64,000 nucleotides of DNA, from positions 29,938 to 93,937 of the forward strand of contig JAJCZA010000029.1 of the NCBI GenBank assembly GCA_029262635.1. Direction: 5' to 3'. The stretch is from Vampirovibrionales bacterium. GTDB taxonomy: Bacteria > Cyanobacteriota > Vampirovibrionia > Vampirovibrionales > Vampirovibrionaceae. Below the pieces are notes generated by a model. The model saw only the letters and a list, made by a program, of their open reading frames with translations, ran no database searches and was not told where the DNA came from. Positions 1 through 64,000 of the stretch are shown here, in pieces; the stretch's first letter is position 1, and each line of letters begins with the position of its first letter. Both the position numbers and the translations under genes were made by a program.

Positions 1-454
1 GAGCCATTTCTTTCATCTCCGTATCTTCTTCAGGCGTGTGAGAGTCGTCTTTGATTTCATGCGGGTTTTCCGCATCCATCATGCTATCGACAGAGAGAAT
101 TGTTTCGTAAACGGCTTCTCGAGCTTTCCCTTTCTCACCTTCGAACTCTTCGTCCGTATCTTCTTCTTTTTTGGTTTTGAGTGAATACCATTTGTACCGA
201 TAACGTAATTCGTTTCGAATGGCCCACTTGATGGCGGTAGAGAGATAGGTTACATTATATTCCGTGCCTGGATTTGAGGTCAGTAAAACGTGGATGGCGA
301 TGGCGCCAATATTGACCAACTCGCTATAATCAATCAAGTGATTGGGGAGTCGACTATATTCAACCCGAGCGACTGTCTCAATGAGGTCAACATAATCGTT
401 GACAGTCTTTTGGGGTTTTTTATCGCTTGAACTCGATGTCTTTTTTGTTGACAT
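1..454 (-). CDS. Putative sigma-70-family sigma factor (FliA/sigma-28-like), N-terminal part; gene continues beyond left edge
   Basis: Hand translation of the minus frame from ATG at 452-454 is open to position 1 (MSTKKTSSSSDKKPQKTVNDYVDLIETVARVEYSRLPNHLIDYSELVNIGAIAIHVLLTS...TYLSTAIKWAIRNELRYRY...). The IGxIGL...TYAxxWIRxxI pattern matches sigma region 2.1-2.2. It is absent from the ORF track because there is no in-window stop. An acidic insertion follows region 2.2, which lowers confidence. Confidence 0.4.
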   Translation of the reverse strand, partial: MSTKKTSSSSDKKPQKTVNDYVDLIETVARVEYSRLPNHLIDYSELVNIGAIAIHVLLTSNPGTEYNVTYLSTAIKWAIRNELRYRYKWYSLKTKKEEDTDEEFEGEKGKAREAVYETILSVDSMMDAENPHEIKDDSHTPEEDTEMKEMA

Positions 455-1348
455 AAACTTGTTTCAGGTAAATATTACCACTTTGAAACCTTATAAAACC
501 ATTACGGGATCAATTCTACACTGAATACACAAGTTTGAACCAACTCTCTTTAGAGTATTTTCTTTTTTTTAGATGAAAAGTTCTTCTAAAAAAGGCTGTT
601 GACTTGGGCCAAGAACAAAATTTTTCAGTTTAGATAGGCTTTTTAAGGATTTTTCTTTTCTTCGGAGCGACTGCCGGAGCGACTCCTGAATAAATTCAGA
701 CGATGGCTTTTTCTTATCAAAATCAATGAAGTCCATTAGTCATTCATCCTTGGCTCGTGGGGTTGGGATTGGGTGAATTACTCTACTACTATTTAAATAA
801 AAACCAGTAATGAGAAAAAAGTTTGTTATTTTAAAAGAAATGTTGCAAAATTTTACATCCAAATAATATATTATTTATATATAAAATTAAATCATGATAC
901 AACTTGTTCGAGTGAGTCAGGCTGGCTCCGTTGGCTTAACAAATCTTTTTGTTGAGGAGCTTTTACAAAGTATCGTCAGAGGGATGGCATTACGTTAAAA
1001 TTACCTCTAATCTGATACGGAGAATGAGAAAAGGAAAGCCATTCGAGTGAGTTTACTTCATCCGTCCTGGAATAAACAGGCCTACTCTTTGGAAACAGAA
1101 GACTGGGAAGCCACTCTTGACAAGCTTTCGCGTCAACTTTGTTCTAAAAAGGAGTTAGCGCATCACACAAGGCGGCAAGAGATGTATGTCCGTAATGGGG
1201 TGACCCGTGTTAAACTTTTCCCCATTTGGCGGCGATATCGACGTAAAGCGGAGCGAGTGGTTCGTATTCAGAGCGCTTTCCCTATTCTCCGCCGTTTTCC
1301 CCTCTGCGTATCCAGTTTTATCAGCGATATCCTGGAATAGGCGCTTCT

Positions 1349-2077
1349 CTAGAATAAAGCTATTTGCGCTTCCCGGACAGCTTTATAATGGATCCGGTGA
1401 AGAGGGGTTGGTCCAAGCTCTAAAATAGCTCGTTTATGTGTCGGTGTCGGGTAACCCATGTTGGTTTCCCAGGAATAGCCAGGATAGTCTTTCGCCCAGG
1501 CAATTATTTGTTGATCTCTCAGGTGTTTGGCGATGATTGAGGCCCCTGCAATGACCGCTGAACGGCCATCCCCCTTGATGATGGCTTTTTGTTTGTTAAG
1601 CTCTACACCGGGAAGTAAGGCTTTTCCATCTAATAAGAGAAGGGTTCCATTACCGTCGGGCTGCTTTAGTGTGTTGAGAACGTTTTGGTAAGCTCGGTAA
1701 GAGGCCAATAGAGAGGCATGGTAGACATTATGCTCATCGACCTCTTCTTTCTGGGCAATGCCCACACCATAGACACAATGTGTTTGCAGGGTGCTGCACA
1801 ATTGTTTTCGAGCTGCTGCTGAGACTTGCTTGGAATCGTTGAGTTCTGTTAATAATTCGAGAAAAATGGTCTCTAGTATCTTGGGAAAACAGACCGCCGC
1901 CGCATAGATTGGGCCGACACAACTGCCTCGGCCCACTTCGTCGATTCCGATAAGCCGGGTGTCTGCCGGGAAATCTGTTAGAATGCTCTGGTCAAAAGCA
2001 AGTAATTCGGGCAGTTTACTGGTTTGTTTCCGTGTTTTTCTTTTCTCTTTCACTCTCGACTTTGTTTTCGTTGGCAT
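1349..2077 (-). CDS. rnhB: Ribonuclease HII
   Basis: GIDEVGRGSCVGPIYAAAVCF and LLLDGKALLP...GDGRSAVIAGASIIAKHLRD are RNase HII motifs. It lies downstream of rbgA as in the Bacillus ylqF-rnhB arrangement. A Lys-rich N-terminal extension overlaps rbgA by 62 nt, so the true start may be internal. Confidence 0.88.
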   Translation of the reverse strand: MPTKTKSRVKEKRKTRKQTSKLPELLAFDQSILTDFPADTRLIGIDEVGRGSCVGPIYAAAVCFPKILETIFLELLTELNDSKQVSAAARKQLCSTLQTHCVYGVGIAQKEEVDEHNVYHASLLASYRAYQNVLNTLKQPDGNGTLLLLDGKALLPGVELNKQKAIIKGDGRSAVIAGASIIAKHLRDQQIIAWAKDYPGYSWETNMGYPTPTHKRAILELGPTPLHRIHYKAVREAQIALF

Positions 2078-2915
2078 GTTCCAGTGTTATCCTTCCTAAA
2101 CGTCCTTGACGAAAATCGCTGAGAACGGCACGGGCGGCTCTGGTTTTGTCGCATTCGTTGCCGGCCATTTTGTAGTTTCTGCTTTCGGCAATGGAAAGCA
2201 GAGCTAAGGGTGTCTCTGGTGACAGTTGATAGTGTTGGTGGCAAATACCGGGATAATTTGCCTCTAGGTGATTGAGAAGGAAAAGTGCTACTTCCTCTTC
2301 ATCATAGGCGGCCTCACCGACAGAACTTACACAGGCAAGTAATGCACCGGACTCTTCGGAATCCAACGAGGGTGGAATGACACCGGGCGTGTCGAGTAAT
2401 TCCACTTGTTCATGGATACGAACCCATTGAGTCGCACGAGTAACACCCGCTTTGTGACCGGTTTTTGTTTTTTTACGGGCCACGATGCTGTTAATCACGG
2501 TTGATTTTCCTACATTCGGCATTCCTACAACGAGTACCCGAATCGGGCGGCGCTTGAGTCCTTTAGCCTCTCGTTTTTTCATGGCGATTTCACCTAAATG
2601 AATCAAGGTGTTGATTAAGTTTTTCCGTTTTCCTCCCCTTAGAGACTCATATAGCATTATTCCGTCGGTGCTGCCTTTTAAGCACTCTCGCCAACGCTTA
2701 TTCTGCTCAGGATCCGCCAAATCAGTTTTGTTTAATAGCAACAGGGTTGGTCGATGAGTATACCGTTTACGAAGTCGGGGATTGAGGGTTGAAATGGGCA
2801 GACGGGCATCCACAACTTCAATGACCACGTCCACGAGCTTGAGCGATTCGCCCAACTTGCGTTCCATCTTGGCAATGTGTCCTGGATACCATTGGATTTT
2901 TGGCATAATGTTCAT
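2016..2915 (-). CDS. rbgA: Ribosome biogenesis GTPase A (YlqF/RbgA)
   Basis: N-terminus MPKIQWYPGHIAKMERK. Circularly permuted GTPase motifs (LLLNKTDLAD; GMPNVGKSTVINS; DTPGV). Confidence 0.9.
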   Translation of the reverse strand: MNIMPKIQWYPGHIAKMERKLGESLKLVDVVIEVVDARLPISTLNPRLRKRYTHRPTLLLLNKTDLADPEQNKRWRECLKGSTDGIMLYESLRGGKRKNLINTLIHLGEIAMKKREAKGLKRRPIRVLVVGMPNVGKSTVINSIVARKKTKTGHKAGVTRATQWVRIHEQVELLDTPGVIPPSLDSEESGALLACVSSVGEAAYDEEEVALFLLNHLEANYPGICHQHYQLSPETPLALLSIAESRNYKMAGNECDKTRAARAVLSDFRQGRLGRITLEHANENKVESEREKKNTETNQ

Positions 2916-2963
2916 TTTACCTGAAACAAGGTTACTGCTTTTATTTTTTAGGGGCTCATAAAT

Positions 2964-2992
2964 TTGAATCGCTTTACAAGGGTATGTATAAT
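2964..2992 (+). promoter_or_regulatory. Sigma-70-type promoter (TTGAAT-17 nt-TATAAT with TG extended -10) driving the 3043 ORF
   Basis: TTGAAT at 2964-2969, a 17-nt spacer ending in TG, TATAAT at 2987-2992, then GGAG about 13 nt before the start at 3043. Confidence 0.5.
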
Positions 2993-3042
2993 GAGTTTTA
3001 CTCTCTTTTTAATAGCGATAATATACGAATTGGAGCTTTCTC

Positions 3043-3441
3043 ATGGTGATGAGCTCGTCCCAAATTCAGTTTGAAGGCCTTAACCCACGTCTGATTGGCG
3101 GCATTGTGACGGCGAGTTTACCGGTGGGGTATGTGATTAAAAAACATATGGACTGGGAAGAAACGGAACAGGCAAAAAAACGGATGCTAACCCATCACCT
3201 GATTTTTTGGGGTAGTTTTTCGTTAGGGCTTTGGGTTGCTCATCGTACTTTTTTCGCTAGGGTTTCCAATATTCAAAAAGGGCTTCGATATCTAGCGGGC
3301 GGTTTGGTTGGCGCTCAAGGATTCACAAGCGGGGAATGGCTGGGGAAATACTTTTTTCCCTATCAAGCCAAGCCGGCAACGGGTCCTCAGCGAGACCGGT
3401 ATATCCCAACTTACCTGCGGCAAATGAATTATCAAGGATAA
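3043..3441 (+). CDS. Hypothetical small membrane protein (opposite-strand insertion between rplS and rbgA)
   Basis: 132-aa ORF with a hydrophobic segment (LIFWGSFSLGLWVAH), its own promoter and an RBS. No recognisable family. Confidence 0.5.
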   Translation: MVMSSSQIQFEGLNPRLIGGIVTASLPVGYVIKKHMDWEETEQAKKRMLTHHLIFWGSFSLGLWVAHRTFFARVSNIQKGLRYLAGGLVGAQGFTSGEWLGKYFFPYQAKPATGPQRDRYIPTYLRQMNYQG

Positions 3442-3506
3442 AACCACTAAAAAAGCGTTTGAACACTAAAGGACTCAAACGCTTTTAGATAGTTTAAAAA
3501 CCTGTA

Positions 3507-3995
3507 CTATTCGTTGGTGGCTTCGGCAGGTTGCTCTGATGGTGTTTCTGTTGAAGCTGATGGAACCTTAGGTTCAGCGGGTGCTTCAGGCTTTTGAGCT
3601 TGAGTGCCTTTTTTCTTTTTTGAAGGTTCAGTCGGGAGAGTCGCGCCTACTTTTTCACGAATCCGAGCGGCCTTACCAGAGCGCCCACGCATATAGTAGA
3701 GGCGGGCTTGACGAACATCACCCCGACGAAGCACTTTAATGCTAGCGACCTTAGGTGAGTGAAGCAAGAAAATTCGCTCAACGCCAACGCCTTGGAATAC
3801 CCGTCGAACAGTAACCGTTTTACTGGTGCCGTGGCCGGCGATGCGAATCACAACCCCTTCGTAGTTCTGAACTCGTTCTTTTTTTCCTTCTCGGATGAGA
3901 ACCCCGACTTTCACCGTGTCTCCGGGAGACAGTTCGGGAATATCCGATTTTAGGTACTCTTGTTCAATGTCTTTAATAATATCAGTGACCATGGG
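3507..3995 (-). CDS. rplS: 50S ribosomal protein L19 with about 50-aa Lys/Pro/Glu/Ala-rich C-terminal extension
   Basis: [15 protein letters not shown]...[26 protein letters not shown]...[26 protein letters not shown] aligns to E. coli L19 from its Met. AAGGA sits 9 nt upstream of ATG at 3995. The track ORF start at 4052 adds 19 unlikely residues. Confidence 0.9.
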
Positions 3996-4144
3996 CTTAA
4001 ATCCTTGTTGGTGAGGTGTGCAGTAAAACAGACGAACATTGTAACGAATCAAGTGATAATAGCAAGGGCCTGTTTGGATTTATTCCAATCGCGTTACGCT
4101 CCATTTATTTTTGGGTAACTCCACGACAACGGACAGAGGGCAAG

Positions 4145-4600
4145 CTACCAATACAGCGAGGGGCCAGCTAGTTTAAATGCCCAGGCGATGAGCATTGCGA
4201 GTACTATCAGCAAAAGAATCCTGCTCACTCCGATAAGGTGAAGTCCCCTCAAGACTTTTCGAGGCCAAATCAGGCTAATGGTCATAAAGCTGAGTACACC
4301 CCAAAATAAAGGGATGCTTAGGGGGTGGAATCGGAATGCCTCGCTGAATTCACCGTGAGTAATAAGGACCATGGCACGAGTCATCCCACATCCAGCACAG
4401 GGGTAACTTGTTATGTGTTTAAACAGACAGGTTTCCGGTAGTAAAGGGATTCCCATGTGATTATGAGGAAAAGCCCCCAGTATAACGGGTTGAAAAACCA
4501 GCCAGGAATACCCGACAATACCAAGCATGAGCCCAAGGCATAAAACGTTTAGTGTGATTAATAGAATGCGGCCATCGGGAGATAGGGTGTTTTTCCACAA
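4145..4600 (-). CDS. DUF2752-family membrane protein
   Basis: Polytopic membrane protein with a CAGCGMTRA motif (CxxCGxTR) typical of DUF2752. Confidence 0.6.
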   Translation of the reverse strand: MWKNTLSPDGRILLITLNVLCLGLMLGIVGYSWLVFQPVILGAFPHNHMGIPLLPETCLFKHITSYPCAGCGMTRAMVLITHGEFSEAFRFHPLSIPLFWGVLSFMTISLIWPRKVLRGLHLIGVSRILLLIVLAMLIAWAFKLAGPSLYW

Positions 4601-4655
4601 AATTTAAAAACTCCCACTCAAAATTATTGATAAGCAAGAGTATACCGGGCTTTCG

Positions 4656-6854
4656 CTATGGGGTCAACTCGTTTAAATAGACTCTTGTAGGTTTTTTTAG
4701 TGTTTTAACGCCAATCAGCGCTAGGATGGTGCCAATTTCGTAGGCGTTCGGATCCGGGACGGCGTATTCAGCCTTACTTCCTATTAAGACTCGAATCCCT
4801 TCGTCAGACGCGTTGCTCAATGCTTTTAACATTTCATCGCTGTTGGTTAATGCTTTTCTGAGCTGAGTTTGGGCACTTTCTCGGTTGTTATTTAATATTT
4901 TTGTTAATTGAGTCAATAGGCTGTCGATTGTATAGGATGGGGTCTTGGAGGTTTGGATTGCTTGCAGGAGTTGTTCTCCCAGCTTCGGGTCGAATGCCTC
5001 AAACCCTTTTCGTAGCCGTTCTTCCATGGTCATAACCCCAATGGGTAAATGGCCATCACCATAACCATTCAATAATAAAACCGGTTGCTTTCCTTGAGGA
5101 ATCTTTTTGTTTCGTAGTCTTTGTGTTGCATCGGTCAGCACATCCGGCTCAATACCTGGAAAAATGGTAATAAACTCACCGGTTTCGTAAAACGCTTTAG
5201 GAATATGTAGGGTATTCTGTTGAATAAGTTCCCGATCCATAACCTCGCCGGCGTAATTTTCCCAGAGATCAGTGCGTGTAAATAAATCTCTTCCCTTATC
5301 TCGTGCTAAAAGAGCCGATAGCTTGATGCGCAGTTGTGAGGGTAAAATAAAGTCACACCCCTCAGACGCGTCTTTCATGGGTTTCTTTTGCTCGGTTTCA
5401 ATAATAAAAATCCCTTTTGAGGCGAGCTCTTCGATTTCCTGTTTAAACGCTTTATAATACCGGTGGGCGTATAGATTTCCTTCAATAACTGCGCCAGAAC
5501 CTTTTCCTTTGCTTTCCAGTCGCTTCACCAAATTATTAAATACATTTTTGGGTGTGCTTTTGTCGATGTTGATGTGTTCCACATACGTGGGTTTAAAGCC
5601 ATAAGACGGGAAAAAATCATTGACGTGAATATCCTGGCTTCTTTTTGCCAGAATCTTTTCCCACTCGTCTAAAAAGGCGGTGTCGAAAAAGATTTTTCCT
5701 TGTTCATCAAAATAGCCGACTGGGCGGTCATCTATGCTGGCAAAATAGGAGGCAGGGCCTGGTTTTCGCCAGGGTTTCTTTGAGCTGTAGGGGGTTTCAC
5801 CATCCGGCTTCCAGGGCTTTGTATTTATTTTTTTCACTCGGGTGGCTAAATGGATCTCTCTGCCAATAATCACATAGGTTCCAATGGGGACCGACACGTT
5901 TTTAGCCAGTTCTTCCGCATTTTTCTTGTTGGTAACGGCGTCTGTGCCGGGTTCTTCTTCCGTGGCGTAAGAGCCTGTTATTCCCATGACTTTGGGCAGC
6001 ATCAGGTAAGCGGAAAGGGAAGCGTCTTCGTCCAGGGTATCGGTTCCATGGGAAGCATAGAGCCCTGGACCACTCGGGTGGGGAAAGTCATAGTAGATAG
6101 AGATCTCTTCTGCGGGAATATAGTTTCCGGGTGTACCTAATATGATTCTTTTCTCTTTAATGGCTTTAAGATCTCTGATGACCGCTTTTCCCAGAGTGTC
6201 TAAAAAAGTGGCCTGGGTTTTTGGAGTTTGGTTTGAACTATCCAGTGTTGGAATCTCAGGATAGACAACAATTCGCTTTATTGGGATTGTACCGGTGCGA
6301 AGTGTACGAACAATGCCGGTACCCATGTTGGGGGCTTTGTCTGTTACCCGGGTGCCGGTCTTTGAATCCACGCGCATTACGATGGTGCCGCCCGTCTCTA
6401 ATTCATCGGGCTGACTGTTCTCTTCAAGCCATTGCGTAAAAAGGGTAACCACAGAATCTCGGTTCTTTTTAGGGGTTCTTTCAATAAAATCAAGAAATAG
6501 ACCGAACCTTCCACTAGCGGGGTTAAGGCCAAGCCGCTTAAAAAATTGTTGTATTGCTCGTTTCTCTTCTGAAGATAAAGAGGCGGGTGGGGTTTTCCCC
6601 GAAAAGAAAACATCGCTAGAAGACCTCTGATGGGAGAATAGAGGAACCTTCAGAGAGGCCTTGCGTACAAGTGAATTGTTATATTGAGGGTTATGCCCCT
6701 TTATTCCGGTCATTGTTTTCATGTGAAATAGATGACTTTCGGTTGGTTTTATCCCGTTGATTATGACATGGATAACGGATCCTATTAGAATGAAGCCTCT
6801 AAATTTTATAAAGTGCCTTGGCCGTATCATGACGTTACAAAAATTAATAAACAA
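4656..6854 (-). CDS. Large orphan secreted/membrane-anchored protein (about 730 aa), function unknown
   Basis: Long ORF with consistent coding bias and a signal-peptide-like segment (MIRPRHFIKFRGFILIGSVIHVIING) from an internal Met at about 6830. I recognise no catalytic motifs. Confidence 0.6.
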   Translation of the reverse strand: MFINFCNVMIRPRHFIKFRGFILIGSVIHVIINGIKPTESHLFHMKTMTGIKGHNPQYNNSLVRKASLKVPLFSHQRSSSDVFFSGKTPPASLSSEEKRAIQQFFKRLGLNPASGRFGLFLDFIERTPKKNRDSVVTLFTQWLEENSQPDELETGGTIVMRVDSKTGTRVTDKAPNMGTGIVRTLRTGTIPIKRIVVYPEIPTLDSSNQTPKTQATFLDTLGKAVIRDLKAIKEKRIILGTPGNYIPAEEISIYYDFPHPSGPGLYASHGTDTLDEDASLSAYLMLPKVMGITGSYATEEEPGTDAVTNKKNAEELAKNVSVPIGTYVIIGREIHLATRVKKINTKPWKPDGETPYSSKKPWRKPGPASYFASIDDRPVGYFDEQGKIFFDTAFLDEWEKILAKRSQDIHVNDFFPSYGFKPTYVEHINIDKSTPKNVFNNLVKRLESKGKGSGAVIEGNLYAHRYYKAFKQEIEELASKGIFIIETEQKKPMKDASEGCDFILPSQLRIKLSALLARDKGRDLFTRTDLWENYAGEVMDRELIQQNTLHIPKAFYETGEFITIFPGIEPDVLTDATQRLRNKKIPQGKQPVLLLNGYGDGHLPIGVMTMEERLRKGFEAFDPKLGEQLLQAIQTSKTPSYTIDSLLTQLTKILNNNRESAQTQLRKALTNSDEMLKALSNASDEGIRVLIGSKAEYAVPDPNAYEIGTILALIGVKTLKKPTRVYLNELTP

Positions 6855-7006
6855 GAAAGCAAGGCCTTTGAGATGGGGTTTTATGGACTTTTTGTTTATT
6901 ATGTGTTAAAATTATATTGGTATAATTCCTTGTAATCACCATTCTAGAGAGATCTTGGCAAAATCTTTCGTGCTTTGTATTAACAAACCTGAATGAGAGG
7001 GAACCC

Positions 7007-7507
7007 TTGCGTCAGGTTCTTTTGCTAAATTCATCTTACGAGCCCCTGAATGTCTGTTCGTGGAGGCGTGCCGTTGTCCTGATGGTCAAAGGCAAGGCCG
7101 TGGCCTTGGAAGTGGAGCAACAGCAGAATTTAGGCAGTGGCATTAATCTACCTTTGGTGATTCGCCTGCTTTATTACGTGAAGATTCCCCATAAGGATAT
7201 TCCATTGACCCGGCGCAATGTTATGCATCGGGACCATTATATGTGCCAATATTGCGGAAAAAAATCGGATTTGACCATTGATCATGTGATTCCACGTTCT
7301 AAAGGCGGGCAGGATCGATGGGATAACGTGGTGGTAGCCTGCCTAAAGTGCAATGTGGGTAAAGGAAGCAAGAGTGTGAAAGAGGCGGGACTCACGTTAA
7401 AAAATAAGCCGGTTCGTCCCCAGTATTTTATGCATTTTGAGTTGTCAAAGCATCGTAACCGGGCTTTAAGAACGGATGAACGGTGGCAGAAGTACCTGTT
7501 TTTCTAA
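7007..7507 (+). CDS. HNH endonuclease (stand-alone, McrA-like)
   Basis: HRDHYMCQYCGKKSDLTIDHVIPRSKGGQDRWDNVVVACLKCNVGKG is an HNH motif with paired Cys. TTG start, with GAGGGA 5 nt upstream. Confidence 0.8.
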   Translation: MRQVLLLNSSYEPLNVCSWRRAVVLMVKGKAVALEVEQQQNLGSGINLPLVIRLLYYVKIPHKDIPLTRRNVMHRDHYMCQYCGKKSDLTIDHVIPRSKGGQDRWDNVVVACLKCNVGKGSKSVKEAGLTLKNKPVRPQYFMHFELSKHRNRALRTDERWQKYLFF

Positions 7508-7532
7508 CGATTAATTTTTAGAGCTCAAGAGC

Positions 7533-7811
7533 TTAATTTTTACGTAATCGTTCACGAAGGCTGGTTAAACATTGGGTTTCCTCGCCAGGACGAATCTGCC
7601 CTTCGGCATCGACGTGGGCTTTAATGGCCTTAATCATCTCGATAATGTCATCGTAGTTGAGTGAGCCGTCGTTGTTGAGGTCAAGCCGCTTTTTTTCGTC
7701 CGGTGAAAGCTGATTAAAGAGTGCCTTGTTTTGCACTAAGTTTCGTAAAATAGCCAGATCGTTTTGGTCGACTTTGCCGTCACCATCAAGATCGCCGAAC
7801 CGCTTGTCCAT
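7533..7811 (-). CDS. Stand-alone dockerin-like / EF-hand Ca-binding protein (92 aa)
   Basis: Two about 22-aa Ca-binding repeats: GDLDGDGKVDQNDLAILRNLV and LDLNNDGSLNYDDIIEMIKAI. No signal peptide and no catalytic domain. Confidence 0.6.
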   Translation of the reverse strand: MDKRFGDLDGDGKVDQNDLAILRNLVQNKALFNQLSPDEKKRLDLNNDGSLNYDDIIEMIKAIKAHVDAEGQIRPGEETQCLTSLRERLRKN

Positions 7812-8100
7812 AAGATTGAGTCTCCATTCCTCTTAAAAACTGATAGTCCTGAAAAGTGGGGGCGTGTTTGAAAAAGACTTCTTTGGCTGAATAAGCCGTC
7901 TGAGGTGTTGGAGCGAAGGTGCCATGAACTAACTGAGTCATTCCAATGGGGCGTTCTTCTTCTTCAAAAATCAAATCTTCCAAGGCCTCGCCAATCATTG
8001 AGAAAAGGCTTTGGTGTGGGCGCAATTCCTCTTGAAATGCGATTGTGTCATGATTAGAAAAACTTGGATTGGATGTGATAAATTTCATGTTATTCGCCAT
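7786..8100 (-). CDS. Hypothetical protein (104 aa), upstream of and overlapping the dockerin-like ORF
   Basis: ORF on the same strand as 7533-7811 with a 26-nt overlap. Protein-like composition, no known motifs. Confidence 0.35.
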   Translation of the reverse strand: MANNMKFITSNPSFSNHDTIAFQEELRPHQSLFSMIGEALEDLIFEEEERPIGMTQLVHGTFAPTPQTAYSAKEVFFKHAPTFQDYQFLRGMETQSYGQAVRRS

Positions 8101-8291
8101 ACCATAGATTTCCTCACAGTTTCCGACTTCTTAGCCCCACCGGTGTTTTTTGTTCGTTTTTTCGAACACCCCTCTTATTTTCGGGTCGTGAAAATTCTTT
8201 GGGGTGGGTGACCTTCCAGATAATAATCATTTTAATCCAGATTACAATAAAGTGCCCGAAAAGCCGATAAAAACAGGAAAACTTACGCCAT

Positions 8292-8807
8292 ATGAAGGAA
8301 TCCCACACGCGAAGCTCTTCCTCTGCTCATCATCGTTGGATGGAAATATGTCTGGGGCTAGCCGAAAACGCCCTTCCAGAAGATGTCCCGGTGGGCGCAA
8401 TACTTTTGTATGAGGGTGAAATAATTGCTCAAGCTTGTAATTGGCGGGAAAGGGATCAAAATCCGGTGGGTCATGCGGAGATCTCAGTTCTGCAAGAGGC
8501 GTCGAAAAAACTGGGGCGTTGGCGACTGACAAATACAACGCTGGTTGTTACTCTTGAGCCTTGTCCGATGTGTGCTTCAGCTATTTTACAAGCTCGGGTA
8601 GCTCAGGTGGTGTTTGGTGCTTATGATCCGCTTATGGGAGCTTGCGGGAGCAAGTATCATTTGTTTAATGATGCCCGTGCCAAGACTCGGATCACAGGAG
8701 GGGTGTTGGAAGGCCCGTGTGCTAAACTTTTACGCGATTTTTTTAGGGGAACAGGCGGCCAGCTTTCCTTTGATAAAAGAGAAAAACTGTCATGGGACCT
8801 GTTTTAG
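8292..8807 (+). CDS. tadA: tRNA-specific adenosine deaminase
   Basis: HAEISVLQEA...LVVTLEPCPMCASAIL matches the CDA zinc motifs H(A)E and PCxxC. An alternative start at ATG 8340 gives a canonical 155-aa protein. Confidence 0.88.
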   Translation: MKESHTRSSSSAHHRWMEICLGLAENALPEDVPVGAILLYEGEIIAQACNWRERDQNPVGHAEISVLQEASKKLGRWRLTNTTLVVTLEPCPMCASAILQARVAQVVFGAYDPLMGACGSKYHLFNDARAKTRITGGVLEGPCAKLLRDFFRGTGGQLSFDKREKLSWDLF

Positions 8808-8938
8808 ATGCTAAATCCCTCCTCTACTTAAAGGAACTCCCACACGAAAATGAGATAATTCGATATAATAATAGTTCTAGTGACATGCGGCACAGGAATA
8901 AACGAATAGGACTCAATAAAGTAGAAGGATAGGCCATT

Positions 8939-9076
8939 GTGAGTGAATACGTTTTTAAATTAAAAAAAGGGGATTTGGAGCTTGAGTTAAAAAGTGATGA
9001 CTCGAAGTTCATTGAAACCCAGATGGATAATTGGCGAAACATGCTCATTACTCAGGAAGATGATAAAAAAGATTAG
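8939..9076 (+). CDS. Small protein (45 aa) paralogous to the N-terminal module of the downstream Pro/Gln-rich protein
   Basis: GTG start with GAAGGA 10 nt upstream (hand-found; below the ORF-track size cutoff). YVFKLKKGDLELELKSDDSKFIETQMDNWRNMLI aligns to YEIVINKDELLIELSSDDVYFISKQMDKWFKILL of the 9115 ORF. Confidence 0.45.
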   Translation: MSEYVFKLKKGDLELELKSDDSKFIETQMDNWRNMLITQEDDKKD

Positions 9077-9114
9077 AGTCAGGACCAATGGCTAAAGAGA
9101 CAGGAATTTGACCG

Positions 9115-10287
9115 ATGGATGGGCAAGGACATACCTACGAAATTGTAATTAATAAAGACGAACTTCTGATTGAGCTGTCGTCAGATGATGTTTACTTTAT
9201 TTCCAAGCAGATGGATAAATGGTTCAAAATCCTGTTGGATGATAGCTATGTTCCTGTCAGTATACCCACCCCACCTCAAGCATTGCCAGCTCCTCCTGCT
9301 CAGGAAGAAGAACGTTCTCCTCAACCACCTTCTCTTCCACCAGAGCAACCTCAGCCGACCCAACAGCCGATTATGTCAGCTAACGACATGAGTCAGGTTC
9401 ACTTGCCCCATGAAATGCCTTCACAGCAATATTCTCAACAAGCGTATACTCAACCTGTTCAGTCTCATCCTGGGGTTCAGCCCTCTGTCATGCCTGCTCC
9501 GCCCCCTGTAGAAAACTATCCCCAGCCTGTTCAAAATTATAATCAACCTCAACAGAATCAAGCTGTTCAGCCTATGTTACCCCCTGTAGAGAACTCAACT
9601 CCTACACCGATACCGGCCGCTCATACCGCTCCGCCGAGTTCAATGCAGCCCATGCGGCCTTCTCCAGCTATTTCCCAACGTATGTCACCTTCAACAGCTC
9701 AGGTACAGCAACAAATTAACCCTTCGGCTCAGCCGGCGGCCCCGTTGCCACAGACGGAGTCGGTCCCTCACCCCATGGCTTCAACTCCTCCTGGAAGCGG
9801 GCCGGAATATTATCTGCCAGAACCGGAGGAGGTTTCTTTGCCTCAAGAAGCACCGGGTTTGGAAGCGCCATTACCTGCTGCTCTTGTGGAACAAACAGAA
9901 GAGGGAGAAGGCGATTTTGAGCGGGTTATGGATACGCTCATGGAGGATTTAGGCGAAAGTGATGCGACGCCATTTCAAGAAGAAGCTGACGAAACCATTA
10001 CCTCTTTGAGTGAACTGTGTAAAAAGGGGAATGCCAGTACGTCCGAAGATTTTATGTTGTTTACGGCTTATTATTTGACCTATTTTGAAGCGGTTGAGAA
10101 TTTTTCTCTTAAGCAACTAAACTCCGCAATGGTGAAATCGGGTTTAACCCCGGTAAATCACAGTGTCTTGGAAGTTGCACTTTCTAAAGGCTTTTTATCA
10201 ATGGTCCCTGATTTAACAGGGACTATGAATGTAACTGAGTATGCCTTAAGTCCTGAGGGTCAGCAGTACACAACCAACCTACTTTAG
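9115..10287 (+). CDS. Pro/Gln-rich low-complexity protein with N-terminal about 40-aa module and C-terminal globular domain
   Basis: 390-aa ORF. Residues about 50-250 are PQ-rich (PPQALPAPPAQEEE...QPVQNYNQPQQNQ). The C-terminal 120 aa are non-repetitive. Confidence 0.7.
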   Translation: MDGQGHTYEIVINKDELLIELSSDDVYFISKQMDKWFKILLDDSYVPVSIPTPPQALPAPPAQEEERSPQPPSLPPEQPQPTQQPIMSANDMSQVHLPHEMPSQQYSQQAYTQPVQSHPGVQPSVMPAPPPVENYPQPVQNYNQPQQNQAVQPMLPPVENSTPTPIPAAHTAPPSSMQPMRPSPAISQRMSPSTAQVQQQINPSAQPAAPLPQTESVPHPMASTPPGSGPEYYLPEPEEVSLPQEAPGLEAPLPAALVEQTEEGEGDFERVMDTLMEDLGESDATPFQEEADETITSLSELCKKGNASTSEDFMLFTAYYLTYFEAVENFSLKQLNSAMVKSGLTPVNHSVLEVALSKGFLSMVPDLTGTMNVTEYALSPEGQQYTTNLL

Positions 10288-10329
10288 GGCGGGTTACAGC
10301 GGTGATAAATAGACCCTTTGGTAATATCT

Positions 10330-10360
10330 ATTTACATAAAAAGCCCATTTTTATGTAAAT
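10330..10360. other. Perfect 13-bp AT-rich inverted repeat (ATTTACATAAAAA-gccca-TTTTTATGTAAAT) followed by a T-run; terminator and/or operator
   Basis: Read directly. It lies 43 nt after the 9115 ORF stop and about 90 nt upstream of prs, and is followed by tctgcatcttttttgcttttttg. Confidence 0.5.
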
Positions 10361-10438
10361 TCTGCATCTTTTTTGCTTTTTTGCTATTTTAAACCTGTAG
10401 AATATGACCGATAGCAAGCAGACTGGAGGGTTTTTCCC

Positions 10439-11434
10439 GTGACCGCAATCGAAATGAGGGTACCTGAGTTGGAGCAAGAGCGTAAGCCATCTGATACAAA
10501 TCAGGTTAAGATCTTCACCGGTCGTGCCAACCCCGTTCTTGCTGCGGAAATCGCTAAATACCTTGGGACTGAGTTAAGCGAGATTAATGTTAAAAATTTT
10601 AGTGATGGAGAAACTTACGTCAGGGTTGAGGAAAGTGTCCGAGGCCATGACGTTTTTGTTATTCAGCCGACTTGCAATCCGGTAAATGAAAATCTGATGG
10701 AACTGCTCCTGATGATTGATGCTCTCAAACGTTCTAGTGCCAACACCATTACAGCGGTAATTCCTTATTTTGGTTATGCTCGACAAGATCGAAAAACCGT
10801 GGGGCGAGAAGCGATTTCCGCTAAACTGGTTGCCGATATGATTTCAACGGCAGGTGCGCATCGGGTTGTGGCAATGGAGCTTCATACCGGACAGCTTCAA
10901 GGCTTTTTTAATATTTTAACGGATCATCTGTTCGCTACCCCGGCGTTTATGGCTTACCTGAAAGAGAAAAATCTGGACGATCTGGTGATTGTATCGCCCG
11001 ATGCGGGAGGGGTTGAGCGTGCTCGGGTTTATGCAAAAAAACTGGGCGCCCCCATTGCGATTATTGATAAACGGCGAAGCGAGCATAATAAAGCACAGGT
11101 CTACCACATTATTGGGGAAGTGAAGGACAAAAACGCTATTATTATTGATGACATGATCGACACCGGTGGTACCATTTGCGCCGGAGCTGAACTGGTTTTA
11201 AAAGAAGGTGCTAAAAGCGTATCAGCACTTGCCGCTCATGCGGTTTTTTCTGGCCCGGCAGTTAAGCGTTTGGAAGAATCAGTTTTCACTGAGGTTATTG
11301 TTAGTAACAGCATTCCCCTCTCGCCAGAGGCGGAAGCGTGCGAGAAGATTATACAACTTTCCATCGCTCCACTCTTAGGTGAGGCTATTCGTCGGATTCA
11401 TGACGATGAATCCGTTAGTCAGATGTTTGAGTAA
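10439..11434 (+). CDS. prs: Ribose-phosphate pyrophosphokinase (PRPP synthetase)
   Basis: VKIFTGRANPVLAAEIAKYLG, VAMELHTGQLQGFF and DDMIDTGGT are PRPP synthetase motifs. GTG start gives about 20 extra N-terminal residues. Confidence 0.92.
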   Translation: MTAIEMRVPELEQERKPSDTNQVKIFTGRANPVLAAEIAKYLGTELSEINVKNFSDGETYVRVEESVRGHDVFVIQPTCNPVNENLMELLLMIDALKRSSANTITAVIPYFGYARQDRKTVGREAISAKLVADMISTAGAHRVVAMELHTGQLQGFFNILTDHLFATPAFMAYLKEKNLDDLVIVSPDAGGVERARVYAKKLGAPIAIIDKRRSEHNKAQVYHIIGEVKDKNAIIIDDMIDTGGTICAGAELVLKEGAKSVSALAAHAVFSGPAVKRLEESVFTEVIVSNSIPLSPEAEACEKIIQLSIAPLLGEAIRRIHDDESVSQMFE

Positions 11435-11744
11435 CGTCTAACGGTTTCTTTCCGTGTAGGCCCTTTTCGCTTTTGGCACGACCGGGACTGTTTCAAGAAG
11501 ACTAATCTCACTGTTGCTACAAAAATAATAATTCATCTGTTTAGATGATGGGAATCGTAGCGCCGATAGTATATATTACAAATGTAGGGTTAAGCCGGAC
11601 TTACAACCCAAAACTAACGACCATAGGCTGTCTTCCTCAACTACTCAGCAAATGCTCTTTCCTTCGCTTCCGATTATTCTTTATGATCGGGGCGTTTTTG
11701 TTTCTAATTCTAGTTTAGCGAAATAAATTAGAGAAAAAATTTTC

Positions 11745-12050
11745 TCAGTCAGTGATCCCAAAAGATCGCTTATTCATTCTTTCTGACCACTTCGCTAAAG
11801 GATTTGACTCATTATGAGGTGCTTCGGCAACTAGAACAGTACTTTGAGTATAATTAGCTGTTATTCGTGTAAAAATATCGTTTTGATCGGGTACATCAAT
11901 CCCCACACCGCAATGGCTTGTTGGAGAGGTCTTAAACGCCACTTTGGCACCATTAAGCTGACTTGAAATGGGTCTAAAGTCAGAGGTTCGAATAAAAAAC
12001 AGGCTACCAAAAGCGGGCTGGGAAAAATGGGTATTGGATAATGGTGTCAT
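11745..12050 (-). CDS. Hypothetical protein (101 aa) downstream of dnaE
   Basis: ORF on the same strand as dnaE. No motifs recognised. Confidence 0.3.
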   Translation of the reverse strand: MTPLSNTHFSQPAFGSLFFIRTSDFRPISSQLNGAKVAFKTSPTSHCGVGIDVPDQNDIFTRITANYTQSTVLVAEAPHNESNPLAKWSERMNKRSFGITD

Positions 12051-12155
12051 GAGAGAAAATCCTTTTCAAAGTGTGAAATGGTTATATCAAGGAGTTGTTA
12101 CGATAACAAACGGGTAACAAATTTTAAATTGCCTATTGGGCTAAGAAAATAACAT

Positions 12156-15100
12156 TTAGACAATACAAAGAGAGGGGCCAAAATGGTTTTTGAGCGTTGT
12201 CTCTAATTGTTCTCGTTCGTTGCTCACCCAAAATTGGGCACCAGTCTTGATGCGGCATTCATTTTTGATGTTAAGAATGACCGGGTTTGACCCCCGAGCT
12301 TTGGCCAAGAGGTTCCCAAGTAGGGCGATGTCCTCGTATCGAGGTATCTGTTCGAAAAATAAATTCAAAGGCTTAACCTCATCAATGGGACGAACCTCAT
12401 CGATAATAATGCTGTAATTTTCCTTATCATCGCCTCGAAAGGAGAGTTTGCCTTCCACGATAACCTTTTGTCCGTCCACGATGAACGGCTCCGCTTTTTC
12501 CAGTACGCTACTAAAGGCTACGATTTCTACCGGGGCGGTCAAATCCTCCAGTGTGGCAATCATCATGGGCGTGCCTTTTCGAGTGATGCGTTTTTGCACT
12601 TTGGATAGTAGGCCACCCAGAATGACTTTAGTGCCATCGTCCATAGACTTCAGCTCGTTGGCCTGATGGGTGACCATCATGGGCAGTTGATCAATCAGAC
12701 TGTCCAACGGATGGCTGGAGACGTAAAAGCCCAACAGTTCTTTTTCGGCTTGTTGAATGGTCTCGTTATCGTACTCTGAAGGGTCGCCGCTTAACATTAA
12801 ACCGCTGGTTTCCATGCCCTGATCCGTCATGAGGTCAAACAGGCTAGATTGTCCCGTGGCTTTTTGTTCTTGAATCCGGTTGCCAAACTGAATCAGGGTT
12901 TCCACATTTTCCAGTAAACGCTTGCGGGATTCGCCAAATTCGGAGAACGCACCGCAGCGAATCAGGGATTCCATGGTTTTTCGGTTCAATACTCGGGTAT
13001 CTACCCGGCGAAGAAAGTCTTCGAGTGAGTCGAAGAGCTTTTCGTCCCGAGCTTTGACGATTTCTTCCACCACGCCCATGCCCACGTTTTTTACCGAGGC
13101 TAACCCAAAGCGGATGGCTTCGCCGTCTGGGGTGAATTCGGCTCCAGAGGTCATGACGTCCGGTGCTAGAATTTTGATTCCCATTCGGCGGGCGGTGAGC
13201 ATGTAGTACTGGATTTTGTCTAAATCGTTCCGCACGCTTGAGAGTAGAGCTGAGAGATATTCAACCGGGTAATGGACTTTTAAATAGGCGGTTTGGTAAG
13301 CGACAAAAGCATAGGCCGCCGAGTGAGACCGGTTAAAACAATAGGCTGCAAACTCGCTCATCATGTCAAATAGCTCGTTAGAAAGGCTTTCCGGGACACT
13401 GTTTTCGTTACAGCCTTCCACAAAGCCGTCTCGCTCCTTGGCCATGACGTCGGCCTTTTTCTTGCCCATGGCCCGCCGGAGTAAATCTGCGCGTCCTAAT
13501 GAATAACCCGCCAAAATCTGAGCAATTTGCATGATCTGCTCTTGATAGACGACGGTGCCGTAGGTACTTTCCAAAATAGGCTCTAAGTCCGGGTGGGGGA
13601 AGACAATTTCCGAGCGCCCGTGTTTTCGATCCACAAACTGTTTGGCCATGCCGGAATTAAGTGGGCCGGGGCGAAACAAGGCGACTAGCGCGTTAATATC
13701 TTCAAACGTGGAGGGTTTTAGGTCTTTTTCCAGTTGCTTCATTCCACTGGATTCTAGCTGAAAAACCCCGTCTGTATCACCCAGTGATAGCATGGCGTAG
13801 ACTTTTTCATCATCTAGTGGGATGCTGTCAATTTCTAGGGCCACACCTTTTTTGTCTTTCACCCAACGAACAGTATTATCAATGATAGTCAGGTTTCGAA
13901 GGCCTAGGAAATCCATTTTAAGTAGTCCTAGCCGTTCTAAATCACCCATGGTGTATTGGGAAATCACCTGACCGTCTTTGGATTTCTGAATGGGCACAAT
14001 GTCCATCAGTGGATCCTTAGAAATTACCACACCTGCCGCATGAGTGCCCACGTTGCAAGCCGTTCCTTCTAGCTTCAGGGCCAGATCCACCAACTCTTTG
14101 ACTTCAGTTTTGGCTTCGTATTCGATGGCTAGTTCCATGCCCTTTTCGAGGGCGTCTTTGAGCTTGGTGCCTGGTGTGGCGGGAATCATTTTGGCCAGTC
14201 GATCGCTTTCAGCAAAGGGAATATCCATAACTCGGGCGACGGCTTTTAGTGCGGCACGGGCGGCCAGTGTACCAAATGTGGCAATCTGGCAGACTTTTTC
14301 CTTGCCATATAAATCCCGAACGTGTTGAATCACCTCTTCTCGACGTTCAATGCAGAAGTCGATATCAATATCAGGCATAGAGACCCGTTCCGGGTTTAGA
14401 AACCTTTCAAACAGGAGGTTATGCTCCAGTGGATCTAAATTTGTAATCCCCAGCACATAAGCCACAAGGCTTCCTGCCGCGGAGCCTCGACCAGGGCCAA
14501 CAGGAATGTTCAGTTCCCTCGCCCAATGGATGAACTCCCACGTAATGAGGAAATAAGCCGGAAAACCCATCTGGTTGATGATCCCCAGTTCATATTTCAG
14601 GCGCTTGTCTACGGTGTCATCAGGGTTCACTTCGCCATAGCGCTTTCGGGCATGTTCATAAACCACCCGCTCTAGCTCTTCCGCTTCACTGGTACCTTTG
14701 GGGAGCGGGTATTCCGGTAAAATAGAGACTCCTTGCTGGAGTTCCAGATTGCATTTATCGGCAACCTTGCCGGTGTTGTCGATAGCTCGCTTTACAATGG
14801 CCGAGTCCAGATGGTTGAACTTGAGAGCCAGCTCTTCGCCAGATTTAATATAGTATTCTGGTCCGTAGAACGAACCTCGATTGGATTCATGAACCGTTTT
14901 GCCTTCCTGCATGCAGAGCAAGATGCTATGAACTTCATGTTCACCGGCTCGGGTAAATCGACTGCTGTTGGTGGCAACCAGTTCCACGTTCAGTTCATCG
15001 GCGATTTTAATTGATTCGGTACTTAGACGATACTCGCCTTCTTTATCGTGGTCTTGCAGTTCAATGTAAAAATCATCGCCAAAAATAGCGTGGAGTCGTT

Positions 15101-15632
15101 GGGCATTGGCGTAAGCTTCCTCTGTATTTCCTCGTAAAAAGGGACGCCCAATCACTCCGGCCAGATCACCGCTCAGGGCTATAAGGCCTTCTGAATGTTG
15201 TTCCAGAAGCTTCCAGTTAATCCGGGGTTTATAATAAAATCCTTCAATCTGTGCCAGGCTCACCAGTTTGACAAGATTTTGATAGCCGGTCAGATTTTTG
15301 CAGAGGAGGGGCAGATAGTACCATTGCTGCTTGGTACTGCGATCCTGATGGTCGCCATCCACCAGAAAGACTTCACACCCGACGATAGGCTTAATGCCCG
15401 CATCTTTGGCTTTGTTATAAAACTCCACGGCACCGTACATGACCCCGCTATCGGTAATCCCCATGGCTGAAAATTTTTTCTCTTTGCCGACCTTGATTAA
15501 TTCGGGGATCTTGGTTGTGGCTTCCAGCAGGCTGTAATGGGTATGGATGTTCAATGGGACAAAGCCGGTTTCTGACTTTCCCTCAATGTCTTCAATCTTC
15601 CCAATGCTTTTTGTATCGCCCGTTTCCGTCAT
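12156..15632 (-). CDS. dnaE: DNA polymerase III alpha subunit
   Basis: 1158 aa. PHP domain (FVPLNIHTHYSLLEATTKI...), PDIDIDF catalytic motif, and ILAPDVMTSGAEF. Confidence 0.95.
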   Translation of the reverse strand: MTETGDTKSIGKIEDIEGKSETGFVPLNIHTHYSLLEATTKIPELIKVGKEKKFSAMGITDSGVMYGAVEFYNKAKDAGIKPIVGCEVFLVDGDHQDRSTKQQWYYLPLLCKNLTGYQNLVKLVSLAQIEGFYYKPRINWKLLEQHSEGLIALSGDLAGVIGRPFLRGNTEEAYANAQRLHAIFGDDFYIELQDHDKEGEYRLSTESIKIADELNVELVATNSSRFTRAGEHEVHSILLCMQEGKTVHESNRGSFYGPEYYIKSGEELALKFNHLDSAIVKRAIDNTGKVADKCNLELQQGVSILPEYPLPKGTSEAEELERVVYEHARKRYGEVNPDDTVDKRLKYELGIINQMGFPAYFLITWEFIHWARELNIPVGPGRGSAAGSLVAYVLGITNLDPLEHNLLFERFLNPERVSMPDIDIDFCIERREEVIQHVRDLYGKEKVCQIATFGTLAARAALKAVARVMDIPFAESDRLAKMIPATPGTKLKDALEKGMELAIEYEAKTEVKELVDLALKLEGTACNVGTHAAGVVISKDPLMDIVPIQKSKDGQVISQYTMGDLERLGLLKMDFLGLRNLTIIDNTVRWVKDKKGVALEIDSIPLDDEKVYAMLSLGDTDGVFQLESSGMKQLEKDLKPSTFEDINALVALFRPGPLNSGMAKQFVDRKHGRSEIVFPHPDLEPILESTYGTVVYQEQIMQIAQILAGYSLGRADLLRRAMGKKKADVMAKERDGFVEGCNENSVPESLSNELFDMMSEFAAYCFNRSHSAAYAFVAYQTAYLKVHYPVEYLSALLSSVRNDLDKIQYYMLTARRMGIKILAPDVMTSGAEFTPDGEAIRFGLASVKNVGMGVVEEIVKARDEKLFDSLEDFLRRVDTRVLNRKTMESLIRCGAFSEFGESRKRLLENVETLIQFGNRIQEQKATGQSSLFDLMTDQGMETSGLMLSGDPSEYDNETIQQAEKELLGFYVSSHPLDSLIDQLPMMVTHQANELKSMDDGTKVILGGLLSKVQKRITRKGTPMMIATLEDLTAPVEIVAFSSVLEKAEPFIVDGQKVIVEGKLSFRGDDKENYSIIIDEVRPIDEVKPLNLFFEQIPRYEDIALLGNLLAKARGSNPVILNIKNECRIKTGAQFWVSNEREQLETTLKNHFGPSLCIV

Positions 15633-15780
15633 CGTGGCGCCTTTTATCCTTTCATCATCTCTCTTCTCTCAATCTCTCTTTTCTTAGTTTTCCCTATTGT
15701 CGCATCGAACCCCACCCCCGTAAAGTAACAAAACAGAGAATCCTTCAGCATGAAATTTTATAAAAAACGGTTAAGGGGGT

Positions 15781-17535
15781 CTACTTGATTTGGTTATAGG
15801 CGCTGTTGAGTAAGCCCAGGACATTAATCAGGCTGGCGTTGTAGAGGATTTGCGTCTCGTTAACGGAAAACGCTTTTTCATCATCCACGTAGCTCATAGC
15901 TTGCATACCTTTGGGCGTTTTGCCATCGTTGGGATAGTTGTTGGGACCAGCGACCAGCAAGCCGGGAATCACTTGGCCGCCTCGCTGAACGAATCGATGG
16001 TAGGGGTGTTTGACTGAATTGGGAGAGATGCCCGTGACATAGGTGATATCCACCGGGTTCATGCCAAAGAAATAGTGCACCATATTGGCTGCTGCTTCCC
16101 GGTATTTATTCCCATGGGTCATTCGGTAAGCCGAAAGCAGGATTGAGGCGTGTTCCAGAATTTGATGGTTAGAGCCACGCGTGTATTGCAATACGCTTAC
16201 GTGGTATGAATTGTTGTTCACTCGCTTTACCAGCATATCGGCTGAGTGTACAATTTGACGTCGAAAATAGTTAACGATGGTTTTATCCCGTTTATCACTC
16301 TGGGTGTATAGAACATAGTTCTCCATGCCCAGAATCACCGGATTTTTCCAGGAATAAGGTTCTATCTTGACCGATTTGTAGTTTTTTTCAATATAGTGGG
16401 CGTATTTAGCTTTTCCTGTGGCAAGATACAGCTCGATGGCCGCCCACAGTCGGTAGTTTCTATCACCTGCGGCGTTAATGTACTCTCGTGAACCGGCATC
16501 GTCATCTAAATCGACGTCAAGGAGATTTTCCGGGTGGGTTTCCAGGTATTTCCAGGCCCGTTCAGCGGCAATTAAATTTTTGACGGCATAGCCAAAATCA
16601 GCTTTTTTATAATTCCTAGAAGCAATGGCCATAACGGCCGCTCCAATGGCCGTATCTTGCGATGTGACACCAAACACATAGCGACGTTGCGTATCGTATT
16701 CCGGTGATTTTGTCGTAGGAAAAGATTTACCAGCCACTTTTCTGTAAAACACTCCGTCGTTTCGTTGCATGGCCAACAACCAGTCTAATCCGAATTTAAT
16801 TTCATGCAGGTAGTCCGCTACATCACCCAATCCCGGCTCTGCCATCGGATAATCCAGCTTGAGATAGCGCATGTTTTTAGGATCGACTTCGTTTACGGCT
16901 AGCATTTTAGCAACGGACAGACCTGTGGTGGTTACAAATTTGGCGTAATTATTACTGTTATACCAACCACCGCCGGCGTCTTTAAAAAAAATATCGCCCG
17001 TGTCCCGATCTTCCACGTAACCATCTTCCAGGTGAGTTGCCTCGCGAAGAATCCGGTTATTTTTTCCGACAAGCTCTTGTCCGCTTCGCTGTAGATAAAA
17101 CGAACGAACCGAAGGGATCATAGCATCCCAGTACAAGAATTCGGAAATATGAATCGGCACACTAATATCCGTGCCCTTAATCCGGAGCTGAAAATCACCG
17201 GGCTGTTTAAAATCAGAAAAATCAACAATCCAACGTTCCGCACCGGGGCCTTGCATTTTGTCGTCGACAAAGCGCTTAACGCTTTCTAGCTTGTAAAGTA
17301 CTTTGCCGATTTTAAAGGGAATAGCGTGTTTATAGGTTGGATCAAAAATTTCCAGTTTAACCTCGGTGCCCTTGGGCACATCTTCTAGAATGGCATGTTT
17401 AGTTGCGTTGGGATGATAGCCCACCTGATCGACTTTGAGCGTATAGGCGTCGGCGAAAAAACTGCCCATGAGCAAAAGGCACACGACCCAGAAGAAAATA
17501 GAACGAGATATCCACTTCCACGTTTGATGATTCAT
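15781..17535 (-). CDS. Secreted GH9-family-like protein with N-terminal Ig-like (CelD_N) domain; catalytic DAGD motif replaced by NSNN
   Basis: Signal peptide MNHQTWKWISRSIFFWVVCLLLMGSFFADA. CelD_N start YTLKVDQVGYHP. GH9 block DAGGGWYNSNNYAKF (compare GGWYDAGDxxKF), HPYHRF, and C-terminal NETQILYNAS. Start chosen at ATG 17535; the track ORF extends to 17667. Confidence 0.75.
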   Translation of the reverse strand: MNHQTWKWISRSIFFWVVCLLLMGSFFADAYTLKVDQVGYHPNATKHAILEDVPKGTEVKLEIFDPTYKHAIPFKIGKVLYKLESVKRFVDDKMQGPGAERWIVDFSDFKQPGDFQLRIKGTDISVPIHISEFLYWDAMIPSVRSFYLQRSGQELVGKNNRILREATHLEDGYVEDRDTGDIFFKDAGGGWYNSNNYAKFVTTTGLSVAKMLAVNEVDPKNMRYLKLDYPMAEPGLGDVADYLHEIKFGLDWLLAMQRNDGVFYRKVAGKSFPTTKSPEYDTQRRYVFGVTSQDTAIGAAVMAIASRNYKKADFGYAVKNLIAAERAWKYLETHPENLLDVDLDDDAGSREYINAAGDRNYRLWAAIELYLATGKAKYAHYIEKNYKSVKIEPYSWKNPVILGMENYVLYTQSDKRDKTIVNYFRRQIVHSADMLVKRVNNNSYHVSVLQYTRGSNHQILEHASILLSAYRMTHGNKYREAAANMVHYFFGMNPVDITYVTGISPNSVKHPYHRFVQRGGQVIPGLLVAGPNNYPNDGKTPKGMQAMSYVDDEKAFSVNETQILYNASLINVLGLLNSAYNQIK

Positions 17536-17605
17536 TAGATAAGGTGTCCTCATATACAATTCAAAAGCAACTTTTGTAATATTAAGATACCTCAACCCAG
17601 CGCGT

Positions 17606-19297
17606 ATGTGTACAATGGATAGCATGTTTAGAACAAAACTTTTTGCAAAGCTGAATCTTGACTCCACACAGATGAGCCGAGGACTTTGGATTTTGCTGAT
17701 TTTGCTGATTCTTTTTGGGTCGGCTCTCCGATTGTTTCAGTGGGACGAACGAAGTCTATGGCAGGATGAAGTCTTTACGGTTTCTCTTGCCACGGGAAAT
17801 CCCCTGTTTGAATCAACCTTGTTGCCCGATAATTTTGAACCGGATCCGTCAACCCCTCAAGCGCCTGAATATTATCGAAAAAAAGCCAATGCTCTCCAGT
17901 CATGGGATGATTTTGTGGCTGGGCTTCAGCACAATATCCAGATGCCCTTCTATCCCTTTGTTATTCGTCATTGGGTCACGTTTTTGACTGATTCCCCGAT
18001 TCACCTGCGGATGTTATCGATTCTAGCCGGGGTATTGGCCATTCCCTCGGCGTTTTTTTTAGGACGAGAGCTTATGGATAACCGGCTTGGACTTCTTATG
18101 GCAGGCATCTTTACTTTATCCGGCTTTCAGTTGATTTATAGCCAAACGGCTCGGGTTTACGCCTTGCTCACCCTGATTACCTTACTCTCTTCATGGGTGC
18201 TTATTCGGCTAACTCGGTTGCCTCAAAGGAAAAAAAGCCTCCTCTGCTTGCTTTTTGCGGTGTTAAGCTTATTGGGGGCTTACAGTCACTACTTTTACGG
18301 GTTTATCCTGATTTTTCATGGCGCTTGGGCTGTATTGCAGAGTGTCAAGTCTTCTGAACTTAGAAAACCTTTGCTGATAACAGGTTTAATGATTGGCTTT
18401 TTTAGCCTGCCCGGCTTGTGGCTTCTTTTCAATCAACTCCAGTTTATTAAAACAATCGGGCATGGCAACCTCAATGGATTATGGGAACCGTTAAACCTGA
18501 TGGAACGCTTGTGGAGTAATCTGCTTTCTATGATTAGTCCCAAGGATACTCCGACAAAAATTGTTGTTTTTATGCTTATTATTGGAGGTGTTGTTCAGGG
18601 CCTTCGAAAAAAATTACCAGCGCCTCCACTGCTCTTTGCCGGCCTCTGGTTACTTATCCTGGTTGGTGGGCTGGTTAGTGTGGATCTTATCAGTGAAACC
18701 CATCGGATTATGTCCAAGCGTTACCTGATTTTAGCCTCACCGGCAATAGTTTTACTGCTTGCTTACGGGCTTTACGCTCTTTTTACCAGCTTTCCAAAGC
18801 AAAGAGTCATTGTTGGCCTTCTTTTTTGCGGTTTTGTGGGCTTAATGGCTCAAAACTGCGTTCAGGTGCTAAGCGGAGAGAAATTTTTACGTAAAGAGGA
18901 TTATCGAAGTGCTGGATTAGTGATTCAAGCGGAACACCAACCGGGTGATCTCGTTTTGATTTCTCATTCGGGTGTTCACGCGGCAGGAATGGCCTTTTAT
19001 TTACCAGATGTTATAACGATGGCAGGTATTAGTCGGCGAAATGAGGGTACAGTATGGCTACCCAGTAAACTGGCTCAACATTTAAGTGGGTTGACTCAGA
19101 ATAAGTCCAACGTCTGGCTGGTTGAAACGCATATCCGTCCTCGCTCGCTTCAACAAGCCATTGAAGCCTGGATGAACCAGAGTTATAGCCTGAAGAGTAC
19201 CCGAAAATTCAGCAGTGTCCGCCTACTCCAGTTTAAAAAAACAGGAAATGCAAGAGGCTTTAGAAGGATGAAAACCCGGCGTGCTGATCTAAAATAG
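17606..19297 (+). CDS. GT-C fold membrane glycosyltransferase (ArnT/PMT, GT39/GT83-like) #1
   Basis: Polytopic. First loop is LFQWDERSLWQDEVFT (the DE motif typical of PMT/ArnT). The start may be the internal Met at 17672 (MSRGLWILLILLILFG). Confidence 0.7.
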   Translation: MCTMDSMFRTKLFAKLNLDSTQMSRGLWILLILLILFGSALRLFQWDERSLWQDEVFTVSLATGNPLFESTLLPDNFEPDPSTPQAPEYYRKKANALQSWDDFVAGLQHNIQMPFYPFVIRHWVTFLTDSPIHLRMLSILAGVLAIPSAFFLGRELMDNRLGLLMAGIFTLSGFQLIYSQTARVYALLTLITLLSSWVLIRLTRLPQRKKSLLCLLFAVLSLLGAYSHYFYGFILIFHGAWAVLQSVKSSELRKPLLITGLMIGFFSLPGLWLLFNQLQFIKTIGHGNLNGLWEPLNLMERLWSNLLSMISPKDTPTKIVVFMLIIGGVVQGLRKKLPAPPLLFAGLWLLILVGGLVSVDLISETHRIMSKRYLILASPAIVLLLAYGLYALFTSFPKQRVIVGLLFCGFVGLMAQNCVQVLSGEKFLRKEDYRSAGLVIQAEHQPGDLVLISHSGVHAAGMAFYLPDVITMAGISRRNEGTVWLPSKLAQHLSGLTQNKSNVWLVETHIRPRSLQQAIEAWMNQSYSLKSTRKFSSVRLLQFKKTGNARGFRRMKTRRADLK

Positions 19298-19329
19298 TTT
19301 GTAACGTTTTCTCTAACAGCACCTTATTC

Positions 19330-19358
19330 CCACCAAAGAAAGTAGGTGGTATTTTTTC
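19330..19358 (+). terminator. Possible rho-independent terminator after GT-C #1 (CCACC-10 nt-GGTGG + TATTTTTT)
   Basis: Read directly. Short stem, so weak. Confidence 0.35.
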
Positions 19359-19666
19359 CTGCTCTACTCGAATATTGAATTTCTCACCCGACCCGTCACG
19401 GAATGTAAAATCAAGCAGATGTTTTCCATCCGCCTGTATTTCATCACTACCCAGATAGTGAACAAGTCGCTTGTCGTATACCAGTTCCATAAAAAGCAAG
19501 ACCCTAATCTATAATCCCGATTGCCTACACTTAAATCTATTATCGACGAAAAGGCGAAAAAACTTTAGGCTTTTCTCTTTAAGTGTTTTTAAATGTATAC
19601 AAATTGTTATACTTTTTAGTATACATGAGGATTAAAATGTAAACAATAGGAGGTTCGGGTTTTTAT

Positions 19667-20584
19667 CTAAATCTGAGGTTTTATTTGGCTAAAGATAGTC
19701 ACCCGTTCTTTTTTTGTACATCGGGCGTTATGCAAAGCATGACGAGCATAACGAACCAATGCGTCAGCGTCGGCCACTTCATCGGGATCGGATAGGGGGA
19801 ACCCGGCTATTCCAGAGTGAATGGACAGGGTTTCTATGTCTTTTCCCGAATGAAATTCGACACCCTGAATGGATTGAACAATTCGGTTGGCCAGTATTTT
19901 TGCGCCTTTTTCCGTACTGCGAGGCAGGAGCAGGCCAATTTCGTCATCGCCGATGCGAGCGATAATATCTTCGTTTCGTTTGTGAGTCTGAATTACATCG
20001 GCCATTTTACAGACAATATTGTTTACAAAATCATAGCCGTAGCTATCCAGGTGAAGTTGAAAGAAATCCACACCAATAATAACGCAGGCCAAGGGGGACA
20101 TATGTCGCTTGGACAGTGAAATTTCTTCATTCAGGCGTTGCAGAAAGTAACGCCGGTTGTAGAGTTGAGTGATTTCATCCTGTTGGGCCGAGGCTTCCAC
20201 GTTGGCTAAAAGCTCACTTTGACGCAAGGCGGTTGAAACCCGACTTAAAATATCCAGCGAGGTCATGGGCGAGATTAAAAAATCAGTTTCAAAGGAGTGC
20301 CCTGATATTTTTTCGGCCTCTTGTTCAGCGCATATTTCAATGCATGTGGCTGTCGGCAAGGTCGACTTTACTTGGGCGACTAAAGGTTTACCCGGAGAAA
20401 AGGGCATCAAAACAACAGCGTAACTTTGACCCTTCAGTTCTTCGTTCAAGGCATCGAGTCCTGAAAGGGGCAAGAGTTTGTAATGTGGATTTAAGACGTC
20501 CTGAATCTGTTTTAACTCTGTAATATTGGGTTCGTCCAAAATATAAATCGTACTCATGCTCACCATTATAGCAATGGATAACAA
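19667..20584 (-). CDS. Pseudo-receiver + degenerate GGDEF domain protein (A-site GDDEI, I-site RNED intact); probable c-di-GMP effector
   Basis: The REC-like N-terminus lacks the phospho-acceptor Asp (AVVLMPF versus DxxMP). The GGDEF domain reads RNEDIIARIGDDEIGLL, which aligns to PleD RESDLLARYGGEEF. Confidence 0.8.
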   Translation of the reverse strand: MLSIAIMVSMSTIYILDEPNITELKQIQDVLNPHYKLLPLSGLDALNEELKGQSYAVVLMPFSPGKPLVAQVKSTLPTATCIEICAEQEAEKISGHSFETDFLISPMTSLDILSRVSTALRQSELLANVEASAQQDEITQLYNRRYFLQRLNEEISLSKRHMSPLACVIIGVDFFQLHLDSYGYDFVNNIVCKMADVIQTHKRNEDIIARIGDDEIGLLLPRSTEKGAKILANRIVQSIQGVEFHSGKDIETLSIHSGIAGFPLSDPDEVADADALVRYARHALHNARCTKKERVTIFSQIKPQI

Positions 20585-20634
20585 ACAAGGCAGGGCTATA
20601 TACAGTATTTTTTGAGCCTGATTTTAGTTTGACG

Positions 20635-21072
20635 CTAGGCTTCTCGATCCGTGATGATGCCTGCATAGCGCTGGATTTTTTCAGATACCTGTAGTAACTC
20701 GTCGCCGGTCAGGGTTAGCATTACTTGACCATTTCGTGAGTCAATCAGATCAACTAACTCAGAGCTTTCATTAACCTGAAAGCGGTAGAGAACGCCTTGT
20801 TCAAGGGAAAAATTCATGAGCCCCCGGAGCTTGGCAAAAACCAGAATTTGCTCGCGCTCTTCCTCGTTAAGCCCTTCTTGAGGTTCGTCTTCCGGATCGT
20901 AGTATTGTTCGAGTTCTTTGTTCACTTTTTCTGCGTCGTAGGCTTCCCGGTTTTTCTTAACTCTGGGTTGATGTCGTGCGGCTTCGTTCGCTTGATTAGC
21001 CCCAATGTAGGGGCTTAAAGGGTCAGCGTACGCATGCAATTGCGACGGTTTAGGAATGCCGTCAAAGCTCAT
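20635..21072 (-). CDS. Hypothetical acidic protein, immediately upstream of the degenerate GGDEF gene (likely co-transcribed)
   Basis: 145-aa ORF, 50-nt gap to the next gene on the same strand. Confidence 0.5.
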   Translation of the reverse strand: MSFDGIPKPSQLHAYADPLSPYIGANQANEAARHQPRVKKNREAYDAEKVNKELEQYYDPEDEPQEGLNEEEREQILVFAKLRGLMNFSLEQGVLYRFQVNESSELVDLIDSRNGQVMLTLTGDELLQVSEKIQRYAGIITDREA

Positions 21073-21170
21073 AAAGTCATCTCATTATTTCCAGATTGAG
21101 GATAGAATCAGGTAAAAATAACATTTCCTCTTGTTCAATATCGGCGCTTACGGTAAATTCTTTATGATAT

Positions 21171-21641
21171 TTGGTGGCAATCAACCATTTTATGGAGAAT
21201 CCATTGGACTTTACACTGTATAACCTCCTCACCTCTCAACTGCCAGAACCTCCTGACCTCTCTATTGTTCAAAGCAAACATCCCCTTCCTGAAGTATGGC
21301 CTGTTGTTGTTAAGGAAATCGTTCATTTTCGTAAACAATTGCAATATTTTATCGTGTCAGACGGCCGACAAGAGGTGTTTTGTTTCACCAAAGTGCCAGA
21401 AATTGAGGATAAAGTCGCTGTTTTAGAGTTGGGTAGCATTATTCATCTGATTGGCGCCGAAACCCGGTTTTCCGATAAGGAAAAGCGTTATGTTGTTGAT
21501 TTTGAAGAAATCTGTACCTTGAAAGAATATGACAATCGGGTAAAACAGCAGGCGGAGGATGAGAACAACCGTCGTATCTGGCTAAAAGAACAAGGCTATC
21601 TTGACGAAAGCGATTACAGCATGACCGGTTTAGAGGATTAG
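21171..21641 (+). CDS. Hypothetical protein upstream of nadD
   Basis: 156-aa ORF, same strand, 75 nt before nadD. Confidence 0.5.
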   Translation: MVAINHFMENPLDFTLYNLLTSQLPEPPDLSIVQSKHPLPEVWPVVVKEIVHFRKQLQYFIVSDGRQEVFCFTKVPEIEDKVAVLELGSIIHLIGAETRFSDKEKRYVVDFEEICTLKEYDNRVKQQAEDENNRRIWLKEQGYLDESDYSMTGLED

Positions 21642-21716
21642 AAACGGTAACCTATCCATCCCCTTATTTTTGTAATAGGTTGAGAGATGGTGATCGGCAC
21701 AGCAAAGGAGTGGGAT

Positions 21717-22355
21717 ATGTCCAATCGGCTTCAAACGAAAATCGGCTTTTATTTTGGAACCTTTAACCCGATTCATTGGGGGCATTTGGCCATTGCCCGA
21801 CAGGCTCAAAGTCAGTTTAAACTGGACAGATTGGTATTTATTCCGGCAGGGCATCCGCCTTTTAAGGATGAGGATCCAGAGCTGGCGAATGCTGAGATTC
21901 GTCTGGCAATGGTAAAGTTGGCGATTATGAACGAACCCACCTGGGCTGTGGATCAAATGGAAATCAATAGAGAAGGCATTTCTTATACTATTGATACCCT
22001 GAAGGCGCTTCGTAAAAACTATGACTTAGGAAAGAGTAAAATTCCCTTTATTATTGGCTCAGATGCGCTAAGTGATTTGCACCTTTGGCACCGTCCCATT
22101 GAAATTATTAATGAGGTCACCTTCTTACAGGCTCCTCGACAAGGCTTTCCGCCGGTAAAAATTTTAGAACTGAATCAAATGTTGATTCCATTGGATACTC
22201 GTATTATCAATATGCCGGAAGATCAAAGGTCGTCGACGGCTATTCGGGAAGCATTCTTTCAAGGAAAAGACATCAAAGATTTCGTGCCTGAAGGTGTGGC
22301 AACCTATCTGAAAGAACATCTGGTCTGGCAGGCCCCAGGGCTATCCGGCCGTTAG
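21717..22355 (+). CDS. nadD: Nicotinate-nucleotide adenylyltransferase
   Basis: KIGFYFGTFNPIHWGHLAIARQA matches the (T/H)xGH nucleotidyltransferase motif. AAGGAG sits 7 nt upstream of ATG 21717; the track start at 21687 is probably too early. Confidence 0.88.
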   Translation: MSNRLQTKIGFYFGTFNPIHWGHLAIARQAQSQFKLDRLVFIPAGHPPFKDEDPELANAEIRLAMVKLAIMNEPTWAVDQMEINREGISYTIDTLKALRKNYDLGKSKIPFIIGSDALSDLHLWHRPIEIINEVTFLQAPRQGFPPVKILELNQMLIPLDTRIINMPEDQRSSTAIREAFFQGKDIKDFVPEGVATYLKEHLVWQAPGLSGR

Positions 22356-22409
22356 GCGGGCTTTTAATTAGAGTTTAAAAATGTTGTGGTCGGGACGAAG
22401 CAGGCTCGG

Positions 22410-22829
22410 TTATTTCTTGAGTAAGTCACGAATTTCGGTTAAGAGTGTCTCTTCGGCAGATGGTTTAGGGGGTTTTGCTTCCGTGGCCTCCTTTTCTTTC
22501 CGTTTCAATTGATTGATCCCTTTAATTAAAAGAAAAACACACAATGCGACGATAATAAAATCAAGGGTTACTTGCAAAAACAGGCCATATTGGATGGCAA
22601 TTTCATCTGCCACGATAGCGCCTTGGCTATCCAGTGTGGCATGAGCCAGTACATATCTCAGCTCTGAAAAACTGACCCCACCCATGAGCAAACCAACCGG
22701 CGGCATAATGATGTTGGCGACCAATGAAGCGATTATTTTGCCAAAAGCTCCACCAATAATGACGCCAACAGCCATATCCACGACATTACCTTTCATGGCG
22801 AACTCTTTAAATTCTTGCAGAAAACTCAT
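22410..22829 (-). CDS. mscL: Large-conductance mechanosensitive channel
   Basis: [46 protein letters not shown] is a canonical MscL N-terminus. AAGGA sits 9 nt upstream of ATG 22829. Confidence 0.92.
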
Positions 22830-22918
22830 TACGAAAGTCCTTAAACTATTTAAATCAGCAAAATAAGACCACAAATAAGCATGAAAACCAAACCGACTGA
22901 CGCCCCGTAAGTATTACT

Positions 22919-24640
22919 TTACTTCATTTGCCAGAGGGCGGCATCATTTTGAACCGGGTGCCTGAAAACGTCTGAAAAAGAGCGATGATAGACCTGTAAA
23001 ACAGGTTTTAAATACCGGTCAGACTCTCCAAATGCCGTGTCTTCAAGGATATAAACTGATCCATAACGCTGTTGCTTTTCTTGAAGGTAACTGTAAAATG
23101 CTTCTGTATCAGCGGTGAATGGGAAGGCAAGCGATTTTCTGTCACTATAATAATACGCCACTGGAGGCTTTCGGGTTATAATCAGGCTATTAGTAGGCGT
23201 ATTCTCTTTGATCCAGAGTAAGGTTTCATAATAGGCCCGATTATCAGGGCGACGTGAGGGGCCAACCTGAGCTATTTTAAGTTTATACCCGGCATTAACC
23301 CACCGCAGGGTATCTGGCAGGTGTCCACCCAGAAGTGCTACGCCGACAAACAGAGATAAGAAGTTTATGGAAACCTTTCTAAAGAAAGGTAATGGGAAGT
23401 GAGGTTGCAATAACTCAAGGCTACTCAGGATTCCTTGGTAGAGAATAATCAAAATAAAGGGAAAAACAGGCAGAATAAATCGAGGTGAGATGTAAGGATA
23501 AATCGCAAACACCCCTAAATAAATAATTAAATACAAGGACATAAGGGGGTAAGCCCTAAAAATAGAGGAAACTCCCACCAGGAAAAGAAGTGCCAAAAAC
23601 GGGGTGGCGTAATAAATAATATTGATTTTACTTCCATCTTCCGTTTTTACTCGAATAGGGGGCAAGAGCTGATCGGTTACGATTTTGCTATAGCCTGTGA
23701 CCCGTGCGCCAATAATTTCGGCATAATCTTCCAGTCCCTTGGCCATATGAGCGTTGTCTTGTGCTACAGGACTTTGCACCAGAAAATGTTTGATAAACTC
23801 CAGTTTAATGGGTGATTTATCGAGGAGGCTGCTTACTCCGGCTTGGTTCAGGGTCTCCCCCGTGACGGTGTGTGTACTTCGGTAGTAATGTTCATAGCCG
23901 GGCCAAAGTCCAGCGGCTAAAAGCAAAATAACGGCGGAAACTGTTAGAGTTTTCCATTCTTTTTTGAGCAGGAGGTAGGCTAAAAACCCGAGTAAAAGTG
24001 AGACACCCACTTGCCGCATCCAAAAAGACAGGGCGATGAAGATAATCCCCCAAGCTAAATGGGAGGAGAACCCTTTTGAGGAAGCGATTTCCTGGTTTTT
24101 TTCGAGGATTTTACTTTTCTGCCAGTGAGATAAAAAGAATAATGCTGCCATGGACAAAGCCCAGTAAGGCACATCAGACAAGACATCACTGCTGTATTTA
24201 AATATTAATGGATTGATCGCCAGAAAGAGGGTCAGTATACGGGTGTGCCAAAGGGAGAAATGGTCCCGAAGCCAATAATAAAACAGGGGAATGGATGCTA
24301 GAAAGAGGAGGTGAATTCCGCCTTTTAATACCCATTGGGCGGACTCCAGATCAGGCGTTCCTGATAACTTAAGCCAACCAGCAATTAATAGGGGGAGCAA
24401 TGGGGGAAATGTAAAATAGGGCTGAGCTTCTGGCCCATATTCTAGTAAATAGCCTTTTCCTGAGGCCAATGCCTGCCCAATCAGGCAGAAAATCGCGCTA
24501 TCGTGATTGACTACGGTTAAATAAGGGTTGAGCATTAATCCGAAAAGAACAGTAGAGAGAGCAAGCACCATGAGTAGAAATGGGCGATCTTTTTCAGTGA
24601 ACCACTGAATAAACGGGTTGTTATTGCAATTTTGTTGCAT
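22919..24640 (-). CDS. GT-C fold membrane glycosyltransferase (ArnT/PMT-like) #2
   Basis: 573 aa with about 12 TM segments. The N-terminal region has a DSAIF...G motif after TM1. Divergent from the GT2 operon. Confidence 0.6.
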   Translation of the reverse strand: MQQNCNNNPFIQWFTEKDRPFLLMVLALSTVLFGLMLNPYLTVVNHDSAIFCLIGQALASGKGYLLEYGPEAQPYFTFPPLLPLLIAGWLKLSGTPDLESAQWVLKGGIHLLFLASIPLFYYWLRDHFSLWHTRILTLFLAINPLIFKYSSDVLSDVPYWALSMAALFFLSHWQKSKILEKNQEIASSKGFSSHLAWGIIFIALSFWMRQVGVSLLLGFLAYLLLKKEWKTLTVSAVILLLAAGLWPGYEHYYRSTHTVTGETLNQAGVSSLLDKSPIKLEFIKHFLVQSPVAQDNAHMAKGLEDYAEIIGARVTGYSKIVTDQLLPPIRVKTEDGSKINIIYYATPFLALLFLVGVSSIFRAYPLMSLYLIIYLGVFAIYPYISPRFILPVFPFILIILYQGILSSLELLQPHFPLPFFRKVSINFLSLFVGVALLGGHLPDTLRWVNAGYKLKIAQVGPSRRPDNRAYYETLLWIKENTPTNSLIITRKPPVAYYYSDRKSLAFPFTADTEAFYSYLQEKQQRYGSVYILEDTAFGESDRYLKPVLQVYHRSFSDVFRHPVQNDAALWQMK

Positions 24641-24763
24641 TAATATAGCCTAACGCAATCTTGTTCCTTCAGGTGTCTTTAAATCATACAGCCATCATAC
24701 TCAAAAAAGCGGCTTATTTTTTCTATCTGAAAAATTAAAAGTAATAATGATAATGATCACTTC

Positions 24764-26386
24764 ATGTTGAACCAGCTCCTTCCTCAATTCAATCATTTTT
24801 TCGCCCGGTTGGATGCCGGGGAAATCGTTCCCCATGCCCGCCCTTTGGCCCGTGTTATTGCGCCAAGTATTGCGGCAGCGCTGGCAAGTACTCAGTTGGC
24901 GATTGACTTAAAAAACGCGCCGGATCGGAAAACCCAAAAAAAAGTATTGATTCGGGACCTGCTGGCAATGGGGGGGATTATTGTTGGGCTGATAGCGGCG
25001 AGCAGAGCTTTAAGATGGCACTACGGTGTTTCCAACCATCTGCATTTGCCAGGAATTGCTCATGAACACGCCGAAAAAGCGGCAAACACGGCGAAAAAAA
25101 TCTTGAAAACTTCGCATGAGCGAATTACAGCCCTGTTTAAATCACCGAAATGCGATCACGCTGGTGAAGGTGTGGTTCGACTTCAGTCGATGGCTTTTGG
25201 CGGTATTTTAGGGGGCGGATTAGGCGGATTATTAGCGGATCGCATCAATGGAGAAGACCTGAGGCGAATGGCTGGCTTTAAATTAAAAGAAGGCTTATTT
25301 CAATACATTGGGAACATCACCTTTTGCACCGTGTCTATTTTGGCCATTGGTAAGTTGGGCAGGTATTGGGCGGAAAAGTACGCGGAATCTATCCTAAAAA
25401 AGGGGATGAAAACCCTTGAAGTATTTAAAGAAAAAACGGAAAAACATTTGAAAAACCTTATGGAAAAAGAAGTGGGCGATTTGAATACCTTGCCAGGCTC
25501 GGCGAGTGAATCCTTTGAAACTTATTGGTTGATGGCGACCAAAGATCAGAGGACTCTTCGACACGAATTTCATCATTTGGCCGATCATGCGAAACATCAA
25601 GGCCACGAGAATCCGAAAGCCTTAACTCGCTTGCTGGATCAGATGAAAACAACCCCTATAAAATATTCGCCAGATACTCGATTATTTCAGGAAGGGCTCT
25701 TACGCTACCTTAATGATGAGTTTGGTGAGCGGCTCGCTGGAAGACAAGGGAACGTTCTTTTAAACGAAATAAGCACTGAGCTGCTTCCGACTTTGGGCAA
25801 GTTATTTGAATCGGGTAATAAAAAAGAAGCCACACGGGTGTTTCGTGAATTTTATACCCGTCAGATTCAGGCCGATTTAAAAACAGTGACCCAAGAAAAG
25901 CGACACCTCTTTGATATTGCCAAGGAACGGTTTGCTATTTTTGGTGAGCGTATCGGGATTGTTGCCGGCCTATTTACCGGGATTATTGGTGGAGCCTTTG
26001 CCTCTAATGCCATTAATAAAGGACTCACTGATGTTTTGAACTTACCTGAAGGCCATGAGGTGAATGGCCTGTTCAGTGGACACGATCAAGGCAAGGGCTG
26101 GATGGAAGGGACCGTCGGAGAAAGGGGGATCCATTGGTGGGATGCTATTCTCCATCTCGATGATTGGCCTACAGCCCTTTATATTGCTGGGGTTCATTCT
26201 GTAGAGTCATTTATCAATGTTCTTTATGGGATTTCGGGGATGCTAACGGGTATGGCAGGAACGGACTACAAAACACCTCGATTTCAACCTTCTCAAGGGA
26301 AAAATAGAGGCTTCTACCCCAATAGTTCAGGCTACTCCCCCCTGAGTCGAAATCACCGAACCTACTCACGATTCTTGAATGGTTAG
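24764..26386 (+). CDS. Hypothetical membrane-associated protein (540 aa) within the glycosylation locus
   Basis: ORF with Gly-rich hydrophobic segments (GGILGGGLGGLLADR; GIVAGLFTGIIGGAFASNAI). No family recognised. Confidence 0.55.
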   Translation: MLNQLLPQFNHFFARLDAGEIVPHARPLARVIAPSIAAALASTQLAIDLKNAPDRKTQKKVLIRDLLAMGGIIVGLIAASRALRWHYGVSNHLHLPGIAHEHAEKAANTAKKILKTSHERITALFKSPKCDHAGEGVVRLQSMAFGGILGGGLGGLLADRINGEDLRRMAGFKLKEGLFQYIGNITFCTVSILAIGKLGRYWAEKYAESILKKGMKTLEVFKEKTEKHLKNLMEKEVGDLNTLPGSASESFETYWLMATKDQRTLRHEFHHLADHAKHQGHENPKALTRLLDQMKTTPIKYSPDTRLFQEGLLRYLNDEFGERLAGRQGNVLLNEISTELLPTLGKLFESGNKKEATRVFREFYTRQIQADLKTVTQEKRHLFDIAKERFAIFGERIGIVAGLFTGIIGGAFASNAINKGLTDVLNLPEGHEVNGLFSGHDQGKGWMEGTVGERGIHWWDAILHLDDWPTALYIAGVHSVESFINVLYGISGMLTGMAGTDYKTPRFQPSQGKNRGFYPNSSGYSPLSRNHRTYSRFLNG

Positions 26387-26486
26387 CCGCTGACCGGAGG
26401 CCCCTTAATGTTACTCAAGAAAGGGCAATTTCTCCCGTGTTTTGTGTTAATTTGATAAAGGTCGATTATAATGCAGGAAAAGGGTT

Positions 26487-27575
26487 TTGACAATATCTTC
26501 ACGCTCTGGTAGCCCCACCAATTTACCGCTTATTTCAGTCGTTATTCCTATTTATAACGAATTTGAAACCTTGCCGGAACTGGTTAGCCGGCTGGATGAG
26601 TTGATTCAAGAGTACTCGGCTTATGGGTGGGAAGTCATTTTTATTAACGATGGCAGTTCAGACGGCTCAACTCAACTGCTTTCGGATTTAAGTGCTCGTT
26701 ACCTTTGGGCAAGCGTTCTGCACCTGTCTAGAAATTTTGGTCACCAGACAGCCATTAGTGCTGGGCTTGATTTTGCCCGAGGTGAGGCGGTTATCGTGAT
26801 GGATGGTGATCTTCAGGATCCGCCGGAACTGTTACCGCAGATGATTGAGCGTTGGCAATCGGGCTATGATGTGGTTTATGCCACAAGAAAGCATCGAGAA
26901 GGCGAGACACCGTTCAAACTGTTTACGGCCAAGCTCTTTTACCGCCTTCTTAAAGGCCTATCAGATGTGGATATTCCGTTGGATACGGGTGATTTTCGCC
27001 TTATGAGTCGTCCTGTGGTTAACGCTTTTTCCATGATGCGGGAGAGAAACCGCTTTATCCGAGGCATGGTTAGTTGGGTTGGGTTTTCTCAAACAGCCCT
27101 TTACTATGAGCGAGATAAACGAACCCATGGCGAAACTAAGTATACTCTGCTCAAAATGATTCGTTTTGCTGTGGATGGTTTGTTATCCTTTTCCACCGTC
27201 CCTTTGCAGTGGATTACGACGTTGGGCTTTATCATTTCCGCCATTAGCTTCCTTGCCATTGTTGGCGTTTTCTACGTATCACTTGTTATGCAAATTGCTC
27301 TGCCCGGCTGGAGTTCTCTCATGGTCGGTATTCTGATGATAGGTGGCATCCAATTGGTGTGCATGGGCATGATCGGCGAATACGTCGGTCGAATTTTTGA
27401 TGAAGTGCGCAACCGCCCCCTGTATCTAATTAGCAAAATAGATTCCCAAACTTTGTCCCAAACGACAAAAACGTACCCACCCCAACTCCGTGAGATGATG
27501 ATTCATGACCACTCAAACTCCAGAGAAATCCCACACGCCTTTACCGGACAATCCAACCCCGTCCTTAGCCACTGA
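26487..27575 (+). CDS. GT2 polyprenyl-phosphate sugar synthase (DPM1/ArnC/GtrB-like)
   Basis: ISVVIPIYNEFETLPELV, MDGDLQDPPELLPQMIE and DVVYATR, then two C-terminal TM helices (GtrB architecture). TTG start with an AAAGGG RBS. The about 45-aa C-terminal tail overlaps the next gene by 71 nt. Confidence 0.85.
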   Translation: MTISSRSGSPTNLPLISVVIPIYNEFETLPELVSRLDELIQEYSAYGWEVIFINDGSSDGSTQLLSDLSARYLWASVLHLSRNFGHQTAISAGLDFARGEAVIVMDGDLQDPPELLPQMIERWQSGYDVVYATRKHREGETPFKLFTAKLFYRLLKGLSDVDIPLDTGDFRLMSRPVVNAFSMMRERNRFIRGMVSWVGFSQTALYYERDKRTHGETKYTLLKMIRFAVDGLLSFSTVPLQWITTLGFIISAISFLAIVGVFYVSLVMQIALPGWSSLMVGILMIGGIQLVCMGMIGEYVGRIFDEVRNRPLYLISKIDSQTLSQTTKTYPPQLREMMIHDHSNSREIPHAFTGQSNPVLSH

Positions 27576-28386
27576 GAATACCCTGACGGAGCGTCAGATT
27601 ACTGAAGCTCGTTTTCATGACGAATGGGCCAAATCCATCAATTTTACGGAAATTGATCCGGAAATCACTTTTGAGGCGCCAACGGCCATTGAGTGTCAGT
27701 ATGTCTTGTCGCAAATAGATGAACTAGCTGGTAAGCGTATTTTGGATCTGGGCTGTGGCAGTGGTGAATCGGGCGTGTACTTTGCCAAGCAGGGTGCTGA
27801 GGTTTCGGCCTGTGATATTTCCCCTCAGTTTATTGAAGTGGCAAAACAGTTGGCGAACCATCACAGTGTGTCGCTGGACACGGTTGTCTGTCCGGCGGAA
27901 ACTCTTCCCTATCCGGATGACTCGTTTGATATTGTGTTTGCCAACGGCGTTTTACACCACGTGGACATCCCGCTAGCCATGGAAGAGATTCGTCGGGTAC
28001 TTAAGCCAAGGGGGAAAGGATTTTTCGTCGAGCCTTTGCCCTATAATCCGGTGATTAATATCTATCGTTGGATTGCTAAAGAGGTTCGCACGCCGGACGA
28101 GAAACCTCTGACCTTTACCGATATCGGTACTATCCGTAAACGCTTTCCCAAAACCCATGTAGAATACTTTTGGTTTTTTACGTTGGGGGTTTTTCTGTAT
28201 TTTTTCCTGATTGAACGGGCCAGTACGTCGGAACGGTATTGGAAAAAAATTCTTTATGAAGCGGATAAGTACAAAGCTATGTTCAGCTTTCTAAAAAAAC
28301 TGGATGACGTTATTTTACCTGCCCTGCCCTTACTCAAGCCTCTGTGCTGGAACATGGTTATTCAGATTCAAAAAAACGAGAAATAA
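27505..28386 (+). CDS. Class I SAM-dependent methyltransferase (Methyltransf_11-like) with C-terminal hydrophobic segment
   Basis: ILDLGCGSGESGVYFAKQGAEVSACDISPQFIEVA is motif I. A C-terminal segment FWFFTLGVFLYFFLI follows. Confidence 0.8.
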   Translation: MTTQTPEKSHTPLPDNPTPSLATENTLTERQITEARFHDEWAKSINFTEIDPEITFEAPTAIECQYVLSQIDELAGKRILDLGCGSGESGVYFAKQGAEVSACDISPQFIEVAKQLANHHSVSLDTVVCPAETLPYPDDSFDIVFANGVLHHVDIPLAMEEIRRVLKPRGKGFFVEPLPYNPVINIYRWIAKEVRTPDEKPLTFTDIGTIRKRFPKTHVEYFWFFTLGVFLYFFLIERASTSERYWKKILYEADKYKAMFSFLKKLDDVILPALPLLKPLCWNMVIQIQKNEK

Positions 28387-28423
28387 GTAAGCCCTGACAA
28401 CTCTCGGAGACTTTACCTCTTTT

Positions 28424-29254
28424 ATGGCGCAACTAACCCATTTATTGGATAACACCACCCTCTCTGGCGGGCTGTCTTACTTTGATTACGAATATCAGGT
28501 CGCCGAAGCCATTGTGATCCCTTGGCTAAAAAAACATATTTACCTTAATAATCTATCTGTTGGGGATTTTGGTTGTCATCAGGGAGGTATTCTTCAAGCT
28601 TTTCGAGAACATGGCACGATTAGTTCCGGGACAGGCTATGACTTGAACGAAGACAGCATTCGTACTAGCCCCTTTGTCCGTGACGCTAACTTTCAGCTGG
28701 AAGTTGGCGACGTGCTAACGCTGGATCCGACGGTGAACTCGTTTGATCTTATTCTCATTCGAGATGTGTTGGAACACATTCCAGATTACGAAAACGTGCT
28801 TAGAAAGGCGCAAGCCTGTTTAAAACCGGGTGGGTATTTGTTTATCTCTTTCCCGCCATATTACTCCCCATTTGGTGGGCATCAACAACTGGCCGCTAAT
28901 TGGGCCAAGCTGGTGCCTTATTTGCATTATCTTCCGGAATCTCTGCTGTTTCAGCTCGTATCGCTAGTCGATAACAGCTACATGTCGGCTGAGGACTCTA
29001 AAGGTGACATGACTTCCGTTCGTCGCACTCGCTTAACATTAGGTAAAACCGAAAAAGCTTTTCAAGCAATAGGCCTTCTCCCTGTGGCGCAGGATTACTT
29101 TCTCTTACGGCCCGAGTTTAAAATTCGATACGGGATTCCAGCCCTTCCTTGCGCTATTATGGGACGTATTCCTTTCTTGAGAGAAGTCGTTACCATGGGC
29201 GTTTACTATCTGGTTCAAAAGCCGAATAGCCCCTGTTTAAAGGGACATCATTAA
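28424..29254 (+). CDS. Class I SAM-dependent methyltransferase #2
   Basis: DFGCHQGGILQAF... and DLILIRDVLEHIPDYENVLRKAQACLKPGGYLFISFP. Confidence 0.75.
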   Translation: MAQLTHLLDNTTLSGGLSYFDYEYQVAEAIVIPWLKKHIYLNNLSVGDFGCHQGGILQAFREHGTISSGTGYDLNEDSIRTSPFVRDANFQLEVGDVLTLDPTVNSFDLILIRDVLEHIPDYENVLRKAQACLKPGGYLFISFPPYYSPFGGHQQLAANWAKLVPYLHYLPESLLFQLVSLVDNSYMSAEDSKGDMTSVRRTRLTLGKTEKAFQAIGLLPVAQDYFLLRPEFKIRYGIPALPCAIMGRIPFLREVVTMGVYYLVQKPNSPCLKGHH

Positions 29255-29256
29255 TT

Positions 29257-30204
29257 GTGAGCACGGCCACCCACAACGAAAACACAACCCCACCTCAGCA
29301 TTCGTCAGCTGAGGGTGTTAGCCATTCGCTGGCGGTGATTGAACCGTTGAGTTATCAATGCCCCTTTTGTCGGGGCAAACTGTCTAACGATATGGGTGAA
29401 AGCTATACCTGTTTTGATTGTCGAGCTAATTACTCTTCCCGGTTTCCTCGTGGCAAACGTCAGCCGGATTTTCGGATTGATGGCGGGGTCTATTCTAAAC
29501 GGCTGGATAAAACCGAAAGCTTTCAGAACCGTATTAAAATGATCCTGCGAAAATTTCCGGGTCTGTACCGCTTCTTGGTCTATGTCATCGGCCCGGCGCT
29601 TCTCCTTGGTCCAACCTCTCAAACCTTTGTTAACCAATTGAGTCCACATGACCGGGTGTTGAACATTGGTTCGGGTGTGATGCGCCTGAAAGGTAACGTC
29701 ACCCATCTGGATTATGAACCTTACCCTCATTTAGAAGTTGTTGGTGACGCACATCATCTGCCTTTTTCTGACAACTCCTTTGATGCTGTGGTTTGTGAGA
29801 CCTTGTTGGAACATGTGCCCGAACCTGCCCGGGTTATTAACGAAATGCGGCGGGTATTGCGGCCTGGTGGTAAAATCTACGTGATGATGCCGTTTATTTT
29901 TAATTTTCACGCTGCTCCCAATGATTTTCATCGGTTTACCCACCGGGGATTAGAACATCGGATGCGAGGATTTAAAAAAGATCAGCTTAAGGTTATTGCA
30001 GGGCCCACGTCTGCACTGACCTGCGTGTTGATCGAATGGTTGGCCATGGTCTTTTCATTTGGTAGTAGCACCCTGTATCGCTTTCTCAGTCTGTTTTTTA
30101 TGGTCTTATTATCGCCATTAAAGCTGTTGGACTTTGTTCTTTCTGCCCATCCAGAAGCCATACGCATCGCCTCGGTTCTCCTGTTTATTGGAACCAAGCG
30201 ATAG
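29257..30204 (+). CDS. Class I SAM-dependent methyltransferase #3 with N-terminal Cys4 zinc ribbon
   Basis: CPFCRGKLSN...CFDCRANY is a zinc ribbon. VLNIGSGVMRLKG... and DAVVCETLLEHVPEPARVINEMRRVLRPGGKIYVMMPF form the MTase core. There is a 2-nt gap from the previous gene. Confidence 0.8.
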   Translation: MSTATHNENTTPPQHSSAEGVSHSLAVIEPLSYQCPFCRGKLSNDMGESYTCFDCRANYSSRFPRGKRQPDFRIDGGVYSKRLDKTESFQNRIKMILRKFPGLYRFLVYVIGPALLLGPTSQTFVNQLSPHDRVLNIGSGVMRLKGNVTHLDYEPYPHLEVVGDAHHLPFSDNSFDAVVCETLLEHVPEPARVINEMRRVLRPGGKIYVMMPFIFNFHAAPNDFHRFTHRGLEHRMRGFKKDQLKVIAGPTSALTCVLIEWLAMVFSFGSSTLYRFLSLFFMVLLSPLKLLDFVLSAHPEAIRIASVLLFIGTKR

Positions 30205-30213
30205 GAGCACTCT

Positions 30214-31680
30214 TTGTTCATGCCTGATCTGTTTGAATCTATTTTTATGACCCGCTGGCTAATGTTAGGGTCCATGATGGTTTTGGGTGGGTTTACAGTA
30301 CTCTTAATCCGATCCCTCTGGCGGGATGGAAACACTCTGAAACAGGGGAAGCCAGAATTCCATCCGTTCCGTTGGCCAGTGATCTTGTTGGGTGTTGGGT
30401 TGCTTTTACGGTTGGGCTGGATTATAGCCACCCAACCGGAACCCATTAGTGATTTTCTTATTTATTGGCAATACGCCAGCGCTTTTGCTCAAGGAGGTTA
30501 TACTTACGCGGAGTTGAGCCGGCATCCGGGGATTATTGTCTTATATTCATGGTTTTTTAATCTGTTTGGCACGTCGCTGGCTACAGGTTGGGCCATGAAC
30601 ATGCTTTTTTCGGCGCTCATGATGGTGTTGATGTATGCGTTAGGTACTGATATTTTTGGCCGAAGAGCCGGGTTGCTGGCTTTGGGGTTGACGGCGTTTT
30701 TACCCCAGTTAATAACCTATACAGCACTGTTTGCTTCGGAAACCCCTGCCATTGCCTGCTTTTTGATGGTGCTTTGGGCGGTACTGTACAGCCGGAACCA
30801 TCCCGTCGGGCAGACCCTCGGTTACTGGATTGCTTTGGGGGTTCTGCTTTATGCCACTATTCTTCTTCGCTCCAGTGCCATGATCTTTTTGGGATTGATT
30901 CCTGTGCTGTTTTTTCTGTTTCGCCGAGACTATTGGCAAACGGTTCTCAAGCAATTTGCAGTCTTGGCCGTGACCACGGCCTTGCTGCTTTCTACATGGA
31001 TTGCCCACCAAAACGTTATTGGTGGCAGCCCAAAAATGTTTTGGGGCGCGGAACTCTGGTTGGGGTGTGCGATTCAGTACGAACGTGGTGGACGCTATAC
31101 GGATCCCAAAGACATGGGGTTTTACGAAAAAATTAAACCCTATTACGAAGCGGGTAATTTAATTAAAGCTTATGAAATCATTGGAGAGGAGTCCATGAAA
31201 GTAGTCCTCGCTGATCCGTTTAAATACTTGGCCAATGGTGTTACCCGAATGCGGTATATTGTTTGGACCTCTCAGACTGGCATTCGTTGGAGCCACCGGG
31301 GGAGTCAAGTGGGTTCTGGGTTGATGGATCGCTGGCCTCAAAAATACATCAACAAGCTGGCCAATGTCTCTACGATTCTTTGGCAGATTATTCTGTGCAC
31401 CTCTTTGTTAGGGCTATTTACTTATCGTCCTCGCTTTTATCAAAAACGGTCAGACACCGTACAAGAGACTCATCAAGAAGGGTGGGTTTTTATCCTGGGC
31501 TTTCTTCTTATTTGGGGTGTATTTCATTACCTGTTTGCTGTGGCGAGTGAGCGCTATTCTTTCCAGATCATTCCGTTTATCTTATTGTTCTTCTCCGGTG
31601 GTGTGTTATGGATGATTCGAACCCTAAGCGAGCTTTTCCAAAAATCATCGGTTACAATGGAATCAGAGTCACTTCACTAA
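30214..31680 (+). CDS. GT-C fold membrane glycosyltransferase (ArnT/PMT_2-like) #3, terminal gene of the GT2-MT-MT-MT-GT-C operon
   Basis: 488-aa polytopic protein. Loop WRDGNTLKQGKPEFHPFRWPVILLGVGLLLRLGWIIATQPEPISDFLIYWQYASAFAQGGYTY resembles the ArnT/PMT N-terminal region. It lies 9 nt after MTase #3. Confidence 0.65.
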   Translation: MFMPDLFESIFMTRWLMLGSMMVLGGFTVLLIRSLWRDGNTLKQGKPEFHPFRWPVILLGVGLLLRLGWIIATQPEPISDFLIYWQYASAFAQGGYTYAELSRHPGIIVLYSWFFNLFGTSLATGWAMNMLFSALMMVLMYALGTDIFGRRAGLLALGLTAFLPQLITYTALFASETPAIACFLMVLWAVLYSRNHPVGQTLGYWIALGVLLYATILLRSSAMIFLGLIPVLFFLFRRDYWQTVLKQFAVLAVTTALLLSTWIAHQNVIGGSPKMFWGAELWLGCAIQYERGGRYTDPKDMGFYEKIKPYYEAGNLIKAYEIIGEESMKVVLADPFKYLANGVTRMRYIVWTSQTGIRWSHRGSQVGSGLMDRWPQKYINKLANVSTILWQIILCTSLLGLFTYRPRFYQKRSDTVQETHQEGWVFILGFLLIWGVFHYLFAVASERYSFQIIPFILLFFSGGVLWMIRTLSELFQKSSVTMESESLH

Positions 31681-31692
31681 ATCCTATAATAG

Positions 31693-32184
31693 TTGAAAAC
31701 GCCATTGATGAAATATTTTAAGTACTATAGCATTCTGTTTTTAATGAATTTGGTCTGCTTTTCTATCGTGTTTTGTTCGGGTTTTGCAAACGAGCGCCTT
31801 ATTTTATTGGATGAAACGTTTGGTGGCCCAACCACGTACTTGGACTTAGCCAGTTTGCGGCCGGATTCAGCCAATACAGTCGAATTCAATCTGTTAATCG
31901 ATTATAATCGACCGGCCCCTCCGTACATTGCTCCCAAACCCAAATTTCCCGGCATTCTAAAGCAGGTTCCAGTGGTGGACCGTGCTGTACCCATCCGGAA
32001 AATTCAGTTAAACCTGTTGGCGCACTGCCCACAAAAACAGTATGCCATTACCCGAACGGTTCATTATGATGGGTATCAAAAAGAAATTTACCGACTCCAG
32101 ACCTCAACGCCTCACTGGAAACCTTTCCGACTAAACGACGATCCCGTCGATCGCCTTTTGTACCAACGAGTTTGTCCTTCGTAG
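31693..32184 (+). CDS. Hypothetical secreted protein (163 aa), possibly last gene of the glycosylation operon
   Basis: Signal peptide MKYFKYYSILFLMNLVCFSIVFCSGFA. It lies 12 nt after GT-C #3. Confidence 0.5.
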   Translation: MKTPLMKYFKYYSILFLMNLVCFSIVFCSGFANERLILLDETFGGPTTYLDLASLRPDSANTVEFNLLIDYNRPAPPYIAPKPKFPGILKQVPVVDRAVPIRKIQLNLLAHCPQKQYAITRTVHYDGYQKEIYRLQTSTPHWKPFRLNDDPVDRLLYQRVCPS

Positions 32185-32217
32185 GAATGAAAATAAGAGC
32201 GAACGGCTCCAAGACCT

Positions 32218-32697
32218 TTAGTTTTCTTTGGGTTGAAGTATTTTAAAAAGGTGTGGAAATAGTGCTTTGAAGCGGTTCATCACATGGTGAAATTCTTTAC
32301 AGCTGGTATTTCCATTGCAAATACCCGAGAGCGTAATGTTGGGATAGCTTTTAGAAAGTGTTTCTAGATAACTCTGACTCTCTTCTTGGCCTATCTTTTT
32401 AAGATTTTCCAGATTATGCTGCTGAGCAAAGTTTTCTCGTTCAAGTATCTTCTTTAGAAGAGGATAGATAGAATTTTTATTATGAAGAACTTGCGTGTTT
32501 TCTGGTTTAATGGGTCCTATATTATTGACTCTTATGGTTTCATCATCAAGATTGAGGGCTAATTGAAAAGAGTCATTTCCAAAAGAAGAGAGGGGTGCAA
32601 GTTGCCTATCTTTTCCAGTCAGGTGAGCAGTCAGCAAGGCTTCATTTGTTGACATGTTTGCTGATAAAATCTGAATACTCCCAAATGTGATTGCCAT
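32218..32697 (-). CDS. Hypothetical protein, paralog A of tandem pair
   Basis: 159 aa. Shares LTxxDxxLAP...F.DD.F.L...KILE.R...YL..L.K.YPN.TL...FHHVM..F with 32750-33229. Confidence 0.5.
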   Translation of the reverse strand: MAITFGSIQILSANMSTNEALLTAHLTGKDRQLAPLSSFGNDSFQLALNLDDETIRVNNIGPIKPENTQVLHNKNSIYPLLKKILERENFAQQHNLENLKKIGQEESQSYLETLSKSYPNITLSGICNGNTSCKEFHHVMNRFKALFPHLFKILQPKEN

Positions 32698-32749
32698 GAT
32701 AACCGAACGTTCCTTATTTTATTGCTTTATCCTCAGTCGTGATCGTATT

Positions 32750-33229
32750 TTACGAAGCGGGTGGATCTTTTTCTATAAACTGTTCAAAAATCTGCATAAC
32801 ATGGTGAAAATCTTGATAATAATGGGCTCCATTCACGTTTTCAAGGGTCACATTCGGATAGGTTTTCGTCAGCGCATTTAAGTACACTTTATTTTCGATT
32901 CCCTTTTCTTTTTTAAGTGTCGCTAACAGGGCTTGAGCGTTTAGTGTTCGATTTTCCAATATTTTATTGAGCAAGAGGAGAGCATGTTTTGTTTGGATGG
33001 GTACAGTGATTCTCTGTAAGCTGTTTCCAAGCAAAGGCAATTCTCCTTGGACGAGCAATCCCTGTTCGGCATGATTGGCCCGTAACTCAAAAAAATCATC
33101 CTTAAAGGCTGGCACTGGTGCCAAGGCCTGATCCTCTTTCGTTAACCGGACACTCATGGAGGTTTGGTTACGCCCATCTTGATCATAGTGCTTAGCCGAA
33201 CTGACTGAAATACCCTTAAACTTAATCAT
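32750..33229 (-). CDS. Hypothetical protein, paralog B of tandem pair
   Basis: 159 aa, the same length as paralog A and collinear with it. Confidence 0.5.
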   Translation of the reverse strand: MIKFKGISVSSAKHYDQDGRNQTSMSVRLTKEDQALAPVPAFKDDFFELRANHAEQGLLVQGELPLLGNSLQRITVPIQTKHALLLLNKILENRTLNAQALLATLKKEKGIENKVYLNALTKTYPNVTLENVNGAHYYQDFHHVMQIFEQFIEKDPPAS

Positions 33230-33261
33230 ACCCTTGATATATTCCCTCTTATTGCTGTTAG

Positions 33262-33531
33262 CTAGCCCAAGAGATTCAATCGTGTTCCAATTTTCCCAGT
33301 CAGAGCGACTAAATCTTGCTGGGTGTTATTCAGTGCGCTAGTCCCTTTAACGCCAAATAAGTCCAGTCCGTCTAACTTTGGCAAAGTGGTTCCCGAAAAA
33401 GCGGTTTGAGCTTGCTTTGTGCTTGAAACACTAGCAGTCGGTTTAACCGGATTCATACCGGAACCTTGAAATCGGAGGGCTTCTAATGACATAAGATAGA
33501 AATCCAGATTGGTTAATAACGGTGTAATCAT
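33262..33531 (-). CDS. Small hypothetical protein (89 aa), paralogous to 33666-33872
   Basis: Shares the FQG(S/N) ... (A/V)xFSGT(T/Q) ... G Ser/Thr/Gly-rich pattern with the next small ORF. Confidence 0.4.
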   Translation of the reverse strand: MITPLLTNLDFYLMSLEALRFQGSGMNPVKPTASVSSTKQAQTAFSGTTLPKLDGLDLFGVKGTSALNNTQQDLVALTGKIGTRLNLLG

Positions 33532-33665
33532 AGCAGGAGCATGATTTTAAGGCAAAATTTATTTTATTATAAACCAGTAGAGTTGAGCTATTTTCTAATA
33601 CCAAAAAACCGGGATGACAGTCCCGGTTATCAATAACGAATATAAGAATATGAGTAAGTAAGTAC

Positions 33666-33872
33666 TTAAGCTATGACATTCAAGTTTTTTCCAGCCAATG
33701 ACATTCCACCGGAGAAGCGAGGCATCAAAACGCCTGTATTATCACCAAACTGAGTACCTGAAAAAGTGACGGGTGCCTTTTTTGTATGTTTCATAAGGCC
33801 TTCCGTAAGATGACTTTTGACATGATTCAAAAATGCTGGCTGATTCCCCTGAAAAGATCCAACTTTCTGCAT
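33666..33872 (-). CDS. Small hypothetical protein (68 aa)
   Basis: See 33262-33531. It lies directly downstream of nrdJ on the same strand. Confidence 0.4.
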   Translation of the reverse strand: MQKVGSFQGNQPAFLNHVKSHLTEGLMKHTKKAPVTFSGTQFGDNTGVLMPRFSGGMSLAGKNLNVIA

Positions 33873-33953
33873 AGATTCCCTCCTAAATGCTGTGTTCAGA
33901 AACCATTGTACCAGAAACTCTCTGATCGGGCAAATGTCCGCTTAACAATTATG

Positions 33954-35885
33954 TCAATCGCACTCCAGGCAAGTCGAAGAACCGAACGTGTCTGGGTGTC
34001 CTTCCAGAGACATGGGTTGATTTTGGCGACTGTTATCACGGTACACCGTTAGCCCTTTGATTGTTCTGGAACGAAAACCTTGCCAATAGGCTTCAGCAAT
34101 GTCTTTCTGCTTTGCGTCTTCAGGAAAGTTAATGGTTTTGGACACGGCGTTGTCTGTAAACTCTTGAAAAGCTTCTTGCATAAGGATATGCCAGTGGGGG
34201 GAAATATCATGTGCGGTGACAAAAAGGCGTTTCATGGATTCAGGAACTTCTTCTAAATGAGCCAATGTTCCGGCTTGTGTAATTTTTAGCAGGGTTTTCT
34301 GTTTGTCTATCGGCGTGGTTGCCAACCATTTGAGAAAAAGGGGGTGGGCCTCTGTCAGCTCTTCACCATCTAGTACATGGCGATTAAAAGCAACGGAAAA
34401 CAGGGGTTCAATACCCCCAGAAGCCCCTGCGATGATGCTGATAGTTCCAGTGGGGGCTATACAGGTGGTTGTCGCGTTTCGAAGCCCTTCCTGATGAATA
34501 GCTCTGTCCAGTGCCTCCCAATGACTTTGCTGAAGGAGTTGGGTTGGGTGACGGCCATGTTTTTCTGTAAGCCAATGCCTTATGGCATACGGGCTTTTTG
34601 GAAAGTTTGGAAACGAGCCTCGTTCTTTCGCGAGAGCCACGGATGCCTGTTTGCTATGGTAGTCTATCCAGCTGGCCACTTCTCGGGCTAATGTTGTGGC
34701 TTCTTCAGTATCATAGGGAATTCCGAGAGCCAGTAATAAATCGGCCCAGCCCATGACGCCCAGTCCAATTTTTCGGTTCCCTAATACTTGTTCCTCAATC
34801 TTGGGTAGTGGGTACTGGTTCTGGGTAATCACGTTATCCAAAAACCTTACGGCCAGCGTGACAGTTTCTGCCAGTGATTCCCAGTTGATAACTGTCTGAC
34901 TGTCTGTTTCTTTTAGAAAACGTCCCAGATGAATAGAACCCAGATTGCAGGCTTCGTAGGGTAGCAGAGGTACTTCGCCGCAGGGATTGGTGGATTCAAT
35001 GAGTCCGATGGCAGGTGTCGGGTTATCCTGGTTAATGCGATCAATAAAGACCAGTCCGGGTTCGCCCGAAAGCCAGGCGTTTTTAACAATTTGATCGAAC
35101 AATTTTCGGGCCGGTATGTTTTTTACCGTTAGCCTGCTCCCTGGATGAATCAATGGGAAATCCGAATCCGTTTCTACAGCGTGCATAAAGGCATCTGTAA
35201 TGGCGATAGAAATATTGAAATTGGTAATTTGGTCTAAATCCCGCTTGCAGTGGATAAAGGCTTCAATGTCTGGATGGTCTATCCGTAAAATACCCATATT
35301 GGCACCTCGACGAGTACCTCCTTGCTTGACGGCTTCGGTGGCGGCATTATAAACCTTCATAAAGGATACGGGACCGGAGGACACCCCCATGGTCGAGTTA
35401 ACTCGATCCCCCTGAGGACGAAGATTTGAAAAAGAAAATCCGGTACCGCCGCCGCTTTGATGGATTAGTGCCGCATGCTTCAGGGTATCAAAAATGGATT
35501 CCAGTGAATCCTGAATGGGGAGAACAAAGCAGGCGGATAATTGCCCAAGGGGTTGTCCGGCATTCATAAGGGTGGGGCTGTTAGGCATAAAGCGCAGGCT
35601 GGTCAAAAGTTCGTAAAACGTACGGGCCCATTGTTCAACCTCAACTTTGGTCTTTCCGCAGGCCGCCTCTCCTCGCGCAATGTGGCAGGCTACGCGCCAG
35701 AATAGCTCATTGGGCGTTTCCGATACCTGACCTTTGTCGTCCCGTAACAAATAACGGTGTGCCAGAACTGTCAGACTGTTTTCTGTCAGGCTATTTTCCG
35801 GATGGAAGTCTTTGGGGAGAGGCATTGGTTTAAATGAACTCATTTTGTTTTTATGACTCCTGTAAAAAGGCTCTTTCTCTATCAT
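33954..35885 (-). CDS. nrdJ: Class II (adenosylcobalamin-dependent) ribonucleotide reductase
   Basis: 643 aa with no ATP cone and no adjacent nrdB. Active-site TNPCGEVPLLPYEACNLGSI. N-terminus HPENSLTENSLTVLAHRYLLRDDKGQVSETPNELFWRVACHIA is typical of NrdJ. Confidence 0.85.
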   Translation of the reverse strand: MIEKEPFYRSHKNKMSSFKPMPLPKDFHPENSLTENSLTVLAHRYLLRDDKGQVSETPNELFWRVACHIARGEAACGKTKVEVEQWARTFYELLTSLRFMPNSPTLMNAGQPLGQLSACFVLPIQDSLESIFDTLKHAALIHQSGGGTGFSFSNLRPQGDRVNSTMGVSSGPVSFMKVYNAATEAVKQGGTRRGANMGILRIDHPDIEAFIHCKRDLDQITNFNISIAITDAFMHAVETDSDFPLIHPGSRLTVKNIPARKLFDQIVKNAWLSGEPGLVFIDRINQDNPTPAIGLIESTNPCGEVPLLPYEACNLGSIHLGRFLKETDSQTVINWESLAETVTLAVRFLDNVITQNQYPLPKIEEQVLGNRKIGLGVMGWADLLLALGIPYDTEEATTLAREVASWIDYHSKQASVALAKERGSFPNFPKSPYAIRHWLTEKHGRHPTQLLQQSHWEALDRAIHQEGLRNATTTCIAPTGTISIIAGASGGIEPLFSVAFNRHVLDGEELTEAHPLFLKWLATTPIDKQKTLLKITQAGTLAHLEEVPESMKRLFVTAHDISPHWHILMQEAFQEFTDNAVSKTINFPEDAKQKDIAEAYWQGFRSRTIKGLTVYRDNSRQNQPMSLEGHPDTFGSSTCLECD

Positions 35886-35991
35886 AGATGAAAAAGCGGC
35901 TTGAGCCTACTGCTTATAAATGGTTGGCGTGCTAGCGAATGCCAAAGCTTTAAAAATCAGGTAAAATAAGAAACAGGAGTAAGAACCTGTC

Positions 35992-36780
35992 ATGACCCAA
36001 ACCTATCTGGATCAATGCTTAAAAGATGATCTGACCGTGCGTTGGCCGGACAGCGCTATGCCCATTAAGGTTTATGTGGCGCCCTTTAAGTGGTATGAAA
36101 AATCCAAACAGCAGGAATCGTACGCTTACAATAAAATGGTGCTGGAAGCCTTAAATCTCTGGTCTAATATTTCCAATGGGAGCATTAAATTTCAGTTGGT
36201 TCAGGCTGTGAGTCAGTCTCAGATTGATATTAGCTGGCGGCGGGTCGATCGAAAATCGCTGGGTCATTGCGAATATCTGATTAGCCCAGACTCGGCCATG
36301 TATTCTTGCGAAATTAAAATCGGAATTTCCGATGGACTGATTCATGCGCAATATAACGATTTTAGCGAGGTCGAGCATACGATTCTTCACGAGTTAGGTC
36401 ATGCGTTGGGCCTCATCGGTCATAGTAAGGGCTCGACGGATATTATGTATGTCCCCCATCAATATGGGGTTACGGGTCTTTCCAAACGAGACGTGGAAAC
36501 CCTCCGGTGGCTTTATAAACTTCCGGTGGGCTTCAATTATCAAATGGCCGGACAAAAGTATAATTTACCTCCCGGTTTTACGATTCACGATGTGATTGAC
36601 GCCATGTTAGGGGGCACGTCCAAAGCAAAACCTCAAAGTAGCTCTTCCAAGGAGGAAAAGAAATACCGGGAAAAGCCGGAAATTCTTCTTGAGCATCATG
36701 ATATTTTAGAGCAAATGGGCAAATTCCACATGTCTACCCAAAATATTCTCAAGCCCCCGTCCGATAAAAATAACGCCTGA
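35992..36780 (+). CDS. Matrixin-like zinc metalloprotease (metzincin, M10)
   Basis: HELGHALGLIGHS (HExxHxxGxxH) plus the Met-turn STDIMYVP. No signal peptide is apparent. Confidence 0.8.
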   Translation: MTQTYLDQCLKDDLTVRWPDSAMPIKVYVAPFKWYEKSKQQESYAYNKMVLEALNLWSNISNGSIKFQLVQAVSQSQIDISWRRVDRKSLGHCEYLISPDSAMYSCEIKIGISDGLIHAQYNDFSEVEHTILHELGHALGLIGHSKGSTDIMYVPHQYGVTGLSKRDVETLRWLYKLPVGFNYQMAGQKYNLPPGFTIHDVIDAMLGGTSKAKPQSSSSKEEKKYREKPEILLEHHDILEQMGKFHMSTQNILKPPSDKNNA

Positions 36781-36857
36781 TTTTTTTATAAAAAGCAATT
36801 AAATGGGAGGAGCGCTTTTTATCTTATTATCCTAATTAATATCCGGGGATATGTTCA

Positions 36858-37673
36858 ATGGTTAATTCGCTTTCATTCCATAGAGCCGTTCTCTCTTCGA
36901 CCCCTTCTTTAGGGGGCTTAACGTCTCAAGTAGGAAATTTCCAATCGGAGAAAATAACGTTTCTAAAAGCGAGCCCTGTGAAAAGGCTTGCTTTTCCGGC
37001 CATGGGAACCGTGATGTTTCTGGGTCAAAACCATTCAAAGCTTGAATCTCAGACTGTTTTGTCCAGATTAGCCGAACGGAATGGTACGAGCGTTCAACAT
37101 TTATCGCCAATGATAGCCCTACTCCCAGAAGTGCTTTCAGAAAAAAATTCTAAAGAACTCATAGAGCTTGCTCGTCAGCTCATTGAATCTGATCGAATAC
37201 CTTCAGGGCTTTTACAAACCTCTGAAGGACGAGTGATTAAGAGTCGAAGCAGTCAATTGGCTCGCGCTCGAATGAGTGGAGCTAAAATCGACTCTATATT
37301 AAATGGACTGGGTAATACCTTGGGCATTTCTGCTCGGAATATGGAACCCATGGTACAGGTTTTGTGTTATCAAGAAAGCGATGAAATGGCGTACCATTCG
37401 GATGAGCTAAAACCGTCTAAAAAACAGGGCGGAAAAGCGATAAAAAATCAACGTGTTCTTTCGTTGGTTGCTTCTCTTGATTCAAAATTAAAGAAAGGAG
37501 GTTCTACGGAGTTTAAAGATGATCAGATCAATCAGGGCAAGTCATTAAATATTCAATTGCCTCCACGTCATGCTCTTTTGTTTGAGTCTTATTTAAATCA
37601 TCGTGGAGCCTCCGTTGTTGAAGGTGAAAAGTGGGTTCTTGTGGTTTGGATCCGCCAAAAAGCACTGTCCTAA
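36858..37673 (+). CDS. Prolyl-4-hydroxylase-like 2OG-Fe(II) oxygenase (C-terminal domain)
   Basis: Facial triad HxD...H (YHSDEL ... NHRG) and C-terminal VVEGEKWVLVVWIR (compare P4H GNKWVANKWIH). Confidence 0.6.
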   Translation: MVNSLSFHRAVLSSTPSLGGLTSQVGNFQSEKITFLKASPVKRLAFPAMGTVMFLGQNHSKLESQTVLSRLAERNGTSVQHLSPMIALLPEVLSEKNSKELIELARQLIESDRIPSGLLQTSEGRVIKSRSSQLARARMSGAKIDSILNGLGNTLGISARNMEPMVQVLCYQESDEMAYHSDELKPSKKQGGKAIKNQRVLSLVASLDSKLKKGGSTEFKDDQINQGKSLNIQLPPRHALLFESYLNHRGASVVEGEKWVLVVWIRQKALS

Positions 37674-37685
37674 AAAATTCCAGGT

Positions 37686-37714
37686 AAAAAAAAAGAGACG
37701 GGGTAAGCGTCTCT
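37686..37714 (-). terminator. Rho-independent terminator on minus strand (AGAGACG-gggtaag-CGTCTCT followed by U9)
   Basis: Perfect 7-bp stem and an A9 run on the plus strand (U-run in the minus RNA). It lies 485 nt downstream of the acyl-CoA dehydrogenase stop. Confidence 0.6.
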
Positions 37715-38198
37715 GAACAAGTTTCAACGGTATACAGGGTTATGGGTATTTGTCAGGGTAAGTTTAAACAAGATGGAACCTTGTTACAGGTGCCAAATTG
37801 AGATCATTTTATGGTGATGGGCGGCAGGTGGTTAGCCCATAAAGATACTGACCTCTTGATCTTTTATTCGATCTCTCTTCAAAAAACCATGATTTTGGTG
37901 TGATGCTCTATTTTTCTTTTGCTCTCTTTTTGTCCCCTTTGAGGTGCGTAATATTCCCTCACATCAGCATAAAAACAGAGTATTGAATTTTTGTGATAGC
38001 AAAGTAAATAAAACCTTAAGAGATGCGAGTGAAATTCCGAGAGAACCCATTGGCTTAAGGGGGTTTTAAGAAAATAAAAATGAAGCCATAATGCTATGTA
38101 ACAAATCAATGGATTTTAAAATAGTTTACTTTAAGCTTCAGAATCAGCGGGTTTTTATAATGACGCACAAAGCCCTAAGGTCGGCCTGCTTCGCGGGT

Positions 38199-39365
38199 TT
38201 ATTTTAAAATATGGCGAGAGATAACCACTCGCTGAATTTCAGAGGTACCTTCGCCGATTTCGCAGAGTTTGGCATCTCGGAGATAGCGCTCCACGGGGAA
38301 GTCTTTGGTGTAGCCGTAGCCCCCATGGATTTGAACCGCTTTATTCGTGGCTCGCATGGCCGCTTCGGAGGCGTAAAGTTTAGCCATGGCCGCTTCTTTA
38401 CCAAAAGACTGCCCGGCCATTTTTAAGCGGGCGGCATTGTACACCAAATGGCGAGCGGCCTCGATTTCTGTTCCCATATCCGCTAGCATAAACTGAATGG
38501 CCTGAAATTCGGAGATGGATCGGCCAAATTGCTTTCGCTCCTTGGCATATTGAATGGCTTTATCCAGAGCGCCCTGAGCGATTCCCAATGCCATGGCACC
38601 AATGGAAATTCGTCCGCTGTCCAGAGTTTGCATAAAATATTTAAAGCCCTGACCGCGTTCGCCCAGCATATTTTCCGGCGATACTTTCATGTTATCAAAT
38701 TGCAGGGTGCCCCAATCTGACCCTCGGGTGCCCATCTTTTCGTCTTTGGAACCCAGAGAGAAGCCAGGGGTTTCTTTATCAAAGATAAATGCGCTAATGC
38801 CTGCTGTGCCCTTATCTTTTTCTGTTACGGCTGTTGCGATAAATGTTTTGGCATAGTTGGCATTGGTGATAAAAATCTTGGTGCCGTTTAATACCCAGTC
38901 TTTGCCATCCAGAATTGCGTTGGTTTCTGTTCCGCCAGCGTCACTGCCCGCATTCGGTTCGGTTAGTCCGTAAGCGCCCAAAACTTTTCCGGAAGCCAGA
39001 TCCGGTAGGTATTTCATTTTTTGTTCTTCGCTCCCGAACATATAAAGCGGGATACAAATCAGCGAGGTGTGAGCGGCGTAGCTTAATGCCGTAGAGCCAC
39101 AGACTCGAGCTAACTCTTCGACAGCAATGGCGTAACTTAGGTAATCCGCGCCGCCGCCGCCGTACTGCTCTGGTATGGGTAATCCCATGATACCCATTTC
39201 AGCCATTTCCTTAAATGTTTCCTCTGGAAAGCGACTGTTGCGGTCTACTTCGGCGGATCGGGGCTCTACATTGCGAACGGCAAAATCCTGAACCATGTCC
39301 CGAATCATCCGTTGTTGTTCATTTAAACCCCATTTATCCTGAGAAACATCTATGGTTAAAGTCAT
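38199..39365 (-). CDS. Acyl-CoA dehydrogenase (short/branched-chain type)
   Basis: 388 aa with ACAD N/M/C domains (GLTEPNAGSDAGGTET...; YASEAAMRATNKAVQIHGGYGYTKDFPVERYLRDAKLCEIGEGTSEIQR). Confidence 0.9.
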   Translation of the reverse strand: MTLTIDVSQDKWGLNEQQRMIRDMVQDFAVRNVEPRSAEVDRNSRFPEETFKEMAEMGIMGLPIPEQYGGGGADYLSYAIAVEELARVCGSTALSYAAHTSLICIPLYMFGSEEQKMKYLPDLASGKVLGAYGLTEPNAGSDAGGTETNAILDGKDWVLNGTKIFITNANYAKTFIATAVTEKDKGTAGISAFIFDKETPGFSLGSKDEKMGTRGSDWGTLQFDNMKVSPENMLGERGQGFKYFMQTLDSGRISIGAMALGIAQGALDKAIQYAKERKQFGRSISEFQAIQFMLADMGTEIEAARHLVYNAARLKMAGQSFGKEAAMAKLYASEAAMRATNKAVQIHGGYGYTKDFPVERYLRDAKLCEIGEGTSEIQRVVISRHILK

Positions 39366-39528
39366 CGTATCTCGTTACCCCAATTGCTATCATGATACAA
39401 ATTTAAGTAAAAATTCTGTCCTGACAAATCGTCACTACTTAAGTTAGTAGGGTTTATTTTACCTGATGTATCTGGCTTTTGTCAAAATGTTTACGACAAA
39501 AACCAGATAGAATACAAGAATAGCGTGG

Positions 39529-40821
39529 TTAAACGAGTACCTCGCTGGCGGCCTGTATTGTGGCTTCAATGTCTTTACCGCTATGAGCAATGGAAACAAA
39601 GCCGGCTTCAAATTGGGAAGGCGCTAAGTAAATACCTCGATCCATCATGCCCCAGAAGTAGCGATTAAAGCGATTCGTATCGCAATGTGTCGCAGACGAG
39701 TAATCGATAACTGGCTTATCGGTAAAGAATAACGATAACATCGAACCCACTTGCGTACCAAAAGCTGGAATATTGGCTTGACGACAAAGGGTTAGGAGTC
39801 CTTCGGCCAGGTGTTGGGTTTGCTCTTCCAGCGACTCATAAAAGCCATCTTCATTGAGGCGTCTCAAGGTTTCCAGTCCGGCGGCCATGGCTAAGGGGTT
39901 TCCAGATAAGGTGCCCGCTTGATACATGGGGCCTTCCGGTGCCACGTAAGCCATGATTTCTTTTTTCCCGCCATAGGCACCGACCGGCAGTCCGCCGCCA
40001 ATAATTTTGCCTAAGGTTGTCAGATCCGGCAGTACACCATAGCGCTCTTGTGCCCCGCCCCGGGCGACTCGGAAGCCGGTCATAACCTCGTCAAAAATTA
40101 GTACAGTGCCATGAATATCAGCTAGTTTTCGAAGTCCCTGTAGAAAACCTTCATTAGGAGGGATACAGCCCATATTACCCGCAACCGGTTCAACAAAAAT
40201 GGCTGCAATTTGGCCATCATGACCTTCTAATAAGCGTTGAACCGAATCCAAATCATTGAAATTGGCTGTAAGGGTTTGGCTGGCTGTGCTTTCGGGAACT
40301 CCCGGACTGTCAGGAACGCCGAGTGTCATGGCACCCGAACCGGCTTTAACCAGAAAATAGTCGGCGTGGCCATGGTAGCAACCGGCAAACTTAATAATTT
40401 TCTCTCGTCCGGTGTAAGCACGCGCCAATCGAGCTGCGCTCATGCAGGCTTCGGTTCCCGAATTAACAAAGCGAACTTTCTCAATAGATGGCACCCAATC
40501 GATAACCAACTGAGCCAATTCGTTCTCAATCTGTGTAGGAGCGCCAAAGCTAGTGCCGAGTTCGGCCATTTCTTGCATTCGGTGAATGACGTCTGGTTGG
40601 GCGTGTCCCAGAATAGCTGGTCCCCATGAGCCGACATAATCGATATAACGATTCCCATCCACATCCCATAAATAGGCTCCTGATGCTTTTTGAATAAAAA
40701 CCGGATTTCCGCCAACGGATTTAAACGCGCGCACCGGACTGTTCACGCCACCGGGCATTCGCTCACAGGCTTCTTCAAATGCTTTTTCAGATAAAGGACG
40801 GCTTAGGGTCAAGGCTTCCAT
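39529..40821 (-). CDS. hemL: Glutamate-1-semialdehyde 2,1-aminomutase
   Basis: Class III aminotransferase. [25 protein letters not shown], and the PLP Lys region [19 protein letters not shown] sits 10 nt upstream of ATG 40821; the track start at 40884 is too early. Confidence 0.9.
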
Positions 40822-41004
40822 TGGGTGGGTTCTCCATGATGTTATGACACCCCTCATTATGCCGGAAACATAAACCAGAAGCATTTAAAAAGCCGCCAGA
40901 ATTCGAGAGGGTTGAAGGAATGAAAATCTGTTTCTTTTGTAGTATATTTCTTCAAGTTTCAATGCCATCAATTAAGGTTATCTTTACTTAAAGGAATATA
41001 TGTT

Positions 41005-41775
41005 TTGATCACACCGGCTAGCATTCAGACCCCTTATTATCCTGGGCAAAGCAATTCAGGGGTTGGGTTACTCAAACCGAAACTCTTTCACGAAGCCCCT
41101 GCCCGTTTTGGTCAGGACTTTTTGCCTCCTACGAGAAAAGGAAAGGAGAGAAACTCTAGCTCTCTATTTGATTTATCCAGTTTTATGTTAACTTTGTTTG
41201 CCTCAATGGCTGGAACCATTGGAATTGTGTCACTAAATCAGAGTATTCCTGAATCCGGATCGGCTTTAGATTCAGTGAACGGTTTCACATACGAAGCCGA
41301 AAAGCTACAGTCTGATTCTGACCGAGCCCCTCATGTTAAGGCCTATCTAGCCCAATTATGGGCGGCTTATGAAAAGGAACTGCAGACATATACTTCCCCT
41401 GAAGAAGCCTTTAAAAGCATGGCGAAAGAAGTTGAAGCCGCCCTTCCCAAGGATTCATGGGAAAAAGTTGAGAAATACCTAAAACTGACTCAATTGGCCC
41501 AAAATATGAAAGAGCCAGAAATTTTTAAAAACCTTGTGGATGGAATGATTCAAGAGCTTTTGATCCCTGCTGCAGATAGCCCCGAAGCTAAGGAGAATGT
41601 TGAACTTATCAGAAGGGCTTCTCATGAATTATTTCTTGACCTCACTTTTGATAAGCTATTACAAAACAGTAAGTATGAAGGGGTGTATGGTAGTTTACTG
41701 ATAATACTTATCTGTATGACGATGATTGGAATATTCCCTCGAGTTGAAGAAAAGTCAGAAAAAGCTAAAAAATAG
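41005..41775 (+). CDS. Hypothetical membrane protein (256 aa)
   Basis: ORF with two hydrophobic segments. No family recognised. Confidence 0.5.
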   Translation: MITPASIQTPYYPGQSNSGVGLLKPKLFHEAPARFGQDFLPPTRKGKERNSSSLFDLSSFMLTLFASMAGTIGIVSLNQSIPESGSALDSVNGFTYEAEKLQSDSDRAPHVKAYLAQLWAAYEKELQTYTSPEEAFKSMAKEVEAALPKDSWEKVEKYLKLTQLAQNMKEPEIFKNLVDGMIQELLIPAADSPEAKENVELIRRASHELFLDLTFDKLLQNSKYEGVYGSLLIILICMTMIGIFPRVEEKSEKAKK

Positions 41776-41800
41776 GAAGAAAAATTCTTTCAATTATCAT

Positions 41801-41839
41801 GTTTACGAAACGGGCCCTAAATAAAGCCAGCTATGCTGG
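41801..41839 (-). repeat. About 40-bp repeated terminator-like element, copy 1 (GTTTACGAA-N4-GCCCTAAATAAAGCCAGCyrTGCTGG)
   Basis: Near-identical copy at 43722-43761. On the minus strand it reads CCAGC-ata-GCTGG then CTTTATTTAGGGC. It overlaps the TAG stop of the S8 gene. Confidence 0.6.
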
Positions 41840-43600
41840 TCGGCGTCTCAGGGTTTCGGCGATGGCTTGGTTGTGGTTGACTAACCCCGCCCCAACCCGG
41901 CGGCGGATGTGTTGTTGAATGATGTCATCGGTCAATTCCTGATCCGGGTAGCGGGCTTGAAGCCGTTTTAGATCTTCTGGGCTCAAGTGACAGGGAGTGG
42001 CGGTTTTACTTAAAATAGCCAACGCTTTTTCCAAAGGCTTGCCGGGTTCAAAAATGTCTGGATCGACCTGCTTCATCATCGCCAGGGTTGCCGCAATATC
42101 CGGTGCAGCAATTGAGGTACCCCCATTGAGCTTCGAAGTGGCCTTTCCGAGCGCTAAAGCTCCGGGAAAAATGGAAGCCAGCCCTTTTTTAGCTCCCAAG
42201 CTTTGGTAAAGCTCTTTGAAGGGCGTGGAAGGTAAGAGTACTTCGCCGTTTCCATACCCGGCAATTCCGGGCGGGTTCTGATCTGTACCTTCCGAGGTGA
42301 ATGTGCCCACCTGACCGTTGCTTTTGGCTGAAGCGACGGGCAGTAAGGCTGGGTGATTAAAAAAGGTGAAAAAATTATACCCATACCCTTCTGGACAATT
42401 GGGGGGCGTCATCCCTTTATTTGCCGTACTGATGACCACGGGGACGCCTTGTTGGGCGGCTTGATCTAATGCCTCTTTCAGTGGGGTTAATCGGGGCTTG
42501 AGAATTTGTTCAAGATCTTTTAAGTTCATTTGTGGAGCCAATGTTTGCTCCCATTGGCGAGCAAGGGTATTGTACTGGTCTGGTTTGTCCCCATGGCTTA
42601 CGTTAAGGGCGCTGCCAAGTTTATGGATAAGATGGCTCAGAGTCGCAGCGAGAGAGATGCTAATAACATCCGGGTTTTGCTTTAAAGCCATCTGAATTTC
42701 TTCAGCCTTCTTTGTTAAATCAGTTCCTTGATCAATCAAAGCTTCTAATGTTAAGGTTTCTGGGTGGTCGATAAACGATTGAAAGTTCTCATAGGCATCT
42801 TGTGCGGCTTTTTTGGGGTTGGTAGAGCATACTCCTACTGAAAAAAACATATTAAACTGAGCTTGAGGTAAGCTTCTGCCTGCCACGCTAGCCACTTGAG
42901 TGCCATGGCCAACAGGATCTTTAGGTTGAGTGGCCCTAGCGCTTATTGAAGGAGCCCAATTTTTGTCTACAACACCTTTTTTTTGAAGAGTATAAGCAGG
43001 GTTTTGGTTTTCTATTGTGAACACTTGGAATCTTTCAGATTTGAGATGCTTGGTGGGTCGTAAACCTGAATCAATAAACGTAATAGTCATGCCATTCCCC
43101 TGAACCCCATGTTGGTGTAGTTCTCTCCAGAAATCTTCCGGCTTTATTTTTGACAGGAAAAGCCTAATGGGAATAAAACTTAAAAGAGCCCCGTTAATCC
43201 CAAGCCAGATAGTTAATAGTTTTTGAATAACTGCTTGGCTAAGAGGCTTTGACTTTTCAGGCGCTGGCTCGCTTTCCCCCTTAACTCTGATAACATCTTC
43301 ACTTTGGGACTCTTCTGTTTTTGGAGGTTCTGCCAAAACAGGTTTAAATTCAGCTGGTACAGTTTGTTCTAGAGATTTGCCCAGCTTAGTAATCTCTCCT
43401 ATGAAGGGGGCGGCAAGACTCAAAAATAAACAGATAAGCCCAACACCGATTAAAGCACCGTTGCCATCAGGTTTTGGATCTCTTTTAGGAAGGGATTCGG
43501 GGTCAATATCAGGCAAAACAGGCTTTGGATTCGAGCCAGAAAAAGTCAAGCGCGAATGGGAAAGGGGTTGAATGATTGGACGGGTTAATAGGACAGACAT
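41831..43600 (-). CDS. Subtilisin-like serine protease (peptidase S8) with N-terminal TM anchor
   Basis: Catalytic triad contexts TFIDSGL (Asp), HGTQVASVAG (His) and GGTSIAAPDIAATLAMM (Ser). Confidence 0.8.
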   Translation of the reverse strand: MSVLLTRPIIQPLSHSRLTFSGSNPKPVLPDIDPESLPKRDPKPDGNGALIGVGLICLFLSLAAPFIGEITKLGKSLEQTVPAEFKPVLAEPPKTEESQSEDVIRVKGESEPAPEKSKPLSQAVIQKLLTIWLGINGALLSFIPIRLFLSKIKPEDFWRELHQHGVQGNGMTITFIDSGLRPTKHLKSERFQVFTIENQNPAYTLQKKGVVDKNWAPSISARATQPKDPVGHGTQVASVAGRSLPQAQFNMFFSVGVCSTNPKKAAQDAYENFQSFIDHPETLTLEALIDQGTDLTKKAEEIQMALKQNPDVISISLAATLSHLIHKLGSALNVSHGDKPDQYNTLARQWEQTLAPQMNLKDLEQILKPRLTPLKEALDQAAQQGVPVVISTANKGMTPPNCPEGYGYNFFTFFNHPALLPVASAKSNGQVGTFTSEGTDQNPPGIAGYGNGEVLLPSTPFKELYQSLGAKKGLASIFPGALALGKATSKLNGGTSIAAPDIAATLAMMKQVDPDIFEPGKPLEKALAILSKTATPCHLSPEDLKRLQARYPDQELTDDIIQQHIRRRVGAGLVNHNQAIAETLRRRPA

Positions 43601-43721
43601 AGAGGAGAGTTTGCCTTATTTCTATCTTTATCAAGAGAGGGTGTGTGACAAGGCAATAAAGGTAAAACCCACCCCTTGATTGTTGAATCAGGATAGATTA
43701 CTTAAAGAAACTTCATTCGGT

Positions 43722-43761
43722 GTTTACGAATCCAGCCCTAAATAAAGCCAGCCGTGCTGGC
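43722..43761 (-). repeat. About 40-bp repeated terminator-like element, copy 2
   Basis: GCCAGC-acg-GCTGGC + TTTATTTAGGGC immediately after the TGA stop of the 43762-44280 ORF. Matches copy 1 at 34 of 39 positions. Confidence 0.6.
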
Positions 43762-44280
43762 TCAGACCGATGCTTTATACCGTTCCCGAAGGGTTGTAAC
43801 ATAGACTTCTGCTTCATTTCCATCATTAAATAGCGCCAGTTCGATAATTTTTACGGCTTCGGCCGGATCTTCAAAACGACGATTGGTTTTGCAATCCTGG
43901 ATATACTGGTTTAAGTGTTCAATGGCGCGAAGCATTCCATCGGATAGAAACGGTCGACCCACTTGCTCTAAAATAAATAAATCCTGATAAACCTTATGCA
44001 GAATCTTATCCCGATCATACCAGCGGCGGCGGCTTTGGGATTTCATTAGGCCAACCACCTTATCGGCTCCCAATTCTCTTAAGCCTTTTGTTTTTTCGCT
44101 TTTTTGAATTTCATTTTTTCTTTTTTGTTTGACGCTTTCAGCGATTTTGAGCATGATTTGGCCGATAAGCTGTTGGTATTGAGGCTTTACTTTTTCTAGC
44201 TCAATAAAAGCCCGTGTGACGCCTGAAATTTTGGGCGCACTTGGGCTGTTTGGGTTAAATTCATTGTTAGAAGGGTTCAT
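43762..44280 (-). CDS. Hypothetical protein (172 aa)
   Basis: ORF ending at the repeated terminator element. Confidence 0.5.
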   Translation of the reverse strand: MNPSNNEFNPNSPSAPKISGVTRAFIELEKVKPQYQQLIGQIMLKIAESVKQKRKNEIQKSEKTKGLRELGADKVVGLMKSQSRRRWYDRDKILHKVYQDLFILEQVGRPFLSDGMLRAIEHLNQYIQDCKTNRRFEDPAEAVKIIELALFNDGNEAEVYVTTLRERYKASV

Positions 44281-44438
44281 GCCTAAAACTCAATATCGCT
44301 TTAAATCTGGAACATAGCAATGATTATTTATTCATATGCTACGTACGGTCTTTTCATCCTGTCTTTAATTTCTCTTTAACTCTTATCGCCCGATAAGCTG
44401 AAAACTTTAGTGTGCTTTTACTTTGCGGAAAAAATGGA

Positions 44439-45128
44439 TTAAGCGTTTGTCATACCGTCTGAGAGATATTTGGCCTGGCGCGCCGGACGAAAAATTTCAT
44501 TGGTAATGGCTTTAATGAACTTAAGGGCCTCAATCTCTCGATGAATGGCATTGCGGAGCCCTTCAATTTGCTTTTCATTCATCTGATAGACCTCAGAGCC
44601 GACAACGCCATTGCGTTCTCCCATAAAAAGCCGAAATTCTTCCTGCTCCAACTCATTATAACCGGGTAAACCCGCCAGAAAGGCAAGCCAGTGATGTAGC
44701 TGATGGGCAATAAACCCGACGGTGTATAACGGTTTAGGCAGAATAAAAACGCCCTTTTTAAAGGAGAATGTTTGTTTTGTTCCAAACAGAAAAACAATGC
44801 TTTTGCATAGGTTAATATAGCGTTTAAGTGCCTGAGGATTGCTTTTAGGTGATGGTGGCGCAATGAATCCAGAATCGTAGCTCAGCCCCATCATAACGAG
44901 ACGCAAGAGTAACCCTTTCCATCCAGTGACAAGATAAACCGGGGTTCCTTGCTCTTCAATGAATGTAACCAGCTCTTCCGGTGAGTGATAATGCGTTTTT
45001 ACGGCTTCTCGGGCTTGTTTCGTGACCTGTTCAATCTGCTGTTGTGTTTCAGCCACCAGCTTGAAAGTATCCAGGATTGGATTACTCTGAGCGTCGTTTA
45101 CGCTGGAATGATTGTACTGTGGTGTCAT
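44439..45128 (-). CDS. Hypothetical protein (229 aa)
   Basis: ORF with no recognised family. Confidence 0.5.
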   Translation of the reverse strand: MTPQYNHSSVNDAQSNPILDTFKLVAETQQQIEQVTKQAREAVKTHYHSPEELVTFIEEQGTPVYLVTGWKGLLLRLVMMGLSYDSGFIAPPSPKSNPQALKRYINLCKSIVFLFGTKQTFSFKKGVFILPKPLYTVGFIAHQLHHWLAFLAGLPGYNELEQEEFRLFMGERNGVVGSEVYQMNEKQIEGLRNAIHREIEALKFIKAITNEIFRPARQAKYLSDGMTNA

Positions 45129-45226
45129 GAAAGTCTCCCCAAGAAAGGTCTGGATTAGACCTGAATTTTACCCCTTTCTAGTATAAAAACATTTAACTGG
45201 ATTTTGATGCTAGTTTGAATCAAAAA

Positions 45227-46474
45227 TTAAGCGGCAGCGCTAGCTGTCGTAGTTTGATTTTTATCAGAAGGGTTTTCGTTAGAAGAAGAGGTGTTATTGG
45301 GAGATTTTGTTTTTAATTCAGCTTCAAATCGATCCGCTTGATCTTTAAAGAAGTAGTTGTAGATGACCAGAACGCCGCCAAGGAGAGCTCCCCAAACCCC
45401 GCCTCTGGCCGCACCTTTGATCAGTCGTTGGCGTCCTGCGGTGAGGAATGCGAGCTTGAGTATCATGCCAACAGTTGTTACTAAAATCTCGGCTTTACCT
45501 AACATGCCATCGGCATTTTTTAATTTGTGGGGTACATCCTTGAACAGGCTGGAGAAATGCATATCCCCTTCCCAGGCTTCCAAAATTTTGGAAATATGGG
45601 TTTCGTAGATTCCCATGATTTTTTTTGACCAGTTGGCTTTCGTTTCAGTTTCTATCCAAGGGACTTTTTTCATAGTTTTTTCGACGAAGCCTGCCATTTT
45701 TTCATCTAAAATTTCTCGAACTTTCTTGACATCCGACAAATTGGTGACGTCATCGTGATTCTTACTTACGTAATCATCCAGATAATCTTTGGCAATAATA
45801 AAAGGGATTGAGGCGATCAGTGCTTTAACCAGCGCAAATACCCCAGCGGTTGCGGCAATCGGAAATATCACAATGGGTAAAGCAACCAACCCAATTCCTA
45901 ATCCGGTGACAACCAGGCTTTTAACCGCGCTCCAAAAGCTTGTTTTTTTCTTGGGTTTGTCGGTTTTTTTGGATTCTTTTGTTTCTTCTGTCGGCTCTGT
46001 TTGGTTCGTTTCGTTAGGGTTTTCTGTTTGCTTTGCCTCAGCCGGTTTTTCCGCTGAAGAGGGCTCAGTTTCAGCTTTTGGTGTGGCTGAAGCGCTTTCT
46101 GGTGCGTTGCTCGAAGCCTTGGCTTGATCTGAAGCCTCAGTCGCAGGGCTTAAAGAATCTCCAGAATCTCCAAAATTTCCTGTGCCGGCGGCTTTATCTG
46201 TCGGATTCTGATTAACGTCCGGTTTGGGCTCTGGCTTTATGTCTTCTCCCTTTAAGGGGACCGGCTTCTTTCTCTGTCTTCTTTTTTTGGCTGTAGAGGC
46301 CGACTTTTTATTGCTGTTTCCAAAGTAAACGTCCACCGGATCTTCTAACTTAGCCAGGGGAATGGAGATTGCCTGTTTCCCTGTCAAGCTGGGCGCCCGC
46401 TCACTGGATCCGAAGAGGGGTGAACGGGAAGGGGCGGTTAGATTACCGGCTATATTATCGAAAGAGTAAGACAA
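45227..46474 (-). CDS. Hypothetical membrane protein with about 180-aa disordered Lys/Glu/Ser/Pro-rich N-terminus
   Basis: Low-complexity N-terminus, then TM helices (LVVTGLGIGLVALPIVIFPIAATAGVFALV). Confidence 0.5.
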   Translation of the reverse strand: MSYSFDNIAGNLTAPSRSPLFGSSERAPSLTGKQAISIPLAKLEDPVDVYFGNSNKKSASTAKKRRQRKKPVPLKGEDIKPEPKPDVNQNPTDKAAGTGNFGDSGDSLSPATEASDQAKASSNAPESASATPKAETEPSSAEKPAEAKQTENPNETNQTEPTEETKESKKTDKPKKKTSFWSAVKSLVVTGLGIGLVALPIVIFPIAATAGVFALVKALIASIPFIIAKDYLDDYVSKNHDDVTNLSDVKKVREILDEKMAGFVEKTMKKVPWIETETKANWSKKIMGIYETHISKILEAWEGDMHFSSLFKDVPHKLKNADGMLGKAEILVTTVGMILKLAFLTAGRQRLIKGAARGGVWGALLGGVLVIYNYFFKDQADRFEAELKTKSPNNTSSSNENPSDKNQTTTASAAA

Positions 46475-46576
46475 TGAATGAGAACTCTTAAATTAAATAA
46501 GAATACGCTTTTATAACGTCGCTCAAAACTACTTTGTGCGGAAAAAGAGCCAAAGTCTTTTAAAAATAAAGAAATA

Positions 46577-47557
46577 TTACAATTTTCCTTCTTGCTGATA
46601 CCACTCAATGGTCTCCGCCAAGCCTTTATTAAACCCGATTTGTGGAACATAACCTGTGTATTGCTTTAGTTTTTCGGCTGAACAATGAAAATAATTGGTA
46701 TAGAGGATTCGAACCAGTGGATCAGTTGGACGCATGGCAAACTGGTATCGCATGAATCGGGCCATCACTTTTTCCGATACTTTTTGAGGGGAATAAGGAG
46801 CCTCAAGACACTGGGCGAGTTTTTGAAAAAAATTAGAAATACTTTGCGGCTTGGGATTAGCCACAAAAAAGTCCTGATTCAGTGCTTTTTCGTGATGAGC
46901 CACATGCCATAAGGCTTCTGCCAGATCCTCAACAAAAATCTCGCTGGCAACACCCGGAAAGGGAAAACGAGTATATGGGATCCTATCCCGGACATGATAA
47001 ACGATTTTGTCCATACTGGAATTGCTTCGTGGATGAGGCCCGTAAATATAAGCCGGACGTAATATACTGTAGGGAAAGCCGCTTTCGATGATGAGCTCTT
47101 CTGCTTGTCGCTTGGACTTGCCGTAATCGGTAGTGGGGCAAATAGGCGACTCCTCATCCAGAGGTGAATCAAAAAATCGGGTCCAGTCATGATCCCAGGA
47201 ACGGTCGACGGCGGCGATACTACTGAGAAAAACCAGCCGCTTCAAGGTTTGGGATGACTTAAGCGCATGAAGCAGGCAGGCGGTTCCATCCCGGTTTGCG
47301 GTATAAAATTCAGGCCCGTTTTTCAGCCCGACCAAAGCGGCCACGTGAAACACCCATTCCGCTTCTCCTAAGGCTTTTTCATAGGTGCTTGGATCGAGTA
47401 AATCGCCGTGAATGATCTGGATTCCTTTGTCTTGCATAGAGGAAGCCTTCTCCAAATTTCGAACCAGACACGTCAGTTCGACTTGCTCCTGTTTGAGAAG
47501 GAACTCAACGAGGTTTCGTCCTACAAAACCAGTACTACCCGTGACAAAGACTTTCAT
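46577..47557 (-). CDS. NAD-dependent epimerase/dehydratase (extended SDR)
   Basis: MKVFVTGSTGFVGRNLVEFL matches the GxxGxxG Rossmann motif. YxxxK is present (YGKSK). Confidence 0.8.
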   Translation of the reverse strand: MKVFVTGSTGFVGRNLVEFLLKQEQVELTCLVRNLEKASSMQDKGIQIIHGDLLDPSTYEKALGEAEWVFHVAALVGLKNGPEFYTANRDGTACLLHALKSSQTLKRLVFLSSIAAVDRSWDHDWTRFFDSPLDEESPICPTTDYGKSKRQAEELIIESGFPYSILRPAYIYGPHPRSNSSMDKIVYHVRDRIPYTRFPFPGVASEIFVEDLAEALWHVAHHEKALNQDFFVANPKPQSISNFFQKLAQCLEAPYSPQKVSEKVMARFMRYQFAMRPTDPLVRILYTNYFHCSAEKLKQYTGYVPQIGFNKGLAETIEWYQQEGKL

Positions 47558-48225
47558 GGTGTTATTAAAACCTCCTTTAGAAAGGCTTTAAACAATTCAG
47601 GGCGTAGTTGTCCTTCGCCACTATAGGAAATAGCGATTAATGGCTTATGGGTTTTATGGAAAGTACCGAGAAACAGCTCTAATAGCTTGGGTGTTTTTCG
47701 CTTTTGGGTATGCATCGCCAGTTTAATTCGGCGAAAAGGGATGGATTGTCCTTCGATGTGCAATTCTCCTGATTCCTGAAATTCAAAGGTATCCAGATAA
47801 AAATGGTCGGGATTTTTCGGGTTTTTAATGAGCAGTAGGCTGTTTGCAATGGGTTCAACCAGGCCAGCCATTGTCTTTTCCGTATTTTCTGCATTTTTAT
47901 TGAAAACCGAGGCAATCATGGCTTGGCTGGTCCCTTCCAACAGAAAAAATCCCTGATTCTCTTGTGTGTGCTCCAGTTGAATCACCTTGTATCCCAATAC
48001 GTCAAATGAGTTATGGAGTCGGTAAGGGGCGTCGGCTCTTGTTGGGATCAACGAGGTTGATATCTCTGTGGCTTTAGTCGGTTCAAATTGAGAGGGTTGG
48101 TCTTGCCGCTTTAAAATCTTATTTAGGTAGCCTCCTTGTTCCAACATAAAGAAGAGCAAGCTTGTTATCAGCAAAAAAGTGAGGAACAGAGAAACACGTT
48201 TGGCCATCTTTGCGAAATCCTTCAT
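47554..48225 (-). CDS. Hypothetical signal-anchored protein, co-transcribed with the epimerase (4-nt overlap)
   Basis: N-terminal hydrophobic segment LFLTFLLITSLLFFML. ATGA overlap with the downstream gene. Confidence 0.5.
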   Translation of the reverse strand: MKDFAKMAKRVSLFLTFLLITSLLFFMLEQGGYLNKILKRQDQPSQFEPTKATEISTSLIPTRADAPYRLHNSFDVLGYKVIQLEHTQENQGFFLLEGTSQAMIASVFNKNAENTEKTMAGLVEPIANSLLLIKNPKNPDHFYLDTFEFQESGELHIEGQSIPFRRIKLAMHTQKRKTPKLLELFLGTFHKTHKPLIAISYSGEGQLRPELFKAFLKEVLITP

Positions 48226-48714
48226 TATTTTTCTTTAAAAGAGCTTACAACAATAATTTCTCTCTTGACATTTTACGAACACAGGCTAGCCCCAAGCAAG
48301 GGTCTTTTCAGAAAAGGTCTATGAAGCTTATAATCAGGATTTTAAGAAAAAATGGGGTCTGGCGACTGGGGTTACAGTTTGTCTGACAGTCGATAAAAAA
48401 AGTATTTTTGTAATATTACGACATTTTGTAACGTTTTATAATAGCTGAGGCGAAAACTCTACATCTGTAATGGGAAGGAATTTTGAGGTTTTCAAATGAG
48501 GTGGGATTTTGTCAAAAATAGAGGACACCTTTTTTTTCTGTTCGTCAAAAGCTATAATATGAATAAGCAGTGGAATAGTTAATATATAATATAAAGTATT
48601 ATCTGTTTAAGGTGACATCAACCCTCCCCTCTTTTGCGTAAATAGTGCTTGAAAAGGGCAAAGCTTCGGTTGATTCCTCCTTGATTTAAAAAGACAAAGG
48701 AATTTTGACCCCTT

Positions 48715-48951
48715 ATGTATCGTGACGGAGCCATCCATATTGAAGAAGATGACCAGTGTTTTTCCTGTAAACACTATCTTAAAGGGGTGTCCTGCCCTTT
48801 ACTGGAAGCTCTGGCTATGGAAGTGGTCGAACTTCAGAGTGATATTACGGTTCGAAACTGTGGGTTTTACGAGAAGTTTGAACGAAAGTTACGCCTGCTG
48901 GATCCCCTTGAGATGAGTCAACAGGAACCGGATCAAACAGAACTGGCCTAG
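48715..48951 (+). CDS. Possible small Cys-rich protein (78 aa)
   Basis: CFSC...C...C pattern. It overlaps the 3' end of the HD-GYP gene convergently by 4 nt. Confidence 0.3.
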   Translation: MYRDGAIHIEEDDQCFSCKHYLKGVSCPLLEALAMEVVELQSDITVRNCGFYEKFERKLRLLDPLEMSQQEPDQTELA

Positions 48952-51653
48952 GAGAGATCGTCGAGTTCGCCGCGGTGGTAGATTTCCCTGAACTGGCGCA
49001 TCAGATCCACTTCACCTTTGGTTAACTTACTTTTTAAGGTTATGCCATAGTACTCTTCAATGGTAATTGAGGGATCAAATTGTTCAATAATGGTTATCCC
49101 TGCCGAAGATAAAATAACTCGCTTTTCCACCATGAGGATTTTACCAACCTCAATCAGCGGCGTATCAAAAAATGCCCCTACACAGTCTGGATCAAAATGG
49201 GTGCCCGAATCCTTGCGTAGAATCTTTAGCACCCGATCAAAGGGCATTCGGTCCCGATAGTGTCGTCGAGAGGTAATGGCGTCAAAAACATCGCTGAGAG
49301 CAATAACTCGACCCAACAGAGGGATTTCTGGACCTTTTAGTTGTTTGGGGTAACCGGTACCATTCATTTTTTCATGGTGTGAGGCCGCAATTTCGGGCAC
49401 ACGTCTTAAATGTTTTTCAAAACGGATGTTAGATAGGATATCGTAGGTGTTTTGAGCGTGTTCTTGAATCTTTCGGTATTCCAGATCTGTTAATCGTCCG
49501 TCTTTTGTCAGAATATTTTCGGGAACCCCAATTTTTCCAATATCATGAAGCAGGGCAGAATAATTTAGGGTTTCTAATTCCTCTTCCTGCAGGTGCATTT
49601 GTTTGCCAACTACTTTAGAGTATTGGGCCACTCGTTCCGAATGCCCTGCTGTGATCGGATCCCGAGAGTCGATCGTACTTGAAAGGGCTTTAACAAAACT
49701 TGAAAAGGCCACCCGTTGCTCTTCAACCAGTTGAGCGTTTTCAATCGCAACGCCGGCTTGTGAGGCAATGGCCATTAGCAAATCTTCGTCGACCCGCTCG
49801 AAATGGCCCTTTGTCTTGTTTAATACCTGAAAAACCCCGATAATTTCGTTGTGCCGGTTTCTCATGGGCATACATAAAAGGTTATCTGTCTTGTAGCCTG
49901 TTTTTTTATCGACGTCTTTATTAAATCTCGGATCGTCATAAGCGTCTGTAATATTTAGAATTTCGCCTGTTTTACAGACATACCCTGCCAGACCCAAGTG
50001 GGCTGGAAAACGAATTTCATGGCTTTCTTCTAGTCCGGTTCCAACCTTGGACCAAAGCTCGTTCTGCTCCCGATCATAAAGGAATACCGTACAGCGATCA
50101 CAAGTTAAGGCCAGGCGCGTTTCATCCATGATAAGTTTCAATAGTTTTTCGATGTCTCGCTCGGCAAACATAGCCTGGCCGACTCGGAGTAGAGAAACGA
50201 CGGATTTTGCTTGTGAGCTGATGTTTTTCGGAGGTTCTTCCGTCTTAAGGGTTATTTCGTTCGGGTCAGTAGTGGAGGTTTCCGGGCTGTCTGAACTGAC
50301 TTCACTTAGAGCATTTAAAGCTTCTAGTAGACCGCGTTCGTTCTGGAAAATTTTTTCATGATTGGCACGTTTGTCCACAATCGATTGCCACTGTTCGGTA
50401 TCGGTTCGATAGAGTTCATCTTCAATATAACTGGCCAAAAAGCGAAGCCCGTTCTGTTCCGCTACTTTTAAGGCTTCCATCAGGCTTTCTAATGCCAACT
50501 TTTTGTCGTTCATTTCCATAAAGACTTTGCCAAATTCAAAGTAGGTTTTGGCCTGTTCATCCACTAGATTGAGCTGTTTAAAAATAGCCAAGGCTTCGCC
50601 CATGGTTTCCAGTGCTTTTTGAGTGTCGCCGAACTCCGCTTGCAAACGGGCTAATAATCGATAGGACTTACCGAGCCCCTTTTTTGCCTGCTTTTTCTTA
50701 AAAATAGGAATGACCTGTTCGGTAAGAAGAGCATGAGACTCATTAAATTCTCGGTCAATAAAATGGATGAATGCTTTAAAAAGCAGGGTCACTCCAAATT
50801 CTTTGCTTATTTTTTTCTGGTCGTGATGCTCTTCGGCAAGTCCTTGAATCAGTCGTTTGGCTTCGGTTAACTCACCTTGATGAATGGCTAGCTTGATCAG
50901 TTCATTTTTCAGGCTAGTCACTCGCTTAGAGTCTCCCAACGATTCAGATAGGGTGAGAGAACGGTTTAAGCAACCGTAGGCATGAATGTAATCCTCTTTA
51001 ATGAGATGAAGCCGTCCTAAAATCTGAGCCGTAACCGCTTCTTCCCAAGGAAGATCCAGTTGTTCTTTGATTCGGACGGAGGATTCTAGGCATTTGACGG
51101 CCAGATGAAAATCACCGGTTCGTTCGTAATGGATGCCCAAGGAGTCGTTTATTTTTGCCGCTTCCAGCCCATCCTGCCAGCAAAAAGTTTTTGCCTGACG
51201 AAAGAAGCGAACCCCTTCTCCGTATTGGCCACTTCGATACTTAACCAGTCCTTTGTAGTGTAATAATCTTGCCCGAACCTCATTGATTCCTTTTGCACCC
51301 ATGTGGATGTCTACCATTTCTTGTGCTTCGGCAAAGGTCCGGCTGGCTCGGGAGGTTCCTTCATCAGAATTTTCATTGTATTTTAGCCACGCCAATTCAA
51401 TTAAGCAACGAATACTCCCCAGAAAGTTCCGTTGGTTCTGGTAAACGGTCTGTGCTTTCTCCAGACAGGTAATGGCGCCATCGTAGTCTTTTTTAAAATT
51501 TAAAAGCAGGCCCTTGTCGTACAGTGCGTCAGGGTCTTGGGTTAGATCCGTCTGATCTTCAACGTCTTTCCTTGGAACGACTCCGCCAATGGAGTCATAA
51601 CGTTTCTCGTCGTCGTAGGGATCAACATGTAGTTCGTTTGACATTTTAGCCAT
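48948..51653 (-). CDS. TPR-GAF-HD-GYP multidomain protein (c-di-GMP phosphodiesterase family)
   Basis: N-terminal TPR repeats, a central GAF domain, and C-terminal HD-GYP (HDIGKIGVPENIL ... HHEKMNGTGYPKQL). Confidence 0.85.
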   Translation of the reverse strand: MAKMSNELHVDPYDDEKRYDSIGGVVPRKDVEDQTDLTQDPDALYDKGLLLNFKKDYDGAITCLEKAQTVYQNQRNFLGSIRCLIELAWLKYNENSDEGTSRASRTFAEAQEMVDIHMGAKGINEVRARLLHYKGLVKYRSGQYGEGVRFFRQAKTFCWQDGLEAAKINDSLGIHYERTGDFHLAVKCLESSVRIKEQLDLPWEEAVTAQILGRLHLIKEDYIHAYGCLNRSLTLSESLGDSKRVTSLKNELIKLAIHQGELTEAKRLIQGLAEEHHDQKKISKEFGVTLLFKAFIHFIDREFNESHALLTEQVIPIFKKKQAKKGLGKSYRLLARLQAEFGDTQKALETMGEALAIFKQLNLVDEQAKTYFEFGKVFMEMNDKKLALESLMEALKVAEQNGLRFLASYIEDELYRTDTEQWQSIVDKRANHEKIFQNERGLLEALNALSEVSSDSPETSTTDPNEITLKTEEPPKNISSQAKSVVSLLRVGQAMFAERDIEKLLKLIMDETRLALTCDRCTVFLYDREQNELWSKVGTGLEESHEIRFPAHLGLAGYVCKTGEILNITDAYDDPRFNKDVDKKTGYKTDNLLCMPMRNRHNEIIGVFQVLNKTKGHFERVDEDLLMAIASQAGVAIENAQLVEEQRVAFSSFVKALSSTIDSRDPITAGHSERVAQYSKVVGKQMHLQEEELETLNYSALLHDIGKIGVPENILTKDGRLTDLEYRKIQEHAQNTYDILSNIRFEKHLRRVPEIAASHHEKMNGTGYPKQLKGPEIPLLGRVIALSDVFDAITSRRHYRDRMPFDRVLKILRKDSGTHFDPDCVGAFFDTPLIEVGKILMVEKRVILSSAGITIIEQFDPSITIEEYYGITLKSKLTKGEVDLMRQFREIYHRGELDDLS

Positions 51654-52047
51654 TAAATTTTTAATTTACCACGACTGTTTAAATAAAAAATACTTACTCA
51701 ATACTATAACGGTGATGACTCTCTATGCACGTCCCTTATTTGTAGGAACCGGGCAGGGTATTGATGCTATCGAGGTTATCGGACAGTTTTTTAAAAAATT
51801 GAATCAATATTTGTGGATGCGTGTGTCTGCCATCAGCTAGTAAGATGGGAATTATCAAGGCTGAGCGGTTTTTAAACTCCTCTAGACAGAGTAGGGTGTA
51901 AAATAATACTGATTCATCAATATAATCCCGCTTTATTTCATTTGAGTGAACCAGCCAATGTTTTGCCTTCTTATGATATTGCGTATAAAATAAGTTTTAA
52001 TCCTCTATATTTCTTGTCTATCAATACGAAATGAGCAAACAGGCTGT

Positions 52048-53175
52048 ATGGGCACCATCACCAAAGCACCTCCTGACATTTATTACACCGAAGACGTAAA
52101 AGAAGCACTTCATCAGGCCCGCTATTTGTCCAAGAAACGGAAGGATTTTAAGCCAGATGAAATGATTTTAGATCGAGAGTGTCTGGCAGGCTTACTTCAA
52201 TCCAACCGAGTGTTTTCCCGTTTGGACTGTCTTCTCAACGCTATGGACGTTAAGCCCAAGGCACTGCAGAAAAAGCTGGAAGAATGCCTAACTGCTTCAG
52301 AATACTCGATTGATAAGGGGTTCCCAGAGCGCTCTCTTATCAAGCGAGCTGAACAGCTTGTTTTAGAAGAGAATGCAGAGAGTACGGCGGCCAGCCAACG
52401 ACTTAATGTGGAGCATCTGCTTTACGCACTCTGTCAGTCAGAGGATTCGGTGGTTCAAACCGTTTTCGATAATTTTAGTCTGACGGCTAATACCATCACC
52501 CAGGCACGAGAAAGCTTACTCAAAAAGGCAGATCACCTGCCCTTTTCAAGGTTGACTCTGCTCAGCGGGCTTTACCTCTTGCGAGAGACTGTTGAAATTG
52601 TGTTTACTGTCATTGTTTTTCTTATTATTATTAAAGAAGGCTTTGGCGAGCTTCGGCTAATTCCATCTGAGTCCATGCTTCCCGGCTTACAGATTGGTGA
52701 TCGATTGGTAGTTGAGAAGGTTACCCGTTGGTGGCGACCTTATCAGCGAGAGGATATTCTTGTTTTTTATCCGCCTCCTCCCCGATCGGTGCTTCATAAG
52801 GACCCCTTTAGCCTTTTTATGCGGGCGACAGGATTTTCTAGCCTTCTGCATAACACTTCCGATGATCCGGTTGATAAAGCCTATATCAAGCGAGTGATCG
52901 GCTTGCCGGGTGAAACCGTTGAAGTGGTTCCCGGTGTGGGCGTGTATGTTAATGGCCTGCTTCTTGATGAAGATGACTATACATTGGAAACAGGTTATAA
53001 ATGCGGCATGTTTTGCCAACCGACTAAAATTCCAGAGGGCTACTACCTGATGATGGGAGATAACCGAAACAACAGTGAAGATGGCCGGTTCTTCGGGTTT
53101 GAACCCAAAGAACGCGTTGTAGGGCGGGCGTTTCTACGAATTTTGCCCGTTCAGCGCATCGGTCTTCTGGATTAA
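52048..53175 (+). CDS. lepB: Signal peptidase I with about 170-aa N-terminal double Clp_N-like domain
   Basis: SPase boxes PSESMLPGL, YIKRVIGLPGETVEV and GDNRNNSEDGRFFG. The N-terminal region has two Clp_N-like repeats (...LNVEHLLYALCQSEDSVVQTVFDNFSLTANTI...) before the single TM. Confidence 0.85.
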   Translation: MGTITKAPPDIYYTEDVKEALHQARYLSKKRKDFKPDEMILDRECLAGLLQSNRVFSRLDCLLNAMDVKPKALQKKLEECLTASEYSIDKGFPERSLIKRAEQLVLEENAESTAASQRLNVEHLLYALCQSEDSVVQTVFDNFSLTANTITQARESLLKKADHLPFSRLTLLSGLYLLRETVEIVFTVIVFLIIIKEGFGELRLIPSESMLPGLQIGDRLVVEKVTRWWRPYQREDILVFYPPPPRSVLHKDPFSLFMRATGFSSLLHNTSDDPVDKAYIKRVIGLPGETVEVVPGVGVYVNGLLLDEDDYTLETGYKCGMFCQPTKIPEGYYLMMGDNRNNSEDGRFFGFEPKERVVGRAFLRILPVQRIGLLD

Positions 53176-53342
53176 AGAAATTTACCTTTTCATCCCGAAA
53201 AAAACAGTTTCCTCTGCCAAGTGGAAATACCCGCTAACCCCCTTTTTAATAAAGGTGATAATGGCGTATAATATCAGGGAGTGAATTTGTATTTAGTTTT
53301 CTCCAATGGAATTAACTGATTGAAAAAGGAAGTAGCCAAAGA

Positions 53343-53858
53343 TTGTCGCCGCTGATTGAGCTCTACGTGATGGGGATTGCACTGGATTCCAGAACGGGTA
53401 CACCCATTGTTGTTCTAAATGACAAGGAAAACCGTCGTGCCCTGCCGATTTGGATTGGCACGGCTGAGGCGAGCGCTATTATTCGGCAGTTAGAGCAAAT
53501 TAAAACCGCTCGCCCCATGACTCATGACTTAATTGACAGTATTCTAAATCATACGGGCTACGGGTTAACCCGGATTGAAATTAACGATCTGACATCGGAC
53601 ACGTATTATGCCAGCTTATACCTTAAGGATAAAGACGGTCAGGAGCATGTGATAGATGCCCGTCCTTCGGATGCCATTGCTTTAGCCTTGCGTAATAATG
53701 CGCAGATTTTCGCCACGGCCAATGTGGTTTCGGAAGGGACGATTTCGACGGATCAGGTGCGAGACGAAGAAGAGACCCAAGCCTTTAAAGAGTTTATCAA
53801 AGAGCTAAAACCTTCGGATTTCCATAAATTTCGCATTGACGACGAATCCGAGCAATAA
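53343..53858 (+). CDS. Bifunctional nuclease family protein (DUF151/BFN)
   Basis: LIELYVMGIALDSRTGTPIVVLNDKENRRALPIWIGTAEASAI is a typical DUF151 N-terminus. TTG start with an AAAAAGGAAG RBS. Confidence 0.7.
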   Translation: MSPLIELYVMGIALDSRTGTPIVVLNDKENRRALPIWIGTAEASAIIRQLEQIKTARPMTHDLIDSILNHTGYGLTRIEINDLTSDTYYASLYLKDKDGQEHVIDARPSDAIALALRNNAQIFATANVVSEGTISTDQVRDEEETQAFKEFIKELKPSDFHKFRIDDESEQ

Positions 53859-53927
53859 TTGATCTTTAGAAGGTTTGTTGAGTTATTGAATAACCCTATA
53901 CATGAGGGTTGAAATAACAGAGTCCCG

Positions 53928-55031
53928 ATGATGAATCTTTCCTTGCACAATGGCTTTTTACCCATTTTAAATCCATCGCATAAACGTGATGAGATTTATT
54001 TTGGTCAAAAAAAAAACCGAAGAACTTCGAATAAAAAGAACCAAACGAAAAACCTTGTTCCGAGTCCGCCCCTTGTCTCCCCTCTTCAACAACAGCCCAT
54101 TAAACACTTTTTGATGAAAGATAAAATAAAAAAGGGAAAATTGCGTTTGTTTTTAGATGATAAAGGAGGAGTGCTTTTAGTTTTAGCAGGAGAAGCGGCT
54201 TTAATACAATGGTTGACTGCCAGTAACGGGTTACTTCTCTCTTTGCTGTCTTCTAATGTTATGCTCTTCGCTTCACTTTTATTAGTCCCTTGGATCTTAA
54301 CGTTGGGACTCATATTTGGTCCAGAGGTTGCTGCCGTAAAATTTAATCCGGGTTTAATTCAATCCAAAAACCCATGGCCTAAAAACACAAAAGTACTCGC
54401 CTCCTCCAGTCAATTTGTTCTTAGTTATGGGAACCGCTATAGTCAAGCTTTAATGAGCGCTATAAAAAGCTCAAATTCACTCGATGAGGCTCAAAATCAA
54501 CTGGTGAATCAAGGGTACTCCTCTAAGCTCAATTTAAAACAAAAAGCGATTTCCCGGCCCGAATCTTTAGGTGGCTGGAAGAAAAATGATTCAACCCCAA
54601 TTAATCGTTTGTTACTAGGAATGTATGACCAAAGTGAGCTGGGGTTTAAGCAAACTATAGACATCATGAAAGAAACATTGACCCGCGAATTTAAGGTGGA
54701 TAAAACGGTTTCTACTGGTGAGGATTATAAGACCATTCAGGCGGAGCTTGAAGAATTTGAACGGCAAATCAAAAGAAATCGGGCTGAGGGAAAAAAGTCG
54801 GAAGTGATTTTGTATTATTCGGGCCATGGAGGTGCAGAATCATTGATAGGCTACGATACTAAGGTGAGCGACGATACTAAATTAGATTTATTTAAAGCGG
54901 AAGGTGATGCCGAGTTTTGGTTTTCAAACATGTCTGAAACCGCTTTTAGGGCATTGGTTCGCCGACATTTGGGCGAAGCCGATGCTGTTTATATTATCCT
55001 GGACGCCTGCGCCTCGGGTGCCGCTGTTTAG
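53928..55031 (+). CDS. Membrane protein with C-terminal caspase-like His/Cys dyad (YYSGHGG ... IILDACASG), p20-only
   Basis: Lys-rich N-terminus and two TM segments. In the C-terminal about 110 aa, His (SGHG) and Cys (DACxSG) are spaced about 55 aa apart, as in the caspase/metacaspase fold. The ORF stops 6 aa after the Cys. Confidence 0.45.
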   Translation: MMNLSLHNGFLPILNPSHKRDEIYFGQKKNRRTSNKKNQTKNLVPSPPLVSPLQQQPIKHFLMKDKIKKGKLRLFLDDKGGVLLVLAGEAALIQWLTASNGLLLSLLSSNVMLFASLLLVPWILTLGLIFGPEVAAVKFNPGLIQSKNPWPKNTKVLASSSQFVLSYGNRYSQALMSAIKSSNSLDEAQNQLVNQGYSSKLNLKQKAISRPESLGGWKKNDSTPINRLLLGMYDQSELGFKQTIDIMKETLTREFKVDKTVSTGEDYKTIQAELEEFERQIKRNRAEGKKSEVILYYSGHGGAESLIGYDTKVSDDTKLDLFKAEGDAEFWFSNMSETAFRALVRRHLGEADAVYIILDACASGAAV

Positions 55032-55081
55032 CCGCTAGTACATTTAGGGTTGGATTCGTAAATACTATCATTTTTCGGGGC

Positions 55082-55101
55082 ATTCCCGCGAAGGCGGGAA
55101 T
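55082..55101. other. GC-rich perfect hairpin ATTCCCGC-gaag-GCGGGAAT
   Basis: Read directly. It lies 50 nt after the 53928 ORF stop. No adjacent U-run in either orientation. Confidence 0.4.
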
Positions 55102-55198
55102 CCAGACCAGCACATCTGACTTTTATTCGGGGTCAGGGTTATGGGATAATAAGCCCGCTTTGATAAAGAAATAATGCGAGAGAGAGTAAACCGGATTC

Positions 55199-56605
55199 AT
55201 GGCGGAACAGAAAAGTTTATTTGAACAATTTACAGCCCGAGCCCGGGAAAAACATGCGGCAAGTCTGAACGAGCTGAGTGGTGGAGAGAGCGGTTTGTCC
55301 GAAATAGATCCCTCAGATGAATCAGAACAGGAAACATTAGAATCCACGGAAACAAAAGCTTTGGAGAGAGAGTATTACTCCGTGGGCGAAGTGACCCAGC
55401 ACTTGAAAGACGTGCTGGCCGACGATCCGGTTTTAGGCGGCACCGTTGTTATCCGGGGAGAGCTTTCCAACGTCAGCCGGTCGGCTCGGGGTCATGTGTA
55501 TTTTAGCCTGAAAGACGATGAAGCCAGCATGAAAGGCGTTATTTGGGCGGGTGTAGCGAACAAGTTGAGCTTTGATATGGAAGACGGGCTAGAGGTTTTT
55601 GTGACAGGCTCTATCGATGTTTATGCACCCTACGGTACGTATTCCATTGTGACGAAATCCATTGAGCCGGTTGGGATTGGCGCTATCCAGCTTGCGTATT
55701 TGCAAATCAAGGAAAAATTAGAGAAAGAAGGTCTCTTCAATCTGGAACATAAGCAAGATATTCCGGAATTTCCTCGTCGTATTGGGATTGTCACCTCGGC
55801 CACCGGTGCCGTGATTCACGACATGCTTCGGGTCCTTCGGCGGAAAAACCCCATGGTGGATGTGCTCCTCAGTCCGGTTATTGTTCAGGGCGAAGGAGCG
55901 GCTCAGAGTATTGCCAAGGCCATTGAGGAGCTAAACCACCCGGAGTACAATCTGGATCTACTCATTGTGGGCCGAGGCGGCGGCTCGCTGGAAGATTTAT
56001 TTTGCTTTAGCGAGGAAGTGTCTGTCCGGGCGGTGTTTGATTCCCGGCTACCTGTTGTTACGGGTATTGGCCATGAACCGGATTTTGCCCTATGCGATGC
56101 GGCAGCGGATCACTCGGCTTCAACCCCGACCGCCGCCGCCGAGTACGCTGTTCCTGACTATGAAAAGCTTATTGACGAATTTTACCGACAGCGGGAAGAT
56201 TTACTGGAGGGCATGCAAGATTGGCTGTTGTTCTTCGAACAAACGCTCGATCAACAGGCGACCCAACTGGTGGATCGGTTCCAACGTACTCTGGAACAGG
56301 CTGAAAGCCAGCTTAGCGAACGCCGGGAGCGTCTGTTGTCCGGTATCGAAAAACATCTCCACACCCACGAGCAAAATACGGTTAGGCAAGCAGGAGAACT
56401 GAACGCCTTTAGTCCACTGGAAACTCTGGCGCGAGGGTATGCTGTTGCTTCGGATACGACCGGCAAAATCATTTGTTCCATCAAGGGTGCTACGCTTGGT
56501 GAGGTGTTACGTGTCCAAGTAACGGATGGTGTGATTGAGACCCGTATCGAACAGATTACGAAAAAACAAAAGAAGGAGCCTGATGATGGCGAATACAGAA
56601 GCTGA
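55199..56605 (+). CDS. xseA: Exodeoxyribonuclease VII large subunit (with about 55-aa acidic N-terminal extension)
   Basis: OB fold (GGTVVIRGELSNVSRSARGHVYFSLKD) and the ExoVII_L core (GIVTSATGAVIHDMLRVLRRKNP...). Confidence 0.9.
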   Translation: MAEQKSLFEQFTARAREKHAASLNELSGGESGLSEIDPSDESEQETLESTETKALEREYYSVGEVTQHLKDVLADDPVLGGTVVIRGELSNVSRSARGHVYFSLKDDEASMKGVIWAGVANKLSFDMEDGLEVFVTGSIDVYAPYGTYSIVTKSIEPVGIGAIQLAYLQIKEKLEKEGLFNLEHKQDIPEFPRRIGIVTSATGAVIHDMLRVLRRKNPMVDVLLSPVIVQGEGAAQSIAKAIEELNHPEYNLDLLIVGRGGGSLEDLFCFSEEVSVRAVFDSRLPVVTGIGHEPDFALCDAAADHSASTPTAAAEYAVPDYEKLIDEFYRQREDLLEGMQDWLLFFEQTLDQQATQLVDRFQRTLEQAESQLSERRERLLSGIEKHLHTHEQNTVRQAGELNAFSPLETLARGYAVASDTTGKIICSIKGATLGEVLRVQVTDGVIETRIEQITKKQKKEPDDGEYRS

Positions 56606-56828
56606 AACCCCCAAATTTTCCGAAGCCTCTAAAGCGTTGGATGAAATTCTAGAGAAATTTAAATCTGGGAATCTTTCATTGGAAGAATCGATTCAACTGT
56701 TCGAAACTGGTGTCAGTCAATTAAAAATCTGCCAAACTGGCCTGACCCAATCTCGGGGTAAGGTGGAGGTGCTAATCAAATCCCTCCAGAAAGACGGCGA
56801 AATTGTTACCGAACCGTTTGAGGCATAA
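56583..56828 (+). CDS. xseB: Exodeoxyribonuclease VII small subunit
   Basis: FSEASKALDEILEKFKSGNLSLEESIQLFETGVSQLKICQ. AAGGAG precedes the ATG ATG at 56583. Gives an 81-aa product. Confidence 0.85.
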   Translation: MMANTEAETPKFSEASKALDEILEKFKSGNLSLEESIQLFETGVSQLKICQTGLTQSRGKVEVLIKSLQKDGEIVTEPFEA

Positions 56829-56852
56829 GCGAAATCGAGGATAATTAGACTC

Positions 56853-58334
56853 ATGCGTTATATTTTGGTTTTTGATCACGGTACAACGGGCATTAAAGCT
56901 GTTTTATTGGATAAACAAGGGCAAATAAAGGCCCGAGGCTATACCCAATTCGAACAGATTTATCCCCAGCCCGGTTGGGTTGAGCATGATGCCAATACGT
57001 TGTGGGAAAAATCGCTTCCGGTTGCCGAAGAGGCGCTTAAAGAAGCCGGTGCCAGTTGGCAGGATGTTCAGGCCATTGGCATTACCAATCAACGGGAAAC
57101 TACTATCCTGTGGGACGCTCAATCGGGTCGGCCGGTGCATAATGCTATTGTCTGGCAATGTCGTAGGACCAGTGACTTCACGGACCGCCTTCGGACCGAA
57201 GGGAAAGAGGCTCTTATCCGGGGAAAAACGGGACTGGTCACGGATCCCTATTTTTCCGGTAGCAAAGTCCGCTGGCTGTTAAAAAACGTCCCGGAAGCCC
57301 AGCCTCTGTTGGAGGCAGGTCGGTTGAAATTTGGTACTGTGGATAGCTGGATCATCTGGAATCTAAGCGGGCGAGCCCTTCACGTTACCGACACCTCTAA
57401 TGCCTCTCGAACTCTGCTCTATAATATCCATACTCGTCAATGGGATGAGGAACTGTTGTCCTTATTCGATGTATCCCAATCTATCCTGCCCGAAGTTAAG
57501 CCGTCTAACGTAATTTACGGAATGACGGATCCTGTGCTTACGGGTGGGTGCTCTATTCCCATTGCCGGGGTTATTGGCGATCAGCAGGCCGCCCTGTACG
57601 GGCAAAAATGCTGGGAGGCGGGCACGGCCAAAAGCACTTACGGGACCGGGGCTTTTATTGTGATGAATCTGGGTGAAACGCCAACTACTTCTGCTAAAGG
57701 GCTTTTAACCACGCTTGCTTGTGACACTTCCGGTGAGCCCTCCTATGCGATGGAAGGAGCTATTTTTATGGCTGGAGCCACCATCGAGTGGTTGATTAAA
57801 AGTCTTGGATTAATAGACTCTCCCCAACAGGCCAATGAACTGGCTTTAAGTATTTCCAGTAGTGAGGGTGTCTATTTGGTTCCGGCTTTTGTTGGGCTGG
57901 CGGCTCCTTATTGGCAAGCCGATGCACGAGGAATGATTTTTGGGTTAACTCAAGGCAGTAGTAAAGCCCACATTGCCCGAGCCGCTTATGAGGCAATGGC
58001 TTACCAGACAAGAGAAGTGATTGATATCATGCAGAAAGACGCCAATCTTCAGCTCAGTTCGCTTCGGGTGGATGGTGGGGTGACTCGAAGTGATTGTCTG
58101 ATGCAGTGTTTGGCGGATCAACTGGGGATTCCGGTTCTGCGCACGGATGATGCCGATATTACGGCTAAAGGGACGGGTTATTTGGCAGGATTGGCGACAG
58201 GGTTTTGGGCATCGCCGGAGGAGATCCTTTCTTTGCCTGACAAAACCGAAAAGTTTCATCCCCGACTCTCTGAGAGGGAAAGAGAGCAAAATTATCAAGA
58301 CTGGCTTAATGCGGTCAAACGGGTTTTGATTTAA
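56853..58334 (+). CDS. glpK: Glycerol kinase
   Basis: MRYILVFDHGTTGIKAVLLD, GITNQRETTILWD and the FGGY C-terminal domain. Confidence 0.92.
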   Translation: MRYILVFDHGTTGIKAVLLDKQGQIKARGYTQFEQIYPQPGWVEHDANTLWEKSLPVAEEALKEAGASWQDVQAIGITNQRETTILWDAQSGRPVHNAIVWQCRRTSDFTDRLRTEGKEALIRGKTGLVTDPYFSGSKVRWLLKNVPEAQPLLEAGRLKFGTVDSWIIWNLSGRALHVTDTSNASRTLLYNIHTRQWDEELLSLFDVSQSILPEVKPSNVIYGMTDPVLTGGCSIPIAGVIGDQQAALYGQKCWEAGTAKSTYGTGAFIVMNLGETPTTSAKGLLTTLACDTSGEPSYAMEGAIFMAGATIEWLIKSLGLIDSPQQANELALSISSSEGVYLVPAFVGLAAPYWQADARGMIFGLTQGSSKAHIARAAYEAMAYQTREVIDIMQKDANLQLSSLRVDGGVTRSDCLMQCLADQLGIPVLRTDDADITAKGTGYLAGLATGFWASPEEILSLPDKTEKFHPRLSEREREQNYQDWLNAVKRVLI

Positions 58335-58346
58335 AAAGTGGCTGGA

Positions 58347-58450
58347 TGGTGAAACGCTCCTCTTTGGGAGGAAGAGTTATATCTTATAAAAAGGTTTTAA
58401 TATGGGAAAGATTGGTGAAACGCTCCTTTTTAGGAGGAAGAGTGATATCT
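58347..58450. repeat. Two 38-bp direct repeats (35/38 identical, 66-bp period), each with a short internal hairpin
   Basis: TGGTGAAACGCTCCTCTTTGGGAGGAAGAGTTATATCT at 58347-58384 and TGGTGAAACGCTCCTTTTTAGGAGGAAGAGTGATATCT at 58413-58450. They lie between convergent glpK and the 58384 ORF. Confidence 0.6.
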
Positions 58451-58932
58451 GGATATAATTTTTCTATCATTCCTTCCCCAATGGGTCTTAACCAATATGA
58501 TTTTTCTTTGTCATCGCTGCCGAGATAGCAAGGATTACTAGCGTTGTTATGAAGCTGCTCAAAGCCTTTGCTTAACGCCTCAATATTCATTCCCGGAAAA
58601 TCCTTGGCCAACGTTGCCGCAGTGCCATATCCCGGATAATTTTCATCAGGCCGTTTTCGACACAGAAAGGCAACCATCTCTCCCACGGTCAAGGTATCAT
58701 TCCCCTGTTGCCAAACCACCGGGTTACAAATTTCTTTAAACGCATCATCTTTTCGCTTTTGCTCAGCTACCTCTGCTTTAGCCGCCTCAGCCGCCTCAGC
58801 TTTTTGCTTTAATCTATGGTGGATCTCAAAGGCATCGCCTGAAAAACGAGGACTCTGCATATCCTGAGAAACAGGATGATGATTGATTACAGAAGCTTTG
58901 TGAAACAAAACCGAGGGCGTTACTGTAGTCAT
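58384..58932 (-). CDS. Hypothetical protein (182 aa)
   Basis: ORF with no recognised family. Its 3' end abuts the repeat. Confidence 0.5.
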   Translation of the reverse strand: MTTVTPSVLFHKASVINHHPVSQDMQSPRFSGDAFEIHHRLKQKAEAAEAAKAEVAEQKRKDDAFKEICNPVVWQQGNDTLTVGEMVAFLCRKRPDENYPGYGTAATLAKDFPGMNIEALSKGFEQLHNNASNPCYLGSDDKEKSYWLRPIGEGMIEKLYPDITLPPKKERFTNLSHIKTFL

Positions 58933-59307
58933 CTGGTACTCCTTTTTTATGAGAGGTTGAATACATCTAAAATGCTAGAGAGTCATAGAAATACTACAAT
59001 GCTAAAATTTCGATAGGAAGGGATCATAACAAAAATTTATAAAAACCCGGCTGAACACTAAAAGATATTCGACCGGTTTAGCTTCTCGATGACATTCTGC
59101 CGGTAAGCGGAGTTGTTCTTGTATTGCAGGATCTTTCAGGGCTGTAAGGATCCGTCTCGTCTCCTATTCTTAATTTTAGATTAACAGAACCCAGGCAAAT
59201 TGCTTTTAGTACTTATAATATAAGTGCCCGGTTCTATAAAATATAAAATTAATCCCAAAGTCGCTTTTAAGGTCTGTTTTAAGCGATAACCCTTTCATGT
59301 GCGTAAT

Positions 59308-59340
59308 ACCTGTTGCTCTTGCAACAGGTACTTTTTTTAA
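59308..59340 (+). terminator. Rho-independent terminator on plus strand (ACCTGTTGC-tctt-GCAACAGGT + ACTTTTTTT) with no upstream plus-strand CDS
   Basis: Perfect 9-bp stem and a T7 run. It lies in a 560-nt intergenic region, 155 nt upstream of the TPR gene. Confidence 0.6.
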
Positions 59341-59494
59341 GGAACAGAGAAGGTAACAAAGAGGTTGAATGATTACGAGGGAGTGAGTGTTATGATGATG
59401 AATGACAAGAAAATTTGTGAAAGTGGTCATGTTTTTCTTGAAAGGCTAAAATAAACCCAATCATCTTATTTTATTTGCTGGAGTATTTTATATT

Positions 59495-61381
59495 ATGAAT
59501 CCTTGCCACACGAAGAATCGCCGTCAACAATGGCTGGCCACATCGATTTGCCTTGTCCTGCTTAGTAGCGCCATTCCTAATGTGTTGGAACAGCCGGCTT
59601 CCGCTCAGGTCCGCCTACGAGGCAACGTGACCCGAACCATGAATCGAGCGAATCGACAATATCAGCTTGGAAAGTGGGAAGAAGCTGAAAAGATTTACAC
59701 GCAATCGGTCAAGCGCTATCCAAATAATAGCTTGAACTGGGCCAATCTCGGTATTGTTCAGGCTGAACTCTTTAAACTGGGTGCTTCGGAGAAAAGCGCT
59801 CAGCGCGCGTTGAAAATCAACCCTAAAAACCCATACGCCCATATTGCCCAAGGTATTGCTTACCGAAATCGGACAGCCTCATCCGATATGACATGGCGTA
59901 ATCAGCGTGGTGAATTGCTTCAAAAAGCAATTAATGAATTCAAGACCGCTTTAAAATATGATCCCAATAACCCGGACGCCTACAATCGGCTTGGCGAAAT
60001 TTACCGTATGCAGGGCCGTATTCAGGAGGCTGACGAGGCATTTACTAAAGCCATTGAACTAGACCCCAAGTTCTCCGAAGCCATTTCTAACAAAGGAACG
60101 ATCGTTAAAGCGACGGGCACGGTGGATGAAGCTATCGCCCTCTATAAAGAGGCTATCAAGCATAATTCCAAAAACTATAAGGCCCATTACCTCCTTGGCG
60201 AAGCTCTTGCCGACAAAGGTCAGTATCACGAGGCTTATAATGCTTTAAACACAGCGCTATACCAGAACAGAAACAGTGAAATCGTCTATACAAAGATGGG
60301 CGATGTTCTGGAGCGGCAAGGGAACGAATCTGCCGCTATTTCCAAGTACCGAGAAGCGATTCGTGTTAAACCAGAGTATGTTCCTGCCTATCAGCATCTG
60401 GCACATCTGTTTGATAATCGGGGTGATGGGGAATTCGCAATGGCGGAACTTAAAAGTGCCCTTAATGCGAACCCGCACCTGACTGATCTTAAGCTGGATT
60501 TAGGTCGTCTGGCTCTTGCTTCGGAGAAACATGATCAGGCTCTACGCTATTATCAGGAAGTTCTCAGCCAGAATCCATCCCACCCGGTTGCTTTGAAAGG
60601 CTTAGCCACCACTTATATGTCTACTGCAGAACAATCGGCGGGTCAAGGCGTTCTCGGCGGGTCGGATAAATATGTGGATGCGGAAATCGCTATTCAGCGA
60701 GCCCTGCAAGCCAATCCTAACGACATCTCCCTTCATCTGGCCATGCTTCAAATCAACCAACTCTCTGGCAAGCCAACCATGGCACAAAAACATCTAGAAT
60801 ATATTACTCAGCATCCGCCTCGCAATGAAGCGGAGCACTTGGCGCAGGCCGAAGCCTTTTTCATGCTGGGGCGTTATCAGGAATCCGATGAGTCTTACCG
60901 GAAATTATTGTCCTATACCGAAAAAGATCTGAACAAACAGCTTATACTGGCTGATACGATGAAGATCAATGGAGATCTGGACATGGCAACAGAAACCTAC
61001 CAGAATATTCTTAGCCGTCAACCTGAGAACTTAAAGGCTCAGCGGGGTGTTCAGCGGGTTCACCGGTTAAAGGAAGAGGCAGGGAAGCAAATTAACCTGG
61101 CTAACGCCTTAAATAGCCGACTCTCAAAGAAGAAACAAAAAACCGCCAAGGATTTCTACTTGGAGTCGGTTAGTATCTACCCTCGCCAGCCGGAAGCCCG
61201 ACTGGAGCTAGCCAAAATCTATAATCGGGAAGACAACTATGGTAAAGCTATTTTCGAATACGAGTCTTACCTCAACTTACTTCCAGAGCTAGAGCCGAAG
61301 AAACGAGACCGGATTGAATCTAAAATATCGAGACTTCGGAAAAAAATGGCTGAACAAACTCAGCCGTTAACGACCCAATAA
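59495..61381 (+). CDS. Secreted TPR-repeat protein (628 aa)
   Basis: Signal peptide ending ASAQ. Many 34-aa TPR units (...YNRLGEIYRMQGRIQEADEAFTKAIELDP...). Confidence 0.8.
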   Translation: MNPCHTKNRRQQWLATSICLVLLSSAIPNVLEQPASAQVRLRGNVTRTMNRANRQYQLGKWEEAEKIYTQSVKRYPNNSLNWANLGIVQAELFKLGASEKSAQRALKINPKNPYAHIAQGIAYRNRTASSDMTWRNQRGELLQKAINEFKTALKYDPNNPDAYNRLGEIYRMQGRIQEADEAFTKAIELDPKFSEAISNKGTIVKATGTVDEAIALYKEAIKHNSKNYKAHYLLGEALADKGQYHEAYNALNTALYQNRNSEIVYTKMGDVLERQGNESAAISKYREAIRVKPEYVPAYQHLAHLFDNRGDGEFAMAELKSALNANPHLTDLKLDLGRLALASEKHDQALRYYQEVLSQNPSHPVALKGLATTYMSTAEQSAGQGVLGGSDKYVDAEIAIQRALQANPNDISLHLAMLQINQLSGKPTMAQKHLEYITQHPPRNEAEHLAQAEAFFMLGRYQESDESYRKLLSYTEKDLNKQLILADTMKINGDLDMATETYQNILSRQPENLKAQRGVQRVHRLKEEAGKQINLANALNSRLSKKKQKTAKDFYLESVSIYPRQPEARLELAKIYNREDNYGKAIFEYESYLNLLPELEPKKRDRIESKISRLRKKMAEQTQPLTTQ

Positions 61382-61488
61382 TCGATAATGATAACTTGTA
61401 CAGCTGATTTTATTTAATCTAAAAGCTAAAATGGATTGTCAGAAATGACAATCCATTTTAATAACGACTCTTGTTTTCGGGACAAGAA

Positions 61489-62988
61489 CTAAAGTTGCGT
61501 GGTAACGGCTTTGACTTCAAGGTAATTATTCAGCACCTCTTTGCCCATCTCTCGTCCCCAACCGGACTGTTTATAACCACCAAACGGCAATGAGGCATCA
61601 AAGACGTTATAGCAGTTTACCCAAACGCTGCCAGCACGAATGCGTCGAGCCAACTTATGTGCCATGCTAATATTTTGAGTCCAGATACCAGCGGCTAAGC
61701 CGTAAATACTGTCGTTAGCGGTGGCCGCAATTTCATCGACATCCGTAAACGGCATAGCCACAACGACAGGTCCAAAGATTTCTTCCTGAACGACTTTCAT
61801 ATTTGCTTTCGTATCCACCAACACTGTGGGTTCAACGAAATATCCGCTATCACCGATGCGCTTACCGCCGGCTTTAGCCACAGCACCTTCTTTCGCTCCT
61901 TCTTCAAGGAAGTTACAGACACGTGCTAGTTGATCATGAGAAACCAACGGACCCATTTGCGCTTGTGGATCTAGTCCGTGGCCAACTCGAATCTTTTTCG
62001 CCCGGGCGGAGACGCCCTCAATGACTTCATCAAAAATGTCCTGATGCACATAGAGGCGAGAACCGGCGCAACAGCATTGACCTTGATTAAAGAAAATTCC
62101 GCTGGCCGCACCTGCAATGGCGGCTTTTAGATTTGCGTCCGGGAAAATAATATTCGGTGATTTGCCACCCAGTTCCAGCGTCAGTTTTTTCAGGTTGCTG
62201 GTGCCTGCGGCTTGAACAATCAATCGACCCACTTCCGTAGAGCCCGTAAAGGCAATTTTATCCACGTCCATATGGGCGGCCAATGGGGCGCCGGTTTCTT
62301 CGCCAAAACCGGTGATAATATTCACGACGCCTTCCGGGAAGCCTGCTTCTTGAACCAGCTCGGCTAAACGGAGTGCTGTAACAGGTGTTTCTTCCGCTGG
62401 CTTAAGTATCACAGTACAGCCGGCGGCCAGAGCGGGTGCTAGTTTCCAGGCCGCCATCAATAGAGGAAAGTTCCAGGGAATAATCTGCCCTACAACCCCA
62501 ACAGGCTCCCGGTGAGTGTAGGAAAGAAACTCGCCACCCGGTGCGGTGGGGACTGAAACCGGAATGGTACTGCCTTCAATTTTGGTGGTCCAGCCAGCCA
62601 TATAGCGGAACATGTCCACGGCCAGCGGCACATCAGCAAATTTGGCCACAGCTAAGGGCTTTCCGTTGTCCATGGTTTCCAGTTCGGCGAACTCGGTCAG
62701 GTGTTGTTCTAAGAGATCCCCGAGCTTCCAGATGAGCTTACCTCGTTCAGAGGAGGTCATCTTGGACCAAGGGCCTTCAAAAGCTTTACGAGCGGCTTTG
62801 ACGGCCAGATCTACATCACCACTGCCACCACGAGCGACCTTGCTAATTACCTGCCCTGTAGCTGGGTTTACCACATCAAAGGTCTGGCCCGATTGAGCCT
62901 CTACCCATTGGCCACCAATAAAAAGTTTATGTGTCCGATTCAGGAACTGATTCGCCTGATCGCTGATGTTATGTTTTTCTGCAGTCAT
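61489..62988 (-). CDS. NAD(P)+-dependent aldehyde dehydrogenase
   Basis: ALDH glutamate site (ELGGKSPNII) and cysteine site (FFNQGQCCCAGSRLYV). AGGA sits 8 nt upstream of ATG 62988; the track TTG at 63012 is probably too early. Confidence 0.9.
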   Translation of the reverse strand: MTAEKHNISDQANQFLNRTHKLFIGGQWVEAQSGQTFDVVNPATGQVISKVARGGSGDVDLAVKAARKAFEGPWSKMTSSERGKLIWKLGDLLEQHLTEFAELETMDNGKPLAVAKFADVPLAVDMFRYMAGWTTKIEGSTIPVSVPTAPGGEFLSYTHREPVGVVGQIIPWNFPLLMAAWKLAPALAAGCTVILKPAEETPVTALRLAELVQEAGFPEGVVNIITGFGEETGAPLAAHMDVDKIAFTGSTEVGRLIVQAAGTSNLKKLTLELGGKSPNIIFPDANLKAAIAGAASGIFFNQGQCCCAGSRLYVHQDIFDEVIEGVSARAKKIRVGHGLDPQAQMGPLVSHDQLARVCNFLEEGAKEGAVAKAGGKRIGDSGYFVEPTVLVDTKANMKVVQEEIFGPVVVAMPFTDVDEIAATANDSIYGLAAGIWTQNISMAHKLARRIRAGSVWVNCYNVFDASLPFGGYKQSGWGREMGKEVLNNYLEVKAVTTQL

Positions 62989-63098
62989 AGTCATTATCCT
63001 AACAACCCCCAAAGTTACTAATAACGAGCATTATCATATGGATAACTTCCTATAATCAGCCTGTAATGTCAAGAATCTCCAGCATCCCAATCCGGTAG

Positions 63099-64000
63099 TT
63101 AATCGCTTAAAATCCGCTGAGCTATGGCTTCAGCAATCACCTGATTTCCCTGAGGCCCTACATGACACCAGTCAATATAAATTGGTTTGTTTACGTTATC
63201 GAGCGTATGGCCTAAAAAATACACGTGCTCATCCTCTCGTCCGCTGAATCGTTGCTTGGCCGAATGAAATAATTGTTTCTGTGATTTTATCCAGACTGGC
63301 GACGCTTCATTGATAATCGCCTGCTCATGGGGGAAATTGTCAATCGATCGTGTGCCCGAAAACAGGATTGGCTGCCAGAAGAAATAGGTATCAAACCCAT
63401 AAACTGGTTCAAGTGCGTGAACTTGCCTAATTAACTCATCGTAATAATCCAGTGTTAGAACAATATTCGTTTCAATTTTGGGTTCAATTTTCTGATCCCA
63501 TATTTTGGTCTCTGGCGGGTTTAAAAAGCGCTTCAACACTTTTTGGTAATTGGACTTTTTAAACGCATCCAGCAAACTCTCGGTCATTGAAGGTGATTTA
63601 ACCCGAATGTCCAATAATTCCTCAATATGATGAATTCCTCTAGGTTCGCCGGGTGAATAAACCGATGTGTACCCATCATTAGCGCCATCGTAAAAAATAA
63701 CGATATCGGGCCGCTCTCCCAGGGTTAGTCGTTCCAGCAGATAGTTATACTCTTGAGTACTCATGTAGCCGATTTCGCCGAGATTATAGACATCGTACTC
63801 ATCACCCAAAATCGCCTGAAGTTGGGAAGGGATCGTATCCACGTCTGGACTTCCTTCTCCCCACATGGTGGAGCCGCCTAACATGTAGATTTTTTTAGGC
63901 GGCTGTCCAGATTTACTTTTTATTGGCTTAACGGTTCGACGAAGTCCATTCTCGTCAACATTGACGAACTTCCCTGAAACCGGTAGAGAACGCCACAGGT
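63099..64000 (-). CDS. SGNH/GDSL-fold hydrolase-like protein (GGS variant of block I), runs off right edge
   Basis: The frame stays open upstream of the track's Met to the window end (...KKIYMLGGSTMWGEG...). SGNH blocks: GGS (I), YDGANDGY (III), DWCHVG (V). Confidence 0.5.
   Translation of the reverse strand, partial: LWRSLPVSGKFVNVDENGLRRTVKPIKSKSGQPPKKIYMLGGSTMWGEGSPDVDTIPSQLQAILGDEYDVYNLGEIGYMSTQEYNYLLERLTLGERPDIVIFYDGANDGYTSVYSPGEPRGIHHIEELLDIRVKSPSMTESLLDAFKKSNYQKVLKRFLNPPETKIWDQKIEPKIETNIVLTLDYYDELIRQVHALEPVYGFDTYFFWQPILFSGTRSIDNFPHEQAIINEASPVWIKSQKQLFHSAKQRFSGREDEHVYFLGHTLDNVNKPIYIDWCHVGPQGNQVIAEAIAQRILSD

Follow-up and report, generated by a model that had tools for sequence, protein, structure and literature searches.

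Results

Genes and signals downstream of nrdJ

The window analysed here is a 64,000-nucleotide stretch of DNA, in which the first-pass annotation had placed four minus-strand ORFs directly downstream of nrdJ, and the present analysis finds the four with the same boundaries (Table 1). The product of nrdJ matches the equivalog model TIGR02504 (NrdJ_Z) at 713.7 bits against a cutoff of 399.95, holds both domains of the large subunit of ribonucleotide reductases (RNRs; PF02867, E=2e-143; PF00317, E=1e-25) and keeps a CxxC tail, ending in CLECD. Relatives with 48-67% identity are found in many phyla, including Omnitrophota, Endomicrobia, Planctomycetia and archaea. The two genes for small proteins that follow nrdJ, p68 and p89, precede two genes for proteins of 159 residues, 159a and 159b. 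With this small-small-large-large order, in which the 159-aa genes stand in tandem, no two-gene module was duplicated.

Table 1. Features of the nrdJ-159b region (window coordinates)
Feature	Coordinates	Strand	Evidence or remarks
nrdJ, adenosylcobalamin-dependent (class II) ribonucleotide reductase	33954..35885	-	TIGR02504; Pfam Ribonuc_red_lgC/lgN
Predicted sigma-70-type promoter of p68	33905..33933	-	Promoter scan; TTGCCC, 17-nt spacer, TACAAT, upstream TG
p68, 68 aa	33666..33872	-	SD, ortholog, dN/dS
Predicted intrinsic terminator of the p68 unit	33607..33628	-	AACCGGGA-CTGTCA-TCCCGGTT then TTTTTGG
Promoter-like sites near the p89 5' end	33573-33544; 33555-33527		Promoter scan
p89, 89 aa	33262..33531	-	ORF and codon score; gene status uncertain
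Alternative p89 starts	33492 (M14); 33456 (M26)
159a, 159 aa	32750..33229	-	Paralogy, codon score, AF2 model
159b, 159 aa	32218..32697	-	Paralogy with 159a; more diverged second copy
Weak terminator-like hairpin downstream of 159b	32196..32210	-	Terminator scan; 5 pairs, 3 G-C; weak evidence
Convergent gene, 163 aa	31693-32184	+	33-nt gap from 159b

The region had been described as richer in AT than its surroundings. Its GC content is indeed 0.394 against 0.450 for the window, the lowest among all 1655-bp stretches in it, and 159b (0.367), lower than every long gene, has the highest AT content of any gene in the window. When codon usage was scored in six frames, the annotated frame came out best for all four ORFs, with p68 ahead only marginally and its score (-0.005) near zero. 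The score of 159a (0.214) is typical of the window genes (0.206 +/- 0.066).

None of the four proteins had been assigned to a recognisable family, and this stands: no match at threshold was obtained in Pfam-A, NCBIfam, PADLOC or PHROGs. Several further ORFs of the same window likewise have no Pfam match. Rfam gave no match at the gathering score over the whole window, and nothing at E<=1 over 31500-36200, so that a riboswitch or sRNA does not explain the locus. The repeat scan returned short chance-level repeats, with no noteworthy direct or inverted repeats at the flanks. No matches were obtained among viral contigs, phage records or plasmid records, and no secretion-system genes, including Rhs, CDI, T6SS and T3SS, lie within ~10 kb. 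The suggestion that some of the products are secreted finds no backing in the proteins themselves, since a direct reading of the four sequences reveals neither signal peptides nor hydrophobic segments in any of them.

Synteny ends at the p68 stop codon

The region was compared with that of a syntenic relative (L057, GCA_029262655.1). Synteny extends from ~49771 of the window to 33664, where it breaks off precisely with the stop codon of p68; within it, the two nrdJ genes are ~69% identical in nucleotide sequence. The gene nrdJ is the anchor of this conserved block. Past its p68 ortholog, the relative has three small, unrelated genes but none for a 159-aa protein, and tblastn with 159a and 159b gave no hit there. 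The neighbouring glycosylation/methyltransferase cluster is likewise absent from it. All sequence beyond the p68 stop codon would belong to a lineage-specific variable segment of low GC. Since the contig of the relative ends 2.4 kb past its small genes, this segment may reflect a breakpoint of rearrangement instead of an insertion.

p68 is a constrained gene with its own signals

The p68 gene has an AGGAGG ribosome-binding site 8 nt upstream of its ATG, and its predicted promoter sits in the 81-nt spacer behind the nrdJ stop codon. The spacer is conserved in the syntenic relative (80 nt), as are the promoter hexamers and their spacing (TTGCCT, 17 nt, TATAAT). The terminator hairpin, with 8 pairs of which 5 are G-C in the terminator scan, is seen in both the MFE and the centroid folds. 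The ortholog, r66 (positions 15959-16159 of the relative), is 48% identical (E=1e-19). Between the two, the dN/dS ratio is 0.17 for the gene as a whole but 0.04 for its last 27 codons (pS 0.70). We conclude that p68 is a real gene under purifying selection.

The protein is basic (pI 10.3) and rich in Gly, Ser, Thr and Phe, with repeated F-x-G motifs, and its AF2 model (pLDDT 52, pTM 0.11) predicts disorder. On these features, p68 would be a separately expressed, monocistronic gene encoding a small, basic, disordered protein, whose last 27 residues, FG(D/N)NTGVLMPRFSGGM..AG.NLN(V/L)(I/L)A, are under strong purifying selection. By inference, we take this tail to be a docking element, a short linear motif through which p68 would bind another protein.

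In precursors of RiPP type, the leader is conserved and the core after GG variable, and a C39-peptidase ABC exporter or an enzyme of modification is encoded nearby. A double-glycine-leader peptide of this kind was considered for p68 and rejected: the segment after GG, M(S/T)(L/M)AG(K/Q)NLN(V/L)(I/L)A, is among the most conserved parts of the protein and not variable, and the Pfam-annotated neighbourhood of p68 holds no C39/ABC exporter genes. In its size of 60-70 aa, Gly-richness and predicted disorder, p68 resembles small hydrophilic disordered stress proteins (CsbD/YjbJ, KGG-repeat and hydrophilin-like), a likeness that extends to its monocistronic organisation with a strong promoter, an SD and a terminator. 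However, it matches neither CsbD nor KGG nor any other family in Pfam, and it differs from these proteins in being basic and Phe-containing, with its constraint concentrated in the C-terminal 27 residues.

The two small proteins compared

The small proteins had been read as a pair sharing FQG and FSGT. The motifs are literally present in both p68 and p89, but the comparisons do not support paralogy. BLASTP aligns only 16 residues (E=0.015), and a profile built from p68 and its true ortholog gives p89 an E-value of 2, a level also reached by random ORFs from the window. Global and local alignments gave p ~0.003-0.027 in shuffle tests, and at least four shared 3-mers, or one shared 4-mer, occur in ~10% of shuffles. 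Moreover, the p68 ortholog loses the motifs, with FSG in the place of FQG and FKGA in that of FSGT. An alignment of the small proteins, used in a word-indexed search of 5.8 billion proteins, retrieved only p68 and p89 themselves. A candidate origin of the small proteins as degraded 159-aa copies was discarded (E=0.77 when their profile was aligned to the 159-aa family with hhalign).

p89 has a codon score of 0.15, clearly the best of its six frames and above the 90th percentile of the 60-100-aa ATG ORFs of the window. None of its three ATGs is preceded by a clear SD. Searches of 5.8 billion proteins, of the syntenic relative and of the other loci turned up no homolog, and the best tblastn match to the relative was not significant (E=0.24). 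A likeness seen by eye between the p89 segment FSGTTLPKLDGLDLFGVKG and the tail of the 62/64-aa proteins of the relative, FGAT.QKPL.QDVF.EGMG, was borne out neither by BLASTP nor by a profile comparison and was rejected. The protein is short and of low complexity, and matches no toxin or other domain.

159a and 159b belong to a rare family

The 159-aa proteins had been called clear paralogs, and they are 33% identical over 150 of 159 residues (BLASTP, E=8e-20). On this similarity, 159a and 159b are a tandem duplicate. The second gene begins 52 nt downstream of the first, with its own SD-like AAGGA, and the 20-mer coding for FHHVM is 90% identical between the two genes (repeat D1). Pairwise and HMM comparisons of the four ORFs therefore leave one real tandem duplication, that of the 159-aa genes; similarity fails for the small genes, which had been proposed as duplicated too.

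In an exhaustive HMM search of 1.84 billion representative proteins, the only credible relatives were P0010, P0011 and P0013, and a separate search added a further member, P0014. The family thus counts six members among ~1.8 billion representative proteins. 159a matches these four relatives at pairwise E-values of 7e-7 to 2e-14, and all pairwise BLASTP E-values inside the family are <=9e-5. P0009 and P0012 were rejected as members, as their profile matches arise only by summing weak hits to repeats and are spurious. The word-indexed search of 5.8 billion proteins with 159a returned only itself. The alignment of 159a and 159b found no match among contigs of GTDB representative genomes, a set that therefore does not include this genome, and profile searches of metagenome contigs with either the 159-aa or the p68 family found nothing. 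P0010 and P0013 form a second tandem pair, in that order, with a 35-nt gap (L056). P0014 lies on the same 565-kb contig as this pair; should that contig and the one of the window stem from a single MAG, its genome would have five paralogs in two clusters. P0011 is a solo copy amid housekeeping metabolism genes (L055), with a GC content of 0.593 against 0.589 for its host contig. The family is patchy over genomes of very different GC (0.45 and 0.59).

The family conserves a strand at the N-terminus (FG.I.(I/V)(T/S).A), a motif LT.ED..LAP and the helix PLL.KI; columns that do not vary are F4, I7, A12, L29, D33, L36, A37, P38, F47, L49, L86 and L87. Across its six members, there are no family-wide residues of catalytic type, although with so few sequences a lack of conserved polar residues says little. 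What the family retains would be structural only, namely positions in the hydrophobic core and a helix cap, T-x-x-D, with LAP behind it.

The AF2 model of 159a is confident (pLDDT 84.4, pTM 0.80). Remote-homology searches nonetheless bore out the lack of a recognisable family: neither the PDB sequence profile search nor Pfam gave a match above threshold for any member, and Foldseek with the 159a model found no match at E<=0.001 in the PDB (best TM 0.21), nor one in BFVD, though predicted structures of cellular proteins may yet include a fold relative. DUF3196 was rejected as an assignment: residues 83-156 of 159a match it at E=3.2e-4 with 20.8 bits, below the gathering cutoff of 28.2, the other five members do not match it, and no such structure came up in the PDB fold search. 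Closest in structure to the model are the Megavirus 'Robin' proteins (BFVD A0A8K1T2F9 and K7YW20), which align over 76-84 columns with an rmsd of 3.0-3.8 A and a Foldseek probability of 0.99-1.00. However, only half of the protein is aligned (TM 0.37), identity is 10-12%, and the E-values of 0.05-0.07 are not significant. A literature search on 'Robin' proteins found no paper.

Discussion

The locus is a variable nest of orphan genes with one tandem duplication, and its genes, p89 less certainly than the others, are real but ordinary lineage-specific ones. We put at slightly better than even the reading in which the four ORFs are three separate units at the edge of the conserved nrdJ synteny block, and not one duplicated module. 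The first-pass annotation had seen a cassette of two paralog pairs. This is not supported, since p68 is a separate unit, conserved in the syntenic relative without 159-aa genes, and p89 has no detectable relative anywhere searched. In the preferred reading of three units, p89, apparently the first ORF of the 159a/159b unit, would stand at the 5' end of that unit either as a small gene of recent, lineage-specific origin or as a leader that is translated. 159a and 159b would be a co-transcribed tandem duplicate within a rare and patchy family of cytoplasmic alpha/beta proteins of 160-180 aa. Given the confident, well-ordered domain predicted for it, the family is an old and rare one, and not a de novo gene. 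As no catalytic-type residue is shared family-wide and no known fold was matched, we infer from this negative evidence that the 159-aa proteins are non-enzymatic binding or adaptor proteins, possibly immunity-like, and perhaps 159a and 159b act together as a hetero-oligomer.

Among uncultured bacteria of deep-branching lineages, such orphan families are common. The locus resembles taxonomically restricted orphan genes at synteny breakpoints, in that its genes have no relatives beyond a few genomes, are low in GC and lie where synteny ends, one of them is locally duplicated, and in the syntenic relative other, unrelated genes take the place of the small neighbours. It differs from such genes in that the 159-aa family is not strictly lineage-restricted, P0011 having a host-like composition in a 59%-GC genome, and has a confident, well-ordered predicted domain.

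Lateral acquisition had been offered as an alternative, and a lineage-specific or acquired origin fits the low GC and the variable genome position. The possibility that p89-159a-159b is an islet laterally acquired beside nrdJ-p68 concerns origin and is compatible with the three-unit reading. The GC minimum, an atypical composition such as genomic islands have, the end of synteny at the p68 stop codon and the patchy family distribution point to it, but no integrase, transposase, tRNA (Rfam at gathering score), notable flanking repeats or phage, plasmid or viral relatives accompany it. Moreover, the codon score of 159a is host-typical, orphan and fast-evolving genes are commonly AT-rich without transfer, and the absence of the glycosylation/methyltransferase cluster from the relative may indicate a larger rearrangement. 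We therefore hold acquisition to be possible but not the likelier origin. A comparable, minority weight goes to p89 being no gene but a chance ORF within the 5' leader of the 159a/159b mRNA. Its candidate starts without an SD, the failure to find a homolog and a likeness to p68 at chance level are all consistent with this, whereas its high codon score in the best frame and its prediction by the gene caller of a public collection argue for a gene. It is less probable, and indeed unlikely, that 159a and 159b are an immunity-protein array of a polymorphic-toxin/effector system, with p89 perhaps as a degenerate toxin remnant; they would then neutralise a toxin encoded elsewhere or lost. Like immunity proteins of the Imm/SUKH/SMI1 type, they are small, cytoplasmic alpha/beta proteins without a catalytic motif, they occur as divergent tandem paralogs (in two loci) of sporadic distribution and extreme rarity in a low-GC variable region, and p89, like orphan toxin fragments, has no good start of translation. 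However, no toxin-domain gene lies upstream, and no toxin domain, Rhs/CDI/T6SS/T7SS gene, other delivery system or PADLOC match was found nearby; p89 is short, of low complexity and without any match; immunity families in Pfam or the PDB share neither sequence nor fold with 159a and 159b; and P0011 sits among housekeeping genes at the GC of its host.

The earlier proposal of secreted substrates with cognate binders or chaperones, in which the small Ser/Thr/Gly-rich proteins and the 159-aa proteins form one four-gene module, now looks improbable. The four genes neighbour one another on one strand, p89 apparently shares a transcription unit with 159a and 159b, and the disorder predicted for the small proteins is frequent among clients of chaperones. 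Nevertheless, small genes and 159-aa genes are not found together elsewhere: the syntenic relative has p68 and three other small genes but no 159-aa gene, and the solo homolog (L055) has no small partner ORF nearby. In the window, a promoter and a terminator of its own insulate p68. Class I chaperones of type III secretion are acidic proteins of ~130-150 aa with a CesT-type alpha-beta fold, encoded beside their effector in genomes that have a T3SS. 159a and 159b were rejected as chaperones of this class (CesT/SycE-like), with a pI of 7.8-8.0, no chaperone structure among the PDB Foldseek matches of 159a and no secretion-system gene within ~10 kb. Rated lower still is an analogy in which p68 would be an accessory factor of the class II RNR, with its conserved C-terminal tail docking on NrdJ, much as in class I RNRs the C-terminal peptide of the R2 subunits binds R1. 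The position of p68 beside nrdJ in both genomes, behind a conserved spacer, and the very strong constraint on its tail suggest such a role, but the genomes are close relatives (70-80% nucleotide identity), so the adjacency may be mere inherited synteny, and p68 has its own promoter. The surroundings of nrdJ in 53 other species contain no relative of p68 or of the 159-aa proteins, and there is consequently no link with nrdJ beyond this lineage. Besides, class II RNRs are known to require no second subunit, and this NrdJ keeps its own C-terminal CxxC tail. The full combination, in which the 159-aa proteins have a new fold and form a paired hetero-oligomeric binding or immunity-like unit while p68 is a novel type of small disordered partner whose tail docks on the class II RNR, would be a very long shot.

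Taken together, the locus adds to the catalogue of microbial dark matter a family of 160-180-aa proteins, predicted to be well folded, with six members and no relative in Pfam, NCBIfam, PDB or BFVD, and a constrained family of small proteins, p68/r66. Here, new means that nothing known could be matched, and the practical importance is modest. The locus is also a clean example of the turnover of gene content immediately past a conserved gene block. Were the fold of the 159-aa family new against the AlphaFold DB as well, structural genomics would gain a candidate. Binding of p68 to NrdJ, if it occurs, would be relevant to RNR biology, with p68 as an accessory factor for a class of enzymes thought to need none.

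Results

The four minus-strand ORFs beyond nrdJ, the adenosylcobalamin-dependent (class II) ribonucleotide reductase gene, lie exactly where the first-pass annotation placed them, and nrdJ itself is genuine (its score of 713.7 bits clears the 399.95 cutoff of TIGR02504 NrdJ_Z). In all four, codon usage scores better in the annotated frame than in any of the other five. Their AT-richness was also confirmed: the GC content of the region is 0.394 versus 0.450 for the window, the lowest of any 1655-bp stretch in it, and 159b (0.367) falls below every long gene. The supposed cassette of two paralog pairs is nevertheless three things, not one: p68 is part of a conserved nrdJ block, and the segment beyond it is lineage-specific and low in GC, with an unconserved ORF (p89) and a tandem duplicate of an old, extremely rare family (159a and 159b).

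Genes at the locus and relatives of the 159-aa proteins
Feature	Length	Position	Strand	Codon score	Assignment or source
nrdJ		33954-35885	minus		class II ribonucleotide reductase; TIGR02504 NrdJ_Z and both RNR large-subunit Pfam domains
p68	68 aa	33666-33872	minus	-0.005	
p89	89 aa	33262-33531	minus	0.150	
159a	159 aa	32750-33229	minus	0.214	
159b	159 aa	32218-32697	minus	0.091	
Long genes of window				0.206 +/- 0.066	
P0010	172 aa				HMMER search
P0011	166 aa				HMMER search
P0013	181 aa				HMMER search
P0014	183 aa				added by profile search

The nearest relative (L057; NCBI GCA_029262655.1, contig JAJCYZ010000240.1), reached via a 90%-identical relative of the window's acyl-CoA dehydrogenase, shares with the window a syntenic stretch of 67-80% nucleotide identity that runs from about 49771 to 33664. 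In L057, 80 nt separate nrdJ from a 66-aa gene that is 48% identical to p68 (E=1e-19), and similarity between the two genomes ends exactly at the p68 stop codon, with zero positions aligned by blastn below 33664. A tblastn search of L057 with 159a, 159b and p89 gave nothing significant (no match for the first two, best E=0.24 for p89). Between p68 and its ortholog, synonymous sites are near saturation (pS 0.70) and dN/dS is 0.17 for the whole gene and 0.04 for the last 27 codons, FG(D/N)NTGVLMPRFSGGM(S/T)(L/M)AG(K/Q)NLN(V/L)(I/L)A. This combination argues that p68 is a translated gene under constraint, whose C-terminal tail would be the functional part. Both proteins are basic (pI 10.3 for p68, 12.0 for the ortholog), and AF2 predicts p68 to be disordered (pLDDT 52).

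Within the 81-nt spacer beyond the nrdJ stop codon is a sigma-70-like promoter (TTGCCC, 17 nt, TACAAT, TG upstream), whose hexamers and spacing are kept in L057. In conservation, the spacer (33873-33953; 15879-15958 in L057) equals or exceeds the coding DNA on either side, and the -35/-10 hexamers and the 17-nt spacing are among its conserved parts. A ribosome-binding site (AGGAGG) lies 8 nt 5' of the ATG, and a strong intrinsic terminator (33628-33607; 8-bp stem, then TTTTTGG) lies 3' of the gene. Given this predicted promoter, Shine-Dalgarno (SD) sequence and terminator, p68 is probably a self-contained, independently expressed unit. Promoter-like sites occur at 33573-33527, just upstream of p89, which has no convincing SD at any of three candidate ATGs; gaps of 32 nt and 52 nt separate p89 from 159a and 159a from 159b, both 159-aa genes are preceded by an SD-like sequence, and only a weak hairpin lies between 159b and the convergent 163-aa gene. 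From these signals and spacings, the predicted transcription units are p68 and p89-159a-159b. The idea of a duplicated two-gene module fails.

Beyond its p68 ortholog, L057 carries three other Gly/Pro/Ser-rich small genes, of 59, 62 and 64 aa, and then a convergent carboxyltransferase gene. All four small genes (L057 15959-17112) have their own SD, and their products lack Pfam matches. The 62- and 64-aa proteins are paralogs (E=1.5e-8), both acidic, with the common tail FGAT..KPL.QDVF.EGMG. The spot after nrdJ-p68 seems to gather fast-turnover genes for small disordered proteins.

In the window, p68 and p89 were also thought to be paralogs, a view that did not survive. FQG and FSGT do occur in both, and BLASTP aligns them at E=0.015 over 16 residues only; shuffle tests of the alignment score gave p values of 0.003 to 0.027, depending on the parameters. 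At least four common 3-mers, or one common 4-mer, appear in about 10% of shuffles, and such sharing is unremarkable for two Gly/Ser/Thr-rich peptides. The L057 ortholog lacks both motifs (FSG in place of FQG, FKGA in place of FSGT), and a profile built from it and p68 matches p89 at E=2, inside the noise of random window ORFs. That p68 and p89 are degraded copies of the 159-aa family was rejected (hhalign E=0.77).

The 159-aa proteins are indeed paralogs (33% identity across 150 residues, E=8e-20), and their alignment contains the motifs originally quoted (LT..D..LAP, KILE, YPN.TL, FHHVM). The DNA coding for FHHVM (32278-32297 and 32795-32814) is identical at 18 of 20 nt (90%), far above the rest of the two genes; a small patch of gene conversion, or constraint acting locally, could be the cause. 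When 5.8 billion proteins were searched by word index, the query matched only itself. With a two-paralog HMMER profile run exhaustively over 1.84 billion cluster representatives, the credible relatives were P0010, P0011 and P0013; including P0014, all pairwise BLASTP comparisons among the six proteins give E <= 9e-5. Two further hits, the repeat proteins P0009 (400 aa) and P0012 (783 aa), were regarded as spurious, reaching E of about 1e-5 to 1e-7 by summing seven weak repeat-unit matches, although the P0009 unit, which contains ...RDDNKIGPLTDFDSYWFSLALNF, does resemble the LT.ED..LAP...F.D..F.L motif.

One 565-kb NCBI contig carries P0010, P0013 and P0014, the first two as a second tandem pair in which P0013 comes directly after P0010, with a 35-nt gap. 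The Logan contig of this pair and that of the window come from a common sequencing run, and GC is 0.445 at that locus versus 0.450 in the window; the locus may belong to a relative, or even to the same MAG. P0011 is a solo copy of host-like GC, flanked by menaquinone-biosynthesis-type and TfoX-like genes, on a 59%-GC metagenome contig (L055), with no small partner ORFs nearby. Two genes upstream (L055 5776-6870) is a 364-aa protein with HEAGH (HExxH, zincin-like) and no Pfam match on record; a matrixin-type zincin adjoins nrdJ in the window (35992-36780), probably by coincidence. Searches of GTDB representative genomes, JGI metagenome contigs, viral contigs, and phage and plasmid records turned up no relatives, and nothing related lies near nrdJ of 53 other species.

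The AF2 model of 159a from the six sequences is confident (pLDDT 84.4, pTM 0.80), with a predicted order of two strands, a helix, three strands, three helices, a short strand and a last helix. Foldseek found nothing in the PDB at E<=0.001 (best TM 0.21) and nothing significant in BFVD, where the best matches, two Megavirus 'Robin' proteins, align over half the length (TM 0.37, E=0.05). A PDB-sequence profile search and Pfam scans of all six members gave only noise, and PADLOC and PHROGs no match, in agreement with the initial failure to recognise a family; DUF3196 was discarded as a sub-threshold match in one member of six. Besides positions of the hydrophobic core, the invariant columns comprise D33 and L36-A37-P38, which look like a T-x-x-D helix cap with LAP after it. 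The His-His of FHHVM is present only in 159a and 159b, and neither signal peptide nor hydrophobic segment is apparent in the 159-aa sequences.

Adjoining the locus is a plus-strand cluster (26487-31680) encoding a GT2 glycosyltransferase, three class-I SAM methyltransferases and a PMT_2-type glycosyltransferase, at whose end a 163-aa orphan with an N-terminal hydrophobic anchor (31693-32184, plus strand) converges with 159b. Searched against L057, the PMT_2 gene had no match and the orphan none of significance (E=0.79). Where the window has a 2OG-Fe(II) oxygenase gene (36858-37673), L057 has an unrelated 523-aa orphan in the equivalent place (10885-12456), a second case of local gene replacement, this one inside the otherwise syntenic block. 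This genome is rich in orphan genes: several more ORFs (170-570 aa) without a Pfam match lie at 22919-24640, 24764-26386, 43762-44280, 44439-45128, 47554-48225 and 53928-55031.

Discussion

Since no catalytic-type residues are shared family-wide, the 159-aa proteins would be cytoplasmic binders or adaptors with no enzymatic activity, and may be immunity-like; their predicted co-transcription and the tandem pairs in two loci suggest that they would work jointly, perhaps as a hetero-oligomer. An immunity-protein array fits the gene style, but no toxin accompanies it. The proposal that the small proteins are substrates and the 159-aa proteins their binders finds little favour, because outside the window the two kinds of gene do not occur together. 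As to origin, lateral acquisition of the segment beyond p68 is plausible: composition, the synteny break and the patchy distribution favour the island first proposed, although no mobility signature was found and the codon usage of 159a is host-typical.

For its part, p68 would act through a C-terminal short linear motif docking on a partner. Adjacency to nrdJ in two close relatives is the one observation that points to an NrdJ accessory factor. We consider very improbable the combined reading in which the 159-aa family has a new fold and functions as a paired binder and p68 docks on NrdJ.

Neither sequence nor structure tied the 159-aa family or p68 to anything known, which leaves both unclassifiable and, by distance, new. 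As a phenomenon this is commonplace: a variable spot holds orphan genes and a tandem duplication, the lineage is uncultured, and several other ORFs of the window are Pfam-less too.

Follow-up and report, generated by a model that had tools for sequence, protein, structure and literature searches.

A type I signal peptidase of the Vampirovibrionales with an N-terminal Clp/Hsp100-type N-domain

Introduction

Type I signal peptidase (SPase I) is an essential and well studied enzyme and an antibiotic target. On its cytoplasmic side the canonical enzyme has only its one or two transmembrane (TM) helices and short loops, and to our knowledge it works from the outer side of the membrane alone, without a cytoplasmic recognition element. 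All of the Clp N-domains that we know to have been characterized are docking modules for peptides or proteins. ClpS binds the ClpA N-domain. Two soluble proteins use the domain differently: ClpT is free-standing and attaches to the ClpP ring, and in ClpC2 the domain is joined to a DNA-binding part. The N-terminal domains (NTDs) of ClpC, ClpB and Hsp104 have a hydrophobic groove for unfolded proteins together with phospho-arginine (pArg) pockets, which in ClpC are T7/E32 and T81/E106 (B. subtilis numbering; PMC12583610). ClpC2 has Clp_N without an AAA module and is a ligand sensor and pArg-responsive repressor (PMC13345244).

Here we describe a gene of a Vampirovibrionales bacterium in which a Clp_N domain, a TM helix and a signal peptidase are fused, and which lies within a 64-kb stretch of DNA (the window). 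The fusion is real and conserved in the Vampirovibrionales, and is a variant of a known enzyme.

The fusion gene and its architecture

The gene occupies positions 52048..53175 on the forward strand and is a single open reading frame of 375 codons plus the stop (the product is identical to protein P0001), with no internal stop or frameshift in the ORF and translation check. The ATG at 52048 is the earliest ATG, GTG or TTG past the upstream in-frame stop, and a start further downstream is excluded because the first conserved helix begins at residue 14. The order along the protein is a double Clp N-domain (residues ~11–158), a basic tether, a TM helix (~174–199) and the peptidase (S26) domain. 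Pfam and NCBIfam scans find no AAA domain in the fusion protein, the N-domain being followed instead by the TM helix and S26; as there is no AAA+ module after the N-domain, the protein is not a Clp ATPase and has only the head domain in common with one. An Rfam scan of the window identified no RNA families, and a promoter and terminator scan around the fusion gene gave nothing informative beyond the shuffled expectation.

The S26 catalytic domain (52645..53172, forward strand; residues 200–375) is matched strongly by PF10502 (125.8 bits against a cut-off of 22.9, E 2.2e-36) and TIGR02227 (118.9 bits against a cut-off of 47, E 1.8e-34), and SPase I structures in the PDB are matched by its sequence as well as by its predicted beta-rich S26 fold (1t7d, 1b12 and 4n31 in Foldseek; E 3e-7 to 1e-6). 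The catalytic Ser207 (codon 52666..52668, forward strand) is in box B, IPSESM, which aligns to the IPSGSM of E. coli LepB structures, and the general base Lys281 (codon 52888..52890, forward strand) is in box D, YIKRVIGLPGE, which aligns to the 'vkr(i)iglpg' of solved SPase I structures. Box E (residues 337–350; 53056..53097, forward strand), GDNRNNSEDGRFFG, aligns to GDNRDNSADSRYWG of E. coli LepB. Ser207, Lys281, G337, D338, N339, R340, S343, D345 and R347 are invariant in all 109 of 109 family members; one departure in this copy is G346 in box E, a position that is Ser in 102 of the 109. Sequence comparison shows this to be an S26 enzyme with one TM helix and a predicted Ser/Lys dyad that is catalytically complete, in line with the preliminary description, which had reported all of the SPase I boxes. 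It is probably this bacterium's LepB (type I signal peptidase), and we assume it to be the main one; there is no second S26 gene in the window, nor within 10 kb on either side of any of the Vampirovibrionales loci.

The single TM helix (52567..52644, forward strand; residues 174–199), also part of the preliminary description, is supported by hydropathy, by an AlphaFold2 (AF2) model, in which it lies within a continuous helix of residues 168–199, and by the start of the Pfam S26 model at residue 179. The only Kyte-Doolittle values above 1.6 (19-residue window) in the protein are in one hydrophobic segment at residues 174–202. Two acidic residues are conserved within the helix, E180 being invariant and E183 near-invariant. 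Preceding it is a basic juxtamembrane tether (52522..52566, forward strand; residues 159–173), defined by column gaps and by length and charge statistics. It is eight residues longer here than in ~88% of the family (residues 159–166 are gapped in 96–107 of the 109 sequences), and the family median from the last N-domain helix to the TM core is 14 residues. Across the family the net charge of the tether is +2.05, versus +0.72 for the opposite flank of the TM helix. No signal sequence is present at the N-terminus, and a Cys pair (319/323) is conserved in the C-terminal domain alone. Taken with the single TM helix and the requirement for extracytoplasmic cleavage, the charge bias, the lack of a signal sequence and the location of the Cys pair all fit an N-in/C-out topology, which is strongly predicted and would place the Clp N-domain directly at the cytoplasmic face of the membrane.

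The N-terminal domain

The preliminary description assigned a double Clp_N domain of about 170 residues to the in-frame N-terminal region, and a domain of ~160–170 residues is borne out both by a family profile covering the two repeats and by the AF2 fold. From the single sequence the assignment is marginal: the Pfam Clp_N model reports only repeat 2 (residues 119–158, E 1e-4), scoring 22.6 bits when the whole protein is searched and 25.5 bits with the N-terminal part alone, against a gathering score of 20.7, and misses repeat 1 on its own. The NCBIfam ClpB model extends the similarity across both repeats, with model positions 1–140 aligning to residues 13–159 (E 4e-5), and residues 98–163 match the ClpC NTD in a sequence search of the PDB. 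With the family profile and the AF2 model the assignment becomes solid. Both repeats are aligned when the family N-domain profile is compared with solved N-domains (ClpB2/HSP101, E 2.5e-10; Hsp104, 1.9e-7; ClpC, 6.9e-7), and the two repeats align to each other (hhalign probability 85%, E 6e-6). Searching 1.8 billion proteins with the same profile retrieves bona fide Clp_N-repeat proteins (Pfam Clp_N E ~1e-110). The AF2 model (pLDDT 90.4) has four plus four helices in the N-domain, and all 50 of its 50 best PDB matches in Foldseek are Clp/Hsp100 N-domains, including those of ClpB, ClpC, ClpC1, ClpA, ClpT and Hsp104, with 143–159 aligned columns and TM-scores of 0.6–0.75 normalized on the target. 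Chance similarity to Clp_N is ruled out by the profile E-values, the reciprocal retrieval, the fold matches and the repeat-to-repeat alignment. Profile and model together show the N-terminus to be a genuine Clp/Hsp100-type N-domain with two predicted four-helix repeats.

Repeat 1 (52078..52296, forward strand; residues 11–83) is defined by the ClpB model, the family profile, AF2 and hhalign, and has predicted helices at residues 15–29, 42–51, 58–65 and 70–83. It is the more diverged, with D42-R43-E44 in place of the 'GTEH' motif, and by column counts it contains three near-invariant, family-specific residues in the motif R54-x-F56-x-x-x-D60. Repeat 2 (52333..52521, forward strand; residues 96–158) is defined by Pfam Clp_N, the PDB ClpC NTD match, AF2 and Foldseek; its helices are at residues 96–108, 121–129, 134–142 and 147–158, and it retains the canonical V-E122-H123-L-L motif. 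A127, H123 and D133 join R54, F56 and D60 as the near-invariant residues of the N-domain, and these may be structural instead of forming a binding site.

Mapping to ClpC suggests that the pArg pockets have fared differently. E32 of ClpC aligns with R43, a position that is Arg in 75 of the 109 members, and T105 aligns with V121; T7 is kept as S/T14, and E106/H107 as E122/H123. Site 1 is therefore lost and site 2 is partial, and the replacement of Glu by Arg in site 1 would rule out a canonical two-site pArg reader.

Distribution and conservation

The same architecture is present in more than 100 full-length homologues with 40–50% identity, all from the Vampirovibrionales. We located the corresponding loci in species-representative genomes by family-specific peptide patterns, and all 43 of the 43 Vampirovibrionales loci have the long form; the fusion is present in the V. 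chlorellavorus NCIMB 11383 type isolate (L004) and in the closed chromosome CP050876.1 (L037). The Obscuribacterales and the photosynthetic cyanobacteria have canonical short LepB proteins, with stop-to-stop ORFs of ~200–340 aa and no N-domain. Recurrence in more than 100 independent assemblies answers the concern in the preliminary description that two genes might have been joined in assembly, and Clp_N similarity, whose absence would have counted against that description, is seen in profile and structure searches alike.

Of the two domains S26 is much the more slowly evolving; the N-domain has few invariant positions, and its net charge is not conserved, ranging from −8 to +10 across the family. 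In one diverged subclade there is an insertion between the repeats and Pfam no longer recognizes the N-domain, which is still homologous by hhalign (probability 95%, E 1.8e-8). The retention of the N-domain over such evolutionary distances speaks for its being functional. No free-standing gene for this N-domain subtype was found in the profile search of 1.8 billion proteins; the one candidate, the 173-aa P0124, is a fragment at a contig end that breaks off within the TM helix. The conserved neighbors of the fusion gene encode a BFN nuclease, xseA, a GAF/HD-GYP protein and an FGGY kinase, none of which points to a functional connection with secretion or Clp.

The proposal that the architecture is undescribed needs qualification. 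In the literature searched there is no paper on an SPase I–Clp_N fusion or on a Vampirovibrio signal peptidase, and nothing useful on the V. chlorellavorus genome or a secretion gene table, so in that respect the proposal stands. It does not extend to the databases: the automatic annotation by Pfam already marks the two domains in about half of the members, and the name given there is only 'signal peptidase I'.

Possible roles of the N-domain

By analogy with other Clp N-domains, the domain is most likely a membrane-proximal docking module for peptides or proteins and not an enzyme. On balance we lean toward the reading that the protein as a whole is the Vampirovibrionales LepB, oriented N-in/C-out, with the Clp N-domain acting as such a docking module and not as a two-site pArg reader. 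The N-domain would lie at the cytoplasmic face beside the Sec machinery and the n-region of a signal peptide that spans the membrane, where we guess that it could bind an exposed or unfolded segment of a precursor, a signal peptide or a translocon partner protein. In this way substrates might be gathered or lined up for the peptidase on the opposite side of the membrane. That basic n-regions are held by simple electrostatics is unlikely, given how widely the N-domain charge varies.

A passive or topogenic domain is an unlikely but reasonable alternative, in which a Clp N-domain that was duplicated and domesticated, with no specific partner, fixes the N-in orientation or stabilizes or localizes the enzyme. 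The rapid evolution of the N-domain, its few invariant positions, its variable charge and the subclade that tolerates an insertion and escapes Pfam are all consistent with this. However, the domain is present in every member found, at identities down to ~40%, and both the R54-x-F56-x-x-x-D60 motif and the very short tethers are maintained; moreover, canonical SPases orient correctly without any such domain. If it is passive, the fusion would be a curiosity for taxonomists and provide the Vampirovibrionales with a clean synapomorphy.

We consider it improbable that the N-domain provides a link to Clp proteolysis, in which a membrane-tethered mimic of the ClpC/ClpA head would recruit ClpS-type adaptors or, as plant ClpT1/T2 do, the ClpP core, and precursors that are stuck or signal peptides that have been freed would be removed where they are cut. 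The fit of the N-domain model to ClpT1/T2 (4y0b, 4y0c) and to the ClpA N-domain–ClpS complexes (1lzw, 1r6o) is about as good as its fit to the ClpC and ClpB N-domains. However, no Clp gene adjoins the fusion gene in the window or at the 43 related loci, and the argument is one of pure analogy.

Slightly less probable again is a regulatory sensor, with a small ligand or an oligomeric change switching the activity or stability of the peptidase, as in ClpC2 with phospho-arginine. ClpC2 provides the precedent for a pArg-responsive Clp_N outside of an AAA+ protein (PMC13345244), and the E122/H123 pair of repeat 2 corresponds to E106/H107 of ClpC. Set against this are the loss of site 1, the Val at the T105 position of site 2, and the difficulty of envisaging cytoplasmic control of the active site across one TM helix; in addition, no McsB-type kinase was seen in the regions examined. 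An artefact, in which faulty sequencing or assembly fused a small Clp_N gene to lepB, or the similarity arose by chance, would fit a single-sequence Clp_N score that is barely over threshold, but is exceedingly improbable given the identical single-ORF layout in the independent assemblies, isolate genome and closed chromosome included, and the strength of the profile, retrieval and fold matches.

Extending the favored docking module further, we can imagine a 'two-sided' signal peptidase, with recognition of precursors, n-regions or stalled intermediates, or recruitment of Clp or adaptors, on the cis side and the cut on the trans side, so that cleavage would be coupled to cytoplasmic quality control. 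This is speculative and, in our estimation, doubtful; we know of no SPase I for which signal-peptide processing is coupled to cytoplasmic quality control. The order-wide retention of a chaperone-type docking domain nonetheless suggests a hitherto unrecognized cis-side step in secretion, which could be substrate capture, partner docking or clearance.

Comparison with known systems

The fusion protein shares its catalytic domain, dyad, boxes B–E and fold with the bacterial type I signal peptidases (E. coli LepB, SipS/SpsB of Gram-positives, cyanobacterial LepB1/LepB2; MEROPS S26A), and in both the TM anchor is immediately ahead of box B. It departs from them in the addition of a folded, predicted cytoplasmic domain of ~150 residues, and in its S26 domain, which has an insertion of ~25–30 residues with invariant D252, R259 and G262 as well as the conserved Cys pair.

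With the Clp/Hsp100 N-domains (ClpB, ClpC/ClpC1, ClpA, Hsp104/HSP101, ClpV; PF02861 twice) it shares the double four-helix fold of ~145 residues and, in repeat 2, the x-E-H-L-L motif. The differences are the lack of AAA+, the D-R-(D/E)-Y motif of repeat 1, and R54, F56 and D60, which are specific to this family. The N-domain profile also retrieves multi-repeat Clp_N array proteins (E down to 6e-29 for the best scorer, P0123), which carry Pfam Clp_N in 5–10 repeats, some with TIR or AAA-lid, and those examined have no S26 domain; their retrieval shows the Clp_N module to be evolutionarily promiscuous.

In plant ClpT1/ClpT2 and actinobacterial ClpC2, too, a Clp N-domain is employed outside of an unfoldase, for binding or sensing. 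The N-domain of the fusion differs from these in being, by prediction, tethered to the membrane and joined to an extracytoplasmic protease, and would add a membrane-tethered example to the few Clp N-domains that occur without AAA+.

Gene structure and the signal peptidase domain

The reading frame at 52048–53175 (+) encodes a single protein of 375 residues with zero internal stops, so that, as the preliminary description had it, its two parts share one frame. The ATG at 52048 is the earliest ATG, GTG or TTG past the upstream in-frame stop, and a downstream start (e.g. Met39) would truncate the N-terminal domain, because its conserved first helix begins at residue 14. The C-terminal half is, by sequence, unambiguously a type I signal peptidase: Pfam Peptidase_S26 spans residues 179–365 (E 2.2e-36), TIGR02227 matches at E 1.8e-34, and solved SPase I structures are matched by sequence (4nv4, E 5.5e-15, plus E. 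coli LepB entries). The boxes first picked out by eye (IPS207ESM, YIK281RVIG and G337DNRNNSEDGRFFG350) were all found, and S207, S209, M210, K281, R282, G337, D338, N339, R340, S343, D345 and R347 are invariant in 109 of 109 full-length homologues. With all catalytic and box residues invariant in these members, the family therefore appears to be under selection as a working peptidase. No second S26 ORF was found in the 64-kb window or in the ±10 kb around related loci; that the fused gene is the sole SPase I would be an assumption. We note a family-specific insertion between boxes C and D (window 52780–52872; residues 245–275) in which D252, R259 and G262 are invariant; it is common to Vampirovibrionales and Obscuribacterales, whereas photosynthetic cyanobacterial LepB proteins do not have it (HMM gap, positions 70–93).

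The N-terminal domain

Searches with the single sequence give modest support for a Clp N-domain. Pfam Clp_N aligns to residues 119–158 with 22.6 bits for the whole protein and 25.5 bits for the N-terminal part alone (gathering score 20.7), the first 140 positions of the NCBIfam ClpB model align to residues 13–159 (E 4e-5, N-terminal part alone), and the ClpC N-domain chain 6emw_F matches at E 0.007. Pfam had been expected to report two Clp_N domains; on the single sequence it detects the second repeat (residues 96–158) above the gathering score and misses the first (residues 11–83). Once the family alignment is used (109 full-length homologues, and 33 N-terminal parts), the sequence case becomes solid. 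The N-domain profile matches the Plasmodium ClpB2/HSP101 N-domain at E 2.5e-10 (profile 20–149, chain 19–147), and Hsp104 (1.9e-7) and ClpC (6.9e-7) among other solved N-domains, covering both repeats, which are themselves homologous (hhalign probability 85%, E 6e-6). In a search of 1.84 billion representative proteins the fused family comes out on top, followed by many multi-repeat proteins with Pfam Clp_N E-values of about 1e-110. Two of the profile matches (P0123 and P0160) have 5–8 Clp_N repeats and a C-terminal TIR domain, an architecture that looks defence-like, and one of them additionally has an AAA-lid domain.

The AlphaFold2 model of the full protein, built with the family alignment (mean pLDDT 90.4, pTM 0.79), has two sets of four helices (15–29, 42–51, 58–65, 70–83 and 96–108, 121–129, 134–142, 147–158), then a continuous helix at 168–199 and a beta-rich domain. 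In Foldseek searches its C-terminal part matches SPase I and its N-terminal part the N-domains of ClpC, ClpB, ClpC1, Hsp104 and ClpT1. For a model of the N-domain only (pLDDT 89.2) the best 50 PDB matches are all Clp/Hsp100 N-domains, over 143–177 alignment columns (mostly 144–160) and with target-normalised TM scores of 0.54–0.75 for isolated N-domain chains. Since profiles and structure prediction agree, the double Clp_N domain of the preliminary description is correct, and we are nearly certain that the protein is a LepB with an N-terminal Clp N-domain.

Distribution

Protein searches returned more than 120 matches, nearly all full-length (86–100% coverage, 36–52% identity, 337–452 aa), and those with names are annotated as 'signal peptidase I' and assigned to Vampirovibrio chlorellavorus, Vampirovibrio sp., Vampirovibrionales or 'Cyanobacteria bacterium'. 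Scanning a single genome for each GTDB species gave 72 loci, which were scored by separate N-domain and S26 HMMs. In 28 Vampirovibrionales loci, that of the isolate V. chlorellavorus NCIMB 11383 among them, one ORF encodes both domains (N-domain E 1e-14 to 1e-57); the preliminary description had proposed to look for the same fusion in related genomes. In a second subclade (L026–L043 minus L029, L033 and L035), to which the closed chromosome CP050876.1 (L037) belongs, the stop-to-stop ORFs mostly span 420–530 aa; two are shorter, one of them cut by a contig end. The N-terminal extension of this subclade is below Pfam detection, but when 11 of the 15 extensions (L026–27, L034, L036–43) are built into a profile, it matches the N-domain family with 95% probability (E 1.8e-8, 135 columns), the difference being an insertion between the two repeats. 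In L034 and L036–L043 this insertion, in the N-terminal ~200 aa, is ~40 aa long and hydrophobic (e.g. RLFFNTFFLDVPEER). Obscuribacterales (L044, L045, L046; about 9770–11680) have two tandem canonical S26 genes without the Clp N-domain, and the domain is also missing from the LepB ORFs of photosynthetic cyanobacteria (Gloeobacterales, Nodularia, Chamaesiphon and others), which are ~200–230 aa long stop-to-stop. Because the long form recurs over both subclades and the relatives have short forms, the fusion is an old, order-wide Vampirovibrionales trait.

No free-standing copy of this N-domain subtype was found among the protein and locus matches; one candidate (P0124) was rejected, as it breaks off within the TM helix where its contig ends. 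Three MAGs labelled 'Gammaproteobacteria', 'Oculatellaceae' and 'Coleofasciculaceae' (L040, L008 and L022) also carry the long-form gene of the Vampirovibrionales type, with N-extension and S26 domain, and are probably mislabelled or contaminated bins; in L022 the downstream synteny matches Vampirovibrionales too.

Membrane topology and gene neighbourhood

There is a single hydrophobic segment, at residues 174–202, in keeping with the one TM helix first proposed; it lies where the Pfam S26 model starts and holds the invariant E180. The stretch from the last N-domain helix to the TM core has a family median of 14 residues and a net charge of about +2, compared with about +0.7 for the flank on the far side; the tether of the window copy is 8 residues longer than in about 88% of the family. 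An N-terminal signal sequence is absent, and the C319/C323 pair of the catalytic domain is kept in 108–109 of 109 members whereas N-domain cysteines are not conserved. As SPase I has to work on the trans side of the membrane, these features together argue clearly for an N-in/C-out topology, and the Clp N-domain would sit pressed to the cytoplasmic membrane face.

No functional link to Sec or Clp is suggested by the neighbours of lepB in 43 Vampirovibrionales loci, namely xseA, a TPR-GAF-HD-GYP protein, an FGGY kinase and, in 25 of the loci, a BFN-domain nuclease. The small BFN_dom gene directly 3′ of lepB (53343–53858, +; PF02577, E 8e-39) is, at ~72–74% identity, more tightly conserved than lepB itself. 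Divergent from lepB is a 901-aa TPR, GAF and HD-GYP (HD_5) signalling protein (48948–51653, −), syntenic in 17 related loci. Further downstream, a 367-aa protein (53928–55031, +) has a hydrophobic N-terminal part, a weak caspase match (Peptidase_C14, E 2e-4) and the motifs YYSGHGG (His) and LDACASG (Cys); the ORF stops six residues past the catalytic Cys, and the gene may be truncated or encode a minimal orthocaspase of the p20-only kind.

Possible ligand sites and roles of the N-domain

Known Clp N-domains are binding modules, and adaptors including MecA and ClpS dock on them. The ClpC N-domain has two pArg pockets (T7/E32 and E106), and a hydrophobic groove for unfolded polypeptides, where cyclomarin-type peptides bind, is common to ClpB, Hsp104 and ClpC (PMC12583610). 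We aligned the B. subtilis ClpC N-domain (verified against PDB 2y1r) to the 109 members. T7 corresponds to S/T14, which is conserved, E32 to R43 (Arg in 75, a charge reversal), T105 to V121 (Val in 66) and E106/H107 to E122/H123 (kept in 89 and 94 respectively). The substitutions at R43 and V121 mean that the two-site pArg reader is not conserved, and on this alignment the second site would be at best partial. The hydrophobic Y13 and L97/L98, just before helices 1 and 5, align to ClpC F6 and Y80, which is compatible with a retained groove. R54, F56 and D60 in repeat 1 are near-invariant and family-specific; they could form a motif for binding or else brace the structure.

The best-supported explanation, though a tentative one, is that the protein is an active LepB whose cytoplasmic N-domain would dock a peptide or protein close to the membrane; this ligand might be part of a precursor or of a signal peptide, or a translocon partner. 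Simple electrostatic capture of basic n-regions is argued against, because the net charge of the N-domain varies from −8 to +10 across the family. The strongest competitor to docking, though we consider it unlikely, is that the N-domain is a passive appendage which sets the topology of the enzyme or stabilises it. Still less probable is a role in recruiting Clp components, for which ClpT or ClpS docking offers the analogy. Slightly less probable again is a ligand- or oligomerisation-dependent sensor, for which the likeness is mycobacterial ClpC2, whose Clp_N domain works without an AAA+ motor as a pArg-responsive sensor (PMC13345244). That the fusion is an artefact is vanishingly improbable: it is real and conserved.

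Relation to known systems

The preliminary description knew of no earlier account of the architecture. Our literature search found no paper on an SPase I that carries a Clp N-domain, or any folded domain of this type on its cytoplasmic side, and public records label the protein only 'signal peptidase I'; automated Pfam tags nevertheless already mark both domains, with precomputed PF02861 and PF10502 on about half of the protein matches. The protein belongs to S26A on every testable feature, and its N-terminus to the Clp_N superfamily. As the AAA+ module is absent, the protein is not a Clp ATPase. Plant ClpT1/2, which likewise lack this module, turn up as structural matches of the N-domain.
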